A program made the translations under genes and the position numbers. DNA of 53,728 nucleotides, counting the filler, from Jimgerdemannia flammicorona (lineage: Eukaryota), in the NCBI GenBank assembly GCA_003990765.1. It is 2 parts of 2 records of this genome, joined end to end, with 100 filler letters (N's around TTAATTAATTAA, not from the genome) between each part and the next. Parts side by side here need not be neighbours in the genome. Positions count along the whole stretch, not along the records: positions 26,920 to 53,728 come from RBNJ01000693.1; 1 more part is not named here. One strand, written 5' to 3'. Of the stretch, positions 1-53,728 are shown one piece after another. Under the pieces are notes generated by a model, which was not told where the DNA came from, searched no databases, and saw only the letters and a list, made by a program, of their open reading frames with translations. Every line of letters starts with the position of its first letter. Positions within the stretch are counted from its first letter, which is position 1.

Positions 1-30
<30 letters not shown>

Positions 31-35
<5 letters not shown>

Positions 36-1131
36 TAAATTACCCCAGAGACAAGAGTGAATAAACCTCAGTCCAAAAAGTTAAAGCAAATCAAAGAAGT
101 CTCTAAAGATTGGGCATTGGTCCCTTTTCCCCACTCTGGTCCACTTTCCGATACAAAGATTGATTGGTTCACTTGCCAGATAAGCCTGAAGTTTGCCACC
201 AAGTTCAAGGAAGAACTTTGCTGCTGTTTCCAAGTTAGAAAGCCTAAAAGAAAGCCACCTTGTTTAAGCCAGTTTCTGATGCAACTTTGCAGTGAATCTG
301 TTCGCACAAATGAAGCCAGTCTTTAATGCAACTTTGCCAAGAGACCCTTTCCCAGCCAAGCTGCCGATTCTGAAGAATATGCGCCATCGTATTCCCCGAA
401 GAGCCCGCCGATTCAGGAAGAATCTGCGCCATCCGAGTTATTTCCCAGAAGTCTGCCAATTCAGGAAGAATCCGCGTCATCTGCCATCTTCAAGTTATCT
501 GCATTCCCAGTTGAAGCCGCTGATTCAGGAAGAATCTGCATCATCCGAGTTATCCATACCATCTGAGTTATTCGTGGTTCCCAGTGAGCCCGAGTTAGTG
601 AGTTGTCAGTCACCAGTACAATTCCCAAACATCCTGCATAAGGAACCTGCCACGCTACACAGAGATCGCCACCACCCAAGAAGGAAACTGTTAAATTGAC
701 AGATCGTCATGCAGAAATCAGAGATCATCACTCAAGAAGGAAATCGCTCACACTATACACGAATTCTGCCAATTCCCAGTTGACCCGAATAAGGAACTCA
801 GTCGCACTACACAAGACCATCACCCCGAAATTGTATACTTTTGGAGATTGCCTTGCTACACGAAATTGTGGCATTCCCAGTTGACCCAAGAAGGAAACCC
901 GTTCACACACACACACAAATCATCGCTACACCCAGAGAACTGTCCGAATTAGGGAATCGACATACAAATCACTTGCAGATATCCTGCTTTGACTATTATA
1001 CCACTAAACACTAAGGACCTCAGGAATTATAGAACATTTTGTTGCTTTTTGACAAAGTAACTGGGGGCTCAAGCCAAACTACATCAACCCCCAACCTTGT
1101 AATTTGTCTCCATTGAGCCGGGCGCATTACA
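31..1131 (+). repeat. E1 5' LTR (partial, U3 missing)
   Basis: Colinear with ~8956-10055; ends ...CATTACA directly before the PBS. Confidence 0.95.
361..560 (+). repeat. Four imperfect tandem units (core CCGATTCAGGAAGAATCYGCG) in the E1 LTR; also at ~9285-9480
   Basis: Units visible at ~362, ~406, ~453 and ~518; each contains a GATTC...GAATC inverted pair. Confidence 0.85.
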
Positions 1132-1133
1132 TT

Positions 1134-1150
1134 TGGGGGCTCAACTGGGA
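1134..1150 (+). promoter_or_regulatory. Primer-binding site, tRNA-Pro type
   Basis: TGGGGGCTCAACTGGGA 2 nt after the LTR end; resembles the tRNA-Pro PBS TGGGGGCTCGTCCGGGA. Confidence 0.75.
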
Positions 1151-1199
1151 AGATTTCAAAATCGACATGACTTTTCAGCTCACAAGAACCCACAGTCAA

Positions 1200-3180
1200 A
1201 CTGGATACATTTGATCCAACACCAACCTCTGCTACTACAGGAGAACCAGTTATCACCAGTATCTGGACAGGAAGAGAAATAATTACATCAAGACTTGCCA
1301 ACTACCCAGCATCAGAAGGTTCCCAACCAGAAGGCAGTACAGCCCAAAATCTGCAACCAGATCAACCTGACAATACAGGCAGCCCTGCTAGAAATTTTGA
1401 AGAACTTGCACAAGAACTAGAGGATTTTATCACACAAACCTGAGACCTTCCAGCCAGACACCCCATACCAGCCCCACCAATTTCACCAATAGAACCCTTA
1501 CCACAACCTCTTGTAGAATTAGAAGTAGCTCCCACAAGGATACCTAGATTTATTCCACTTTGTCTAAGGTCCAGAACACCATCCTGAAGACACCCAAGTA
1601 TCCACATCTCGAGTAACAGTTCAGAAAGTGAATCAGAATCAGAATCCAAACCCAGACCAGAATCAGAAGAAAGTGACAATGAAATGGCCACCTCATTGTC
1701 AACCTTTGCAGAATACCCAGAGGAAGACCCCAGAGAATTTCTTGATGGAATTGAAGGAATCGCAGCCTTGAGAAATCTCTCAGATGAAAGAAAAATCGCT
1801 ATCTACAAGGATCAGCTCAGAGAACCAGCCAGAGGAATTTTTCATTGAATAGCAAATAATGCAGATTCAGAACTGGCAAGACAGATACAAGCAGCAATGT
1901 CTTACGAGCTAGAATATGAGACCATGGTCCACTGGCTCATTAAAAAGTATGCAGGAAATGAAACCCACCATAAGGCTCAAGAATCCATCATGGGGATGAA
2001 GATGAATCTTGGAGAATCACCCAGAGCCTTCTTCACAAGAATCCAGAAGAGAATGCATGCTGCTGGGTTCAATGTCACCAATCAAGATATCATCAGACCA
2101 ATGACCTTCATGAATGGAATTCCCTCAAACATTGCCCAGCATGTTCACATCCTAGACATCAGAAGGTCTGAAGAACAAGTAGATGCAGTCCAAGGATTCT
2201 TTGATGTCAGACAAGGAACTATCTGGAGCGATCATGACAGAAAAGAAGAGAAAGAAGACATCCTGGTCAAAGCCCTACAAGGACTCCTTCAAGGACAAGA
2301 AAGATCTGAAGAAAGAAGGCCAGTCAAGGAAGGAAAGAAGGACAGAAGTGAAATCCAAGAGCTCAGCTCCAAGTTGGACCAATTGGTTGGACAGATTGAT
2401 AAACTCACTATATGCGAAATTGGAACTATCAAGGTGATAGAGGATACCCACCACAGAGGAGTCAAGGTTATCCACCTAGGGATAACAGGAGTTATCAGCA
2501 AGAAGAAAGAAGATACCCCACCTGAGACAGAGCCCAAGTCCAATGCTTCTACTGTGGACAATTTGGACACTATGTCACTAAATGTGACAATAAAAGAAGT
2601 GACCAAAGGGACTCAGAACCATCAAACTGAAGGAATGACACTCAGTACAAGAAGACTGAAGCCCATCCTGTGGAAGATTTTGAGGAAGAGAGCAATAATA
2701 AAGACTACAGTGACCTAGACTTGTACTCTACCAAGATCACCACCTGAAAAACAGTCTACCCAGTAGAGAAGAGGAAGAGACCTATGGGAAGGCCATCCAG
2801 AAACATCAGCAGAAGAATTATTTAAGAGGAAGATGAAGAACATGAAGAAGAGCTGGAAGAAACACCTCCCTGAAGCCCCTCACCTTTTGTCCCTGAGATA
2901 AACAAGTTGCTACCAGAAGATGAAGAAATGGAACAAGAAGAACAGGAACCTGCTGCTCCAAAGCCAAAGAAGAAGTACACCCCAAAGACCATGCCTAGGG
3001 ACATTTACAATGAAGCTTGGCAGAAGATTCAGGAAGCCAAGATGGAAGTCCCCCTCCTGCAGTTCTTGCAACTAACACTAGCTGGAGTTCGAAACAAATT
3101 GCTGAGAACAACCAGGTCTAGCACTGGCCAAGTCCCAATCCCACAGCAAGAACCAGCTCCCATCCCTGTCCAAGCTGCTG
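1200..3180 (+). pseudogene. gag: E1 Gag with CCHC zinc knuckle (start uncertain)
   Basis: Capsid-like ORF 1897-2718 (GESPRAFFTRIQK); CFYCGQFGHYVTKC at 2544-2585 after a frameshift. Confidence 0.85.
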
Positions 3181-3189
3181 AAAGACATG

Positions 3190-3545
3190 TCTGGAGATAT
3201 TGGAGGACAAAAGGCGAAGATCCTTATAGACACAGGAGCAGCTGTCTGTGTTATTGCCAAATGATTCCTGGATACCCTCTAATGGCCCATTGATGGACCA
3301 TCCAATCTTAGCATCATAGTAGCAGATGGAGCCCAAACTCAACCCCTTGGAGAAGTACAAAATATCACCATTTCTCTTGGACACATTCAGTTCTCTATCT
3401 CCAAAGCTGTTGTCACAGAAGCTGTTACTTATGACATGATTCTTAGCACCAACTGGATGAAGGAAATGAATGCAGTCAATGATATTGGTCAATAAGTACT
3501 CAAGTTTGATTACCGAGGCAAGAAGTACAGAGTTAAGATGACCAG
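3190..3545 (+). pseudogene. pol: E1 aspartic protease
   Basis: KILIDTGAAVCVI (DTG at 3229-3237); YDMILSTNWM. Confidence 0.92.
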
Positions 3546-4839
3546 TTATGAGTAATCAAAGAAGAAGAAGGTCACTATTCAGGAAGAATATGCCAGCAGT
3601 GAGGAGTCTACTATAGAAGAAGAAGAAGAATCTGAAGATAGAAATGATCCCAGACTCAATTCCTGGATTACCCTGGTAGATGACAGACCAGAAAACAATG
3701 TATGGGTCAAGAATACTATCCCTATCACCATTGGAGCTATTGAAGGAGAAATCAAAGGATGCCCCACCTGCCTCAAGAGATACAAGTGTCCTGAGCATTC
3801 CTCCAAGATCATGGGAACAAAGAAATCACCTGGCACAGCCTGCTCAGAGTGCAGAAGGAAGAAGAAGAAATACAGACATGTTCCAGAAATACCTGCAACT
3901 GAAGCTACAGAAGTATAAGCAATTTGGTATCAAGAATCAACTGAGGAAGAAAAAACTTCTGACCAAGAAGTTTCTGAACAAGAAGCATCTGAAGAAGAAG
4001 AGGTCCCTGAACTCATCCCCTGGAATGATCCTCGCTGAACACTACCTGAAGACAATGACTCTTGGAATATGGAAGAAGGACCCAGTATGACCACCATTAT
4101 CTCCAAGAAAGAAACTCACCAAGAGAGGGCTTTTCGACTAGGAAGATATCCACATCAAATGATCTTCTCCTCTCTCCAAGACTACTGCTATCAGTGTCAT
4201 CTGTTGGACCAACAAGAAAGACAGAGACCCCAGAGACCAGAACCTCCAACTATACTTGCATAGTCAACCACCTTTCAAGAAGTTACCACAAGGTTACAAA
4301 GTCAATTCAGGGGGCAAGGCTTCTTCACCTGGACAGAAATATATCCCTTATCTACTCTTCCACCCACCTATGATCAAGATGGGTACCATTTCCCAAGACA
4401 ACAAGAGATCAATAACTGAGAACAACATTTCCAAGCAATGGGATATTTCAACCATAGAAGACACCCAGACTGCCAAGACTGCAGGCATCAGAAGATCCAT
4501 CTCAGTTATGATGTTACAGTCCACACCTTGAAGAGAGGAGATAACTGAAGCCAGATCCGAAAAAGCCAAACCAAAAAGCCAAGAAGAAGAACCCTCAAGA
4601 TCTATGATTTAGATGACTATATCCTGGCTCTCATCAGACATACAAACTGCCAAGGATGGGCAGAAGATACCACCAACTTCATGGATGCCCTTGACCCTAC
4701 AGGAAGAAGGGGAATCAACTATCTCTGAGACCCCTCTACTGGAGCCAGATGGCCACATCTCAACCTCAGAGCCTGGAGGCTCTCTGCTAGTGGAGCCTCA
4801 GCCCTAGGACAGCCCGAACTCAGCAAGGATATTGCCCAG

Positions 4840-5243
4840 TATGCCCTGCTGCACCCCAAGGCCAAACCCCTGACCAAAGCCCACCCAGAAGATGTAGGAT
4901 ATGATCTTCATAGTCTGGGGGATGAATTTATCAAGCCTGGAAAAACCTTCATGATCAGAACTGGATTAGCCATACAGCCACCCCAATGATCTTACATCCA
5001 ACTGACCTCAAGATCTGGACTTGCCAGACAAGGAATAACTGTGGAAGGAGGAACCATTGACCCAGGATATACAGGTGAAATCAAGGTTATCCTATACAAT
5101 AACAGTGCAGAATGGCACCGAATCATTAGAGGACAGAAAATCACCCAAGCAGTCTTCATGAAAGTCAAGACCCCACAGTTACAAGTAGTCTCTGAACTAA
5201 CTGAAGGAACAAGACAAGCCAAGGTATTTGGAAGTTCAGATAG
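4840..5243 (+). pseudogene. dut: E1 dUTPase domain (trimeric type)
   Basis: Motifs DVGYDL, SRSGLA, GTIDPGYTGEI, KITQ and RQAKVFGSS in order. Confidence 0.93.
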
Positions 5244-5633
5244 GAAAGAAGTACATCTCCTCCAAGTCAACCATCTCAAAAGGAATGCTCCCCAGCAAGT
5301 GTACCAACAACCAGTCAGACTGCACAAGAATCTGATCCTGGAGCCCGGAGAGCAAACAACATTCGAAATCTTTGCACCACCCGACCCCAGAAACCTTTTG
5401 TTTGAACCCAAGGAAGATATTCCCCATCTGGACATAGAAGGACACACATTCCCTAACAAGATGAACCCAGTACACTCCCAAGCAACCAACCAAAGTTGGG
5501 AAACCATCATCTTGCCAAAAGGAACCATCATCAGACATCTGGTACCTTTTCTCAACTGAACTCATAGGGAAGTTTATGAACTAAACCTATTGGGAAATGG
5601 CAAAAGGTCCCAGAAGAAAGGAAAGGCCCCTCT

Positions 5634-7060
5634 GTGACCCAGGAGACAGTGAAGCCTTCCACCAACATTGGAGAAGAATTGACACCTCAACAACAACAAC
5701 AACTAGCAGAACTTCTCAACAAATATCAAGATATCTTCACTACCAATTATGGCAACCTGCCATACAATCTATCATATTACTACAGCGTAAATATAGGAAA
5801 TGCAACACCCACCTGGCAGAAACTCTATAGAATACTCATCACTTAAAAATATTTGAAAAGGAGCACATCCAAGAACTCTTAGACAATGGAGTCATCCGAC
5901 CCTCTATCAGCCTTTGGGCTAGTCCTATACTTATTGTGCCAAAGAAAGGAGGATGGAGACTTTGTGTGGATTATAGGAAACTCAATTCAGTCACTGAAAA
6001 GGATGCCTATCCTCTGTCCAGAATCGATGACCTTTTAGATCAGTTATAAGATGTCAGATACTTCAGTAGTATGGACCTCTTTGCAGAATTCCATGAGATC
6101 CCCATGGACCCCAAAGATATTCAAAAGACAGCCTTCCTTGCTCTAGGAAAACTGTTTGAGTACCTCCAAATACCCTTTGGACTTTGCAATGCACCCCCCA
6201 CCTTCCAGAGGATGATGAATTCAGTCTATGCCCCCTTGATCCATCACTGCTTAATTGTATACATGGATGATTCCAACATCTATTCAGCAAATTTTGAAGA
6301 ATATCTGTACCACCTAGAGGAATTCTTCAAGCTCACCTGCAAAAACCACTTGAGACTGAATGCAAAGAAATTCTACTTTGGGAAACAGAAACTTGAATTC
6401 CTTGGATTCATAGTCTCAAAAGAAGGAACCCATACAGACCCAAAGAAAACTGAGAAGATCAACAATTGGCCAGTACCCAAGACCCCAAAGGAAACACTAT
6501 CATTCCTGATGCTAGTATCCTACTACAGAAGGTTTATCAAGGACTTTGCCCAAATCGCTGCCCTAATCCAAATCCTTCTCAAGAAAGGAGTACCATTCAA
6601 ATAGACAGAATCACAAGAAAAAGCCTTCATAGAACTCAAGAACTGCATGACTACAGCACCAATCCTTGTGTGCCCCAATCTACAGAAGCCATTTATCTTG
6701 TACACAGATACTTCTAAAGATGGCCTTGGAGCAGTTCTAGCCCAAGAAGGACTCAATCAATAGCACCATGTGATAGCTTATGCAAGCAGAGCTACCAATC
6801 AGCAGCAGATGAACTATGGTAGCACCAAACTAGAATGCCTTGCAGTTATATAGGCAGCCACCCTGTTCAAGCATTACCTTATCAGAAAAAGGTTCACTCT
6901 GATCACAGACCATGCAGCTCTCAAATGGCTATTCAACTGCAAGAAATCCACTGGAATCCTAGCCCACTGGATTCTTATCCTTCAGGATTACAAAATCACC
7001 ATCATCCACAAAGCAGGGAAAGCTCACAATAATGTTGATGTACTTTCCTGCCAACTCCAA
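5634..7060 (+). pseudogene. pol: E1 reverse transcriptase + RNase H
   Basis: [29 protein letters not shown] (6260-6271), LYTDTSKDGLGAVL, TDHAALKWL. Confidence 0.96.
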
Positions 7061-7089
7061 TTAATCAGAAGAAAGGTGTCCTGAGGAAC

Positions 7090-8110
7090 TACACTCTAAA
7101 GGAAGCTCCTTAGACCATCAAGGCACAAGAAGATCTTATCTGAAAAGAACATCAGAAAGCCTACCAGGGACAGGCAAATGTAGATGAAAAGCTGAGAACA
7201 ATACACCAACATTGGCCCCACCTCAGAACCCAAGTCCAAGACATCATCCAGAAATGTGACACTTGCCAGAAGTACCAAGAAAAGAAGAACTATCAAGCCC
7301 CTTTGCAACCAATTTCCCCACCCACTCACATCTTTCAGAGATGGGGAGTAGACATAATTGGACCTCTACCAGTTATACTGAGAAGAAACAAATACATTCT
7401 TATATTCATAGAATATCTGTCCAAGTGCCCTGAGGCTTTCTCAATGGAGATCACAGATGCCTTAACTATTGTAGGCCTTCTTCATAGACTCACACTCAGA
7501 TATGGACCCCCAGAAGAACTCATCTCTGACTGAGGTACAGAATTTATCAATAACATAATCACAAGTTATGCTCGAATTCACAAGATCCACCTCAAACAGA
7601 CCACATCATACCATCTCCAAACCAATGGCATGACAGAAAGAATGAACCAGACTATTAAGAATGGACTTGCCTAAGTCAATTCCACCAATTGGGACCTCTG
7701 CTTACCTGAGATCCTATGGGAAATCCAAAACACCCCTGTAGCTTTGACCAAACAAAAACCATTCGAAATGATGTTTGCCAAGAAAACCAGAACTGCTGAT
7801 CATGAAAATCTTGGAGATCTCCTCAAAAAGGCAGAACAGTTATGTAATCAAGCCCAAGGTCAGATTATCAAAGCCCAAGAAAGACAAGAGAAGTATTATG
7901 ACCAAAAGCAGAAGGATCAGGAGATCAAGATTAGAGATCAAGTACTAGTTTGGAGAAGTATGATTGAAATGAATTTCGCTGCCAAACTGGAACCCAAATA
8001 GGAAGGGCCTTATCTTGTATACAATGTCAAAGGAACTAGCATCTATTTAAGAAGCATGGATGGATGAACCCTAAGAATACCTGTACACATCAATCACCTC
8101 AAACTATATC
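7090..8110 (+). pseudogene. pol: E1 integrase
   Basis: CDTCQ, WGVDIIGPLP, EELISD(R)GTEF, QTNGMTERMN, EGPY. Confidence 0.95.
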
Positions 8111-8638
8111 TCCCTTCTACACCTCGAGTCAAAGGATTGATCAGCACCTCCAGACATTGGTCCTCAGCTCCTTCCAAGCCCTACCAGTCCCTCTACCCCA
8201 ATTCGGCCAAGCTAATGGAAGCCCCCTTCAGAGGATCCAAGTTCATCAAGAAAATCTCACCCTGGCCAGATGACTACTACAAGTCCACCAACTGCAGGCC
8301 TATTACACAATAGGTGAACAATTGCAGAACCTTCCAGCCCCAGAGCAGACCTACATCAGGAACACCACAGGTCTGACCAGAAGAGACACTACTGCTACAG
8401 ACAGACTATACACCATTTACAAATGAATGTCACAGCCCTGACATAGACACAATTCTCCCTGAATGATATCCAAGAAATGAACCCTATTACCTATTTAAGC
8501 ATCATTAATTCTGTCAAAATCCTATTCCCTGAAGAAGAAGAAGAGCCCATAGAATGGAGTGACCCTAGTATAGACAATGAAGATGATGGAACAGGTATAG
8601 ATACAGAAGCAGCCTATGCCTATTGGGATGATGACTGA
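8106..8638 (+). pseudogene. E1 3' accessory ORF of unknown function, acidic tail
   Basis: Reads LQAYYTIGEQL...TATDRLYTIYK...LNDIQEMNPITYLSII...EEEEEPIEW; similar ORFs at the same position in E2, E3 and E4. Confidence 0.7.
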
Positions 8639-8677
8639 AGGATTGTCTGAGACAGACTACCCTTCAGTGGGGGCTAA

Positions 8678-10055
8678 TGTGACAAATCAAAACATACTAC
8701 CTGAATTATACCTTAGCCAGATGATGTGAACACACAGCATAGTAACCAGTAACCATTGCTGCAGAAAACTATATAAATAGCCAGACATACCAGAAAGAGA
8801 CTGTTTACCTATACAGACTCTGTACACCATACAGACTCTGTACACCATACAGACTCTGTACACTGTACAGGTCCTATACACCATACAGACTCTGTACACC
8901 AGCTATAAGTAGCAGATCTATAGTTAGCCACATAGTAACCAGATAGCAACCAACTTGTATAAATTACCCCAGAGACAAGAGTGAATAAACCTCAGTCCAA
9001 AAAGTTGAAGCAAACCAAAGAAGCCTCTAAAGATTGAGCATTGGTCCCCTTTCCCCACTCCGGTCCACTTTCCGATACAAAGATTGATTGGTTAGCTTGC
9101 CAGATAAGCCTGAAGTTTGCCGCCAAGTTCAAGGAAGAACTTCGCCACCATTTCCAAGTTAGAAAGCCTAAAAGAAAGCCACCTTGTTCAAGCCAGTTTC
9201 TGATGCAACTTCGCAGTGAATCCGTTCGTGCAAATGAAGCCAGTCTTTAATGCAACTTTGCCAAGAGACCCTTTCCCAGCCAAGCCGCCGATTCAGAAGA
9301 ATCCACGCCATCGTATTCCCAGAAGAGCCCGCCGATTCAGGAAGAATCTGCGCCATCCGAGTTATTTCCCAGAAGTCCGCCGATTCAGGAAGAATCCACC
9401 TCATCTGCCATCTTCAAGTTATCCGCATTCCCAGTTGAAGCCGCCGATTCAGGAAGAATCCGCGTCATCCGAGTTATCCATGCCATCTGAGTTATTCGTT
9501 GTTCCCAGTGAGCCCGAGTTATCGAGTTGTCAGTCACCAGTACAATTCCCAAATGTCCTGCATAAGGAACCTGCCATGCTATACAGAGATCGCCACCACC
9601 CAAGAAGAAAACCGTTAAATTGACAGATTGTCACGCAGAAATCAGAGATCGTCACTCAAGAAGGAAATCGCTCGCGCTATACACGAATTCTGCCAATTCC
9701 CAGTTGACCTGAATAAGGAACTCAGTCGCGCTACACAAGACCGTCACCCAGAAATTGCATACTTTTGAAGATTGCCTCGCTAAACGAAATTGTGGCATTC
9801 CCAGTCGACCCAAGAAGGAAACCCACTCACACACACACACAAATCGTTGCTACACCTAGAGAACCATCCCAATTAGGGAATCGACATACAAATCGCTCGC
9901 ACATATCCAGCTTTGACTATTATACCACTAAACACTAAGGACCTCAGGAATCATAGAACATTTTGTTGCTTTTTGACAAAGTAACTGGGGGCTCAAGCCA
10001 AACTACATCAACCCTCAACCTTGTAATTTGCCTCCATTGAGCCGGGTACGTTACA
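8678..10055 (+). repeat. E1 3' LTR (1378 bp, TG...CA)
   Basis: Starts TGTGAC after the PPT-like AGTGGGGG; ends GTTACA. Confidence 0.93.
8811..8900 (+). repeat. 18-bp tandem repeat x5 (ATACAGACTCTGTACACC) in E1 U3
   Basis: Directly visible. Confidence 0.95.
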
Positions 10056-11262
10056 GTATATAGTTTACTATAAGACTTATTTCTTTATTATATTTCTGAA
10101 ATTTAGATCTCAGAAGAGCATTTGTGAGAAAATCTGCAATAATATATTCTTTGGGAATATATTCTAAGTATATTGTCTCATTCTCTATCTACTCTCTTAT
10201 ATAATAGTACTATATATTGATATGTTTTATTTTGAAGTGATATATATAGTTCTTTATCATAGTAATTATAGATTGATTATCCTAATAGAAAAGTATAGAG
10301 TTTTATTACTAATCAAAGTCTAGCTTCTTTAGTAATTAGTATAGTCAAATAACTTTCTTTATTATAGTAGAAAGGTCTTAATATTCAGTTTAATTAGAAG
10401 AAGTTATTATGAAATTCTACTTTTATATTTGTTATGAAATAACTTCTTTATTGTTTAACTGAAAGAATTATCCAGTTATAGATCAGTAATTATCTAAGTC
10501 TCTGATCCAATTAGCATTATACATACTAGATAGTTATATATCATTATTACTATTATTATTATTATTATTGCTTCTACTCAATCTGCTGAGAGTGAGTATA
10601 TAGTATACTATTCCTTTAATATATCTGAAAATTCTCTTATATAATAGTACTCTCATACATATAAATTATCATAATATAATGAGTACTATACTATCTTATT
10701 TATAGTATAAAAAATATTGGTTCTTATTTCTAATATGAGATATATGAGAGAACTAACTGCTTATTAATTGAAAATATTATCATTATTATTGTTTACCTTG
10801 AATTTTTTTAAATTTATAGATATATTTATAGGAGTATTGATAGACTTACATTTACTTATACAAAATTATTTTTGGATAACTTAGATATAAGCTGACTGTA
10901 AATGGTATATAGTGCATATATATACCTATTATATATAATAGATATCTCTAAAAGAAAGGATATATTATCTATATTAGTCATTTTAAATTTCTTATATAGT
11001 GTTTCTTTAACTCTATTAAGTTTGTTTTTCATTATAATAATAATTATATTATCAATCTAAATATTAATAAAAGTCACTCTATCAGTATAGTATTAAATAT
11101 ATATATAGTTATTTACTTTATAGTATACATATATAGCTATTATTAAGCTGATATTTATAATTTTCTATCCTTCAAATAGGCTGCTTGATAGATAATTCTT
11201 TATATATTTGATATATGAGGTCATTGTTCTGCTCATATCCTTATATATGGCTCTATATCTAT

Positions 11263-11711
11263 TATGATGATAGAACTAAATTTAGAAGAAGAAAATAGGG
11301 AATAGATACTTAATTGCTACTAGTTCTAAATTAGTATAACCTTATAGTTAGCAGTCTCCAATTTTTGATAATTTCTAAATATTTTAAAATATTTGAAATT
11401 GAAGACCTGATATAGTATAGCATTTTGACAATGTCAAAATATTTTGATATTTTCAAAATAACTCATAACTTAGCCATCTACCTTAAGGCTAACAAACTTA
11501 TATAAATAATTCAATATCTTAGAGGAAATAAACCTCAGATTGAAATAGTTCAAAGTAAAGAGAAAGCAAAGAAACTAGTAAGTCTGCAGGCAGATATACT
11601 TCAAACTCACCCACCCCTATATTCCAAGGACTCTGTGGAGTCAAAGAAGATCAAGTTTTCAAGATACAGAAATCTAACATATGTCCAAGGTTAAGCATCC
11701 ACTACATTACA
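11263..11711 (+). repeat. E2 5' LTR
   Basis: Aligns with 17467-17867; ends CATTACA. Confidence 0.9.
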
Positions 11712-13859
11712 ACTTAGTACCTATTGGCTGGTGATTCAAGACAAATCTCTCACTTTTAAGCTGAACAATGAACAACTGCCATCACCTAAACAACCATACA
11801 AGTTGAACCAAGATATCCAGACAAGATAAATATAAGACCACCAGTATTCTATAATTATACTTCAAATGAGTCAATCATTATCTTCATTGATGATTTCAAG
11901 TAATATACCACTGTAAGGGGCCTGACAGCAAGGCAGCAAGCAACCCTCATACTCTTCAGTCTCTGAGGATCAGCAAGAGTAGTATTCACAGCTGTAATCT
12001 ATGTAGAAAATGATATCTGAGCTATATACTATATAGATGAGATCAAGCAAGTACTGAAAGATCGGCTCAACACAATATGCTAAGAAATGAGTGAGAATCT
12101 AAACATATTCTACACCAGAATCTGATATTAGATAATTCTTATAGATTATGGTGCCACTATCAGGGATCAAGTAGCTGAAGCAACCTTTATGAAAGAAATC
12201 CACCCAGAGATAGCTCTGGCCATCTGCTCATCACTAATAGTTCTGGATCTAATACAGAAGATCACTTATGCTCAGCAATACTAGATAGCCAGATACCTAC
12301 AAGACCATACAATGGAGAGAGTCACTGGAGTCAGAATTGAAGCATCCAAGACAATCAGTATGATACCTACCATAGTGATCAATTGGAATACACCTCAACT
12401 AAGAGCTACAGAATAATAGAGAAATAGTGACCCCATGGAGGAACTTGCAAAGAAGTTCACCAAAATGATAGCCTATCTAGGAGATGTGGTAAAGGAAAAT
12501 AAAGTAAGAGACTACTGCCCAGTTCAGAAATTTACTGCTATCTTAGACAAGAAGAGAGATATCTGCTATACTTGTAGAGAAGAGGACCACTATTTATATG
12601 AATGTATAAGTAAAACTAAGCATAAGGTACAGCTAAGCAATGCTACTCAAAATAAGAAACAGCCAACATTATTACCTTCAAGGAGATTGGGAAATCAGAT
12701 AAAGAGGAATGGGAAACCTACTCTGCTGAGACTATCAGAAAAGATGTCCATAAACCACCCTATAAGAGACCACTAGGGAGACTTAAGAAGAACTCTGTGA
12801 AAAAGCAGATAGAGACTGCTACAGAAAGTCAAGATAAAGAAATAGATCTAGATATAGAGCTAGAACAGGCTATTTAAGATATTATCTGAGAAATCACTCT
12901 AGCCAGTAAAGGAGAAAAGGAGCAGAAGCTTTGCAAAATAAAAACCTTCAAGTATGATATCTTCAAGGATCTCAGTCAACAAAAGGTCAATGCAACCTTT
13001 GGCCAGCTGGCAGAAATTCCCACATTCAGACAGCAAATGAGGTTTGAACTTACTGAAACAACCAAGAAGCAAGGATGGAAGATAACTGAGACCAATAAAG
13101 TTCAAAAGGACTCAGGAGAAGAAAGCAAAGACAACTATGAGACCTATGCCTATACAATCTGTCAAATTGAGGACAGAGTCTTTGAGACTATCATTGATAT
13201 AGAAGTAGGAGAATGCCTCCTCAGTAAGAAAGCAGCAGACTGCCTAGGTTGGGAAGTTGAAGAAATAACCAAAATAGTATTCATCACAGCAGATGGTATA
13301 AGAGCCACACCTCTAGGAAAGATCTGAGATATTCCAATCAAGTTTAGAAGAGCAACCATTACAGTGAATATAATCATGACCAATGCAACCAACTATGACA
13401 TTCTTATTGGTAATCAATGGCTTCACAAGGCTAAGACAGTAATTGATCTGAATGCTCAGAAGATGCAGATTATCTACTATAGACAGAAGATATAAATTCC
13501 CATCAATATCAACAAAGGAGTTCTGTCTGAGATGGAGGAAGAAGATAGTGAACAAGAGGAAGCCTACATGGTGACAACTCAGAAAAAGAAGAAGAAAATC
13601 AGATGGATGAGTGAAGAAGACAGATGTAAGAAGATTATAGAAGAATATACACCACAAGGAGTTTGCCCCCATGGGATCCAAATGTACTATATAGAGCATA
13701 TCAATGAGTGTTACCAGTATACTGGCAAAATCAATGAGATCTACTACCAAAGAAAAGAGAAGGTACTCAAGAAATAGGTAAGAGAAGAAAAGAAAATAAA
13801 AGAAGAAGAGGATGACAAACCACCAGCTCTCCTTAGAGACAGTAATAATGAAGAGGAAA

Positions 13860-14280
13860 TTAAGATCAAGATTTGGAAGATTCATCCTGATACAGTCCTA
13901 CCAGAATACAAATCAGAAAATGCAGCTAAAATAGATATCACCACAGTAAAGAAACTGTACTCAAATCTCAGACACCCACTCTACTTGCAACTGGCCTGAA
14001 GATGACAATCCCAAAGAATTATATTGGGATCCTCAAGACAAGAAACAGCCTGACCAAGAGTGAAATTACAATTGAAGGAGAAGTTATCAATTCAGATTAT
14101 ACTGGAGAATTGCCACTCATTGCTAGGAACCATAATCCTACAACACCATTTCCAGTCAAGAAGAAGGGCCAGTTAGTACAGATGCTGATCTTTTCAATCC
14201 TACAACTAAAGATCATAGAATTCAAGAAGCTGGAGGAAACAGAGAGAGAAAAGAAAGGATTTAGATCTATAGGAAGAGGA
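13860..14280 (+). pseudogene. dut: E2 dUTPase domain
   Basis: LATGLKMTIP, KTRNSL, GEVINSDYTGEL, TEREKKGFRSIG (mutated motifs 2, 3 and 5). Confidence 0.88.
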
Positions 14281-14379
14281 GTATTCATCAGTATCAAGAT
14301 CACTGAGCTGGAGGACAAGAAGGAGGAAACTACAAACAAATACAGCTATACTATTAAAAATGAATTCCCACTCAAGACA

Positions 14380-16975
14380 GAGCTCAAGAAATACTCCATG
14401 AATTTGAGGATATCCTCACCATAGACTTCAAATATATCAAAGAAAAGACTCTATACTACTATTATGATATAGATACTGGAGATGCTGAACCAATTTACCA
14501 GAAGGCAAGATCTGTCCTGCCAGCCTACCAAGAGTGGCTCAGAGAAGAAATCAAGCAGATAGAAGAAGCTGGTATCATTAAGGAGGCCAGCACCCCCTGG
14601 TCTTCACTAGTTGTACTAGTTCCAAAGAAAGGAAGCAAGTCTGGAGAATTCACCCCAAGACTCTGCATTGATTACAGAAAGCTCAACATAGTCACCAAGA
14701 AAGATTGCCAACCACTGCCCCTCATCAGCGACATCCTTATAACTCTGAGAGACAAAGCACAGTATTATAGCATCTTGGATCTATACTCAGGATTCCATCA
14801 AATCAGACTCACAGAAACAGTGAGTGAGAAATCAGCCTTCATCACTCCAGATAGAACCTATGTCTACCTGTGAATGCTATTTGGAATAGGCAATGTACCA
14901 GTAAGTTTCCAGCAAATGATGAATAAAATCTTCTACTATGATATGGGAAGATGGATAATGGTTTATGTGGATAATATGATTATTTACAGTCAGATATCAG
15001 AGGAACATCTGTGGTACATCCAGTAGATAATGGAAATGCTGAGAAAGTATGGCCTATATATCAAGCCCAAGAAATGCAAATTTGTGGAAATCAAGATCTC
15101 CTATCTTGGCCACATCATTAACTAAGATGGAATACACACTGACCCTCTCAAGATATAAGCAGTAGCAGCATACCCAAGGCCTACTACTATTACTGAAGCC
15201 CAAGCCTTCATGGGACTTGCCTCATACTACTGTTGATTTATCAGAGAATTCTCTAACATTACAGGCTCAATCTACAAACTCAACAAGAAGGATATCAAGT
15301 TCCAATAGACTGGTAGACAACAAAAAGTATTTGATGAACTTAAGGTCAGACTGACCCAGACACCCATCCTCAGAAGACCCAATTGGACTCAAGAGTTCAT
15401 CCTGTAGACAGATGTAAGTGCACAGGAACTAGGAGCAGTCCTAGCTTAAAAAAAGGACAAAGTGGAGTATATCATTATATATCTCAGCCAAGTAACCTGA
15501 TGAGCTGAAAAAGAATATGAATTCTACAAGTTGGAATGACTCACAGTTATCTGAGCTGTAGAAACATTCCACTACTATCTTGCCAGAAGACACTTCACAA
15601 TCCAGACAGATCTCTCAGCCCTCACCTAGCTACTGACTACTGGAATCCAAAGGAATTTATACCAGATAGATCATTAAGCTGTAAATCAAAGATATAACTA
15701 TTGTGCACTGCTCAGGAAGAACCAATACCAATATAGATGCCCTCTTATAGATACTCTGAAGGATCTCCAACCAGCAAATCAATTATAAATAAGGAGCTCT
15801 ACTATAGAATTATTATCTATCTGAGCCAGCAAAAGATGTCCCAACATCTGGAAGAATAGAAACAAATGATTATCAACAGAACATGGAAATAATTTGAAAC
15901 CAATGGAGAAACATTGAAGAAAGGAAAGCTATTAGTTATATCAGAACATAAGAAGGAACAAGTAATGAAATCAGTATATGAACTTGGCCATCTAGGAGGA
16001 ATGAACATATACAATAAAGCAAGAAGAACAATATAGTGGCCAGAAATGGAGGAAGATATCAGATAATTTGTCAAGACCTGTAACAAATGCCAGAAATAGA
16101 AATAAGATCAATGAAATCAACCTCCAGGATCAGTATATATAGAATCAGTACTATTTACCCATATTGTAATAGATATAATTGGCCCTCTACCCTTGACCTT
16201 AACTGGCAACTAATACATCATTGTCATTATAGACCTTTTCATGAAATGAATAGAGGCAGAACCTCTTAAGAAAGCTAATGTACAGTCAATTGCTGATTTC
16301 TTTCACAAAGAAATTATTTGCTGGTTGAAGACCCCAACATAAGTAACTATAGAGAGAGAAATAGAATTCATGAACAAGTTCTTTGATGTTCTCTACAAGA
16401 AGTATAAGATTCAGTACATTTAGACTACAGCATGCCATTCTCAAGGAAATAGACAAACAGAAAGGACTAATAAGTTTCTCAAGAATATTATTACCAAGAT
16501 CTACAATAACTACAAAAACTAGAATCACTATCTGCTAATAGCATTATCTGCTCTCCAGAATATTTGATCACAATACACTCATTTCACCTCTTGGGAAATG
16601 CTGTTCAGAGAAGAAAGTTTTTAAGAAACCCTATTATCTAATAAAGATACTATATGAAAATGTGTATATAGAGAAATATAAAGACTATACCAAATCAGGA
16701 AGAAGGCTGAGGATTATATAACCAAGGTGCAGACACTATAATAGAATAATGCAAAAAAGATTCACAAGCCCCTGGAGATTATAAAGATAGGAGACAAGAT
16801 TCTGGTATATCAGAATATGGTAGAAGCTTTATGGTCATGAAAACTAGAGCCTAAGTGGGAAGGACCTTACCTTGTGCAAGATATAAAAGAAACCACCTTT
16901 TGGCTATAAAAACTCTCAGGCACAATCATCCCCACTACTATCCACTGAAACTAACTCAAAAAATACTATAGCTAA
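14380..16975 (+). pseudogene. pol: E2 RT, RNase H and integrase
   Basis: RLCIDYRKLN, ILDLYSGFHQI, VYVDN (YxDD), IDIIGPLP, LEPKWEGPY. Confidence 0.92.
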
Positions 16976-17429
16976 TAACTGAAGTATAGCAACAGCACTC
17001 AAGATCACTAGTGCTGCTCAAAGAGCCATTGAGAGACAATGGTATACTACAGAACCCCTGACTATAGAAGGATCTTATGATAGCATCCAAAGTATCATAT
17101 AGATCCATCTTTCTCAAATTTTGTACTTCAAGGCCTACCACTATCAGATAGAGTTCCAAGAGTACTTCAAACTTGGACAGATACTCAACAAGAGCCCAGA
17201 AATGACTAAGAATGATTGGATCACAGAGTGTCAGCTCTCCTATTCACAAATCACCATTGCCAAAAGAATTTATAAGTTATTCTAAGATAATGAACCAGTA
17301 CTAGTCCACCTATGAGGAATAACTCCTATCAATTTCAAGCTAGTAAGGTAACACTATTGGGAGATAGTGATAAAACAGATTGTACAGTACAAAACCATAC
17401 AGACTGTTGAGGCCTGGAAATTTGAATAG
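16968..17429 (+). pseudogene. E2 3' accessory ORF of unknown function
   Basis: 154-codon single frame, stops explicable by C-to-T: FQEYFKLGQIL...ITIAKRIYKLF(Q)DNEPVLVHL(R)GITPINFKLV. Confidence 0.75.
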
Positions 17430-17466
17430 ATGTTTCAGAGATAAGACTATCTATTCAGGAGGAAGT

Positions 17467-17867
17467 TGTAATAGTAGAATTAAATTTAGAAGAGAAACAG
17501 GAAATAGACACTTGATTGCTACTAGTTCCAAATTAGCATAGTCTTATAGTTAGCAGTTCCCAATTTTGATAATTTAGTATTTTGATAATATTAAAATGTT
17601 TTGACACTTTTTAAATAACTCATAACTTAGCCACCCACCTCATAGTTAGTAAACTTATATAAGTAACCCAGTATCTTAGAGTGAATAAACCTCAGATTGA
17701 AATAGTTTAAATCAAAAAGAAACAAAGGAACTAGTAAGTCTACAGGTAGATATACTTTGAACTCACCCCTTCCTGTATTCTAAGGACTCTGCAGAGTCAA
17801 AGAAGAACAAGTTTTCAAGATACAGAAATCTGATCTACTTCCAAGGTTAAGTATCTGCTATGTTATA
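17467..17867 (+). repeat. E2 3' LTR
   Basis: Starts TGTAAT after the purine tract AGGAGGAAG. Confidence 0.9.
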
Positions 17868-20800
17868 CAATATTACTATTGAGAAAAGTCATCTTTATAT
17901 CTACATATCTAATAGATTTTCAGATTATATATAGTACTGATTGCAAAATGTATACTTAGCAAAGTAAGCTTAAATACTAATAGAAATATCTCATTATAGT
18001 CAGCACTATAATTTTGTAAATAATCCTTAGCAATAAAGTATACTTTATATTACTCTATATTTCTATTATTCTTATGCTTAATCTTATATACATATATATC
18101 CATTATAATTCTATAGCTTATCAATTGCTCAGAAGAAGTATCAGATCCTTTATGCTATTATTGATGAGTAAATTATACTCTTCATTTATGACTTGCTTCT
18201 ATTTCTTATTATCAGAAAAAGTTATCACTTTATTATATATATTTGATTTATCAGAATTTATGATAAATATATATTTATATATCTCAATATAGCTAATATA
18301 ATTTTTATATTGAAACAACTTTGGTATATTCTAATAGCTCTCTAAATTGATATGAGTTTCTTAGTAAATATTGAAGTATTTTTGCTTACTCTTCATGAAG
18401 AATCTCTCATTATTATCAGAGGTCTTGTCATTCTTAATTTCTATTATTCTTGACTCAGATACCTCTAACTCAGATACATATAGTAGTTGAAAATAATTTT
18501 ACTTTATCAGAGAGATTGGCACCAGATATTATACTTACTGAGGTATTGAAGTAGAGATACTAATAGATATATATATCTATATAGAGTTTCTAATTTTCTT
18601 TTTCATTGAACTATATATTATATAAGATTAAAATATAATATTTATATAGATCTCAGAGTTGATATATCTTGCCAGAATATCCAAGAAACTTGCGCTTACT
18701 GACTTTTTGCTCAAACTTATACTAATTAATATTACTCTTATTGAGAATATATACATTATATCTAAATGTATAGTTGTAATATATCTGGCTTTATTCTGTT
18801 TTATAACTCTTCAGAAGTAAGATTATTATCTCTGGAATACTTATTATTATTACTAGATTCCTCACTTAATGTTTGAAATATATATCAGTTATATATATAC
18901 TACTATATTAATTGCTTTAGCCTAATTAGAATATAATAATCTAATCACATTGATTATCTTTTTTGCTATTTTTACAGCTATATGGTTAAATTGCTTGATT
19001 ATACTATTCTACTATAGTATATATATAGTACTATTGATATATTTGTATTCTGTTTCATTCTTTATAATTATTTAAATTCTTTAAATTTATCTAAGACTTT
19101 GCTCTATATAGATAAGAAATATAGATATATATCTTATATATAGTTATTAATGAATATGATGAAATATCTCTCTCCTCTATAGGAAGTAGTATATATATAT
19201 TAGACTATATATATCTATATAGATTAAATTGAACACATTAGATATATATTTTGTCCACTCCTCAAATAGAGATTGAGATACTTATTTGCTACACAATCCT
19301 TATAAAAGTTTTTATTAGAATATATTGTCAGTAATCTTCATATAGATCTATTTCTGATTATTCTCTCCAAGTTTAATTTCTCTATATATCCTAAGTATTA
19401 ATACTATATATTGAATATATTAGACATAGTTATTATACATAATATAGAGGTCTTTATACTACTTAGTATATCATTGATTATATAAAGATTGTCTCATTTT
19501 AATAATAATATAATCTTCTTATTATTCTTCAAACTATATATCATTACTACCATCAGATTTATATATTCCTTTATTACTACAGATCATTATTTTACTGATT
19601 AAAAAGAGATTCCTTTCTATCTTTAGAGTATATAATATATTTTGAAAAGTATCAGCAGACTTTGTAATATTTCTATAGAGATATATTTATACTAATAGTT
19701 CCTCTTTCTTGAGTATAAATAATGTTGTTTTCATCTAACTTAATGAGTATAAGATATTTTAATAGCTTATATATTAAGAACCATTCTTGATAAACTGTTA
19801 TATATTATATAATATCTGAATCTATAAGTTAAATATTATTATTATTAGTAGTGTGGATATTCTTACTGACTATATTCTTATTAGTAGATATATATGTAAA
19901 TTTTACTTATATAACTATTATTATTAGTTTTAGCAGTATTTATATTATATTGTTCTTTATTGTTAAGATGGCAACTCAATATATCAATATATGACTTATA
20001 CTATTTCATCAGATTTATATCATTTATTAGTAATGTGTGAAATGTATGACTTTGAGAACTTTAACAAAAACTTCTCTTTTACTACAAAGGTTATGAGCTC
20101 TGCTAGCACAAAGTGGCAATAGTAATAAATACACCTCTTTAAAATATATAATACTAGAAATATCTGACAAATAGCCTGGTAATGTAAGTACAAAAATAGA
20201 TATATCAATTATAAGCATTTCTATAGATGTAACCACAATAACAACTACAACAGATATAGAAAACACAGTTCTAATTATAAGTATAAATTTAGCTATGTGA
20301 TCTATCCCAATCTTTGATGGAAAAGATTATGTGATCTGGGTATTCTATATGATGAATCTTCTTGACAAATGTGACTTTATAGAGTATATGAAGCCACAAG
20401 TACTGATTCAAGATTATGATGCTATAAATGATCATCAAGCATAATATAAGATTACATTTATATTGTTAAATTTCCAAATGAAGCTTATAATATATATAAT
20501 AACTTCTTACTAGGCAAAAGAGACTCTATATAATCATTATATATATATAAATATCAGCATCAATTTGATTCCATCTAAAATCTCAGCTATTCAATCTATG
20601 AATAAAGCCAAAGAAGGCCATCTACAAATATGCTAGTCATGTTAATGATCTGATAAATCAGGTGAATTTGCTAAGTATATCAGTATAATATATGAGTAAT
20701 AAAGACAATATCTTAGTTCTTATAAGAATCCTCTCCAGAATATATCATATTATAGTAGTGGTTATGCAGGAAGGCAGCAAGCTCACTGATTATACTCATA

Positions 20801-21599
20801 TTATTATAAGTCTCATCAATCTTTTATACTAATATCAAGAGGTATAATGAGTTCAAAGGAGAAGAAAGAACCTTGAGAAATATTTTTGATTCAAGGAATA
20901 TGTGTTTGGGTGAAAAGAAAAGAAAAATATGTTAGAAAAACTAGTCCTTTATATATATATATTGAGAGGGAGAGTGGTAGAAAAAAGCAAGCATGCAAAT
21001 ATATATAAAATTAAATGTAAATATATATTATGAAATGAAGAGTAGTGAATAGTATATGGAGTGCTGAATTAGATAGTATTAAATGAAGAAGACCAAAAAT
21101 GGAAATATACACCCAATATACAGCCTAAAACAGAGATAAGATATACAGCATCAAAGACATAAGTACTCAAGACATTCTTGTATCCATTGATCTATGGGCT
21201 CAAATGAGCCCCCTTATTCAATCTTTTGTAATAATGTCAAGAGGAATAATAAGTTCAAAGGGGAAGAAAGAACTCTAGGAAAGATTTTTGATTCAAGGAA
21301 TATATATTTGAGGGAAAAGAAATGAAATATATAGTAGAAAAACTGGCCCAAATAAATATTGTATAACCTGATGTTGGGGAAGTAAGAATGAGAAAGGACT
21401 GATACCTAAAGGAAAGTAGAGAAGTGTAGTCAGAGAAGATAAGATGGTACCATGAGCAATGTATTACCAGAATGATGTAGAGAGTGTACAGTACTCTGCA
21501 CTAATAGCTGGTATCACGGGCCCATATATAGTGAGAGATACTTTACTGATTAACTGATATTACAGATATGTGGTTAGAAATGTCAGTGACCAAGGAAAA

Positions 21600-22600
21600 C
21601 AACTGAGTAAGGGAGGCCTAAAGATTATAGATGCAAGATATGGGCATATCAATATACCCTTGGAACACTATACTTGACCAGTTTATAAGTGTTTGAATTT
21701 CATAGTCCAACAGACCCACTATAGTGGCATCTGATGTATTACTGATCCAAAAACTGTAGCTGGTATAGAGAGCCAGATTGAGCCCAATGTGCAGAAGTAG
21801 AGATCAGAAATAGTGAATGAGATAGGAGCAGGAAAAAGGGTAGCTCACAGAGTGTATAAATAGAGGAGTATCTGCTGGATTGGGGGCAGTGAGAAATAGA
21901 AGGCAAAGTAGAGATATGATGCATAGTGTATTTGGTGATGAACAGAGTGCAGCCCTGTCAGATGAGGTCCATTTCGAGGTAGGTAGAGTCAGAGTGATAT
22001 ATATGGGATCTAGGATATGAGTGGAAGGCTATGTAGTTCTAAGAAACCTAGAAGGAGAAATCAAATGGACAATCCCATGTAAACTCACCCAACCTCAGAA
22101 ACCTGATATAGGCCAGAAAAATTACTGCTGCCAGATTGAGATCATTATGGTCTTGCAGACACAGAAGGGCCAGGAGCTGCTATGAGATACTGATGGTGAT
22201 TGAGAGCCAAGGATGGACTGGGCATATGTCCAGCCATCATTTGACACTATGTATGACTTGGGGCAGCTATTGAAGGCCTATGAAAGGATCAGTAAGACCA
22301 GAGTCAATGTGAAGAGACCAAATAGCTGAGAGATACTGCTTTATAGTAGTGGGTTGCAGGTATCATAAGGTGAGATGACAGATCCAATACATCAGCACCA
22401 GCTTTGATGTGGGTAGGGCACAGCCAGAACTGCAGTTACTGTGGAGGGTACAGAATTGAAGAAAGCTGCATTATCCTGAAGAATATGAATGGTGTATAGA
22501 TTTTATCAGTCTGAACTACAGAAAGAAGTTAACAATGGGTGGAAGTGTGGTATGCAGATGATACCAATTATTGTTAGGTACATCTGCATATAGGGAGTAA
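21600..22600 (-). pseudogene. Ngaro tyrosine recombinase
   Basis: FLRLGEF (catalytic R); YTSYSFWIS as mutated Y(T)GHSFRIG; C-terminal YID. Confidence 0.85.
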
Positions 22601-22619
22601 GGCAGTGGAAGTGAGAGAG

Positions 22620-24150
22620 GTCAGAGCAGGACAAAGTATCAGCAATGCCATTATTAGAGGTAGAGACATATGTTATACAAAGTTAGAAGACATGTGACAC
22701 TATGAGAAAATAAAGTTGGTAAAGAAACTCAAGTAGAAGAGGGTTGTATATAGTGTCCAAGTTGACAATAGCAACAACTGCTTAATTATCTACATGAAGA
22801 AGAATCCAGTAGAAAGCCCACTAAGTACCCTAAGTAGCAGTGGCTGCTACAACAGTATTGAGCTCTTTGAATTGAATATCATATGGCATTAGAGCAGGGG
22901 GCCATGGGGCCAAGAACCACAATCCTTCATAATATACCCTAAAGCCTAAGTCACCACTAGCATCAGTCTATAGATAGGTATCTGGCAAACTAGATGACTC
23001 AATCAGATGAATAACTGAAATATCTTTCCAAGAAGTAGGAAAGCAAGTCACCACTAAATGTTAGCATGGAATATATCAGGTAAAGAGATGTGGAAGTTAG
23101 AGTTGCTGGAGAGCAGATCAATGAAATATTAGAGAAAGAGCTATTCTGGCAGGATGATTTTACTAGTAAAGGCCAAGAAGCCAATAAGAGATTGAAGTTG
23201 GGGCCTTGTACAAGACATCTATATAGACTACTGATGAAAAAGTATTATGATAGCATTGAGTTTGCCTATGGGAAGATGAGCTTCCATCATGACTGAATTG
23301 AGCTTGATGCCTAGGAAAACCAGAGATATCAATGACCCCTCAACCTTCTACTCTTGAATGAACCAGCCAAGATCTCAGCTAAGAGATAGGAATGATTGGA
23401 GGTTAGTGGATGCTGTTCCAATGACTTGTACAGAGACTAGCAGAAAGTTGTCTATATAATGTATGAGAGCCTGGAGACTATACTGAAGTGTCATCTATAT
23501 GAGGAGCTCAGAAAAGAAGTTAAAGAGAAACAGTGAGGAATATGTACCAAAAGGAGCAAAGCAGTTGAAATAGAACAGACCTGACAATTCAAAACCAAAT
23601 AGCTCCATCAGTGGAGTAGATGAGAATGTGCAATAAGTGTCAGTAAGATCAATCTTTAACAGTAGACAACCTTGACCAAACTGGCAAATTAGGGTCAATG
23701 CATTATTGAAATAAATGTAGGACAGCTTGAAGGCATTGTGATCAATGCCCACATTCACTAATCCACTACTGTAGAGCTAGAATAGATCATGAATAAATCA
23801 TCAAGTGGTGGCAGAATTTTTCTTAGCCTCAGTACTGAGGAGAGATGAGCAGAAGTTGGTAAATAGAGAGACTGAAAATGGACTGCAGACTCAACCTGCT
23901 GTGAGCTCCTATATAATATCTGAGATGATGGTATCTGGATAGTCTAGAGCAGAATAGTGGTTGTGAGCTAAGAAATAGTACCAAGGGCTATCAAAACTGA
24001 GAAGTATGCCTTGAGTGATAGTAGTGATAGCAGACTGAGAGACAGACTGATCAGAATAATATTGGAGTTCATGTGTTCATATAACAGAGTGGAGAGTGGT
24101 AAATAATAATAAAAATCACCATAAGATAGCCTGAGCAGTATTATTGAGCA
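22620..24150 (-). pseudogene. Ngaro RT + RNase H
   Basis: LLLKIDLTDTY, APFGTYSS, HYIDNFLL (YxDD), IYTDASGDLGF, LLHVDN. Confidence 0.88.
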
Positions 24151-24199
24151 GAAGCATAATTGATCATTGGAGAAATATATTAAGGGTAGGTAGAGGATC

Positions 24200-25500
24200 A
24201 CAGGCAGGTAGAGTGGGTGGAGGAACATAGGTGAGCAGAGTGGGGGTGAATTCTTAGGGCCAAAAAAGTGGATTCTGTGAACAGCAAGACCATGAATGGT
24301 CTTTGCCACACTGTATACAGATATGAGTATAGGAATAGTTCTTCTGCTGACAGCCCAGATCCTTTGTGGGAAATCCATCACTAGTAATGCCATTGTAGTC
24401 ATATTATGTGAGACAGCTCACCATGCTATCCCCTATGTGAGAGGTCAAGTCTTCAGTGGGACAAGAGGGCTATAGAGAACTACAAAACCTAGATAACTTG
24501 AGAGTAGTGACCAGTATTTAGAGATATTAGTATAAACTAAGTACCATGAATAAAACAGGATTGTGGCAAGCCCATAAGTAATACTAAATTAGAGAGATAT
24601 CATTATTCACAATCTCTGCTAAGTACTTAGTATGAAAGGAGATGTGATAGTTGAGAAGTGCTGAGTAGAAGGATGATGTAGAGAGTAGAATAAAGTCAGT
24701 TGTATAGGTAAAGAATAGAGTAGGTTCAGTGAGCCTGAGATAAGCATCCTGGAGGATACTAAAATAACTGAGAAGTATGGCAAGAAATGCCAGGATGTCC
24801 AGGAGATCCTTAATAATAGACAGAGATCTCTACAGAATGACTCTTATACTGGAGTCATCAATTGATTTGATGAATTGAGCCTCAGGAGGGGAGCTGGAAG
24901 ATGTGACATTATACTCTAGAAACTGGCTGAGAGATGTAGTGGAAAAGGAGTTGCCAATGATCACTACCAAGAGGCATTGGTTAATATGAGCATTCTTGAG
25001 TGAGAGGTTGATGCTATGAATGATGGTGTGGGAGATGGCAGCAATGAAGACAGCAGGTAGAGGAAAGAACTCACCCTGTAGATTATCAAGCAGGCCATGA
25101 GAGCCAGGGGGAGTAGAGGCAGGAATCACTATTGAAAGAGAAGGCATAGAGGTGATAGCCACCAATAGAGATATGGTGGCACAATCTTTAAATAATTGAT
25201 TCATGATAGGGACAGTGAGATTGCTGGAAGGGCAGATCTTGATTGTCAGGGTCAAGGCTGGGGCATCAATAATTGTTATAGCTGGGCATGCCTGGAGTAA
25301 GTGGAGCAGCTTGTTGATGCAGCAGTCCTGGGCAGAAGTATATTCTTACAGAACAATGATACTGGCCTTGATGGAGCTGATAGAAGAGAGCAGCAGAGCT
25401 GCTGATGTAGACTGCTCTAGAGTGGGAGACGGCACTTGAACAGGGGCCTTGGACATCACATGGGTGGAGAGCTATAAAGAGCATTGAGAGAAGCAGAAGT
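24200..25500 (-). pseudogene. Ngaro ORF1 (gag-like), boundaries approximate
   Basis: Position between A1 and RT; Pro-rich N-terminal part and Cys/His residues near the C-terminus. Confidence 0.55.
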
Positions 25501-26197
25501 TGCTTCTTCTAGCAGATTTTCGAGATATAAAATCAGAGTGCTAATATCAGGATTATTATTATTATTGGGGTCATCTTGCAAAAGGTAGAGCATACATTTG
25601 ATAAAAGGGATATTGTAGTGGAATGGGCAAGATGTGGAACTGAGGTCATATTGCTCTTTAGATATATTAGAGAGATTGTGTCAGTATAGAGGGCAGGAGT
25701 TGACAGTGAGCACCATTGAGGTGGAGTGTATAGTAAATATGATATAATTAGAAAAAAGTAAGTATACAAATATACATAAAAGTGAATATGAATATATATT
25801 ATAGTGTAAAGAGTAGCATATAGTATATGGAGTACTGAATTAGATAGTATTAAATAAAGAAGACCAAAAAAGGAAATGTACACCCAATATGTAGCCCAAA
25901 ACAGAGACAAGATATATAGTGCTAAAGATACAAGTATCCAAGATATTCCTGCATTCATTGATCTGTGGGCTTGAATGAGCCCCCTTATTGAATGAGAAAA
26001 TACACTAAAGAAACAGTGGTAATAATGAGGAAAATACATTCTATGGATCCTGTCAATATGGCAGTTGTACTAAACGAGGTTAAAAGTATAGACAACAATA
26101 AGGTCAATAAATCCAAACCCAAGCTCAACAATGAGACAACCAATCTAGCCAATTAACTAAGTATAATAGTTACTATGAATACTGCAACAAGTATGAA

Positions 26198-26819
26198 TGT
26201 AAGAGGGTTACTTTTTAGGGTAATCGTTACGTAGTTCTGGAAGGGTTTTCTGGATAGTCTGGATGTTCTGGAAGACCGTTTTCTTATGGTCAAGATCAAT
26301 TTCGTATGGAGTACGTCCTCTACGCTTATTGATTTCAAGATCGGGTTGACATCTCAACCAAAGTCCTTTTTCGGACTAGTTCTGGATGTTCAGGATTTTC
26401 CGTATTTCAGGAAGTTCAAGAAACTAAGACCAGCTTAGTTGAATCAGCGTATCGCTGCAGACAATACCCAATTAGGAAATTTCGTGATGGGGTTAGGAGT
26501 AGGACCTAACAGGGAGCCGATTTACTTAAGAGTGGTTTGTGGGTTATGAAATAGGTTTATTCGCTATTCATGATATTGCTATACTAGGAGTAGTTGTGTA
26601 AAGGGATATTGTGGGGAAGTATTCAGGAATGTTCTTGTGTGTTTGAGTCTGAGATTCTGAGGTCTGGGGGAGGGGGTATTTATACTAGTGAGGGGCTATC
26701 TGGACTAGGCTGAATATGGATGTAGCACTAAGTGTCTTGCTGAGTCGGAATGCAGTCACGTAGTACAAGTGTGATCTGACATGTCAAGAGATCGTCTGAC
26801 TGCTGAGTCAGTTCACAGT
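26198..26819 (-). repeat. Partial LTR of a further, probably Gypsy-like, element cut by the contig end
   Basis: Abrupt TGTAAG boundary inside Copia B gag; CpG-rich; minus-strand TATAAATACCCC at ~26673-26684. Confidence 0.65.
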
Positions 26820-26919
26820 NNNNNNNNNNNNNNNNNNNNNNNNNNNNNNNNNNNNNNNNNNNNTTAATTAATTAANNNNNNNNNNNNNNNNNNNNNNNNN
26901 NNNNNNNNNNNNNNNNNNN
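26820..26919. other. Artificial contig-joining linker (N44-TTAATTAATTAA-N44)
   Basis: Exactly 100 nt and symmetric; the central 12-mer gives stops in all six frames. Confidence 0.97.
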
Positions 26920-27929
26920 TAGCCAACTATGAGAACAGACCAGCACCCACAAATCCGACTCCATTCAGGCAACCACAGCAGCAGCCACCATCAAGAGTTC
27001 AAGAAGACCCCATGACAATGCTCACCAAGCAAATGAAGGACCTGGCCATCACAGTTGCCCAGCTGAAAAACCAAGGTAGAAGACAATAAGACTACTAACA
27101 TGATAACAGACCAGACTACTGGCAACAAGACAACAGAGGTCCTGCCCCTGCACTACCAGCTACAACTATAGTCTCATCAGTGACTGGTTCCTATGGTCCC
27201 ACCTGCTTCAACTGCAGAAATCAAGGCCACATCCAGAGGAATTGTCCAAGGAACCAATTCACTCAGTCTAATGACAGAAATATCAACCTCTTTCAGATAG
27301 ACAAAGAGACTCAGAAGATGGAAGAAGAAGCAGCCTGGCTCCATGGTCAAGAAGATGACATCTACTCATACTTCGAGGCTTTTCCATCCAAGGTGACATG
27401 GGAAGCTGCCCCCGCAGAGACCAGAGGATGAGGAAGACCACGAAGGAACCCCCCACCTCAACTGCCAGTAACAATATCCACAGGCAAGCATCTGCGACAT
27501 GGCCATTCTTCTTCAGACACTCCATAAGAACAGGAGAAGCAAGTTAGAAGAGATACTCCTGAACCAGAAGCCAGACCATCTAGGACAACCCCCAGCTCTA
27601 CCCTGCCAGACCTTGAAGAAGATGAGCATATGAGCATAGAATCTTCAGCTGACAAAATGCCCATCAGGAATGAGAGACTACACTCCAAGGCACCAAGACA
27701 CCAAAGAAGCAGCAAGCCCCATACAGTAGCCTCACTTTGGGAATATATCTGCCTACAGAATGCTGGTCTTACAGATGAGCAAGTCCTCAAGAATGCACCA
27801 GAGGTCAGGTGAAAATTCCTGAAAGAAGCCAAGGAAGATACCATGAGACTTCCAGTCCAAGGACCACATACTCAAGAACCTAGCACTATCTACACAGCCC
27901 ATGAGAGCCAGCAACATGAACATCAATCT

Positions 27930-28285
27930 ACAAGACTTGCCAATGGAAAAGTGTATGGTGAAAATGCCAGAATTCTTGTCGATACTGGAGCAGCAGTATG
28001 CATCATCACCCAAAGAATGTTGGAGCGAATTGGATGGAGAATAGATGAAGGAATCAAAGCAAGAGTTATCATAGCCAACAGATCAGCTTTCACACCCCTT
28101 GGACTTGTCAGAGACATCCCCATTCAAGTCAGAAAGGCCTGCCTCAATATACCCAAAGCCGTCATGACCCCTGCAACCTCCTATGACCTGATCCTGAGAA
28201 CTGACTGGTTAAGCCGAGTTGGAGCCAATGTAGATATCAAGAAACAACTCCTGGTCTTCTCCATTCATGGACAGAAGCACAAGGT
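27930..28285 (+). pseudogene. pol: E3 aspartic protease
   Basis: RILVDTGAAVCII; YDLILRTDWL within ORF 27843-28664. Confidence 0.93.
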
Positions 28286-29399
28286 GCCCATTGACTTGAA
28301 AGGATTATCCAAAAGGACGAATCAAGCCTCAGAAACAGAATGGCAAGGACATGGCGACACCCCCACTACTACTGAGAATGAAAGCGAGGCCAATTTCCTA
28401 CAAGAACTAGGAAGTGATTTTGATGCCCCTAGGGACCAAGAAAGTGAACAAGAAGACTCTTTCATTGGAGTTATTGGTATTGAAGGTCCGGAAGAAAGCA
28501 TTGATAGAGCCATTAATGCAAGGGCAGCACTTGAGTTTGCAGGACCATCTGCTCAACCACCACCACCACTGGTAGAAAATCGGATCATGCGAGCCTTTTG
28601 TCAAGGCATATGTGAACATTTCATCAGCTTCTACTCACCAAGAGATGATTGTAGCAATTGCTGAATTCTGGATCTCAAGAAGATTCCAATGCCAGAAATT
28701 GATGATAAGGACAAATTGAAGCAAGCACCATCCCACAGTTGAATACAACCTCCAACCCTGAAGACCTTCAAGAAGACCTATAAGAGAGGACAGAAGATCC
28801 TCACCCACCAAACATTCGAGTCCCTTACCATCGAAGGAGAAAGCAACAGCTCTTACACCATCACCCAGGCCCTCCAGATCACACAGCCCACCTATGACAA
28901 GTATCAGAAGAGATTCCCTACCAGTAGGGAAGTCAAACAGCGAAATGAAGACTTTGTCAAGAAGGGACATTGTGATTGTGGAAAGACCTTTACCTGTCAC
29001 TGGTGTAAACATCGAGATGTTCACCTCAGCGAAGATGTCTACAAGAGCTGAGTCAAGAGAAAGGATCCCACCCTGCAAGAACCTCGAATTTGCTGGGCCT
29101 GTCGGAAGTGCAAAGAAATCAACCATGAAGGAGATTGCAAGTTCAAGAGCAAGACCTCTATCTGGGATCTACTATTGGAAGTTCTTGCTATCATTCGCTG
29201 GTACTGCTGCCCTCATCAAGGAAAAGAAGGTATCAATCTTGCCTTCATCCTTATGGAAGCTCTGGACCCTCTAGGAAAGACTAGATTCAATTATACAAGA
29301 AACTCAAAGACAGGAGCTCACTGGCCTTTCTTCAAACTAGAGCACATGGACTTCTCACCTACAATGGCAATAGCTGAAGCACCATTTCTCAAAGCTCAA

Positions 29400-29815
29400 C
29401 CAATTATCCAGGTCAAGCTACTTTCACCCTGGGCACAGCCACCTCTTGCACAAACAGAAGGATCAGTTGGTTATGACCTCTGCCTCCCCTACCAAGCAAG
29501 AATCTGACCCAGAAGTACCAGGACTTTTGACCTACAGATCACACTTGCTATACCACCTGGGCATTATGGACAATTGGCCTCAAGATCCTCATTGACAACT
29601 AAAGGAGTCACAGTAGAAGGAGGAGTCATCAATCAGGACTACTGAGGTCCCTTGAAGGCCATTATCTGCAATTCTAGTAGAACCAGCTGATTCTTCAGTC
29701 CTATGGAAGCCATCTGCCAAATCCTGTTTATCAAGACATCACAGCCGACTATCCAAGAGGTAGACCAACTAGAAGATACCAACAGAGGACAAGGAGGCTT
29801 TGGAAGCACCAATAG
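29400..29815 (+). pseudogene. dut: E3 dUTPase domain
   Basis: GSVGYDL, GQLASRSSL, GGVINQDY(R)GPL, ICQILF, TNRGQGGFGST. Confidence 0.93.
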
Positions 29816-30269
29816 AAATCTATGGACACCATCTATCAAGGTTCATTTAGCAACAGTTGCTCAATTCTGACAAATGAGACCCCACATCTGCCGCCCAATC
29901 CAAGCAAAAGAAGATATCCTCCTGCAGCCCTACCAGCAAAAAGGCCTAGATGTGTACCTACCAGTAGAAGCAAACAACTTGATATTTGCACCATCACTGG
30001 AGCTTCAAAAGGAATACCACATCCTCCTGGCTGAAGAACGAATTCATGACCAGATGTCACCAATCCACATCCCTATCAGAAACTTGGGCTTTGAAGTGAT
30101 AACTATCTCCAAGAGAACAACACTGGGATATTTCGAACCACTGATAGACACCTACGAGGAAGAAGTCTTTGAATTCTTGGGAAACGGCAAGCCCTCTCCA
30201 GTGAGACTGATGGTACCAGGGAGGAAGACTCAGCAAATTCAGCAATCAAAGCCATCAACATTAAGACAA

Positions 30270-32870
30270 CTCTAACCAAGGACCAGCAACAACAGATAAA
30301 GGAGTTGATAGAGGAGTACGAAGATATATTTACCACTACATATGATAACTTCCCACCATATCAATATGGAGAATACCCTATACATACTGGAGATGCAAGA
30401 CCAATCCAACAACGACCCTACCGAATACCACATCATTTGATTGAATTCGAACAATAACACATAGATGAAATGCTATGAAATGGAGTCATCAGACCATCAT
30501 CAAGCCTCTGGGCTTCACCAGCAATTATAGTACCAAAGAAAGGAGGATGGAGATTAGTCATGGATTTCAGAAAACTCAACAAAGTCACCACAGAAGATGC
30601 CTATCCACTGCCAAGAATTGATGACCTCATCAATGCCCTCGGAAAAGCCAAATACATGATCACTACTGACCAGTTCTAAGGATTCCAAGTAATACCCATT
30701 GCCAAAGAAGATATCTGTAAGACAGCCTTCATCACCAGATGAGGACAGTATGAATACCTATGAATGCCCTTTGGACTCTGCAATGCACTTGCCTCATTCC
30801 AACGAATGATAAACTATGTCTACCGGGACCTCATTGGAAGAAATGTACTAGTATACATAGATGATGTAATCATCTACTCTGAGACATTCAAGCAGCATTT
30901 GCAAGACCTCCATGAAGTATTCAATACCATTCGAAATTCAGGACTCAGACTCAATGCCAAGAAGTGCTTCAGAAAACATCAAGTTGAATATCTGGAATAT
31001 GTTGTCTCAGCTCAAGGAACACATGCCGACCCCCACAAGGTGGAGAAAGTCAAGAACTACCCAACCCCGACCTCAGCAAAGGAGACCCTATCTTTCCTTA
31101 TGCTGGCATCCTACTATCGATGATTCATCTCAAAGTTTTCAGATAAGGCAGCACCTCTCCGAGATATCTCCAAGAAGGACCAACCATTTTACTGGAAAGA
31201 AGAACAACAAAAGTCATTCGACCTACTCAAGAAGGCCCTTACCGAAGCCCCTGTCCTGGTGTGACCAGACTTTGGCAAACTGTTCATCCTGACAACTGAT
31301 GCCTCAGCCTTAGGACTTGGATCAATTCTGTCTCAGCAAGATGACCAGAAGAGGGAGCATGTTATCGAATATGCTAGTAAGGCCACAAATGAAACACAAG
31401 CAAACTATGGAGCCACTAAGTTGGAATACCTAGCAGTAGTTTGGGCTGTGGACCACTTCCAACACTATCTCTTGGGAAAGAGATTCACTCTCATCACTGA
31501 CTATCAAGCTCTACAATGGTTGTTCAACAAGCCAGAGCCCTCAGGAATCTTCGCTAGATAGATCATGTCTCTGCAAGAATATCAGTTCACTATTGTCTAC
31601 AAGAAAGGTGCTAAGAATTCCAATGTTGATACCCTGTCAAGAATCCCGCGAAACCAACAAGTAGGAAAGGAGCCTCCACAAGAGAAGGCTGCTTCCTGCT
31701 TACCCAAATGAACCAAGAATTGCACCTCACCCTCATCTGGAGTCTGTACCATAGAAGCTTCAAGAAAGGAATCCAATCAGCCCACAAGTTATTTATCCAA
31801 AGGAATTTCAAGAAATTCCCAAGTTCTAAGAGAAGAAGAAATATTGAAGATCCTGACAACAAATCATGACCAAAATGCACACCGAGGAATTGGCGCCACA
31901 ATTGTAAGAATCAAGAAGTGATACTGATGGCCCAAGATGAGAAAACAAATTTCAATGCACATTCAACAATGTGATATCTGCCAAAGATACTGACAAAAGC
32001 CTACTGACAGAGCACCATTAATACCGATCACAGCACCAGCTGGAGCCTTTCAAAGACTAGGAATAGACATTATTAGACCCCTACCAGTAACCAGCCGAGG
32101 AAGATACTACATCCTCACTATCGAAGACCATCTGACAAAATGGCCTAAAGCCTTTGCCATTGAGACTGCTGATGCCCAGACAATTATTGGGATCCTGTAT
32201 GATGAAATTTTTAGCTGCCATGGTGTGCCCAAGGAAATCATTACAGACTAAGGCCGAGAATTTGTCAACCAAGCCATGAAGACCTTTGTGAGCAACTTCA
32301 AGATCAAGCTATGACCAACAACATCCTACCACCCACAGGCAAATGGACTCACTGAACAAATGAACCAGACCATCAAGTGAGGTCTCAGTAGAACCAGAGA
32401 TCAACTAAACTGGGATATCTATCTACTGGCAATTCTGTTCAGCATCCGTATCTCTAAGGCAACTGCTACCCAACAGACCCCCTTCTATTTGGTGTATGGC
32501 CAAGAAGCATATGATCCTATTGAACCAGTCCAGCTAGATCTGTCAAAACAAGTCACAGAAGAGATCACTTGGTTATACGACATACACTAGCAAGCATGAG
32601 GATTTATCACCAAGGTACAAGAACAACAAAAGAGGTACTATGACCACAAAGCTGACCTTGAACCCCTGCTTATTGGACAAAAGATTCTGGTGTACCATAC
32701 CATCATAGAAGGAAATTGGAGTGCCAAGCTTGAACCAAAATGGGAAGGCCCCTATCTCATACACCAAGTATTCTCAAACCACACTTATCAACTCAAGACC
32801 TTAGATGGAGTTATACTCAAGACCAAGATACACTGCAACCACATAAGACTCTACTATTCAAGAGAAGCAA
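30270..32870 (+). pseudogene. pol: E3 RT, RNase H and integrase
   Basis: MPFGLCNALASFQRM, YIDD, LTTDASALGLG, YHPQANGLTE, LEPKWEGPY. Confidence 0.95.
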
Positions 32871-33412
32871 AACATATTTGAACAATCCTATTCACTCTGT
32901 CTGTATCATCTCTATTGGAGATACAATGGACATTTCACTCAGAACTCAAGAAAGTCAACAATGTTGGAACCAGACTCAAGCCCATCCACACGACAGACAT
33001 TGTTACTAAGAAATTGCCTCAGATTATAAGAAATACTATTTCTGATGGGTTCGAACCCCCAGCCGCAACTATGGGAGCCCTCGCCCTAGACAAGGATGGC
33101 CAGTCCTCACAAATACACCGACATTCTGCTCATCCCTGGAGTTAAGACCACTCAACTCTGTGTAACCTTCACCACCGAGGATGGCTCTAATTTTGCAAGG
33201 GGCAGATGTGATGTACGTAATTGACAATGGAGTACCAGTGACTGCTAAGATCAGATGACATAATGGCATGACAATCGAATAGACAGTCTGACCCATTAGG
33301 TGATCACCCCAAAAGGAGCAATGATAATCTGAGCCAAAAGGAAGACTACATTATTTAAAGAACCATACTCCGCCTCAGGAATCAGCACCAAAGAACAAGT
33401 ACCCACCACACA

Positions 33413-34339
33413 ATACCTCCTATCCGCCACCCCAACTAGATCTCCCACTGCTCTTCCCTCTTGCCTGGCATAAAGACTCTAATCCTTGAAGCTGTCAAGA
33501 AGGCTATTTGATGCCCAGATACCTCTAAACATCTGAACTTCTACACTGAGAACCTTGGACACTTCATCAATTACCAGTACATAATGACCCAATAGCTCAA
33601 AGATACCACTGAATGAATGATCCTCTGGTATGATTACGAAATTGAACACCACCTTTGTAATGAAACCCAAGAAGGCGACCAGGAAGACCTCATTGCTGAA
33701 ATGTTAACCACCAGCCGGCTAATCAAGAGAGCTCTCTATGTCCACCAAATCTTCTGCCATATTCTCTGGGCTATAGCACACTTACAAGGAGTAACTGCTG
33801 GAAGTCTTGCCCACCTCTCAACCGAAGATGTAGACTGGATAGAATCAGAAGTAGCCGACTCTATTGGTAGTAACTGGGTCACTGTAGGAAGCCAACAAAC
33901 CAAGCCCACTCAACCAGGCTTTCACACCACTCCACTCCGAGACAACCATCAAAGTCACCTAATGAGTCTCATGGAAATCTTCGAAGGGCCACCCATTATC
34001 ATTACAACACCTGTTGGAGCAACCCCAACTACTCACCACCCTGTCAGCTACAATTCACACCTCATCATTTAGGAACCAAATCAAGAAGTCCCAGAAGTCC
34101 CTACCAATACGGAAACTGAAGGATCTGAGGAAGAAGAAGAGGAGGAACAAAGAATCTACCAATCCTCTGTCCACCTTCAAGCAGTCCAAGGGTTGGAGAA
34201 TGTCATTGAAGATGATTGGCCACAATTCTACCCCCTCACCTCCTGGCCAGTGCTCCCACCCTTTGAAGAATGGGATGAAGAAGTTATAACCCAGCAAGAT
34301 GATTGGTTCACTGGCAAAGGGTACTTTACCATTCAGTAA
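33413..34339 (+). pseudogene. E3 3' accessory ORF of unknown function, acidic tail
   Basis: Single frame through C-to-T stops; RALYVHQIFCHILWAIAHLQGVTAGSLAHL; closest to the E4 ORF. Confidence 0.78.
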
Positions 34340-34587
34340 TCCAATGTCTGTTTCCTCAGTCTGGTCAGCCAACATTTGTCAGCAAGTCAGTAATATCCAT
34401 TTTCAGTGATATCACCTTCAACAACCAAATCCAGCACTGGCACTCATCTTATCCCAATTCAGTGATCCAACATCCGTTTCCTCAGTCCAGTCAGCCAACG
34501 TTTGTCAGCAAGTCAGCAACATCCATTTTTAGTGATACTACCTACAACATCCATATCCAGCACTAGCACTCATCTTATCTCAATTCA
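34331..34587 (+). repeat. ~126-bp tandem duplication at the E3 3' UTR/U3
   Basis: ATTCAGTRATCCAA...CACTCATCTTATCYCA present twice. Confidence 0.9.
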
Positions 34588-34599
34588 GCACAAACAATT

Positions 34600-35304
34600 G
34601 TTGCACCCATATTTAGCAATTAAACCACCACAATGTAGTATACTTTAGCCCCCCCCCCCTAGCTAGCAAATTTGTATAAATAACCCTATATCTCAGAGTG
34701 AATAAACCTCAGTCAGTTTGTATTTAAAAAGTAAAAAAGATTACAGAGAAACCTCACTGCCTTCAAGAGACCGGATAAATTCTGAGAACAAGATAACTAG
34801 AGTAATGATCACTCGAGGTTTGAGTTAAAGAATTTTCTCTTGTCATGGAAAACATTCAAGACCTGCCGCTAAAGGAAAGCTGCACAAAAACTGCTAACTG
34901 CTGCTGAGATTCCACCAGTCCAACCATTGTGTGTTCGACCCAACCATCATGCATTCGGAACCAACTGCCATTCGAGGTTCAAGACTGTGCATTCGAGACC
35001 TGCCATTCAAGTGTTAAGACTCCAGCCAAGGAACCCAAGGATACTTAGCTAAGGAAAGCCAGCACCATTGTTATTTACCTAACAAGTCAGACGGACGAGT
35101 TCCCCTTTTACCCGCTGCACCATGAACTGTGTATGTTCAAGAAGTAATTCGCCCCCGAGCCTCTACCATATGAATCGGACAAATCGATCACATGACCATC
35201 AACCTGCAACCATCGCAAATGCACTCAGACATATACTGTGCACTCTACCAAGTGGCACATTGAGCCATGCTACCAGCAACTAGGGATACAAACCGCATGC
35301 CACA
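34600..35304 (+). repeat. E3 3' LTR (left boundary uncertain)
   Basis: TATAAATAACCC...GTGAATAAACCTCAG core shared with the E1 and E2 LTRs; ends in CA before AT-rich DNA. Confidence 0.7.
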
Positions 35305-35357
35305 GTATATATAAATATATCTAATATATTATATTTAATTATAGCTATTTAATCTAT

Positions 35358-35599
35358 TATAATATAGTAGATACCTAATCTCAGAAGTATAGCAGATTTC
35401 TGTATCTTAAAACTTAATTTTGTCTGACTTTTATAGAGTCCTTAGAGTACAGAGATGTGAGTTCAAAGTATATCTATCTATAAGCTTACTAGTTCTCTTA
35501 CTTTTTCTTTGCTTTGGACTATTTTGATCTGAGGTTTATTTATTCTAGATACTGGAAATATTTATATAAGTTTGCTAGCTATAAGATAGTTAAGTTATA
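35358..35599 (-). repeat. Partial LTR of the E2 family, reverse orientation
   Basis: Reverse complement of ~17620-17867 (e.g. CTGAGGTTTATT, GATTTCTGTATCTT). Confidence 0.85.
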
Positions 35600-36931
35600 A
35601 CTGTTGAAATATCTATTATTTAATAATGTGACTTATATATATATAACTATATTATCTTTAAGTTATATTACTTGATATATATATAAATATATATTATCTA
35701 GAATAATGAACAATACTTTGTACTCTTTTTCTCTAGTTTCTATTTTACTAAATTATAATAAAAGTTATAAGCTCTGCTTAGTAGCTAATAAGAAGTATCT
35801 CTCTAAGACTCTATACCAAGATGTCAATATAGATAAACTAAGAAATCAGCATAAATATACTAAATACAATAGGTATGAGTACTTTTAGAATAAGTATAAT
35901 AATTACAGTTTCTATAGTAAATATAAATAAAGCTAAGAGATTAATTCCTATCTTTAATAGTAAGAATTATATCATTTGAGCATTCTATATAAGTAATCTT
36001 CTAAAGAAGTATAGCTTGGCAGAGTATACAAAACCACAGGTTACAATACTACAAATAATTACTAAGTATTATAAGAGATTGTCTTCATATTATTAAACTA
36101 GCAAATAAAACCTATAATATATACTATAATAGTTTATAATATATAAGAGACTCTATGTAATCATTATATATAAATATTCTCATTGAATTGATTTTATCTA
36201 AAATCTTAGCTATTCTATCTATAAATAAAATCCAAAAAGAGTAACTACAAATATATCAATTATATTAACAATCTGGTAAATCAGGTAAATTTCCTAAGTA
36301 TACCAACAGAGTGTATCAGTAATAAAGACAAAATTCTGATCCTTATATAAGATCTCTCTAAGATGTATAATATTATAGTAGTAGCTATATGAGAGTAGAA
36401 AACTTGCAGACTATATCTATATAATAATGAGTGTTATTAATAAAGAGATATATCAAGAAAATAGTAGTAATAATAATAAGAAGAAAACATTCTACAGATT
36501 ATATAGATGAGATAAAAAGTACTAATAAGGCCAAAAATGTGAAAAATTTAATAGAAACTATCATTGCTATGATAAGTACAAATATATATAAAATTATTAC
36601 TATTGTAAAGATAAAAAGAATGATAAAAATAAGTATAGAAGCTAATATTAAAAATATGAGAGCAGTAGAAAGAAACATAATAGAAAAGAATAATATAATA
36701 TAAATACTACTAAAACTAATAATAATAGTAATATGTTTTTCATATAAAAAATCTTTATATATATTTACTGATAAGAATACAGTCAGTAAGAGTATCAATA
36801 CTATCAATAAAAATGATGTTTCACTTATAGATTCAGATACTATATAATATATATAGTTTACTAAGAATAGTTCTCAATATATAAGTCTTTCAAATATTCT
36901 ATACTCATTAAGTTAGATAATAACAATGTTA

Positions 36932-37170
36932 TATCCCTTTGTCTGTAGATAAGATCATCTTTTAAAATCATTTAGCAGACAAATTAAAGTTTGAAAAAAA
37001 TGATTTTTTGAAACATTGTTTTTCTGTTTTTTGTAAAATTTTTACCAAAAGTAGAATTATTTTATAAAAAATTATTGGTAAAATTTTTTTTAAAAGCTAT
37101 TATGATTTTAAAAGTTATAACCTTTTAAAATCTTGCCTCTAAATATAGGTGCAAAACAGTCAAAGAGATA
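36932..37170. mobile_element. MITE with ~15-bp TIRs and TA target duplication (Tc1/mariner-like)
   Basis: TA-TATCCCTTTGTCTGT ... ACAGTCAAAGAGATA-TA; non-coding; absent from the paralogous Copia A position (~19700-19740). Confidence 0.75.
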
Positions 37171-40100
37171 TACTTAAGAAAGAGAAAATTTTGATATATA
37201 TCTTTATAAAAATATTATAGAGCTTATCAGTACTTTTTAGAATATATTATATACTTTGAAGATAAGAAAGAATCTCTTTTTAATCAGCAAAATAATGGTC
37301 TGTAATAATAAAGAAATATATATACATCTATAAGAGCAATGATATACAGTTTGAAGAATAATAAAGAGATCATAATAGTATTAAAATTAAGATAATCTTT
37401 ATATGATTAATAGTATACTGAGTAATATAAAGATATCTATATATATAATAACTATGCCTAATATATCTAATACATAGTATCAATACTTAGAATATTTAGA
37501 GAAATCAAGCTTAGAAAGAATAATTAGAAATAGCTCTATATAAGAATTATTAACAATATACTATAGTAGTAATTTCTGTAAAAATTATATGACAAATAAA
37601 GTATTCTAGTATTTATTCAAGAAGTAGATAAAATATATATCTAGCATACTCAATTTAATCTATATAGATATATATAGTCTGATATATATTACTTTCTATA
37701 GAAAGAAGAGATATTTTATTATATTTATCAATAACTATATATATAAGATATATGTTAATAAAGAGCAAAGTCTTAGATAATTTTAAAGAGTTTAAAGTAA
37801 TTACAGAGAAAAAAATAGAATATAGAATATATACTATATATTCAGATAATAAATATAAATATATCAATAGTATATTCAAGTAGTATCTGAGAAAATATGG
37901 TATATATTATCAGATAATAGTACTATATATATGTATACCTGAGCTAGAGTTATCTAAGCTAAAGATAATAGAGATTAAGGATGGCAAAACTGATAATAAT
38001 GATAATGAAAGATCTATTAAGAGTAAGTAAACATAGTCTAATATTTACTGAGAAACTTATTCTAATTTAGAAGGTTATTAGATTATACTAAAGATATCTT
38101 AATATAAGAACTATATAAGCTATACTAAGTTATATAAATATATATTTATTATAACTTCTGGTAAGCTAAACATATATGATGAAATGATAACTTTCTCTAA
38201 TAATAAGAAATAGAAGTAAGCTATAAATAATGAGTATAATTTACTTATCAAAAATGATATGTAAGATCTGATATCTCTTCTGAGTAATCAATAAGCTATA
38301 TAAATAAGATAGATATACAAGATCAAGTATAAGAATAATAAAAGCATAGAGTGATACAAAGTATACTTTATTGCTAAGAGTTATTTATAAGGTTACAGTA
38401 TTGACTATTATGAGATATTTTTACTAATATTAAAGCTTACTTTATGAGAATACTTCTTATAATCAGTAATATATAAAATCTGAAAATCTATCAGATAGAT
38501 AAAAGATGGTTTTTCTCAATAGTGATATATATAGATAGAGAGCTATATATTTATCAGTTATAAAAATATGAGCAGAATGATAATCTTATATATAAATTAT
38601 ATAAAGAATTATATAATATTAAACAAGTAACCTATTTGTGAAATAGAAAAATTGATAAATATCTTCTTAATAATAGCTATATATACTGTAAAGCATAACT
38701 ATATATATGTATATTCAATACTATACTAATGGAGTGACTTTTATCAGTATTTAAATTGATAATATAATTATTATTATAATGAAAAACAAACTTAATAGAG
38801 TTAAAGAAGCTCTATATAAGAAATTCAAAATAACTAACATAAGTAATATATCCTTTCTTTTAGGGATATCTATTATATATATTAGGAGTATATATACTAT
38901 ACATCTTTTGTATCTAAGTTATACTAGAATAATTCAATATAAGTGAATATAAGCCTATTAATACTTCTATAGGTATATCTGTAAAGTTAAAGAAGCTTAA
39001 AATAAATAATAATAATAATAATATATATTCTCTATCAACAAGTAGTCAGTTTGCTCATATATCTTATACTAGAAATAAGATCTGGTATTTTATATACTAT
39101 AAAAAAGATAGTATAGTACTTATTATACTATGATAATTTATATTAAAGTACTATTAAGAGAATGTTTAGATATATTAAAGAAATAGTATATTACATATAT
39201 GCTTACTTTTAGTAGATTGAGCAAAAGTAATAGTAATAATAATAATAATAAGAATAGTATATAACTATCTAGTATATATAATACTAATTAGACTAGATAC
39301 TTAAATAATTACTAATCTATAACTGAGTACTTCTTTTAGTTAAATAATAAAGAAGTTATTTTATAGTAAATATATAAACAGTATTCTATAATAACTTCTT
39401 CTACTCAGACTAAATATCAAGCTGATGAAATAGCAACTTGATATATAGTATTAGAATAGTAACCTGATATATCAGTATATATCCTTATACTATTTTATTA
39501 GATTTATGTCACTTATCAGTAAAGTGTGAAATATGTAATCTATATAATTTCAATAAAATGTCTCTCTCTTTACAATAAAAGATTATGAGTTCTGCTAGTA
39601 CTAAGTAACTATAGTAAAAACACTTCTTTAAAATACACTATACTAGAAATATCTGATGATTAGTCTAGCAATATAAGCATAGAAATAGATATACCAATTA
39701 TGAGCATTCTTCCTATAGGTATAACCTCAATATGTATGGAAAATACAGTTTTAGTTATTAGCATAAATACAGTCAAGAGGTCTATCTCAATCTTCAATAA
39801 GAAAGACTATACTATTTGGATATTTCATATAATGAATCTTTTTGATGAATGTGACTTAGCAGAATATATGAAGCTATAAGTATTAATTCAAGATTATGAT
39901 TATAAATAATCACTAAGTATTATGTGAGATTATATTTATATTATCAAAATTACAAATAAAGCTTATAATATATATAATAACTGCATATAAAGTATAAGAG
40001 ACTCTATACAATCATCATGTACAAGCATCTATATTGAATCAGCTCTACTTGAAATCTTAGCTATTCAATTTTTGAATGAAGCTAAAGAAGAGTATCTATA

Positions 40101-43100
40101 AATATATCAGTCATATTGATGATCTGGTGAATTAAGTGAATTCTCTCAGTATGTCTGCAGATTATATTGAGAATAAAGACAAAGTTATAGCACTTACAAG
40201 AGGACTTCCAGATACATATAATATCATAGTGATAGCCATACATGAGAGTGAGAGACTCTAAAATTATACCCATATAATAATGAACCTCATGAACTAGGAA
40301 ATGTGCCAAGAAAACAGTACTAATGATGATGAAAATGCCTTCTACAAGTCCTATAGACATGGTGCTAAATAAGATCAAAAGTATGGTCAACAATAAGGCC
40401 AAAGGAGATAAATTCAAACCCAAGCTCAATAATGCAATAATCAGTCTAGCCAATCAGCTAAGTATAAAAGGTACTGTAAATATTGTGGCAAGTATAGATA
40501 TAGGAAATACCATTGCTATAGCTGGGAAAATAATAAGGAAAGTGGTGAAAATAAGCAATAATGTAAAAGCCAGTATTGGTAATATAGATATAGAAACTAT
40601 AGAGGAAAGTATGGTAATACAAATACTACTAAAACTAATGAAAGCAGTAATCTATTTTTTGTACAAACTGCTAGCTCTACTACTAATTCCATCAGTACCA
40701 ATTCTGCTAGTATAAGATCTACTACTAAATTCACCAATCTATCATCTATATATATAAAGGATACTACTATATATAATTTGCATAATAACAAGCTAATGAT
40801 AGCTTTGAAATATAGAAATCTTTATATGATCAATAGGATACTAAATAGTATAAAAGTCTCTACTTATATAATAACTATGCCTAATGCATCCAATATATAG
40901 TATCAATACTTAAGATATATCAGTAAGACAAGCCTCAAATATATGATAAGAAGTAGCTTAGTGAAAGGATTGCTAACATATATATGTATATCTAGAGAAT
41001 AGCTTTTGTGAGACATATGTAGAAAACAAAGCTTCTTAGTAACTATTTGAAAAATGATTAAAGTGTGCTTTGGGGATTCTTAATCTTATCTACACTGATA
41101 TATATGGTCCAATATATATCTCATCACACTTTGGTAAGAGATATTTTCTAATATTTATCAATAATTATATATATAAGATATATGTATATTTTCTATTAGT
41201 AAAGAGTAAAGCCTTAGAGAAATTCAAAGAATTCAAAACAATTACCAAGAATGAAATAGAATATAGAATATATGCTATATACTTAGATAATAGATATAAA
41301 TATATCAATAATATGTTTAGAGAATTTTTGATGAAACAGAGTATATCCTATCAAATAATGACTCTTTATATGTCTTAGCAAAATGGCATGGCTGAGCAAT
41401 TTAACTATATGGCCATTGAAATAGTATAGATAATGATCAATGTTACTGGATTAGGATATTCCTATTGAGCTGAAGCCATCAATATAACAGCATATATCTA
41501 CAATTAGTGTATATCTTAATTACTAAGTAAGAAAGCTAGTAACAACAAACATAAGAATAATAATCTTACTCCTGAAGAATTATAGAGTGAATTAAGCTAA
41601 ACATATCTCATCTATATATATTCAGATATATGTATATATCTTTGATAAAAGTAATATCAATTGATACAAATTTGAGCCAAAAGCAGCCAAGTATACATAT
41701 ACTCCTTAGATATAGTAGAAAAATGTATAGGTTCTGAAATCTATATATAAAATACATAGTGATTTTACATAATATACAATTCAATGAAAAAGATAATAAT
41801 AAGGAGATCTGTATAAAATACCCATGGAGACCTCTATATCTATATTTCAGCCAGTATAACAATCAGTATTGCCAACATCTCCAATAATTTCAGTAGTGAA
41901 TCAAAATTATTATTAACTACTATATGTATCTAAGCCAGAGTTATCTGAATTAAGAATCACCAAGATTAAAGAAGATGATACTAGTGAATCTTTCAATAAT
42001 AAAGAATCTTCTATAAAAAGTAAACAGATACAAAAATGCTCTAATGTATGCTAAGAGATATATTCAGAATTAGAAAGTTATTGAGACATGCCAGTGAGCC
42101 CTAGATGGTAGTAATGTCAAGACCATGTTAGCTATACCAAAGTATATGAATATATATATATTGTAATATCTTCTGGCAAGCCAAGTATATATAACAAGAC
42201 TATGCAATACCTGGATAGTAAGAAATGAGAATGTATGATGGATGAGAAATATGATTTACTTATTAAGAATTGTATGTGAGATCTAGTATCTCTTCTGCCA
42301 AACTATCAAGCAATTAGATTCAAGTGGATATATAGAATAAAGTGTAATACTGATAGTAATATAGAGTGGTATAAAGCTTGTTTTATTACCAAGAGTCATT
42401 TACAGGATTATGGTATAGACTATGATAGGATATTTTTACTAGTATTTAAGCTTACTTTGCTTAGAATACTTCTTACAATTAGTGTGGTATATATATAACC
42501 TTGAAATTAATCAAATGAATATAAAGACAGTATTTTTAAATAGTAATATAGATACTGAATTATATATCCATCAATCATAAGGATATGAAAATAGTAAGCT
42601 CATATAGATTACATAAGAGACTATATAGTATTAAGCAAGTAGTATGACTATAGAATAAAAGAATTGATAAGCATCTACTTGACAATAAATTCATATATTA
42701 CAAAGCAGATAATTGTGTATATATTCAGTATTATCACAATGGTATAGTATTTATTAATATATAGATCAATAATATAATCATCATTACTAGTAAAAATAGG
42801 CTTAATAAAGTCAAAGAAGCCCTATACTGAGAATTCAAGATAACTAATATAGACAATGCTTTCTTCCTTTTAGAGATATTGATTACACATGATAAGAATA
42901 TATATGCCATATATCTCTTATAAGAAAAATATGCTAAAGCCATTCAATATAAGTGAATATAAGCCAGTCAGCACTCCTTTTTTTTTTTTTTTTTTTTTTT
43001 TATGGACTCAGAGTCCTATAGATTTTTATTAGAAGGGAACCTAGACTATATAGACCAAAACCCTCCCCCACCACCCATCAAGCACTGCCCTCCTATTAAT

Positions 43101-43599
43101 CTAGGCTAGCTATTGTCCAGCAGCTTGACTATATCAGATACAGCAGAGCCTATGTTGGCCCTAGTGCTCTGAATGGATAAAGTTGATCCAGATGAGATTT
43201 GATTCAGATTCATCATATAATGGATTGGAATCAACTCAGATTGGTCTCATGATCTGATCTGGATTGATTCAGATTGATCTATCTGAATTGAAATCTTTAG
43301 TGACATCACTCTTTCTTTTGTTTATTTTGCTCTTGTTTTTTTTTTTTCTACTATACTTTGGTGACATTACTCTTTCCTTTTGTTCCCTTTCTTCTTTTGT
43401 TCTTTTTTTTATTCTTTCCTACTACATCATAAGTAAACAAAACAGCAGCCCTTAATTCATATATTGGTCTAGTTTACTTATTTTTTACCCTGCAATGATT
43501 ACTAAAAGAGGGAGTATTTGAGGTAGAAATACACTCTCTGCTGACAATATTAGATTCTTTCTCATATGGGTAGCACACAAGCTACTCATCAAGAGCCAA

Positions 43600-45583
43600 A
43601 GAGACAATGGTAGTGATGATGATAGTGGTAATGACAATAGCAGTAGTAATGGCGGTAATAATGGCAGTAGTGATGGTAGGGATGAGAGAGAATTCTAGTA
43701 ACAACTCATAGCAGCCCTTCAGACCTCAGAATTCACAGACCTCACAGCTATATATATGGCAGCCTTTTTGGAGTAGCTGATAGTAGATATAGGTTGCTTA
43801 CTCAGCTACTACTTATTTACTTGTATTTATTTAAATTTCCCCAACATAACTCAATTCACCTTATGCTTTTCTTAGAGTCTATAGCTCTATAGTGAGATCT
43901 GCTGACTTTATTCACAACATCTGGTCAAGATGAAGAAAGGCTGGCAGATATTGTGGAGCATGCCTTTGGTGGCTAAGCTATTGAGTCAATACATCACATA
44001 GTGGAGATCTCAAAAGGAACAGAAGTAAGCCTTTATGAGTAATCTTGTGCAACTTATACAACTTGTGCAACTCATTAGCATACAACTTATTGGCATGCAG
44101 CTCACTCACTTACTCACTCATGCTTGTTTTCTGAAATACCCATCTCAATGTTTTATTTAACTTCATTTTTTATGTAGTCTCCCTCTAAAAAATACTTACA
44201 CCTATATGTAACCTGTCTGTATACAACCTGCCCATACACAATCTGTCTGCATACAATCTATCCATATGCAATCTGTCTGCATGCAATCTGTCTGCATGCA
44301 ACCCATCTACATACAACCTATCTGCATACTTATCTTAGTCTCTCAGATCAGGACTCAGTTCTATTGAAAAGAAGAGTTCAAAGTTATCTGAGTTCAACCA
44401 CATCCAGTATCTGATCAAATAGAGAAATTCAAGGACAAGATATTCAGCATAAGCAGTACCAGCATTGTCATTAAGACTTGGGGGTCTATATTCAAATCAG
44501 AGCCAATTGTTCTCAACCAAGGAGTCTATTGGCCAGCAGGAGTAACCAATGATGAAAAGAACTATATAATTATTAATAAATATGGAGAGGTGGTTGCAAT
44601 GGTGGTAAGAAACCTTTATGGTAATGAGCTTTACTACCACATCAATAAGATTTGTAAGGATTGTATCAAATACTGAGTGGCAGAAAAGAGAGGGCAAAAA
44701 AAGCAAGGAGGGGGGTTTGGATGGGAATTGGGTATATTGCAACACTGGTAAAGAGTGGGTTCCAGAGTTCTGAAATCTCCTGCACTCATCTCCCTTTTTT
44801 TTACTCCTTCCTAGATAAATTACACTCTTCACTGATATACTCTTTTTGATATAATTCCAGAGATACACAAGATTCTGTACTCCTACTGGAACTTTAGAAG
44901 TGCTGTCAAAGAGCAAACTGTACATGAGCATGACACAGCCTGTGTAGCAATGGTGGCTATGATCTGGAGTTCTTTAAGCAGATTGATAGAGTGTATAGCA
45001 GGCCAGCTTGATAGTGATCTTAGTATAGCTGTATGTATATTCTTGGCACAATTTAGTATGCCATATGAGGTGAGGAGCTCTGCTTTTTTTGGGTGCTGTA
45101 GTCCAGGGGGTTTCTGCAGCCCAGAGGGTTTCTGCCCCCCTGTATGCAAAAAGGACTGACCAGTTGCCATCTGTTTTGACAGGTTTCCAAGCTGGGGCTC
45201 CCAGGGCTGGACCAAGAGTAGGTATCCACCAGCACAGTCTGGCAGTATGAGGTCCTGGGCTAAGGATTCATCCAATCATATACTTATATCACATCAGACA
45301 CAATGTTTCTCTGCCCACACACACAGATAATAATGTCATCCTAGTAATATTTTATATCTCAGAAAGGAAGGGCCCAACCTGTGAGGATAGTGGTAGAGTC
45401 TGGTATGACCTTACCTATAGTTTTGGGGTTCCATTTACAGCCAACATGACCATTCTATTCTAACCACATGACTATTATGGCACTGTTGTCTTCAAGGAGA
45501 GCTCAGACACAATAGTTGTCATACTCACAATAGATAATAGGCTCATCAAGGCCTGGGACCAGTGGGTGGAGCAGTTTTTGTAA
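43600..45583 (+). pseudogene. Putative TET/JBP-like 2OG-Fe(II) dioxygenase (spliced; 5' exons uncertain, core 44340-45583)
   Basis: IIINKYGEVVAMVV, GVWMGIGY, LGLPGLDQE, HTD (45320-45328), GRVWYDLTYSFGVPFTANMTILF(Q)PHDY(H)GT; GT-AG introns ~44755-44860 and ~45070-45182. Confidence 0.66.
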
Positions 45584-45584
45584 A

Positions 45585-46425
45585 GGTTAGACAATCTTTT
45601 GCAAGGGTTAGACAATCTTTTGTAAGGGTTAGGTAGTTATTTTGGGTGGGTTGGGCAGTTTTTTGTCAGGGGTTGGGCTGGACATCTCTTCTGTAGCACT
45701 AGTTTAGCTGTTATGCAGGGCCCTACTAGCCCCTCTATAGTGTTACTGATGCAGTGCTATGGTGCAGGACCAGGGTGTCCATGGGACCTGAGCTCAAATC
45801 TGTAGTAGACTTCAACTACTAGAAGTACTCTCTAACTGCCAGAAGTATCCTCTAACTACCAGAAGCACTCTCTGACCACCAGAAGCACCCTCCAATCACT
45901 AGAAGTACCCTCTAACCTAGACTCAGACTTCTTGGTAGCTTGGGGCTGCCCCTATATTGCTGACAGAAAACTGTATATTTTGTGTGCTCCCTCCACCTGC
46001 CCTGTCTGTCCTGGATACTTGTGGCTTGAGGCTGCCCCTTGCTACCAGTGGAGGGCCACAAATTTTGCACACTCCCACTACTAACTCTATACCCACCAAC
46101 TCTACCAACCAATCCTGCCCACTGATCTGAGTACTGATAGCTTGGGGCTACCCCTCACTACTGGCAGAGAGTTGCAAATTTTGCACACTCCCTCTGCCTA
46201 CCCCCCCTTTACTAACCTGGACACTTGTGGCTTGGAGCTGCTCCTTACTGCCAGCAGAGGGCTACAAATTTTACATGCTCTCTCTGCCGACCCTGTACCC
46301 ACCCACCAACCTGCTCACCAATCCAGGCACTGATAGCTTGGGGCTGCCCCTTACTGCTGGCAGAGGGCTGTAAATTTTTCATACTCCCTCTACTACCACC
46401 ACCAACCCTGCCAACCACTGCCCTA
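45585..46425. repeat. Tandem repeat cluster between the convergent hAT genes (~22-bp, 20-bp x5, ~90-115-bp x5)
   Basis: AAGGGTTAGACAATCTTTTG; CYAGAAGYACYCTCTAAC (45819-45917); GCTTGGGGCTGCCCC at ~45938, 46024, 46140, 46230 and 46336. Confidence 0.88.
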
Positions 46426-46539
46426 CTTAGGCCACAAACTTCAGGCTGAGTTCTCAGGTTTTTTTCCCCTTTTTATTATTTTTGAAAGATATTAAATATT
46501 CCACAAGAACAACCAACTCATCTGCAAACCCTCAGGACC

Positions 46540-49240
46540 TGCTGAATTTTAGCAGCCTGAGCCCCACCAAGACTTTAGATACATATATACCTTGATTGTC
46601 TCAGCATTCAGTATACACCTCTTTGGGACAATGAGATCCACCCCACCTGAGAACATCTGCTTGACAGGAGTGCTAGAGGTAGGAATCACCAGGTAGTTTC
46701 AAGTCATATCACACAGGCAGGGAAAGTCCATTTGATGTAGCTACATACCCTGGTGGATAGAGTGGTGGTTAGATTGGTGGGTTAAATTGGCCCAACACCT
46801 GTCTGATAACCACCTTCTACCAGTTGAGTACCTCTACACCCTCTAGCAGGATCATGTGGTCACTGGTGAAGTAAATTGTAAGTTTATCTATTGACAGCAG
46901 CTCTTCTACTGATGGCTTTCTCTTCTTCTTTCTGCTGAAGTAAATGTGGGATAGGAGGAATTCCTCAGCATATTTATTTAGACTTCAGCTGGAACTTTGT
47001 AGTGGTGTGTAGTTTTTCCAGTATACTTCAATTATGGCCTGCTTGGTTCTCTCAATGAAGTGCTACTCCTAGCCCTGATCTTTATGGTATTGTAGCTTTA
47101 AGTGTGGGTCCAGTACTATTTAAAGAAAAGAGAGTGAGTTTTTGCAGAGATTTCTCTATTTTGGAAGGAGCAATGGCTATATGCTGATATCAACATATCT
47201 GTACTAATTGAGTATACAGTGATATCTGTTTTGGAGTAGTATTTTCTAAGCTTGCTTAGAGCAACCTCTATGGTATCTCTCTGATCTAGGCTTAATCATA
47301 AATCACCACAACTCTCCAGTCTGTCCTCAAGCTTATTCTCTAGCTAGTCAATCAGAAGGTTATATGTATACTAGTATTGCAGAGCTTATTGTCAAGGTCA
47401 TTTGTTTGACTATATCCTTCATACAATCATCAAAACACTGGCAGTTATATATGGTGAGATATTGTATTGTGTAGAGGCAGACAAAACAAGTATATAAGCA
47501 GACAAAACAAGTGTAGAGCCAGAGCAATCACCACTTACTTCCAAAACTCTGACAACATTCCTAAGTATATCCCACTTGCTTTCACCTAGAGCCTCACTCT
47601 GTATTTCCTTATCAGCAGTCACTATTGAATCTATGGGCTTTTTTTGTTTTTTTTTTTTTAAAAAATAAATCTTCAATTATCCAAAACAAGTTGCTTTAGC
47701 TAACCAAAGAAAAAAAGGATACATATTACAGCAAACTCCAGTGCATGCTAGATTATTGCAAATGTTGAGTTCTAATGCATACAGATGTCCAATATAAGCT
47801 CTTTCAGGGCTAAACTAATTGCCCTATACTGTACAGCAAATTTGTCTCATCATTGTGGAGATGATTGGATTGACACAACCAGTTTGTGTAGCTTGGAAAT
47901 TATACTCAGGGCCCCTCCTCTCTCAGATGTTTTGTCTATGTGTATAAGATAGTCCTGAACAGTGAGGTTCAGTACATGGGCCTGGCATTATACACAATAG
48001 CTTTCTACACTGAAGGTCATATTTTCCTGTTTGAGGCTAGCTGCTAAAACTTGAAAAAATGTTGAGTTATTTGTGGTATTATCTGTTGTAATGGCCAAAA
48101 TCTATACTTGAAATATTCAGTTGGCAAATTTATGCAAAAATAAATAACCAATAAAATCTGTTTTGTTTTAGAACCTCTCTCAAAATACTGACCTGATGGC
48201 AAGCCCTCCTTTTTTACCTTGGTTGTGATCCCAAGCTCTCAGATACAATTAATAAAAGTATCTGTGATGTTGTCTCCAGAATGAGGGCCAGCAAGTTTGA
48301 CAAAGTCAAGGGTGAGAGATTTAAGCTATCAATCAAGGTCAATCTAATGACCAGTAATACTCAGAAATAAAATTGCATTGGGGGATGTTCATGTGTTAAT
48401 TATAAATGAAATTTTGCCTGCCAAATTCTGCTTATTGAATGTGAGGTTAAATTGGTGAGCTCTTTATAAAAATATATATATAATTCAGCTTGTAAAGATC
48501 ATAGTACTACCCTTATTTTACCTGAAGTATCTGGTGGAGATTATCATGCTCCTTCCTATAGACCTTCAGGACATCTTTGCAAATAGTATTGATACTTGGC
48601 AAATATAAATCATGTTTGAGGAGGCCAAATATACTATGCAATTGATCACTCTTGATAGTTGTGAATAGTTGGTCTGTGTATACAATCTAGCAAATAAGCC
48701 AATTTCAAAATTCTGCCAAAGAGTATGGCTAAATATTTTTGATTAAACAGGGTTATTAGTATAGAAATAGTCAGACAATTAGATAAATATACCCACTACA
48801 GCTTGGATGTCAATTTTATTTGTCTTCATATTCTTTCTGATTTTGTCAGAGTACTTGTCTTTTATATATCAATATATATTTGAAGTCATACTACTAAGTA
48901 TTTTGAACTTCTGACTGGTGCAGTTTATGGAGATAGATGAAACAGTATCATATGTATGTCAAACAAAAAGTGTCAGTTATATCAATAGGTACATCTTAAT
49001 TTTTTACCTATAATAATTATAAATAATATCATCTCCTATCTTAGCACAATATTGTTAGATTTTGGAGTGAGGATTGTGTGGAAGGAGTAGAACTAACAGA
49101 GATGTTTAACTTGAAGCATCATCAGTACTGTGAACTATTGAAGACTAATCTGTTGACATATATATTTGCATGTTTGTGTATACTTATATATATTTACATA
49201 TATGTGTATTGTATATGTAGATGTGTCTGGCATATGAGTC
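46540..49240 (-). pseudogene. hAT transposase (intron-containing)
   Basis: NT(W)TSPNA..FLSITGH(W)ID, GPHSGDNI, AITTDNTTNN, CQAHVLNL, LDPHLK, dimerisation region NYLVIPTSSTPVKQMFSGG...LKSWW. Confidence 0.94.
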
Positions 49241-52037
49241 ATATGGAGGATTTGGATTGAAGGATTCAGTTGAAGGATTCAAATGAGGATTTGGATTAAA
49301 GGATTTGAATTGGAGGATTCAGATTGAGTGATTCAGATTAATCTAAGTTGATTCAGATAGCTTTGGATTTGAGATTCAGATCAAACCATCATATAATGAA
49401 TCAAATCTGGATTTAATTCAAATTGACTCATTCAGAGCACTAGTTGGCCCATACCTCATTCTGCACACCATGCTCTCTCTACTATCAGAGAGAACCCAGC
49501 CATATGTCAATAACCAAAAGTACATACCCAAGACCCCAACATATATACAAGGCTATGCCCAAGCTGAATAGAATAGCTTCTATCACTCTAAAGAGAATAA
49601 CAGATAAAGAAAAAACCCTCATCAAAGTACATTACAGTAGGTAGGGCCTGGTTCTCCCAGATGAGGTAAGTAGAGGACTTATATGTATATAAGGTGAGAG
49701 AAGACCCCCAATATCCCACTACTCAAGTCTGTGGGCCTTGATCACATTGCCATATCAGCTCTCAGTTTTAGTTAAGTATAGTCAAGATACCTGAAATAGA
49801 TAGCCTTGGGCCCCCTGACCCCCCCCAATAACTGGGGCCCAACCCACTGAATCACCAAAGAAAGCCAAGAGTGATACCTACTATCTAACTACTCTGCACC
49901 AATCAAAAGACCCCACCAAAGCAGCATCTGCCCCAGCCCTAATGACTGCCCCCAGTCTGGCACCCTACTGGTTTACTGTAATCACCCTTCTACCTATTTG
50001 TGATGGCCATCTCCCCTCCTATCCCAACAATACCTAAAAAACAGTCACCTATATCAGAATTATGCTTTCTGAGAAGCTCACCAAAGTCAGAGAGCCCCAC
50101 CATAGACACTGAGGATCTGCAGGTAATCTATACTGGGTACTTGATACCCAAGGTCAGCTGACTCTCTATATAACCTATGATGCACCAAAACAATACCTTG
50201 TTGATAATGGCAAAAGAAAGAAGACACTACACCAAAATAGGTATACCCCAGATGCAGCTGAAGACAACAGAATCTGTGAAAAAGTAGAGAAGACACCAAT
50301 CTGACACTGATAAAGAGATAACTCAACACTATTACCCTCCTTCCACTATGTCCTTATAGGTACAGCAAATCAATCTGAGATAGAGAGGGTAATAATAGGG
50401 GAAAGGGAACTTGGAAGATTGCTTATCAAACCTTGTGACCAGTAAGGTAGCAGAGAAAGAAGCTATGCCAGTCAGCACTCCTATAGATACTTCTGTAAAG
50501 TTAAAGAAGCCAAACACTATATCTGAGAATAATGACAACAATATACTCACCAAAAACATTCTCTATTAGCAAGTAGTTGGCTCTCTTATATATTTCATAC
50601 TAGGAATGAGATCTGATATATTATATACTATTAATAAAGTAGTGTAGTATTCTTCTTTCTACAATAATTTACATTAGAGTACTGTTAAGAGGATTTTCTG
50701 ATATTTAAAAAAATCAGCACACTATATGCTTACATTAGATAGTGGTGATATTGGATTAAGGAGTAATGGTAAGAGCAATAACATCTAGCTATCTGGTGTA
50801 TATAATGCTGATTGGGCTGAAGACTTGGATGACCACTGGTCTACTATCAGATATTTCTTCCACATTAGTGAAAATGACAAAGAGTCTGTCATTTATAGTA
50901 AATATATAAGTAGAGTTTTGTGGTGACATCATCAATATAAGCAGAGTACCAGGCATTGTTATTGATAATAAAGAAAGCTACATATTTAGCTCTGTGAACT
51001 ATTAAAGAACTCAGATTCACTCAGAAGAGCACTATACTATACCAGAATAATTAGCTTATAATTATACTTACCAAGAATCTGATATACTATAATAGAATGA
51101 AACATATTAACATATAGTATCATTTTATAGATGAATGTATAGAAAATAGTACTATATACTTAGAATACATCTCTATAAAGTGTATGATTGCAGACTCATT
51201 GACCATAGCCCTTTCAAAGCTGAAGTTTGAGCAATACACTAAAGGAATAGATCTTATAAGCTATACACTAATATTTGGTTGATCACAGGATACTTTTCAG
51301 ATTATTAAAAGTCTTGTACTATATATATATTGATTACATCTCTCATCTACAAGAGGATTACATATATTATATTCTTCACATTCTTCATCTATAAATATTT
51401 TGGATATTTTAGATATTATAGAATTTTTTTAACCTGTGAAAATTTCTTAGATATAGAATTTTATTCTAATTCTTTAGGTTATATGTAGTTCTAGTTTTTA
51501 TATATAGTTTGTATTGCTTTTTTATTCTAGTTTGTATTTCTTTTTTGGGTATATATTGTATTCTTTTTTTTGGGTTATATATCTCATTGAGTGAGAGTAT
51601 TGGGATAGCAACTTAAATGTCAGTATATGATCTTATACTATTTTATCAGATTTACATTATTCATTAATAAAGTATAAAATATATAACCTATATAACTTCA
51701 ATAAAATACCCCTCTCTTTACAATATATAGGTACATGACTTTATACTACACTCCATCCTATTAGTTTATATTATTCATTAGTAATATATAAAATATATAA
51801 TATGTATATTTTGAATAAATCACTTCTTTTGTTTGTTACAATATAAGTCTTTTTCACTATAATAGAGAAAGCTATTTTGGATATATTAATTACTAAAAAA
51901 AACTAGGCTTTAATCAGAAATAAAACTCTATACTTATCTATCAGAATAACTAATCTATAATTACTATAGTAAAGAACTCTATATATTAATTTTAAATAAA
52001 GCATATCAATGTAGAGTATCATTATATAAGAGAGTAT

Positions 52038-53728
52038 TGTCATATAGTGGTCACTGAGTTCTTCAAATATGCCAGATTCTCTTCAAGGTGTATCTCTTAG
52101 ACTAACTCAAGTTTGTTATAAGCAAGTTCTTATTGGAGTGTCTTCCCAAGATCTTATAGTCCTCAAACTTCTTATCTTTAACTATCTTGTTATCTCTTAG
52201 ATTGCTTGCAAGGAAGTATATATAAGTAAAACCAGAACTGACTTTATTTCAGAGGAAATAAGAGGGGTATTTATATAAAATATAATTCAATAGTTACTAA
52301 GATATAAAGCTAAATATAAATTCCAATAGCTAAAACTACTAAGTTCCAGGGTTAGTACTGATAGTTGTATAGGTTCAGGATGCTGGTATAATTTGGTATT
52401 ACATCAAAATACCAGTACTGGCATTATTCAGTATTACCTCAAATGCCAGTACTGGCATTATCTAGTGTAACAAGAGACTTAAAGCAGAATGTTCAAGACC
52501 ATAGGGGCTTCATCCATATCATCAGAGGTCAGGATGTCCTCAAAGGAGATGAGGTCTGTGAACATTTCATCAAGGTTATATAGGTCATATATTTCAGGTA
52601 CTTCAGGTATCTTATATAAGTCACACATCTCACATATGTCGAAGTTATGCAGGATGATATCATCACTGATAATATCATCATGTTTGGCAGTGGCAGGAAC
52701 AAGGAGATCTGGAGCTCTCCAGTCTATGAGATTCCCTTCCACAAAATAGGAGACAAATGTGGGGTCTTGGGGAGATCTAACCCAGATGCTTGGGCCTGGA
52801 ATACTGAAATCAACCCTTGCAGAAATTGGTCTGGGTTGTCTTGGAAGATAGGATACCAGAAGTCTTCTACTTCATCACTATTGAGAGTAATAGTGGACTG
52901 GGCTTCTGTAACCACCCTGGCTTCTAGTGCATTGATATGGTGAAATAATAGGTCTCTGAAATCTGAGACTCTAATATACTCTAAGTTGGGGATTGACCAT
53001 GGTGCATGCCTGAAGATCTGATGGATCTTTTTAGCTATCCTCATTTCACATATGTCCATAGAAGTGGTATCTTGTAGCTCTTGAGTGCTGGCCTGTAGGA
53101 ACTCCCAATAGAGGAGGTTTTCTATTTCATACTTCTGTCACATTTAGAGGTATTTGGTAGCAATGGTGATCCTTGTTTCCATTTTATGGCAGTAGAGGAT
53201 ATAATGATAAGGGTCACCAGTACTCAGGTTGACACTAGGAGTCCTTCTTGAGTGGGTCCTTATAGCTCTTCTGATGTCTTGGAACATCCTTTCTTTGACC
53301 AAGGTACCTTGGTAGTTCCTTGACCTTGAGATTTGGTGGGCAGCAGGCATTTCATTTGTGGTAAGTCTTTGGGCTATTTTGGAATTGGTGGGTCTTATTG
53401 GTTGCTGCTACTATAGTTCCTTAATTCTTCTTTTATATCCTCCAGGTACCATACCATAGTCACAATAACTCACATTTGATCATCATTACTCATCTCATAT
53501 ATCATACAATCTTCTTGTGCTCTGATCTGATAGCTTGTAAGGAAAGACTGTCTCCTGTACTGATGTCATCATTCTGAAGTCACTGTTACATCTTCCTCCT
53601 GAATAAGGATCTTCTTGAGCATCCTTATTCATTAGTCCAGTCCTGAAAAATTTGCTGATCCCATAACCTCTGGCAAGGGGTCAAAAAGTGGTATTTATGA
53701 GCTGGTGTCTTCCCTTTTTTTTTTTTTT
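52038..53728 (-). mobile_element. 3' end of Gypsy-like element E4 (3' LTR ~52038-52472 plus accessory ORF), cut by the contig end
   Basis: Minus-strand TGTTAC...TGACA with TATAAATACCCC and AATAAA; ORF homologous to the E3 3' ORF; interrupts Copia C RNase H. Confidence 0.75.
52479..53350 (-). pseudogene. E4 3' accessory ORF of unknown function, acidic tail
   Basis: ORFs 53350-53144 and 53059-52724 are in the same frame; RIAKKIHQIFRHAPWSIPNLEYIRVSDFRDL; acidic tail in 52742-52479. Confidence 0.78.

Follow-up and report, generated by a model that had tools for sequence, protein, structure and literature searches.

A probable third gene between integrase and the 3' LTR of dUTPase-bearing Ty3/Gypsy elements from Jimgerdemannia flammicorona

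Four elements and their extra reading frame

The DNA analysed is a stretch of 53,728 nucleotides from Jimgerdemannia flammicorona (hereafter, the window). Three of its elements, E1 to E3, are Ty3/Gypsy retrotransposons with the Pfam domain order protease - dUTPase - RT - RNase H - integrase. The dUTPase matches have E-values of 8.7e-23 (E1), 3.5e-13 (E2) and 2.3e-27 (E3), the RVT_1 matches have E-values of 2.3e-26, 1.9e-25 and 2.8e-29, respectively, and all three elements also match rve, Integrase_H2C2 and aspartyl protease. The elements encode a gag with a zinc knuckle as well (Pfam). No Chromo domain was found in any forward frame of E1-E3 or in the E4 tail (Pfam, E <= 0.01). RT identity between the Gypsy families is 40-53%, with E1 and E3 at 53%. 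LTR pairs are seen for E1 and E2, the 5' LTR copy of E1 ending at its promoter block, where a poly-A run at the window start cuts it off. E3 lacks its 5' end, where there is a contig joint, and E4 is represented by its 3' part only. The elements are nested within other repeats. They have undergone CpG-directed decay: CpG observed/expected is 0.01-0.23, and 63 of the 75 differences between the E1 LTRs are transitions, 41 of these at CpG. Each of the four elements carries an additional reading frame near its 3' end, here called ORF3. The features are as follows (positions along the window).

7123-8108, plus strand: E1 integrase immediately before ORF3, spanning the zinc-binding domain through to the last residues of the C-terminal module (..HINHLKLY; Pfam Integrase_H2C2 and rve)
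8127-8638, plus strand: E1 ORF3 pseudogene, frame A 8127-8426 and frame B 8420-8638, with acidic tail
8811-8901, plus strand: E1 tandem repeat, 18 nt x 5.1 (TRF), past the ORF3 stop and ahead of the promoter block
8958-10055, plus strand: paired extent of the E1 3' LTR (self-blastn), matching the 5' copy 34-1131 at 93.2% over 1098 nt
16968-17429, plus strand: E2 ORF3 pseudogene, 153 codons, without acidic tail
16973-16978, plus strand: E2 pol stop codons TAA TAA (three-frame read-out)
17456-17475, plus strand: E2 polypurine tract and first bases of the 3' LTR (LTR 17466/17475-17855, pairing with 11271-11699)
31832-32875, plus strand: E3 integrase (Pfam), followed by a spacer of ~540 nt before ORF3
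33413-34339, plus strand: E3 ORF3 pseudogene, 308 codons, with acidic W-rich tail
34331-34588, plus strand: E3 tandem repeat, 126 nt x 2.0 (TRF and repeat search), beginning at the ORF3 stop
34645-34714, plus strand: E3 copy of a TATA/AATAAA-bearing LTR block common to E1 (8952-9009) and E2 (17627-17710), downstream of ORF3 in all three
52396-52461, minus strand: E4 tandem repeat, 34 nt x 1.9 (TRF), just past the ORF3 stop
52479-53350, minus strand: E4 ORF3 pseudogene, ATG at 53350 intact, acidic tail ending ..VLNILL
53582-53601, minus strand: 20-mer the same as the E2 polypurine tract and LTR start, located ~240 nt before the start codon of E4 ORF3

All four copies of ORF3 in the window are pseudogenes. 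In E1, a profile built from five intact relatives (A5) matches 8127-8426 at 1.2e-58 and, past one frameshift, 8420-8635 at 3.5e-27; this copy has no start codon and three stops, two of them internal and one at the frameshift junction, and at all three positions the relatives have R or Q. The E2 copy is matched over 16968-17429 by the profile of E2-type relatives (A4, 5.7e-65) and is 72% identical to the intact 153-aa protein P0010 across 99% of its length. Its start codon has changed from ATG to ATA, and it contains five stops, all of them at positions that read R, Q, H or K in relatives. Similarly, the E3 start at 33413 has changed from ATG to ATA and five stops are present, with matches to the E4-type profile at 33416-34018 (3.9e-29) and to A4 at 33647-33811 (0.0073). 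For E4, which shares 74% identity with the intact 247-aa P0001, the profile matches 53329-52748 (1.9e-83) and, in a different frame, 52796-52482 (2.9e-27); the damage consists of two stops and one frameshift near 52796-52727. These profile matches place the four extra frames within a few bases of the positions given in the original prediction.

ORF3 follows pol and precedes the promoter part of the 3' LTR. The LTR block shared by E1, E2 and E3 is similar by blastn at 82.6% over 69 nt between E2 and E3 (8.9e-15), 82.6% over 46 nt between E1 and E3 (1.8e-8) and 74.6% over 59 nt between E1 and E2 (4.1e-5). In E1 and E2, ORF3 is outside the LTR. At the E4 site, blastn aligns 24 nt with the E2 polypurine-LTR site at 92% (E 3.8e-5), and the 20-mer pattern has two matches in the window compared to 0.04 expected, the pattern having been derived from these same two sites. 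The E4 end also resembles the E2 LTR end; local alignment of the rest of the E2 LTR with the E4 flanks did not rise above shuffles, in which the score was reached by 7, 21 and 13 of 200. The same polypurine/LTR-start motif flanks ORF3 on both sides in L001, a related metagenome locus described below. The polypurine-like motif of E1 and E3 is weak, with at least two matches in 5 of 100 shuffles. In addition to the tandem repeats, an 18-bp perfect palindrome lies at 52442-52459 inside the E4 tandem repeat (palindrome scan), and a 19-bp palindrome lies in the E2 5' LTR. Palindromes with arms of at least 7 number 31 across the AT-rich window, and because they are so common there, those of U3 are treated here as a lead.

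Intact relatives and the core shared by three subfamilies

Twenty predicted intact relatives fall into three subfamilies: E3/E4-like (n=8, 138-342 aa), E2-like (n=7, 88-153 aa) and E1-like (n=5, 100-172 aa). They are ORF predictions on short contigs (600-4848 nt), and their "intact" status is therefore partly a matter of ascertainment. A full HMMER search with the E4 tail against 1.84 billion representatives gave five matches at E <= 0.001, four of which are small proteins of 138-342 aa (3.3e-79 to 9.9e-13). The remaining match, P0005 (E 8.8e-9), is a tandem-repeat protein of 1583 aa with seven stretches falling on query residues 22-73, and was rejected as a false match inflated by repeats. 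In later searches, 7 of 2891, 7 of 10 and 5 of 21 candidates were relatives. A metagenome scan yielded a single locus, L001 (1535 nt), with an intact ORF3 of 331 codons; its upstream region is conserved with part of the E3 spacer (33078-33170; tblastx of upstream regions, 0.002). No relative was found in viral contigs scanned with the A3 and A4 profiles.

All 20 relatives derive from JGI or ENA assemblies, with none from NCBI or UniRef. Those that are named are all "hypothetical protein", and no Pfam domain is present in any of the 20; annotated proteomes and domain libraries thus seem not to include the family. No match to a characterised retroelement domain was found: Pfam searches with 10 ORF3 relatives at E <= 1 returned four stray sub-threshold matches and no retroviral family, and PDB sequence-profile searches returned none. 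ESM Atlas offered no usable lead: its clusters were either unnamed or named but scattered (0.80-0.95), the named rows sharing fewer than 170 features. Overall, ORF3 is very probably a genuine accessory gene with intact relatives in public protein collections, and the proposal that it encodes a conserved non-env accessory protein of this clade is supported.

The relationship between the subfamilies was assessed by comparing their profiles (A3, E3/E4 family; A4, E2 family; A5, E1 family) using hhalign. A4 and A3 align over 103 columns (P 1.2e-5) with a score of 41.5, compared to 11.5 +/- 2.2 for column shuffles, while A5 and A4 align over 53 columns that precisely cover two motifs (P 6.4e-4), with a score of 29.1 compared to 12.9 +/- 2.0; neither score was reached by any of 60 shuffles. 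The direct comparison of A5 with A3 was not significant (P 0.033, reached by 2 of 60 shuffles). In a six-frame search of the window, the top non-self match of each subfamily profile is the tail of another element. The subfamilies are thus homologous over an N-terminal core of ~100-130 residues, in which motif 1, E-[YF]-x-[IL]-G-x-x-L, is separated by 23-24 residues from motif 2, A-[KD]-[KR]-[ILV]-[HY]-x-[ILV]-[FY]. The motif originally proposed to be shared by the four frames is therefore supported beyond chance by profiles of intact relatives, but raw sequence fails to reveal it; likewise, the profile-profile comparison is significant for E2 with E3/E4 and for E1 with E2, but not for E1 with E3/E4 directly. 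The three subfamilies diverge fast, and much faster than pol: the RTs of E1 and E3 are 53% identical, and yet their ORF3s are not directly alignable.

Two other explanations of ORF3 bear on these comparisons. If the frames were unrelated ORFs in spacer DNA, alike in two short motifs by chance, raw similarity between them would be expected to be poor, and indeed E3-E4 is the sole significant pair of the six tail pairs in tblastx (9.7e-5), the other five having best E-values of 0.079 to 0.41; the non-significant result for E1-type with E3/E4-type points the same way. Nevertheless, the profile scores exceed column shuffles by 8 and 14 standard deviations, the subfamily alignments are colinear from the start codon, and the spacing of the motifs and the place of the frame in the element are the same, such that chance resemblance is extremely improbable. 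Alternatively, ORF3 could be a mere C-terminal extension of Pol/integrase, clipped at the first Met by gene callers. In E3 the ORF3 and integrase frames are the same, and in E1 the pol frame has no stop for 68 codons beyond the last integrase motif and overlaps ORF3. In E2, by contrast, ORF3 is in a different frame from pol and its start codon begins 5 nt upstream of the pol stops, while in L001 the ORF3 start is preceded by in-frame stops at 17 and 25 codons. Additionally, all three subfamilies have N termini whose conservation starts at the Met: MP[AP]xR in P0002, P0003, P0006 and L001, MANN in six of seven E2-type proteins, and M[NT]QR in four of five E1-type proteins (internal in the fifth). 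A search without length limits did not recover a long fused form, with none of four real matches exceeding 342 aa. An extension of Pol is thus very improbable, and ORF3 is a separate frame with its own conserved start codon rather than an integrase tail.

How the frame might be expressed could differ between subfamilies. For the E2 type, termination-reinitiation would be the simplest route because of the position of the ORF3 start codon just before the pol stop. The E3/E4 type would need a subgenomic or spliced RNA. A brief look for a splice acceptor upstream of the E2 ORF3 gave nothing usable.

The predicted protein and its possible roles

An AlphaFold2 model based on 18 sequences has seven helices (mean pLDDT 77.7, pTM 0.59), and the ORF3 core is accordingly modelled as all-alpha, in agreement with the small helical protein that had been predicted. 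An earlier model of the 271-aa type (A3) was poor (pLDDT 46.6) and was left out of the fold search. The best E-values with Foldseek were 0.94 in the PDB and 0.25 in BFVD, and the best Z in a wide fold search using VIA-align was 4.8, which is within noise for helical models (bar 8-13). The sub-noise matches with Z of 3.5-4.8 include helix-turn-helix folds (SopB, ParB, KorB, VirB, sigma region 4, DeoR and CENP-B), for instance SopB at 4.8 (rmsd 5.2, 85 aligned), VirB and P1 ParB at 4.2, and KorB at 3.7.

Homodimer modelling gave ipSAE values of 0.47, 0.48 and 0.45, compared to 0.00 for the best control, with at least 85% of contacts agreeing between runs and partner pLDDT of at least 64. The interface comprises residues 40-76 and 84-94, and the model suggests an antiparallel pairing along the long helix that bears motif 1. 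Among microbial proteins, the mark used for a dimer was reached by 21 of 30 pairs of a single chain type and by none of 23 proteins solved as single chains. Among eukaryotic proteins, it was reached by 17 of 29 solved pairs and none of 30 single chains, with the reservation that the model is made from a single sequence and that eukaryotic passes may reflect memory, one of seven without an older solved relative having passed.

No transmembrane segment was found in seven relatives, in which the highest Kyte-Doolittle 19-residue mean is 0.19-1.03, and ORF3 N termini are polar or basic; the conclusion that this is not env was thus upheld. The E4-type N terminus is Arg-rich, with a net charge of +8 over the first 60 residues of P0006. 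Of the predicted acidic tails, all three are present (E1, E3 and E4), and E2 has none. The tails are rich in W, F and L in two of the three subfamilies (E1-type and E3/E4-type), and their net charge reaches -19 in P0021 (last 52 residues) and -14 in P0006 (last 61). Tail motifs recur inside the E3/E4 subfamily, but tail sequence is not conserved between subfamilies. Since the E2 subfamily lacks an acidic tail, whatever the tail does is not universal. Weak leads to the DNA/chromatin-binding transactivator originally suggested can be seen in the sub-noise helix-turn-helix matches, the modelled homodimer, the acidic tails and the U3 repeats and palindromes, none of which bears on the anti-silencing role suggested beside it.

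It is possible that ORF3 is a regulatory cofactor of the element, dimeric and nucleic-acid-binding, and this role is proposed tentatively. The helical C-terminal half (motif 2) would contact DNA or RNA, the strongly acidic W/F/L-rich tail of two subfamilies might recruit host machinery, and the protein would probably target tandem repeats and palindromes of its own U3, as a retroviral transactivator does. Taken as a whole, the description of ORF3 as the third gene of a dUTPase-bearing Ty3/Gypsy clade, with this guess at a regulator included, has in our judgement somewhat less than an even chance of being correct.

Three other roles would account for parts of the same evidence. The helical dimer could dock on the element's integrase or particle while the acidic tail tethers it to a host protein, for example steering integration in place of the missing chromodomain. 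This adaptor role would be in keeping with the lack of a chromodomain in any frame of E1-E3, with the nesting of the elements within other repeats, and with strongly acidic tails whose short hydrophobic motifs (..DLISFED.., ..VLNFLL, ..EEW.., ..YWDDD) recur within the E3/E4 subfamily. However, it is the helical core that is conserved and not the tail, which differs in sequence between subfamilies and is missing from E2, and we regard an adaptor as rather doubtful. Plant and insect viruses carry suppressor proteins against host defence, and ORF3 might similarly counter RNA silencing, DNA methylation or repeat-targeted mutation. The heavy CpG-directed decay of the elements and a divergence far faster than that of pol, at a pace that fits an arms race, are consistent with such a role, but fast divergence is also typical of regulators and adaptors, and no similarity to known suppressors was found in the Pfam and PDB sequence searches; a defence suppressor is therefore unlikely. 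A second capsid-associated protein, or a nucleic-acid chaperone packaged in the particle, would likewise be small, helical and self-associating as in the model, and the Arg-rich E4-type N terminus would suit it. Against this, the basic N terminus is not common to the other subfamilies, a gag with a zinc knuckle is already present in the elements, and in the gag regions of the window the ORF3 profiles find no match, which makes a structural component or chaperone slightly more unlikely still.

Significance and comparison with known systems

LTR retrotransposons are commonly treated as gag-pol machines, and conserved accessory genes, a hallmark of complex retroviruses, are rare and mostly unexplained in retrotransposons. 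The elements bearing ORF3 have a more virus-like gene set than the usual gag-pol design, and a single gene family is retained in at least three Gypsy families with RTs only 40-53% identical. The pace at which ORF3 diverges, far above that of pol, suggests a role in how the element deals with its host. A profile of the family would improve transposon annotation and would be a handle on the regulation or targeting of such elements. By analogy, the regulatory proposal can be extended to "complex" retrotransposons of a fungus-like host, which would encode their own dimeric sequence-specific regulator, binding palindromic or tandem repeats of U3 and activating through the acidic tail as in foamy viruses, with the gene moved inside the LTR in one subfamily. 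This is speculative and, in its entirety, unlikely; if the gene does lie inside the LTR in one subfamily, each solo LTR there would carry a copy of it.

Complex retroviruses have regulatory genes before or in the 3' LTR, such as the foamy-virus transactivator Tas/Bel1. Like Tas/Bel1, ORF3 is small, lies at the 3' end of the element and is modelled with a folded N-terminal part, after which the sequence becomes acidic towards the C terminus in two of the three subfamilies, and the adjoining U3 carries repeats. Unlike Tas/Bel1, ORF3 has no similarity to any Pfam family, and the acidic part is missing in one subfamily (E2). Genes in or overlapping U3 of the 3' LTR are also known, for instance MMTV sag and HIV nef. 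The polypurine-tract/LTR-start motif upstream of ORF3 in E4 would similarly put ORF3 inside the LTR, whereas it is outside in E1 and E2, and in L001 the motif is on both sides. Env-like third ORFs of Ty3/Gypsy elements occur in the insect errantiviruses (gypsy, ZAM) and in plant Athila. As with these, ORF3 is an extra frame between pol and the 3' LTR of Ty3/Gypsy elements, but it lacks a signal peptide or transmembrane segment (highest hydropathy mean 1.03), is small (88-342 aa among the relatives), is modelled as all-alpha and has no sequence match in Pfam.

The env-like ORF of Athila is mentioned in PMC2864245. In plant Tat/Ogre-type Ty3/Gypsy elements, according to PMC4408406, the extra ORFs (eORFs) have PMD, coiled-coil or transposase-28 domains. 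ORF3 resembles them as a lineage-specific extra ORF of enigmatic function in LTR retrotransposons, and differs in having no known domain. A literature search gave no description of the ORF3 family, the nearest being an unexplained "add. ORF" in fungal Gypsy elements, some with dUTPase, in one figure legend from 2010 (PMC2864245). In so far as that legend alone allows comparison, those elements are like the ones in the window: fungal Gypsy, with dUTPase in some, and with an extra ORF. This apparently undescribed gene belongs to the known phenomenon of the extra ORF in LTR retrotransposons.

Relatives of ORF3 and homology among its subfamilies

An extra ORF, here called ORF3, had been predicted between integrase and the 3' LTR in four Gypsy elements (E1 to E4). 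Direct comparison of the four tails gives little support: in tblastx, E3 and E4 matched at 9.7e-5, and the other five of six pairs had best E-values of 0.079-0.41. Intact relatives change this picture. When the E4 tail, its stops read as X, was run in full HMMER against 1.84 billion representatives, five proteins reached E <= 0.001, four of them small (247, 214, 342, and 138 aa, with E-values from 3.3e-79 to 9.9e-13). The remaining one, a tandem-repeat protein of 1583 aa, was judged a repeat artefact and set aside. Four further E3/E4-type proteins came from a profile search (7/2891 candidates matched), and searches with the E2 and E1 tails gave seven proteins (of 10 candidates) and five proteins (of 21), respectively. 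The best E2-tail match, P0010 (153 aa), has 72% identity over 99% of the query, and the two full-length E1-type proteins have 171 and 172 aa. JGI or ENA assemblies are the source of all 20 relatives, none of which has a Pfam domain or a name beyond 'hypothetical protein'. Profiles of these relatives match the window exactly where the original prediction had placed extra ORFs, in all four elements.

ORF3 profile matches in the window, with match values
8127-8426, E1 (1.2e-58)
8420-8635, E1 (3.5e-27)
16968-17354, E2 (5.7e-65)
33416-34018, E3 (3.9e-29)
53329-52748, E4 (1.9e-83)
52796-52482, E4 (2.9e-27)

Profiles of the E3/E4-type, E2-type, and E1-type relatives (A3, A4, and A5) were compared with hhalign. 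A4 matched A3 (P 1.2e-5, probability 81%, 103 columns, score 41.5), a score reached by 0/60 column shuffles (11.5 +/- 2.2, maximum 17.2; reversed profile 13.8). Similarly, A5 matched A4 (P 6.4e-4, probability 28%, 53 columns, score 29.1; column shuffles 12.9 +/- 2.0, maximum 17.7, 0/60 reaching the score; reversed profile 9.5), and this alignment falls exactly on both of the originally listed motifs, E-[YF]-x-[IL]-G-x-x-L and A-[KD]-[KR]-[ILV]-[HY]-x-[ILV]-[FY]. A5 against A3 was not significant (P 0.033, probability 1.5%, 22 columns, score 21.2; column shuffles 16.2 +/- 21.8, maximum 133.8, 2/60 reaching the score; reversed profile 15.2). The predicted relationship was thus recovered between E2 and E3/E4 and between E1 and E2, and not directly between E1 and E3/E4. 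In the six-frame window, the best non-self match of each profile is another element's tail (A3 to E2, 0.33; A4 to E3, 0.0073, and to E4, 0.063; A5 to E2, 0.3). Because of the two profile links, these non-self matches, and a joint MAFFT alignment of the subfamilies that is colinear from the start codon, the ORF3s of E1, E2, and E3/E4 form one family, linked transitively through a homologous N-terminal core. Chance resemblance of the four ORFs might be read into the direct E1 to E3/E4 comparison, and is scarcely credible beside those links. Residue identity between E1 and E3 is 53% in RT and 40% in integrase, and the E2 RT is 40-41% identical to those of E1 and E3; ORF3 evolves much faster than pol.

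Additionally, E1-type residues 1-23 (..RIDQRLQTL.LSSFQSLP..) are similar to E3/E4-type residues at about 169-190 (..NPDQFLQGLISVFQGP..), in the C-terminal domain. The hhalign comparison of these motifs was not above shuffles (P 0.033), and the resemblance may be due to chance or to a shuffled module.

ORF3 is encoded separately from Pol

The N termini of ORF3 proteins are conserved from the methionine onward: the start is MP[AP]xR in three relatives (P0002, P0003, and P0006) and in L001, MANN in 6/7 E2-type proteins, and M[NT]QR in 4/5 E1-type proteins, the fifth having an upstream extension. In E2, the ORF3 start codon (16968-16970, now ATA) begins 5 nt ahead of the two pol stop codons (TAA TAA, 16973-16978) and is read in a different frame. 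Among outside loci, only the metagenome contig L001 (1535 nt) provides DNA. Its ORF3 is intact over 331 codons and is preceded by in-frame stops, 17 and 25 codons before the start. The region upstream of this ORF3 is homologous to E3 33078-33170 (tblastx 0.002), and therefore gene order is conserved. A length-unrestricted HMMER search with the E4 tail found no Pol-sized ORF3 fusion. The distance from integrase to ORF3 varies with subfamily, with the start about 25 nt past the last integrase motif in E1, where it overlaps the open pol frame, and about 540 nt past integrase in E3.

The overlap in E1 is what a C-terminal extension of Pol might look like, and such an extension is very improbable as an account of ORF3. 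ORF3 is shown to be a genuine accessory gene that evolves fast, and the conserved N termini, the E2 frame, the L001 stops, and the absence of a fusion show that it is encoded separately and is not a Pol tail. In a separate observation, a coding-like stretch that follows the integrase C-terminal module and precedes ORF3 is conserved in E3 (32880-33200) and L001 (1-150; tblastx 0.002); it may be an extension at the C terminus of Pol or a further small ORF.

Host elements, LTR placement, and decay

The window holds decayed transposons nested in one another. E1-E3 are Ty3/Gypsy elements with the order protease, dUTPase, RT, RNase H, and integrase in Pfam scans of read-through frames (dUTPase 8.7e-23, 3.5e-13, and 2.3e-27; RVT_1 2.3e-26, 1.9e-25, and 2.8e-29, respectively); no chromodomain was found in these scans. 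Gypsy elements bearing dUTPase are known from basidiomycetes (PMC2864245), which is consistent with a fungal host without being proof of it. E3 has no 5' LTR because it starts at a joint of separately assembled pieces (26820-26919, two N runs around TTAATTAATTAA).

Elements and features around ORF3
about 1-10055, E1 element
34-1131 and 8958-10055, E1 LTRs (93.2% identity over 1098 nt)
8811-8901, E1 tandem repeat (18 nt x 5.1)
8856-8870, E1 palindrome (arms 7)
8952-9009, E1 conserved TATA/AATAAA-bearing block
11271-17855, E2 element
11271-11699 and 17475-17855, E2 LTRs (75% identity)
11422-11440, E2 5' LTR palindrome (19 bp, arms 9)
17627-17710, E2 conserved TATA/AATAAA-bearing block
26920 to about 35305, E3 element
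34331-34588, E3 tandem repeat (126 nt x 2.0)
34645-34714, E3 conserved TATA/AATAAA-bearing block
window end, minus strand, E4, 3' part only, without Pfam match
52396-52461, E4 tandem repeat (34 nt x 1.9)
52442-52459, E4 palindrome (18 bp, perfect, arms 9), duplicated within the 34-nt tandem repeat

The TATA/AATAAA-bearing block lies downstream of ORF3 in E1, E2, and E3, and tandem repeats lie between the ORF3 stop and this block in E1, E3, and E4. The E4, E2 (5' LTR), and E1 palindromes are perfect, contain GC, and lie in the U3-like stretch adjoining ORF3; they are suggestive at most, because palindromes of such size are frequent in this AT-rich window (31 with arms >= 7). The polypurine tract and LTR start of E2 contain a 20-mer (17456-17475, plus strand) that recurs in E4 (53601-53582, minus strand), about 240 nt upstream of ORF3, and the E4 end near 52045 is similar to the E2 LTR end; this would place the E4-type ORF3 within U3. 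L001 has a related motif on either side of its ORF3 (170-197 and 1481-1508, 24/28 identical). The corresponding motif in E1 and E3 is weak, and the rest of the E2 LTR did not align to the E4 flanks above shuffles. It is possible that ORF3 is LTR-embedded in this subfamily, or that the upstream motif is a second polypurine tract.

Decay in the elements is CpG-directed, mostly by transitions at CpG: the E1 LTR pair has 75 differences, 63 of which are transitions (41/63 at CpG), and CpG observed/expected is 0.01-0.23 across elements. The pattern points to host C-to-T mutation that is either linked to methylation or targeted at repeats. All four ORF3 copies in the window are dead. In E1 the start is gone, two stops lie inside the ORF, another stop marks the frame junction, and there is one frameshift; E2 and E3 each have ATG changed to ATA and five stops; E4 retains its ATG (53350), with two stops and one frameshift. 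Where checkable, the stops coincide with codons for R, Q, or W in the relatives (E2 5/5, E1 3/3, E4 2/2), the expected outcome of CpG-type decay.

Elsewhere, there is a poly-A run at the start of the window and a poly-T run at its end, and a remnant of a hAT transposase C-terminal dimerisation domain lies within 43000-50600 on the minus strand (Pfam PF05699, 7.1e-5). Direct repeats at 20978-21222 and 25749-25993 (83% identity) enclose a minus-strand element of roughly 5 kb, with a read-through frame that has an RNase H-like end (..GIADTLS..) and no Pfam match at E <= 0.001; this element may be a retroelement outside the Gypsy group.

Protein models, possible function, and known systems

No transmembrane segment was found in ORF3 proteins (highest 19-residue hydropathy mean 1.03), which argues against env. 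Among 10 proteins there was no Pfam family, only four stray sub-threshold matches (E 0.062-0.2). Sequence searches of the PDB gave no relative. AlphaFold2 modelled the 271-aa type alone poorly (pLDDT 46.6). A second run, with 18 sequences from all three subfamilies and P0010 first, gave seven helices with a long helix at residues 33-75 (pLDDT 77.7, pTM 0.59; mean pLDDT 83-94 at residues 41-120). Fold searches gave no confident match (best Foldseek PDB E 0.94, BFVD 0.25, VIA-align Z 4.8). Several helix-turn-helix DNA-binding domains recur among the weak VIA-align rows (SopB, VirB, ParB, KorB, sigma region 4, DeoR, and CENP-B; residues about 57-152), at Z 3.5-4.8, below the noise bar for helical models, and this likeness is a lead only.

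The P0010 homodimer model passed (ipSAE 0.47, 0.48, and 0.45, against 0.00 for the best control), with at least 85% of contacts agreeing between runs and partner pLDDT of at least 64. The dimer mark is reached by 21/30 solved one-chain pairs and 0/23 solved single chains from microbes, and by 17/29 and 0/30, respectively, from eukaryotes, whose passes may reflect memorisation by the predictor. In the model, the two chains pair antiparallel through residues 40-76, a stretch that includes the first motif, and ORF3 is modelled as an all-alpha dimer. E1-type and E3/E4-type proteins have strongly acidic C-terminal tails rich in W, F, and L (net charge -19 in the last 52 residues of the relative P0021); E2-type proteins have none. 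The original reading of a conserved helical, non-env accessory protein agrees with the model, the relatives, and the lack of a transmembrane segment.

We infer that ORF3 is a regulatory cofactor. Tentatively, it might be a dimeric regulator that binds nucleic acid and targets the U3 of its own element, the acidic tail serving as effector; in the E2 type, termination-reinitiation would be the simplest route for its expression. A host-factor or targeting adaptor is an unlikely role, a counter-defence factor distinctly more so, and a component of the particle or a chaperone slightly less probable again.

Extra ORFs in LTR retrotransposons are already known as a kind. Env-like ORFs occur in errantiviruses and Athila, from which ORF3 differs in having no transmembrane segment. 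Plant Tat elements have eORFs with PMD or transposase-28 domains (PMC4408406), and bdelloid elements have captured ORFs (PMC5408684). Full-text literature searches found no description of the ORF3 protein family; a figure legend on fungal Gypsy elements has an 'add. ORF ... with unknown function', which the text of that source does not discuss (PMC2864245), and which may overlap with the ORF3 family. The elements bearing ORF3 differ from chromodomain elements in having no chromodomain by Pfam. Finally, ORF3 has no sequence tie to retroviral regulators, yet among the systems compared its layout is closest to theirs.

Follow-up and report, generated by a model that had tools for sequence, protein, structure and literature searches.

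A dead hAT transposon with a candidate TET/JBP-like dioxygenase gene in Jimgerdemannia flammicorona

Organization of the element

The window investigated in this study, i.e., the whole stretch of 53,728 nucleotides (filler included) from assembly GCA_003990765.1 of Jimgerdemannia flammicorona, contains one copy of a hAT element of 6,281 bp at positions 43162-49442 (Table 1). A plus-strand dioxygenase-like gene with three exons (43960-45583) and the remnants of a convergent transposase gene (46552-48795) are both located between the terminal inverted repeats (TIRs) of this element, and the dioxygenase-like gene likewise occurs only once in the window. The TIRs are perfect over 14 bp and 85% identical when extended to 26 bp, and the element has the termini TAG...CTA.

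Table 1. Features of the hAT element and its flanks. Positions count along the whole window.
Feature	Position	Strand	Remarks
Left target site duplication, GTTGGCCC	43154..43161	.	Same 8-mer at 49443-49450
Left TIR, TAGTGCTCTGAATG	43162..43175	+	14 bp, reverse complement at right end
GATT-rich subterminal repeats	from left TIR to about 43300		Next to left TIR
Dioxygenase-like gene, 5' part	43960..44754	+	Putative ATG at 43960; P0013 match at 44533-44715
Intron 1	44755..44860	+	GTGGGT...AG, phase 1; phase joins homologue-matching frames
Exon 2, open frame	44861..45033	+	Aligns to P0013 176-209 and P0015 48-94
Intron 2	45034..45182	+	GTATGT...CAG, phase 0
Exon 3, candidate dioxygenase core	45183..45583	+	Terminal TAA 45581-45583
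Spacer separating the convergent genes	45795..46412	.	Two repeat arrays
20-bp repeat x5 in spacer	45795-45916
~100-bp repeat x4-5 in spacer	45933-46412
Decayed hAT transposase gene	46552..48795	-	All three frames, many stops; N-terminal limit provisional
Right subterminal repeats, AGGATTTGGATTGA-like	49247..49336	.	13-14 bp, ~6 copies
Right TIR	49429..49442	-	14 bp, perfect partner of left TIR
Right target site duplication, GTTGGCCC	49443..49450	.	Same 8-mer as left duplication

The window contains 18 perfect inverted pairs of 14-mers spaced within 10 kb, of which only one, the pair that delimits the element, is flanked by an exact 8-bp duplication. For comparison, 50 Markov-simulated windows contained on average 5.5 inverted pairs per window, and none of these had a duplication. 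The 14-bp TIRs, the GTTGGCCC duplication and this simulation control thus bear out the preliminary description of the locus, which reported a hAT with perfect TIRs and an 8-bp target site duplication.

The element belongs to the hAT superfamily. In a Pfam profile search, the hAT dimerisation domain PF05699 was matched on the minus strand at about 46567-46740 (E = 1.9e-5; 24.8 bits versus a curated cut-off of 21.4), covering profile positions 26-83 of 84. Two further hallmarks of hAT elements are an 8-bp target site duplication at both ends and a short TIR, which here starts with TAGTG; hAT termini are of the YARNG type. Motifs at 47964-48089 resemble a catalytic core, but this likeness to known hAT signatures was judged by eye and is unscored, and the decayed transposase frames yielded no Pfam or PDB match for an RNase-H-like DDE core. 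The domain match on the minus strand and the introns in the right phases agree with the earlier reading of a minus-strand transposase convergent with a plus-strand spliced gene.

Structure and decay of the dioxygenase-like gene

The preliminary description started the gene at 44340, yet the gene probably starts further upstream, at the ATG at 43960, as suggested by a weak N-terminal match (local score 34). The 5' part was read at 43960-44060 and 44390-44754, on either side of a tandem repeat of eight 15-bp units (44210-44329). It contains in-frame stops at 43999-44001, 44026-44028 and 44674-44676, and its reading frame shifts at or close to the A7/G6 runs (44696-44715). This shift fits the homopolymer slip proposed earlier at ~44700-44715, albeit weakly, as judged from the alignment with a homologue.

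Exon 3 has three premature stops (45219-45221, 45261-45263 and 45461-45463), all of which align to Gln in the closest relative, P0002. About 10 nt, equivalent to four residues of this relative, have been deleted at 45297-45298. A slip in the AC repeat at ~45317-45325, as proposed earlier, did not hold up: the frame is continuous there, and its PTHTD is identical to that of the closest relative. Because the break is located at 45297-45298 and not in the AC repeat, the junction peptide '...YITSDTMFLCPHTDNN' of the preliminary description is wrong. Its statement that HTD is legible without correction stands, since 45320-45328 directly encode H-T-D. The position of the distal His is occupied by TAT (Tyr) at 45476-45478, whereas the aligned residue is His in all five intact relatives, in line with the earlier reading of TAT as a former CAT.

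The Tyr at the position of the distal His, the stops and the two frameshifts together make the dioxygenase-like gene a pseudogene. Moreover, only two CpGs are left in the element, with a CpG observed/expected ratio of 0.01 against 1.03 for GpC, which matches the methylation-type C-to-T decay noted in the preliminary description. The window copy as a whole is dead, because both of its genes are broken and all CpGs but two have been lost.

Intact relatives and the iron-binding triad

A phmmer search with exon 3 against 1.84 billion representative sequences returned 13 proteins with E <= 0.001, among them four true relatives: the metagenomic protein P0002 (E = 1.1e-40, 68% identity to exon 3), P0003 (E = 1.9e-19), P0010 (E = 2.8e-6) and P0013 (E = 1.1e-4). 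With tblastn, exon 3 was matched in two frames at 70% identity. P0013 also aligns to exon 1, a region outside the phmmer query, where tblastn aligned its residues 92-153 with 44533-44715 (E = 1e-4 for a search within the window). Two metagenome loci, L001 and L002, carry related genes that are near-identical to each other, and L001 has introns at protein positions matching introns 1 and 2. Judged by these matches, the dioxygenase-like cargo is a real gene with intact relatives.

The family carries the HxD/E...H iron-binding triad, which is broken in the window copy by the distal Tyr. Both His residues (H283 and H335 of P0013) are invariant in the five intact relatives. The H-x-D motif reads H-T-D or H-V-D in the window copy and its relatives, with the Asp present in four of the five intact relatives; P0010 has Asn at this position, but its close relative L001 has Asp. 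The usual terminal Arg, already reported as not visible in the preliminary description, does not occur at the classical 2-oxoglutarate-binding position, which is T, H or N in the window copy and the five intact relatives aligned. This position, where the last core strand begins and where an Arg or Lys usually binds the C5 carboxylate of 2-oxoglutarate, was placed by eye from PU- and AG-type sequences. Eight residues past it, an Arg is found in four of the six family sequences, including the window copy.

Similarity to TET/JBP proteins

The preliminary description assigned the cargo to TET/JBP-like 2OG-Fe(II) dioxygenases. This claim held only in part. The HxD...H of the relatives, the look-alikes in the ESM Atlas and a likeness by eye to proteins of the PE type argue for it. 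In contrast, the HMMER comparison with Tet_JBP (PF12851) and 2OG-FeII_Oxy_6 (PF20515) proposed earlier gave no match, as neither the window pieces nor P0002, P0003, P0010 and P0013 matched any Pfam family at E <= 10. A PDB sequence match was likewise absent with single-protein or profile queries.

In the feature search of the ESM Atlas with P0013, the best cluster (0.96; 209 of 256 shared features) was from Basidiomycota with PF20515 on 15% of its members, and a Tet_JBP cluster appeared at rank 11. With P0002, the cluster at rank 3 (0.91; 178 shared features) had PF20515 on 72% of its members. Hence, the best family-bearing clusters in both searches were Tet-like, which is a lead rather than a profile match. 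The Atlas model of P0002 (pLDDT 0.69) returned 10 structure rows with TM values of 0.54-0.63 by query; seven of these clusters are named for or carry 2OG-Fe(II) oxygenase families, and three are without name or family. One of the seven, in which 28% of the members carry Tet_JBP, had a TM of 0.61. Two AlphaFold models, with pLDDT values of 34.8 and 43.6, were too poor for use; with the better of these low-confidence models, Foldseek yielded no row at E <= 0.001. The weak rows at the top of this search comprised cupins, prolyl hydroxylases and FTO, and none of the weak rows from these poor models was a TET chain among the solved enzymes NgTET, CcTET, CMD1 and TET2.

The dioxygenase assignment is therefore based on the Atlas look-alikes and on an unscored match by eye to PE-type proteins. 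Around the distal His, residues 80-102 of P0002 are identical to the PE-type protein of EnSpm-22_AB (Table S1 of Kojima, 2025) at 14 of 23 positions by eye, with the common pattern YG.RV..AANT....QP.D.HGT. The window sequence GEVVAMVVRN shares 7 of 10 residues with the PE-type GELVAVVIRN, and the C-terminal pattern GL...T..RL is common to the cargo family and the PE-type proteins, again by eye and unscored.

Comparison with other transposon-borne TET/JBP genes

The preliminary description considered TET/JBP cargo on a hAT transposon undescribed. However, Kojima (2025; Biology 14:1741, PMC12730594) published twenty TET-carrying hAT families (hAT7) from six Puccinia species, and had already proposed a counter-silencing role for the TET/JBP genes of transposons. 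The window element thus adds one more example to a known kind of system, since the arrangement was published for fungi in 2025. As in the window element, the hAT7 families of Puccinia combine a TET/JBP-type gene with a hAT transposase in a fungus with methylation-linked repeat decay, so that the same anti-silencing hypothesis applies. They differ in several other respects (PMC12730594). The hAT7 families have 7-bp duplications, whereas the window element has 8 bp, with no 7-bp solution fitting its flanks. The hAT7 consensus sequences shown there (hAT7-1_PGr, hAT7-1_MLP and one unnamed) start with CAAC, unlike the TAG...CTA ends of the window element. Furthermore, the hAT7 cargo is of the PU type, whereas the window cargo has none of the PU signature motifs and resembles the PE type instead. 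The supplement text of Kojima (2025), covered up to the first 400 characters of each DNA entry, contains no match to the 14-bp end of the element on either strand or to its 10-nt core.

The likeness by eye to the PE type of Kojima (2025) includes the order of the motifs, which is shared all the way from the hairpin at the N terminus to the C-terminal end. In both groups, Arg is missing at the classical position and occurs after the last strand instead, and both are carried by DNA transposons and invisible to ordinary HMM searches. Yet, the hallmark of the PE type is HxE, in contrast to HxD in the window family, and hAT is not among the PE-type carriers named in that study. The family strings THVD, PTHVD, THTD, HTDNN, GRCA, FYNM and YGFGV have no match in its supplement text. 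AG-type proteins retain the classical Arg (in an R-I-G-Y-type strand) and have other motifs, which also distinguishes them from the window family.

Similar to the window gene, the TET/JBP genes associated with KDZ (Kyakuja/Dileera/Zisupton) transposons and CcTET of Coprinopsis are fungal and transposon-linked, and for CcTET, biochemical work has demonstrated oxidation of 5mC as well as 6mA (summarised by Kojima, 2025). The KDZ-associated genes are carried by a different transposon superfamily from that of the window element.

Alternative explanations

One alternative is that the cargo protein, although an Fe(II) oxygenase with a double-stranded beta-helix, does not act on DNA bases; its gene could have been captured from the host, for example from a prolyl-hydroxylase-like or other hydroxylase, and have no role in transposon silencing. 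Clusters of prolyl-4-hydroxylases, HIF-hydroxylases and 2OG-FeII_Oxy_3/5 reached TM values of 0.54-0.63, about equal to the Tet_JBP-bearing cluster, and both the weak Foldseek rows and the absence of a Tet_JBP or PF20515 profile match point in the same direction. We nevertheless consider this explanation very unlikely. The best family-bearing clusters of both Atlas feature searches were Tet-like, the resemblance to the PE type by eye includes N-terminal and core motifs in regions beyond the generic beta-helix core, and a DNA transposon is the recurrent setting of fungal TET/JBP genes (Kojima, 2025). It is also quite unlikely, but slightly less so, that the protein family lost or never had 2-oxoglutarate-dependent chemistry, and uses another co-substrate or acts as a non-catalytic factor binding DNA or modified bases. 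Such a function would be consistent with the missing classical Arg, with the Asn of P0010 in place of the triad Asp, and with the nearest solved relative of the PE type in HHpred, CMD1, an enzyme with vitamin C rather than 2-oxoglutarate as its co-substrate (Kojima, 2025). Conversely, the invariant His...His and the Asp kept in four of five relatives argue against this explanation, and the Arg eight residues downstream, kept in four of six sequences, could take over the binding.

Another question is whether this hAT family stably carries the dioxygenase-like gene. If the gene was picked up only once, whether by the window copy or by a minor sub-lineage, or came in as a separate nested insertion, it would say little about hAT biology. 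This would be in line with the single copy examined, with the lack of a recognisable hAT transposase in the short flanks of L001, the one locus of the two that was scanned, and with the absence of a TIR pair around the related genes at L001 and L002. Yet, a missing transposase at these loci is weak evidence, because the contigs of L001 and L002 measure no more than 3.7 and 2.9 kb. Moreover, neither a second transposase nor an internal pair of TIRs and target site duplications bracketing the gene was found inside the element, the two genes plus the subterminal repeats explain its length of 6.3 kb, and decay is similar in both genes. A one-off pickup or a nested insertion seems unlikely to us.

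Proposed role and implications

Our preferred explanation, to which we assign a probability of roughly 70%, is that the window contains one dead copy of a hAT transposon of the autonomous type, with a convergent gene of three exons for a TET/JBP-like Fe(II) dioxygenase whose family has HxD. The setting would be a CpG-depleted, retrotransposon-rich genome, and the cargo protein would come from a small family without a name, whose nearest counterparts are the transposon-borne TET/JBP-like proteins of the PE type. In active copies, the enzyme may oxidise methylated bases on the transposon DNA, most likely 5-methylcytosine at CpG. This oxidation could relieve methylation-based silencing and slow down the methylation-driven C-to-T decay. 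The window copy would then have lost this contest. The copy itself is a fossil, which was in the end erased by the CpG-directed decay of its host.

To our knowledge, no enzyme activity is known for the cargo family or for the PE type. A functional analogy is offered by VANC of the Arabidopsis VANDAL (Mutator-like) transposons, a transposon-borne factor that undoes DNA-methylation silencing of its own family. VANC works in plants and does not belong to the oxygenases; we know of no relation in sequence or fold with the window cargo, and the analogy is functional only.

A bolder idea, which we regard as quite unlikely, is that the PE-like proteins with HxD and without the classical Arg form a fourth type of transposon-borne TET/JBP-like proteins, captured independently by a hAT with 8-bp duplications. 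Its members would be the window copy, P0002, P0003, P0010/L001, P0013 and P0015. The altered co-substrate pocket may then imply chemistry beyond plain 2-oxoglutarate-dependent oxidation of 5mC, possibly similar to that of CMD1.

If our preferred explanation is true, the capture of base-oxidising enzymes by DNA transposons would reach past the lineages listed in 2025 to a canonical hAT element, and would also include a dioxygenase clade that standard profiles miss. It would support the notion of frequent captures of this kind, many of them still unannotated. The intact relatives without the usual 2-oxoglutarate-binding Arg could inform the enzymology of TET/JBP proteins.

Delimitation of the hAT element

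The element at 43162-49442 is a well-delimited but dead hAT transposon with a TET/JBP-like pseudogene. Its ends enclose what is left of a transposase together with a dioxygenase-like gene running convergently to it, and both ends and the target-site duplication are present (see table). In line with the preliminary description, the perfect terminal inverted repeats (TIRs) and the 8-bp duplication were located at this position. As a control, perfect 14-mer inverted pairs no more than 10 kb apart were counted in the window and in 50 Markov-simulated windows. The window contained 18 such pairs, and an exact 8-bp flanking duplication was found at the element's pair only. The simulated windows had a mean of 5.5 pairs, none of them with a duplication. 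A reading of the duplication as 7 bp was rejected.

Coordinates of the transposon ends, transposase domain and cargo gene. P0013 is an intact metagenomic protein relative of the cargo, and L001 a related metagenome locus.
Feature	Position	Strand	Remarks
Target-site duplication, 8-mer GTTGGCCC	43154-43161 and 49443-49450		Both ends
Left TIR TAGTGCTCTGAATG	43162-43175		Perfect inverted pair with 49429-49442; imperfect extension to 26 bp
Putative ATG	43960	plus	Weak: local score 34 to P0013 N-terminus; like pattern upstream in L001
15-bp tandem repeat AACCTGTCTGCATAC, 8 copies	44210-44329		Between putative first coding stretch and conserved exon
Conserved exon (exon 1), end	44754	plus	Homologue alignment
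Intron 1	44755-44860	plus	GTGGGT..AG
Exon 2	44861-45033	plus	
Intron 2	45034-45182	plus	GTATGT..CAG
Exon 3	45183-45583	plus	
hAT dimerisation domain PF05699	~46567-46740	minus	Pfam, X at stops

The minus-strand read-through translation matched the hAT C-terminal dimerisation domain PF05699 (E 1.9e-5, 24.8 bits, cut-off 21.4). The remaining transposase is scattered across three frames with many stops; its frames beyond PF05699 gave no Pfam match, and a PDB sequence search with two frames returned nothing or noise. Stretches at 47964-48089 resemble hAT core signatures by eye. The spacer between the convergent genes (45795-46412) carries repeat arrays of 20 bp (five copies) and ~100 bp (four to five copies), which might serve as terminators or binding sites, or simply be filler.

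Decay of the cargo gene

The window copy of the cargo gene is a pseudogene. In-frame stops occur at 43999-44001, 44026-44028, 44674-44676, 45219-45221, 45261-45263 and 45461-45463, and the last three, the premature stops of exon 3 (TAG or TAA), each align to Gln in P0002, the closest relative. The homopolymer frameshift proposed earlier falls within or close to the A7 and G6 runs (44696-44715), with weak alignment support. A second frame break lies at 45297-45298, where the window has 2 nt and P0002 has 12 nt encoding four residues. Contrary to the preliminary description, which had placed a slip in the AC repeat at 45317-45325, the frame is continuous through this repeat and its PTHTD is identical to P0002; hence the junction peptide reconstructed there was wrong. 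The H-T-D itself (45320-45328) had been read correctly. At the position of the distal His, the window copy has TAT (Tyr; 45476-45478), while all five intact relatives have His. The 15-bp repeat in the 5' part of the gene may represent an intron, or else an expansion that broke up the gene; a Keratin_B2_2 Pfam row over this repeat was dismissed.

The observed/expected ratio of CpG in the element is 0.01 (2 CpGs), with TpG at 1.24, CpA at 1.30, GpC at 1.03 and TpA at 0.92, and all four NCG contexts are emptied. This pattern fits deamination of methylated CpG over classical CpA-directed RIP, which was rejected as the decay process on the same ratios, TpA not being enriched. Yet, the C-to-T changes that gave rise to the exon 3 stops lie at CpA, not CpG, and the lost His is a CAT-to-TAT-like change. 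Therefore, decay other than CpG-directed also acted. Neighbouring repeats are equally CpG-depleted (0.01 at 12-17 kb and at 49.4-53.7 kb), and no lasting protection from decay is visible in the window copy.

Relatives of the cargo gene

A phmmer search with the exon 3 piece (45251-45583 translated, X at TAA codons) against 1.84 billion representatives yielded 13 proteins at E<=0.001. Four of these are true relatives: P0002 (136 aa, E 1.1e-40, 68% identity to the window translation), P0003 (E 1.9e-19), P0010 (E 2.8e-6) and P0013 (374 aa, E 1.1e-4). The remaining nine were set aside as long repeat proteins that matched over several short stretches (P0004, P0005 and P0009 inspected). P0013 also matches positions 44533-44715 in exon 1, which the query had not included (E 1e-4 within the window), and therefore the relationship spans the whole cargo gene. 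Word-index homologue searches returned two proteins with P0013 (itself and P0015), two with the profile A2, and none with window exon 1 against longer proteins.

Scans for related loci gave two near-identical loci in metagenomes, none in viral contigs and none in prokaryote genomes. The metagenome locus L001, which has a near-identical twin (L002), encodes an intact relative with exon breaks at the same places as in the window gene. Its flanks, on a 3.7-kb contig, contain no transposase domain and no TIR pair. P0013, from an assembled public run, is the sole full-length relative and has one uninterrupted ORF. Since introns occur at corresponding places in the window gene and in L001, P0013 perhaps stems from a transcript or an intron-less copy. 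At its end (3500-3640), the L001 contig has GATTTGA/GATTCGA repeats followed by a stretch ~64% identical over 33 nt to the element's right subterminal/TIR region, by our own count and too weak to use. It is a hint that the L001 relative may also lie within a hAT-like element, with no partner end on the contig.

Fold and family of the cargo protein

Pfam searches matched no cargo family at E<=10, either with six ORF pieces and six read-through frames of the window or with four intact relatives; weak rows for Bys1 and GBD_T9SS_assoc were irrelevant and dismissed. PDB sequence searches with P0013 (phmmer) and the profile A2 matched no chain. Two AlphaFold models built from shallow alignments of 5 and 10 rows reached pLDDT 34.8 and 43.6, respectively. 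Foldseek and VIA-align with the second model (pLDDT 43.6) returned helical noise and weak rows of cupins, prolyl hydroxylases and FTO, and none of the weak rows was a TET chain.

Both His of the triad are invariant in the five intact relatives, and the Asp after the first His is present in four of them. In the ESM Atlas, the best cluster for P0013 (score 0.96, 209 of 256 features shared) is from Basidiomycota and carries PF20515, the Tet-like 2OG-FeII_Oxy_6 family, on 15% of its members. With P0002, PF20515 is found on 72% of the members of a cluster that scores 0.91 and shares 178 features. A structure search with the P0002 model that the Atlas itself provides (pLDDT 0.69) listed ten rows, with TM values of 0.54-0.63; seven are clusters named for or carrying 2OG-Fe(II) oxygenase families, and three are without name or family. 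The Atlas look-alikes are mostly Basidiomycota. One structure row carries Tet_JBP on 28% of its members, but clusters of the prolyl-hydroxylase type have about equal scores with the same model, and therefore the fold is better supported than the TET assignment. Our preferred reading, to which we give a probability of about 0.7, is of a TET/JBP-like enzyme that the element carries as one of its own parts. Its substrate might have been 5mC, for which we consider the chances evenly balanced.

The preliminary description had noted that the usual terminal Arg is not visible, and this is correct. At the classical position, where the last core strand begins, the window and all five intact relatives aligned have T, H or N instead, and an Arg occurs 8 residues later in four of the six family sequences. 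Judged by these sequences, the missing Arg is a trait of the family, not decay. An alternative explanation might be that the altered pocket signifies a different chemistry, which we regard as unlikely. PE-type sequences, one of the types of transposon-borne TET/JBP-like proteins in Kojima (2025; PMC12730594), share this arrangement of no classical Arg and a later Arg, whereas the PU- and AG-type sequences shown there keep the classical Arg.

Comparison with published TET/JBP-carrying transposons

According to Kojima (2025; Biology 14:1741, PMC12730594), many lineages of fungal DNA transposons carry TET/JBP genes, including twenty hAT families (hAT7) from six Puccinia species, and the enzymes are proposed to oppose methylation-based silencing and C-to-T hypermutation. 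TET/JBP cargo on a hAT, thought to be undescribed in the preliminary description, had thus already been published. Because the same paper reports both hAT7 and the counter-silencing proposal, that central claim of novelty is overtaken, and our element adds one more example to a kind of transposon already described in 2025. Passages of Muszewska (2017) contributed nothing further, and the literature on PF20515 yielded an unrelated preprint on a rust pan-genome.

The element differs from hAT7 in its duplication (8 bp versus 7 bp), its termini (TAG versus the CAAC start of the hAT7 consensus sequences shown) and its cargo (PE-like versus PU type). By eye, the cargo family and the PE type (Table S1, part 9 of 19; PMC12730594) have a common motif order. 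Residues 80-102 of P0002 are identical to PE-type EnSpm-22_AB at 14 of 23 positions (YG.RV..AANT....QP.D.HGT), GEVVAMVVRN of the window matches PE-type GELVAVVIRN at 7 of 10, and a C-terminal GL...T..RL is common to both; all three are unscored comparisons by eye. The PE hallmark is HxE, whereas the cargo family has HxD, and the PE carriers listed in the paper do not include hAT. Seven signature strings of the cargo family had no match in the searchable supplement text (PMC12730594). Neither did the element's terminal 14-mer and 10-nt core, for which the text covers the first 400 characters of the DNA entries, and a matching family may lie beyond. Our results add some evidence that HxD, Arg-less, PE-like proteins form an unannotated clade, and that such cargo occurs in a second hAT lineage.

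From established hAT biology, binding of the transposase to the ends and to the GATT-rich subterminal repeats would have preceded excision and reinsertion of the element, which would have left the 8-bp duplication. The Fe(II) enzyme of live copies may have acted on transposon DNA by oxidising 5-methylcytosine or some other modified base, which could have relieved silencing of the transposon. This role of the enzyme would follow from the family resemblance and the hypothesis put forward by Kojima (2025).

Surroundings of the element

The window has a G+C content of 36% and is full of Gypsy-type retroelements in a decayed state, of which two have dUTPase domains. Scans of the window for Rfam families and tRNAs were negative. 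The filler joining the two records contains two 44-N runs (26820-26863 and 26876-26919). Blocks of 19-30% G+C occur at 10001-11000, 18001-20000, 36001-43000 and 51001-52000. The 36-43 kb region has zero CpGs, with TpA enriched (1.24) and TpG (0.92) and CpA (0.91) depleted, unlike the CpG-to-TpG/CpA signature of the hAT and the retroelements. This composition may reflect older or different decay, or a plain AT-rich spacer. At 21000-26000, a strong positive GC skew of 0.2-0.36 coincides with open frames on the minus strand only and no Pfam match, as in a strand-asymmetric element. At least three decayed bodies of Gypsy-type LTR retrotransposons lie at 4990-7530, 12420-14870 and 27099-31120. The dUTPase domains (4990-5556 and 13930-14421) stand beside matches to reverse transcriptase, protease, a zinc knuckle and an integrase zinc finger; dUTPase-bearing Gypsy elements are typical of basidiomycete fungi.
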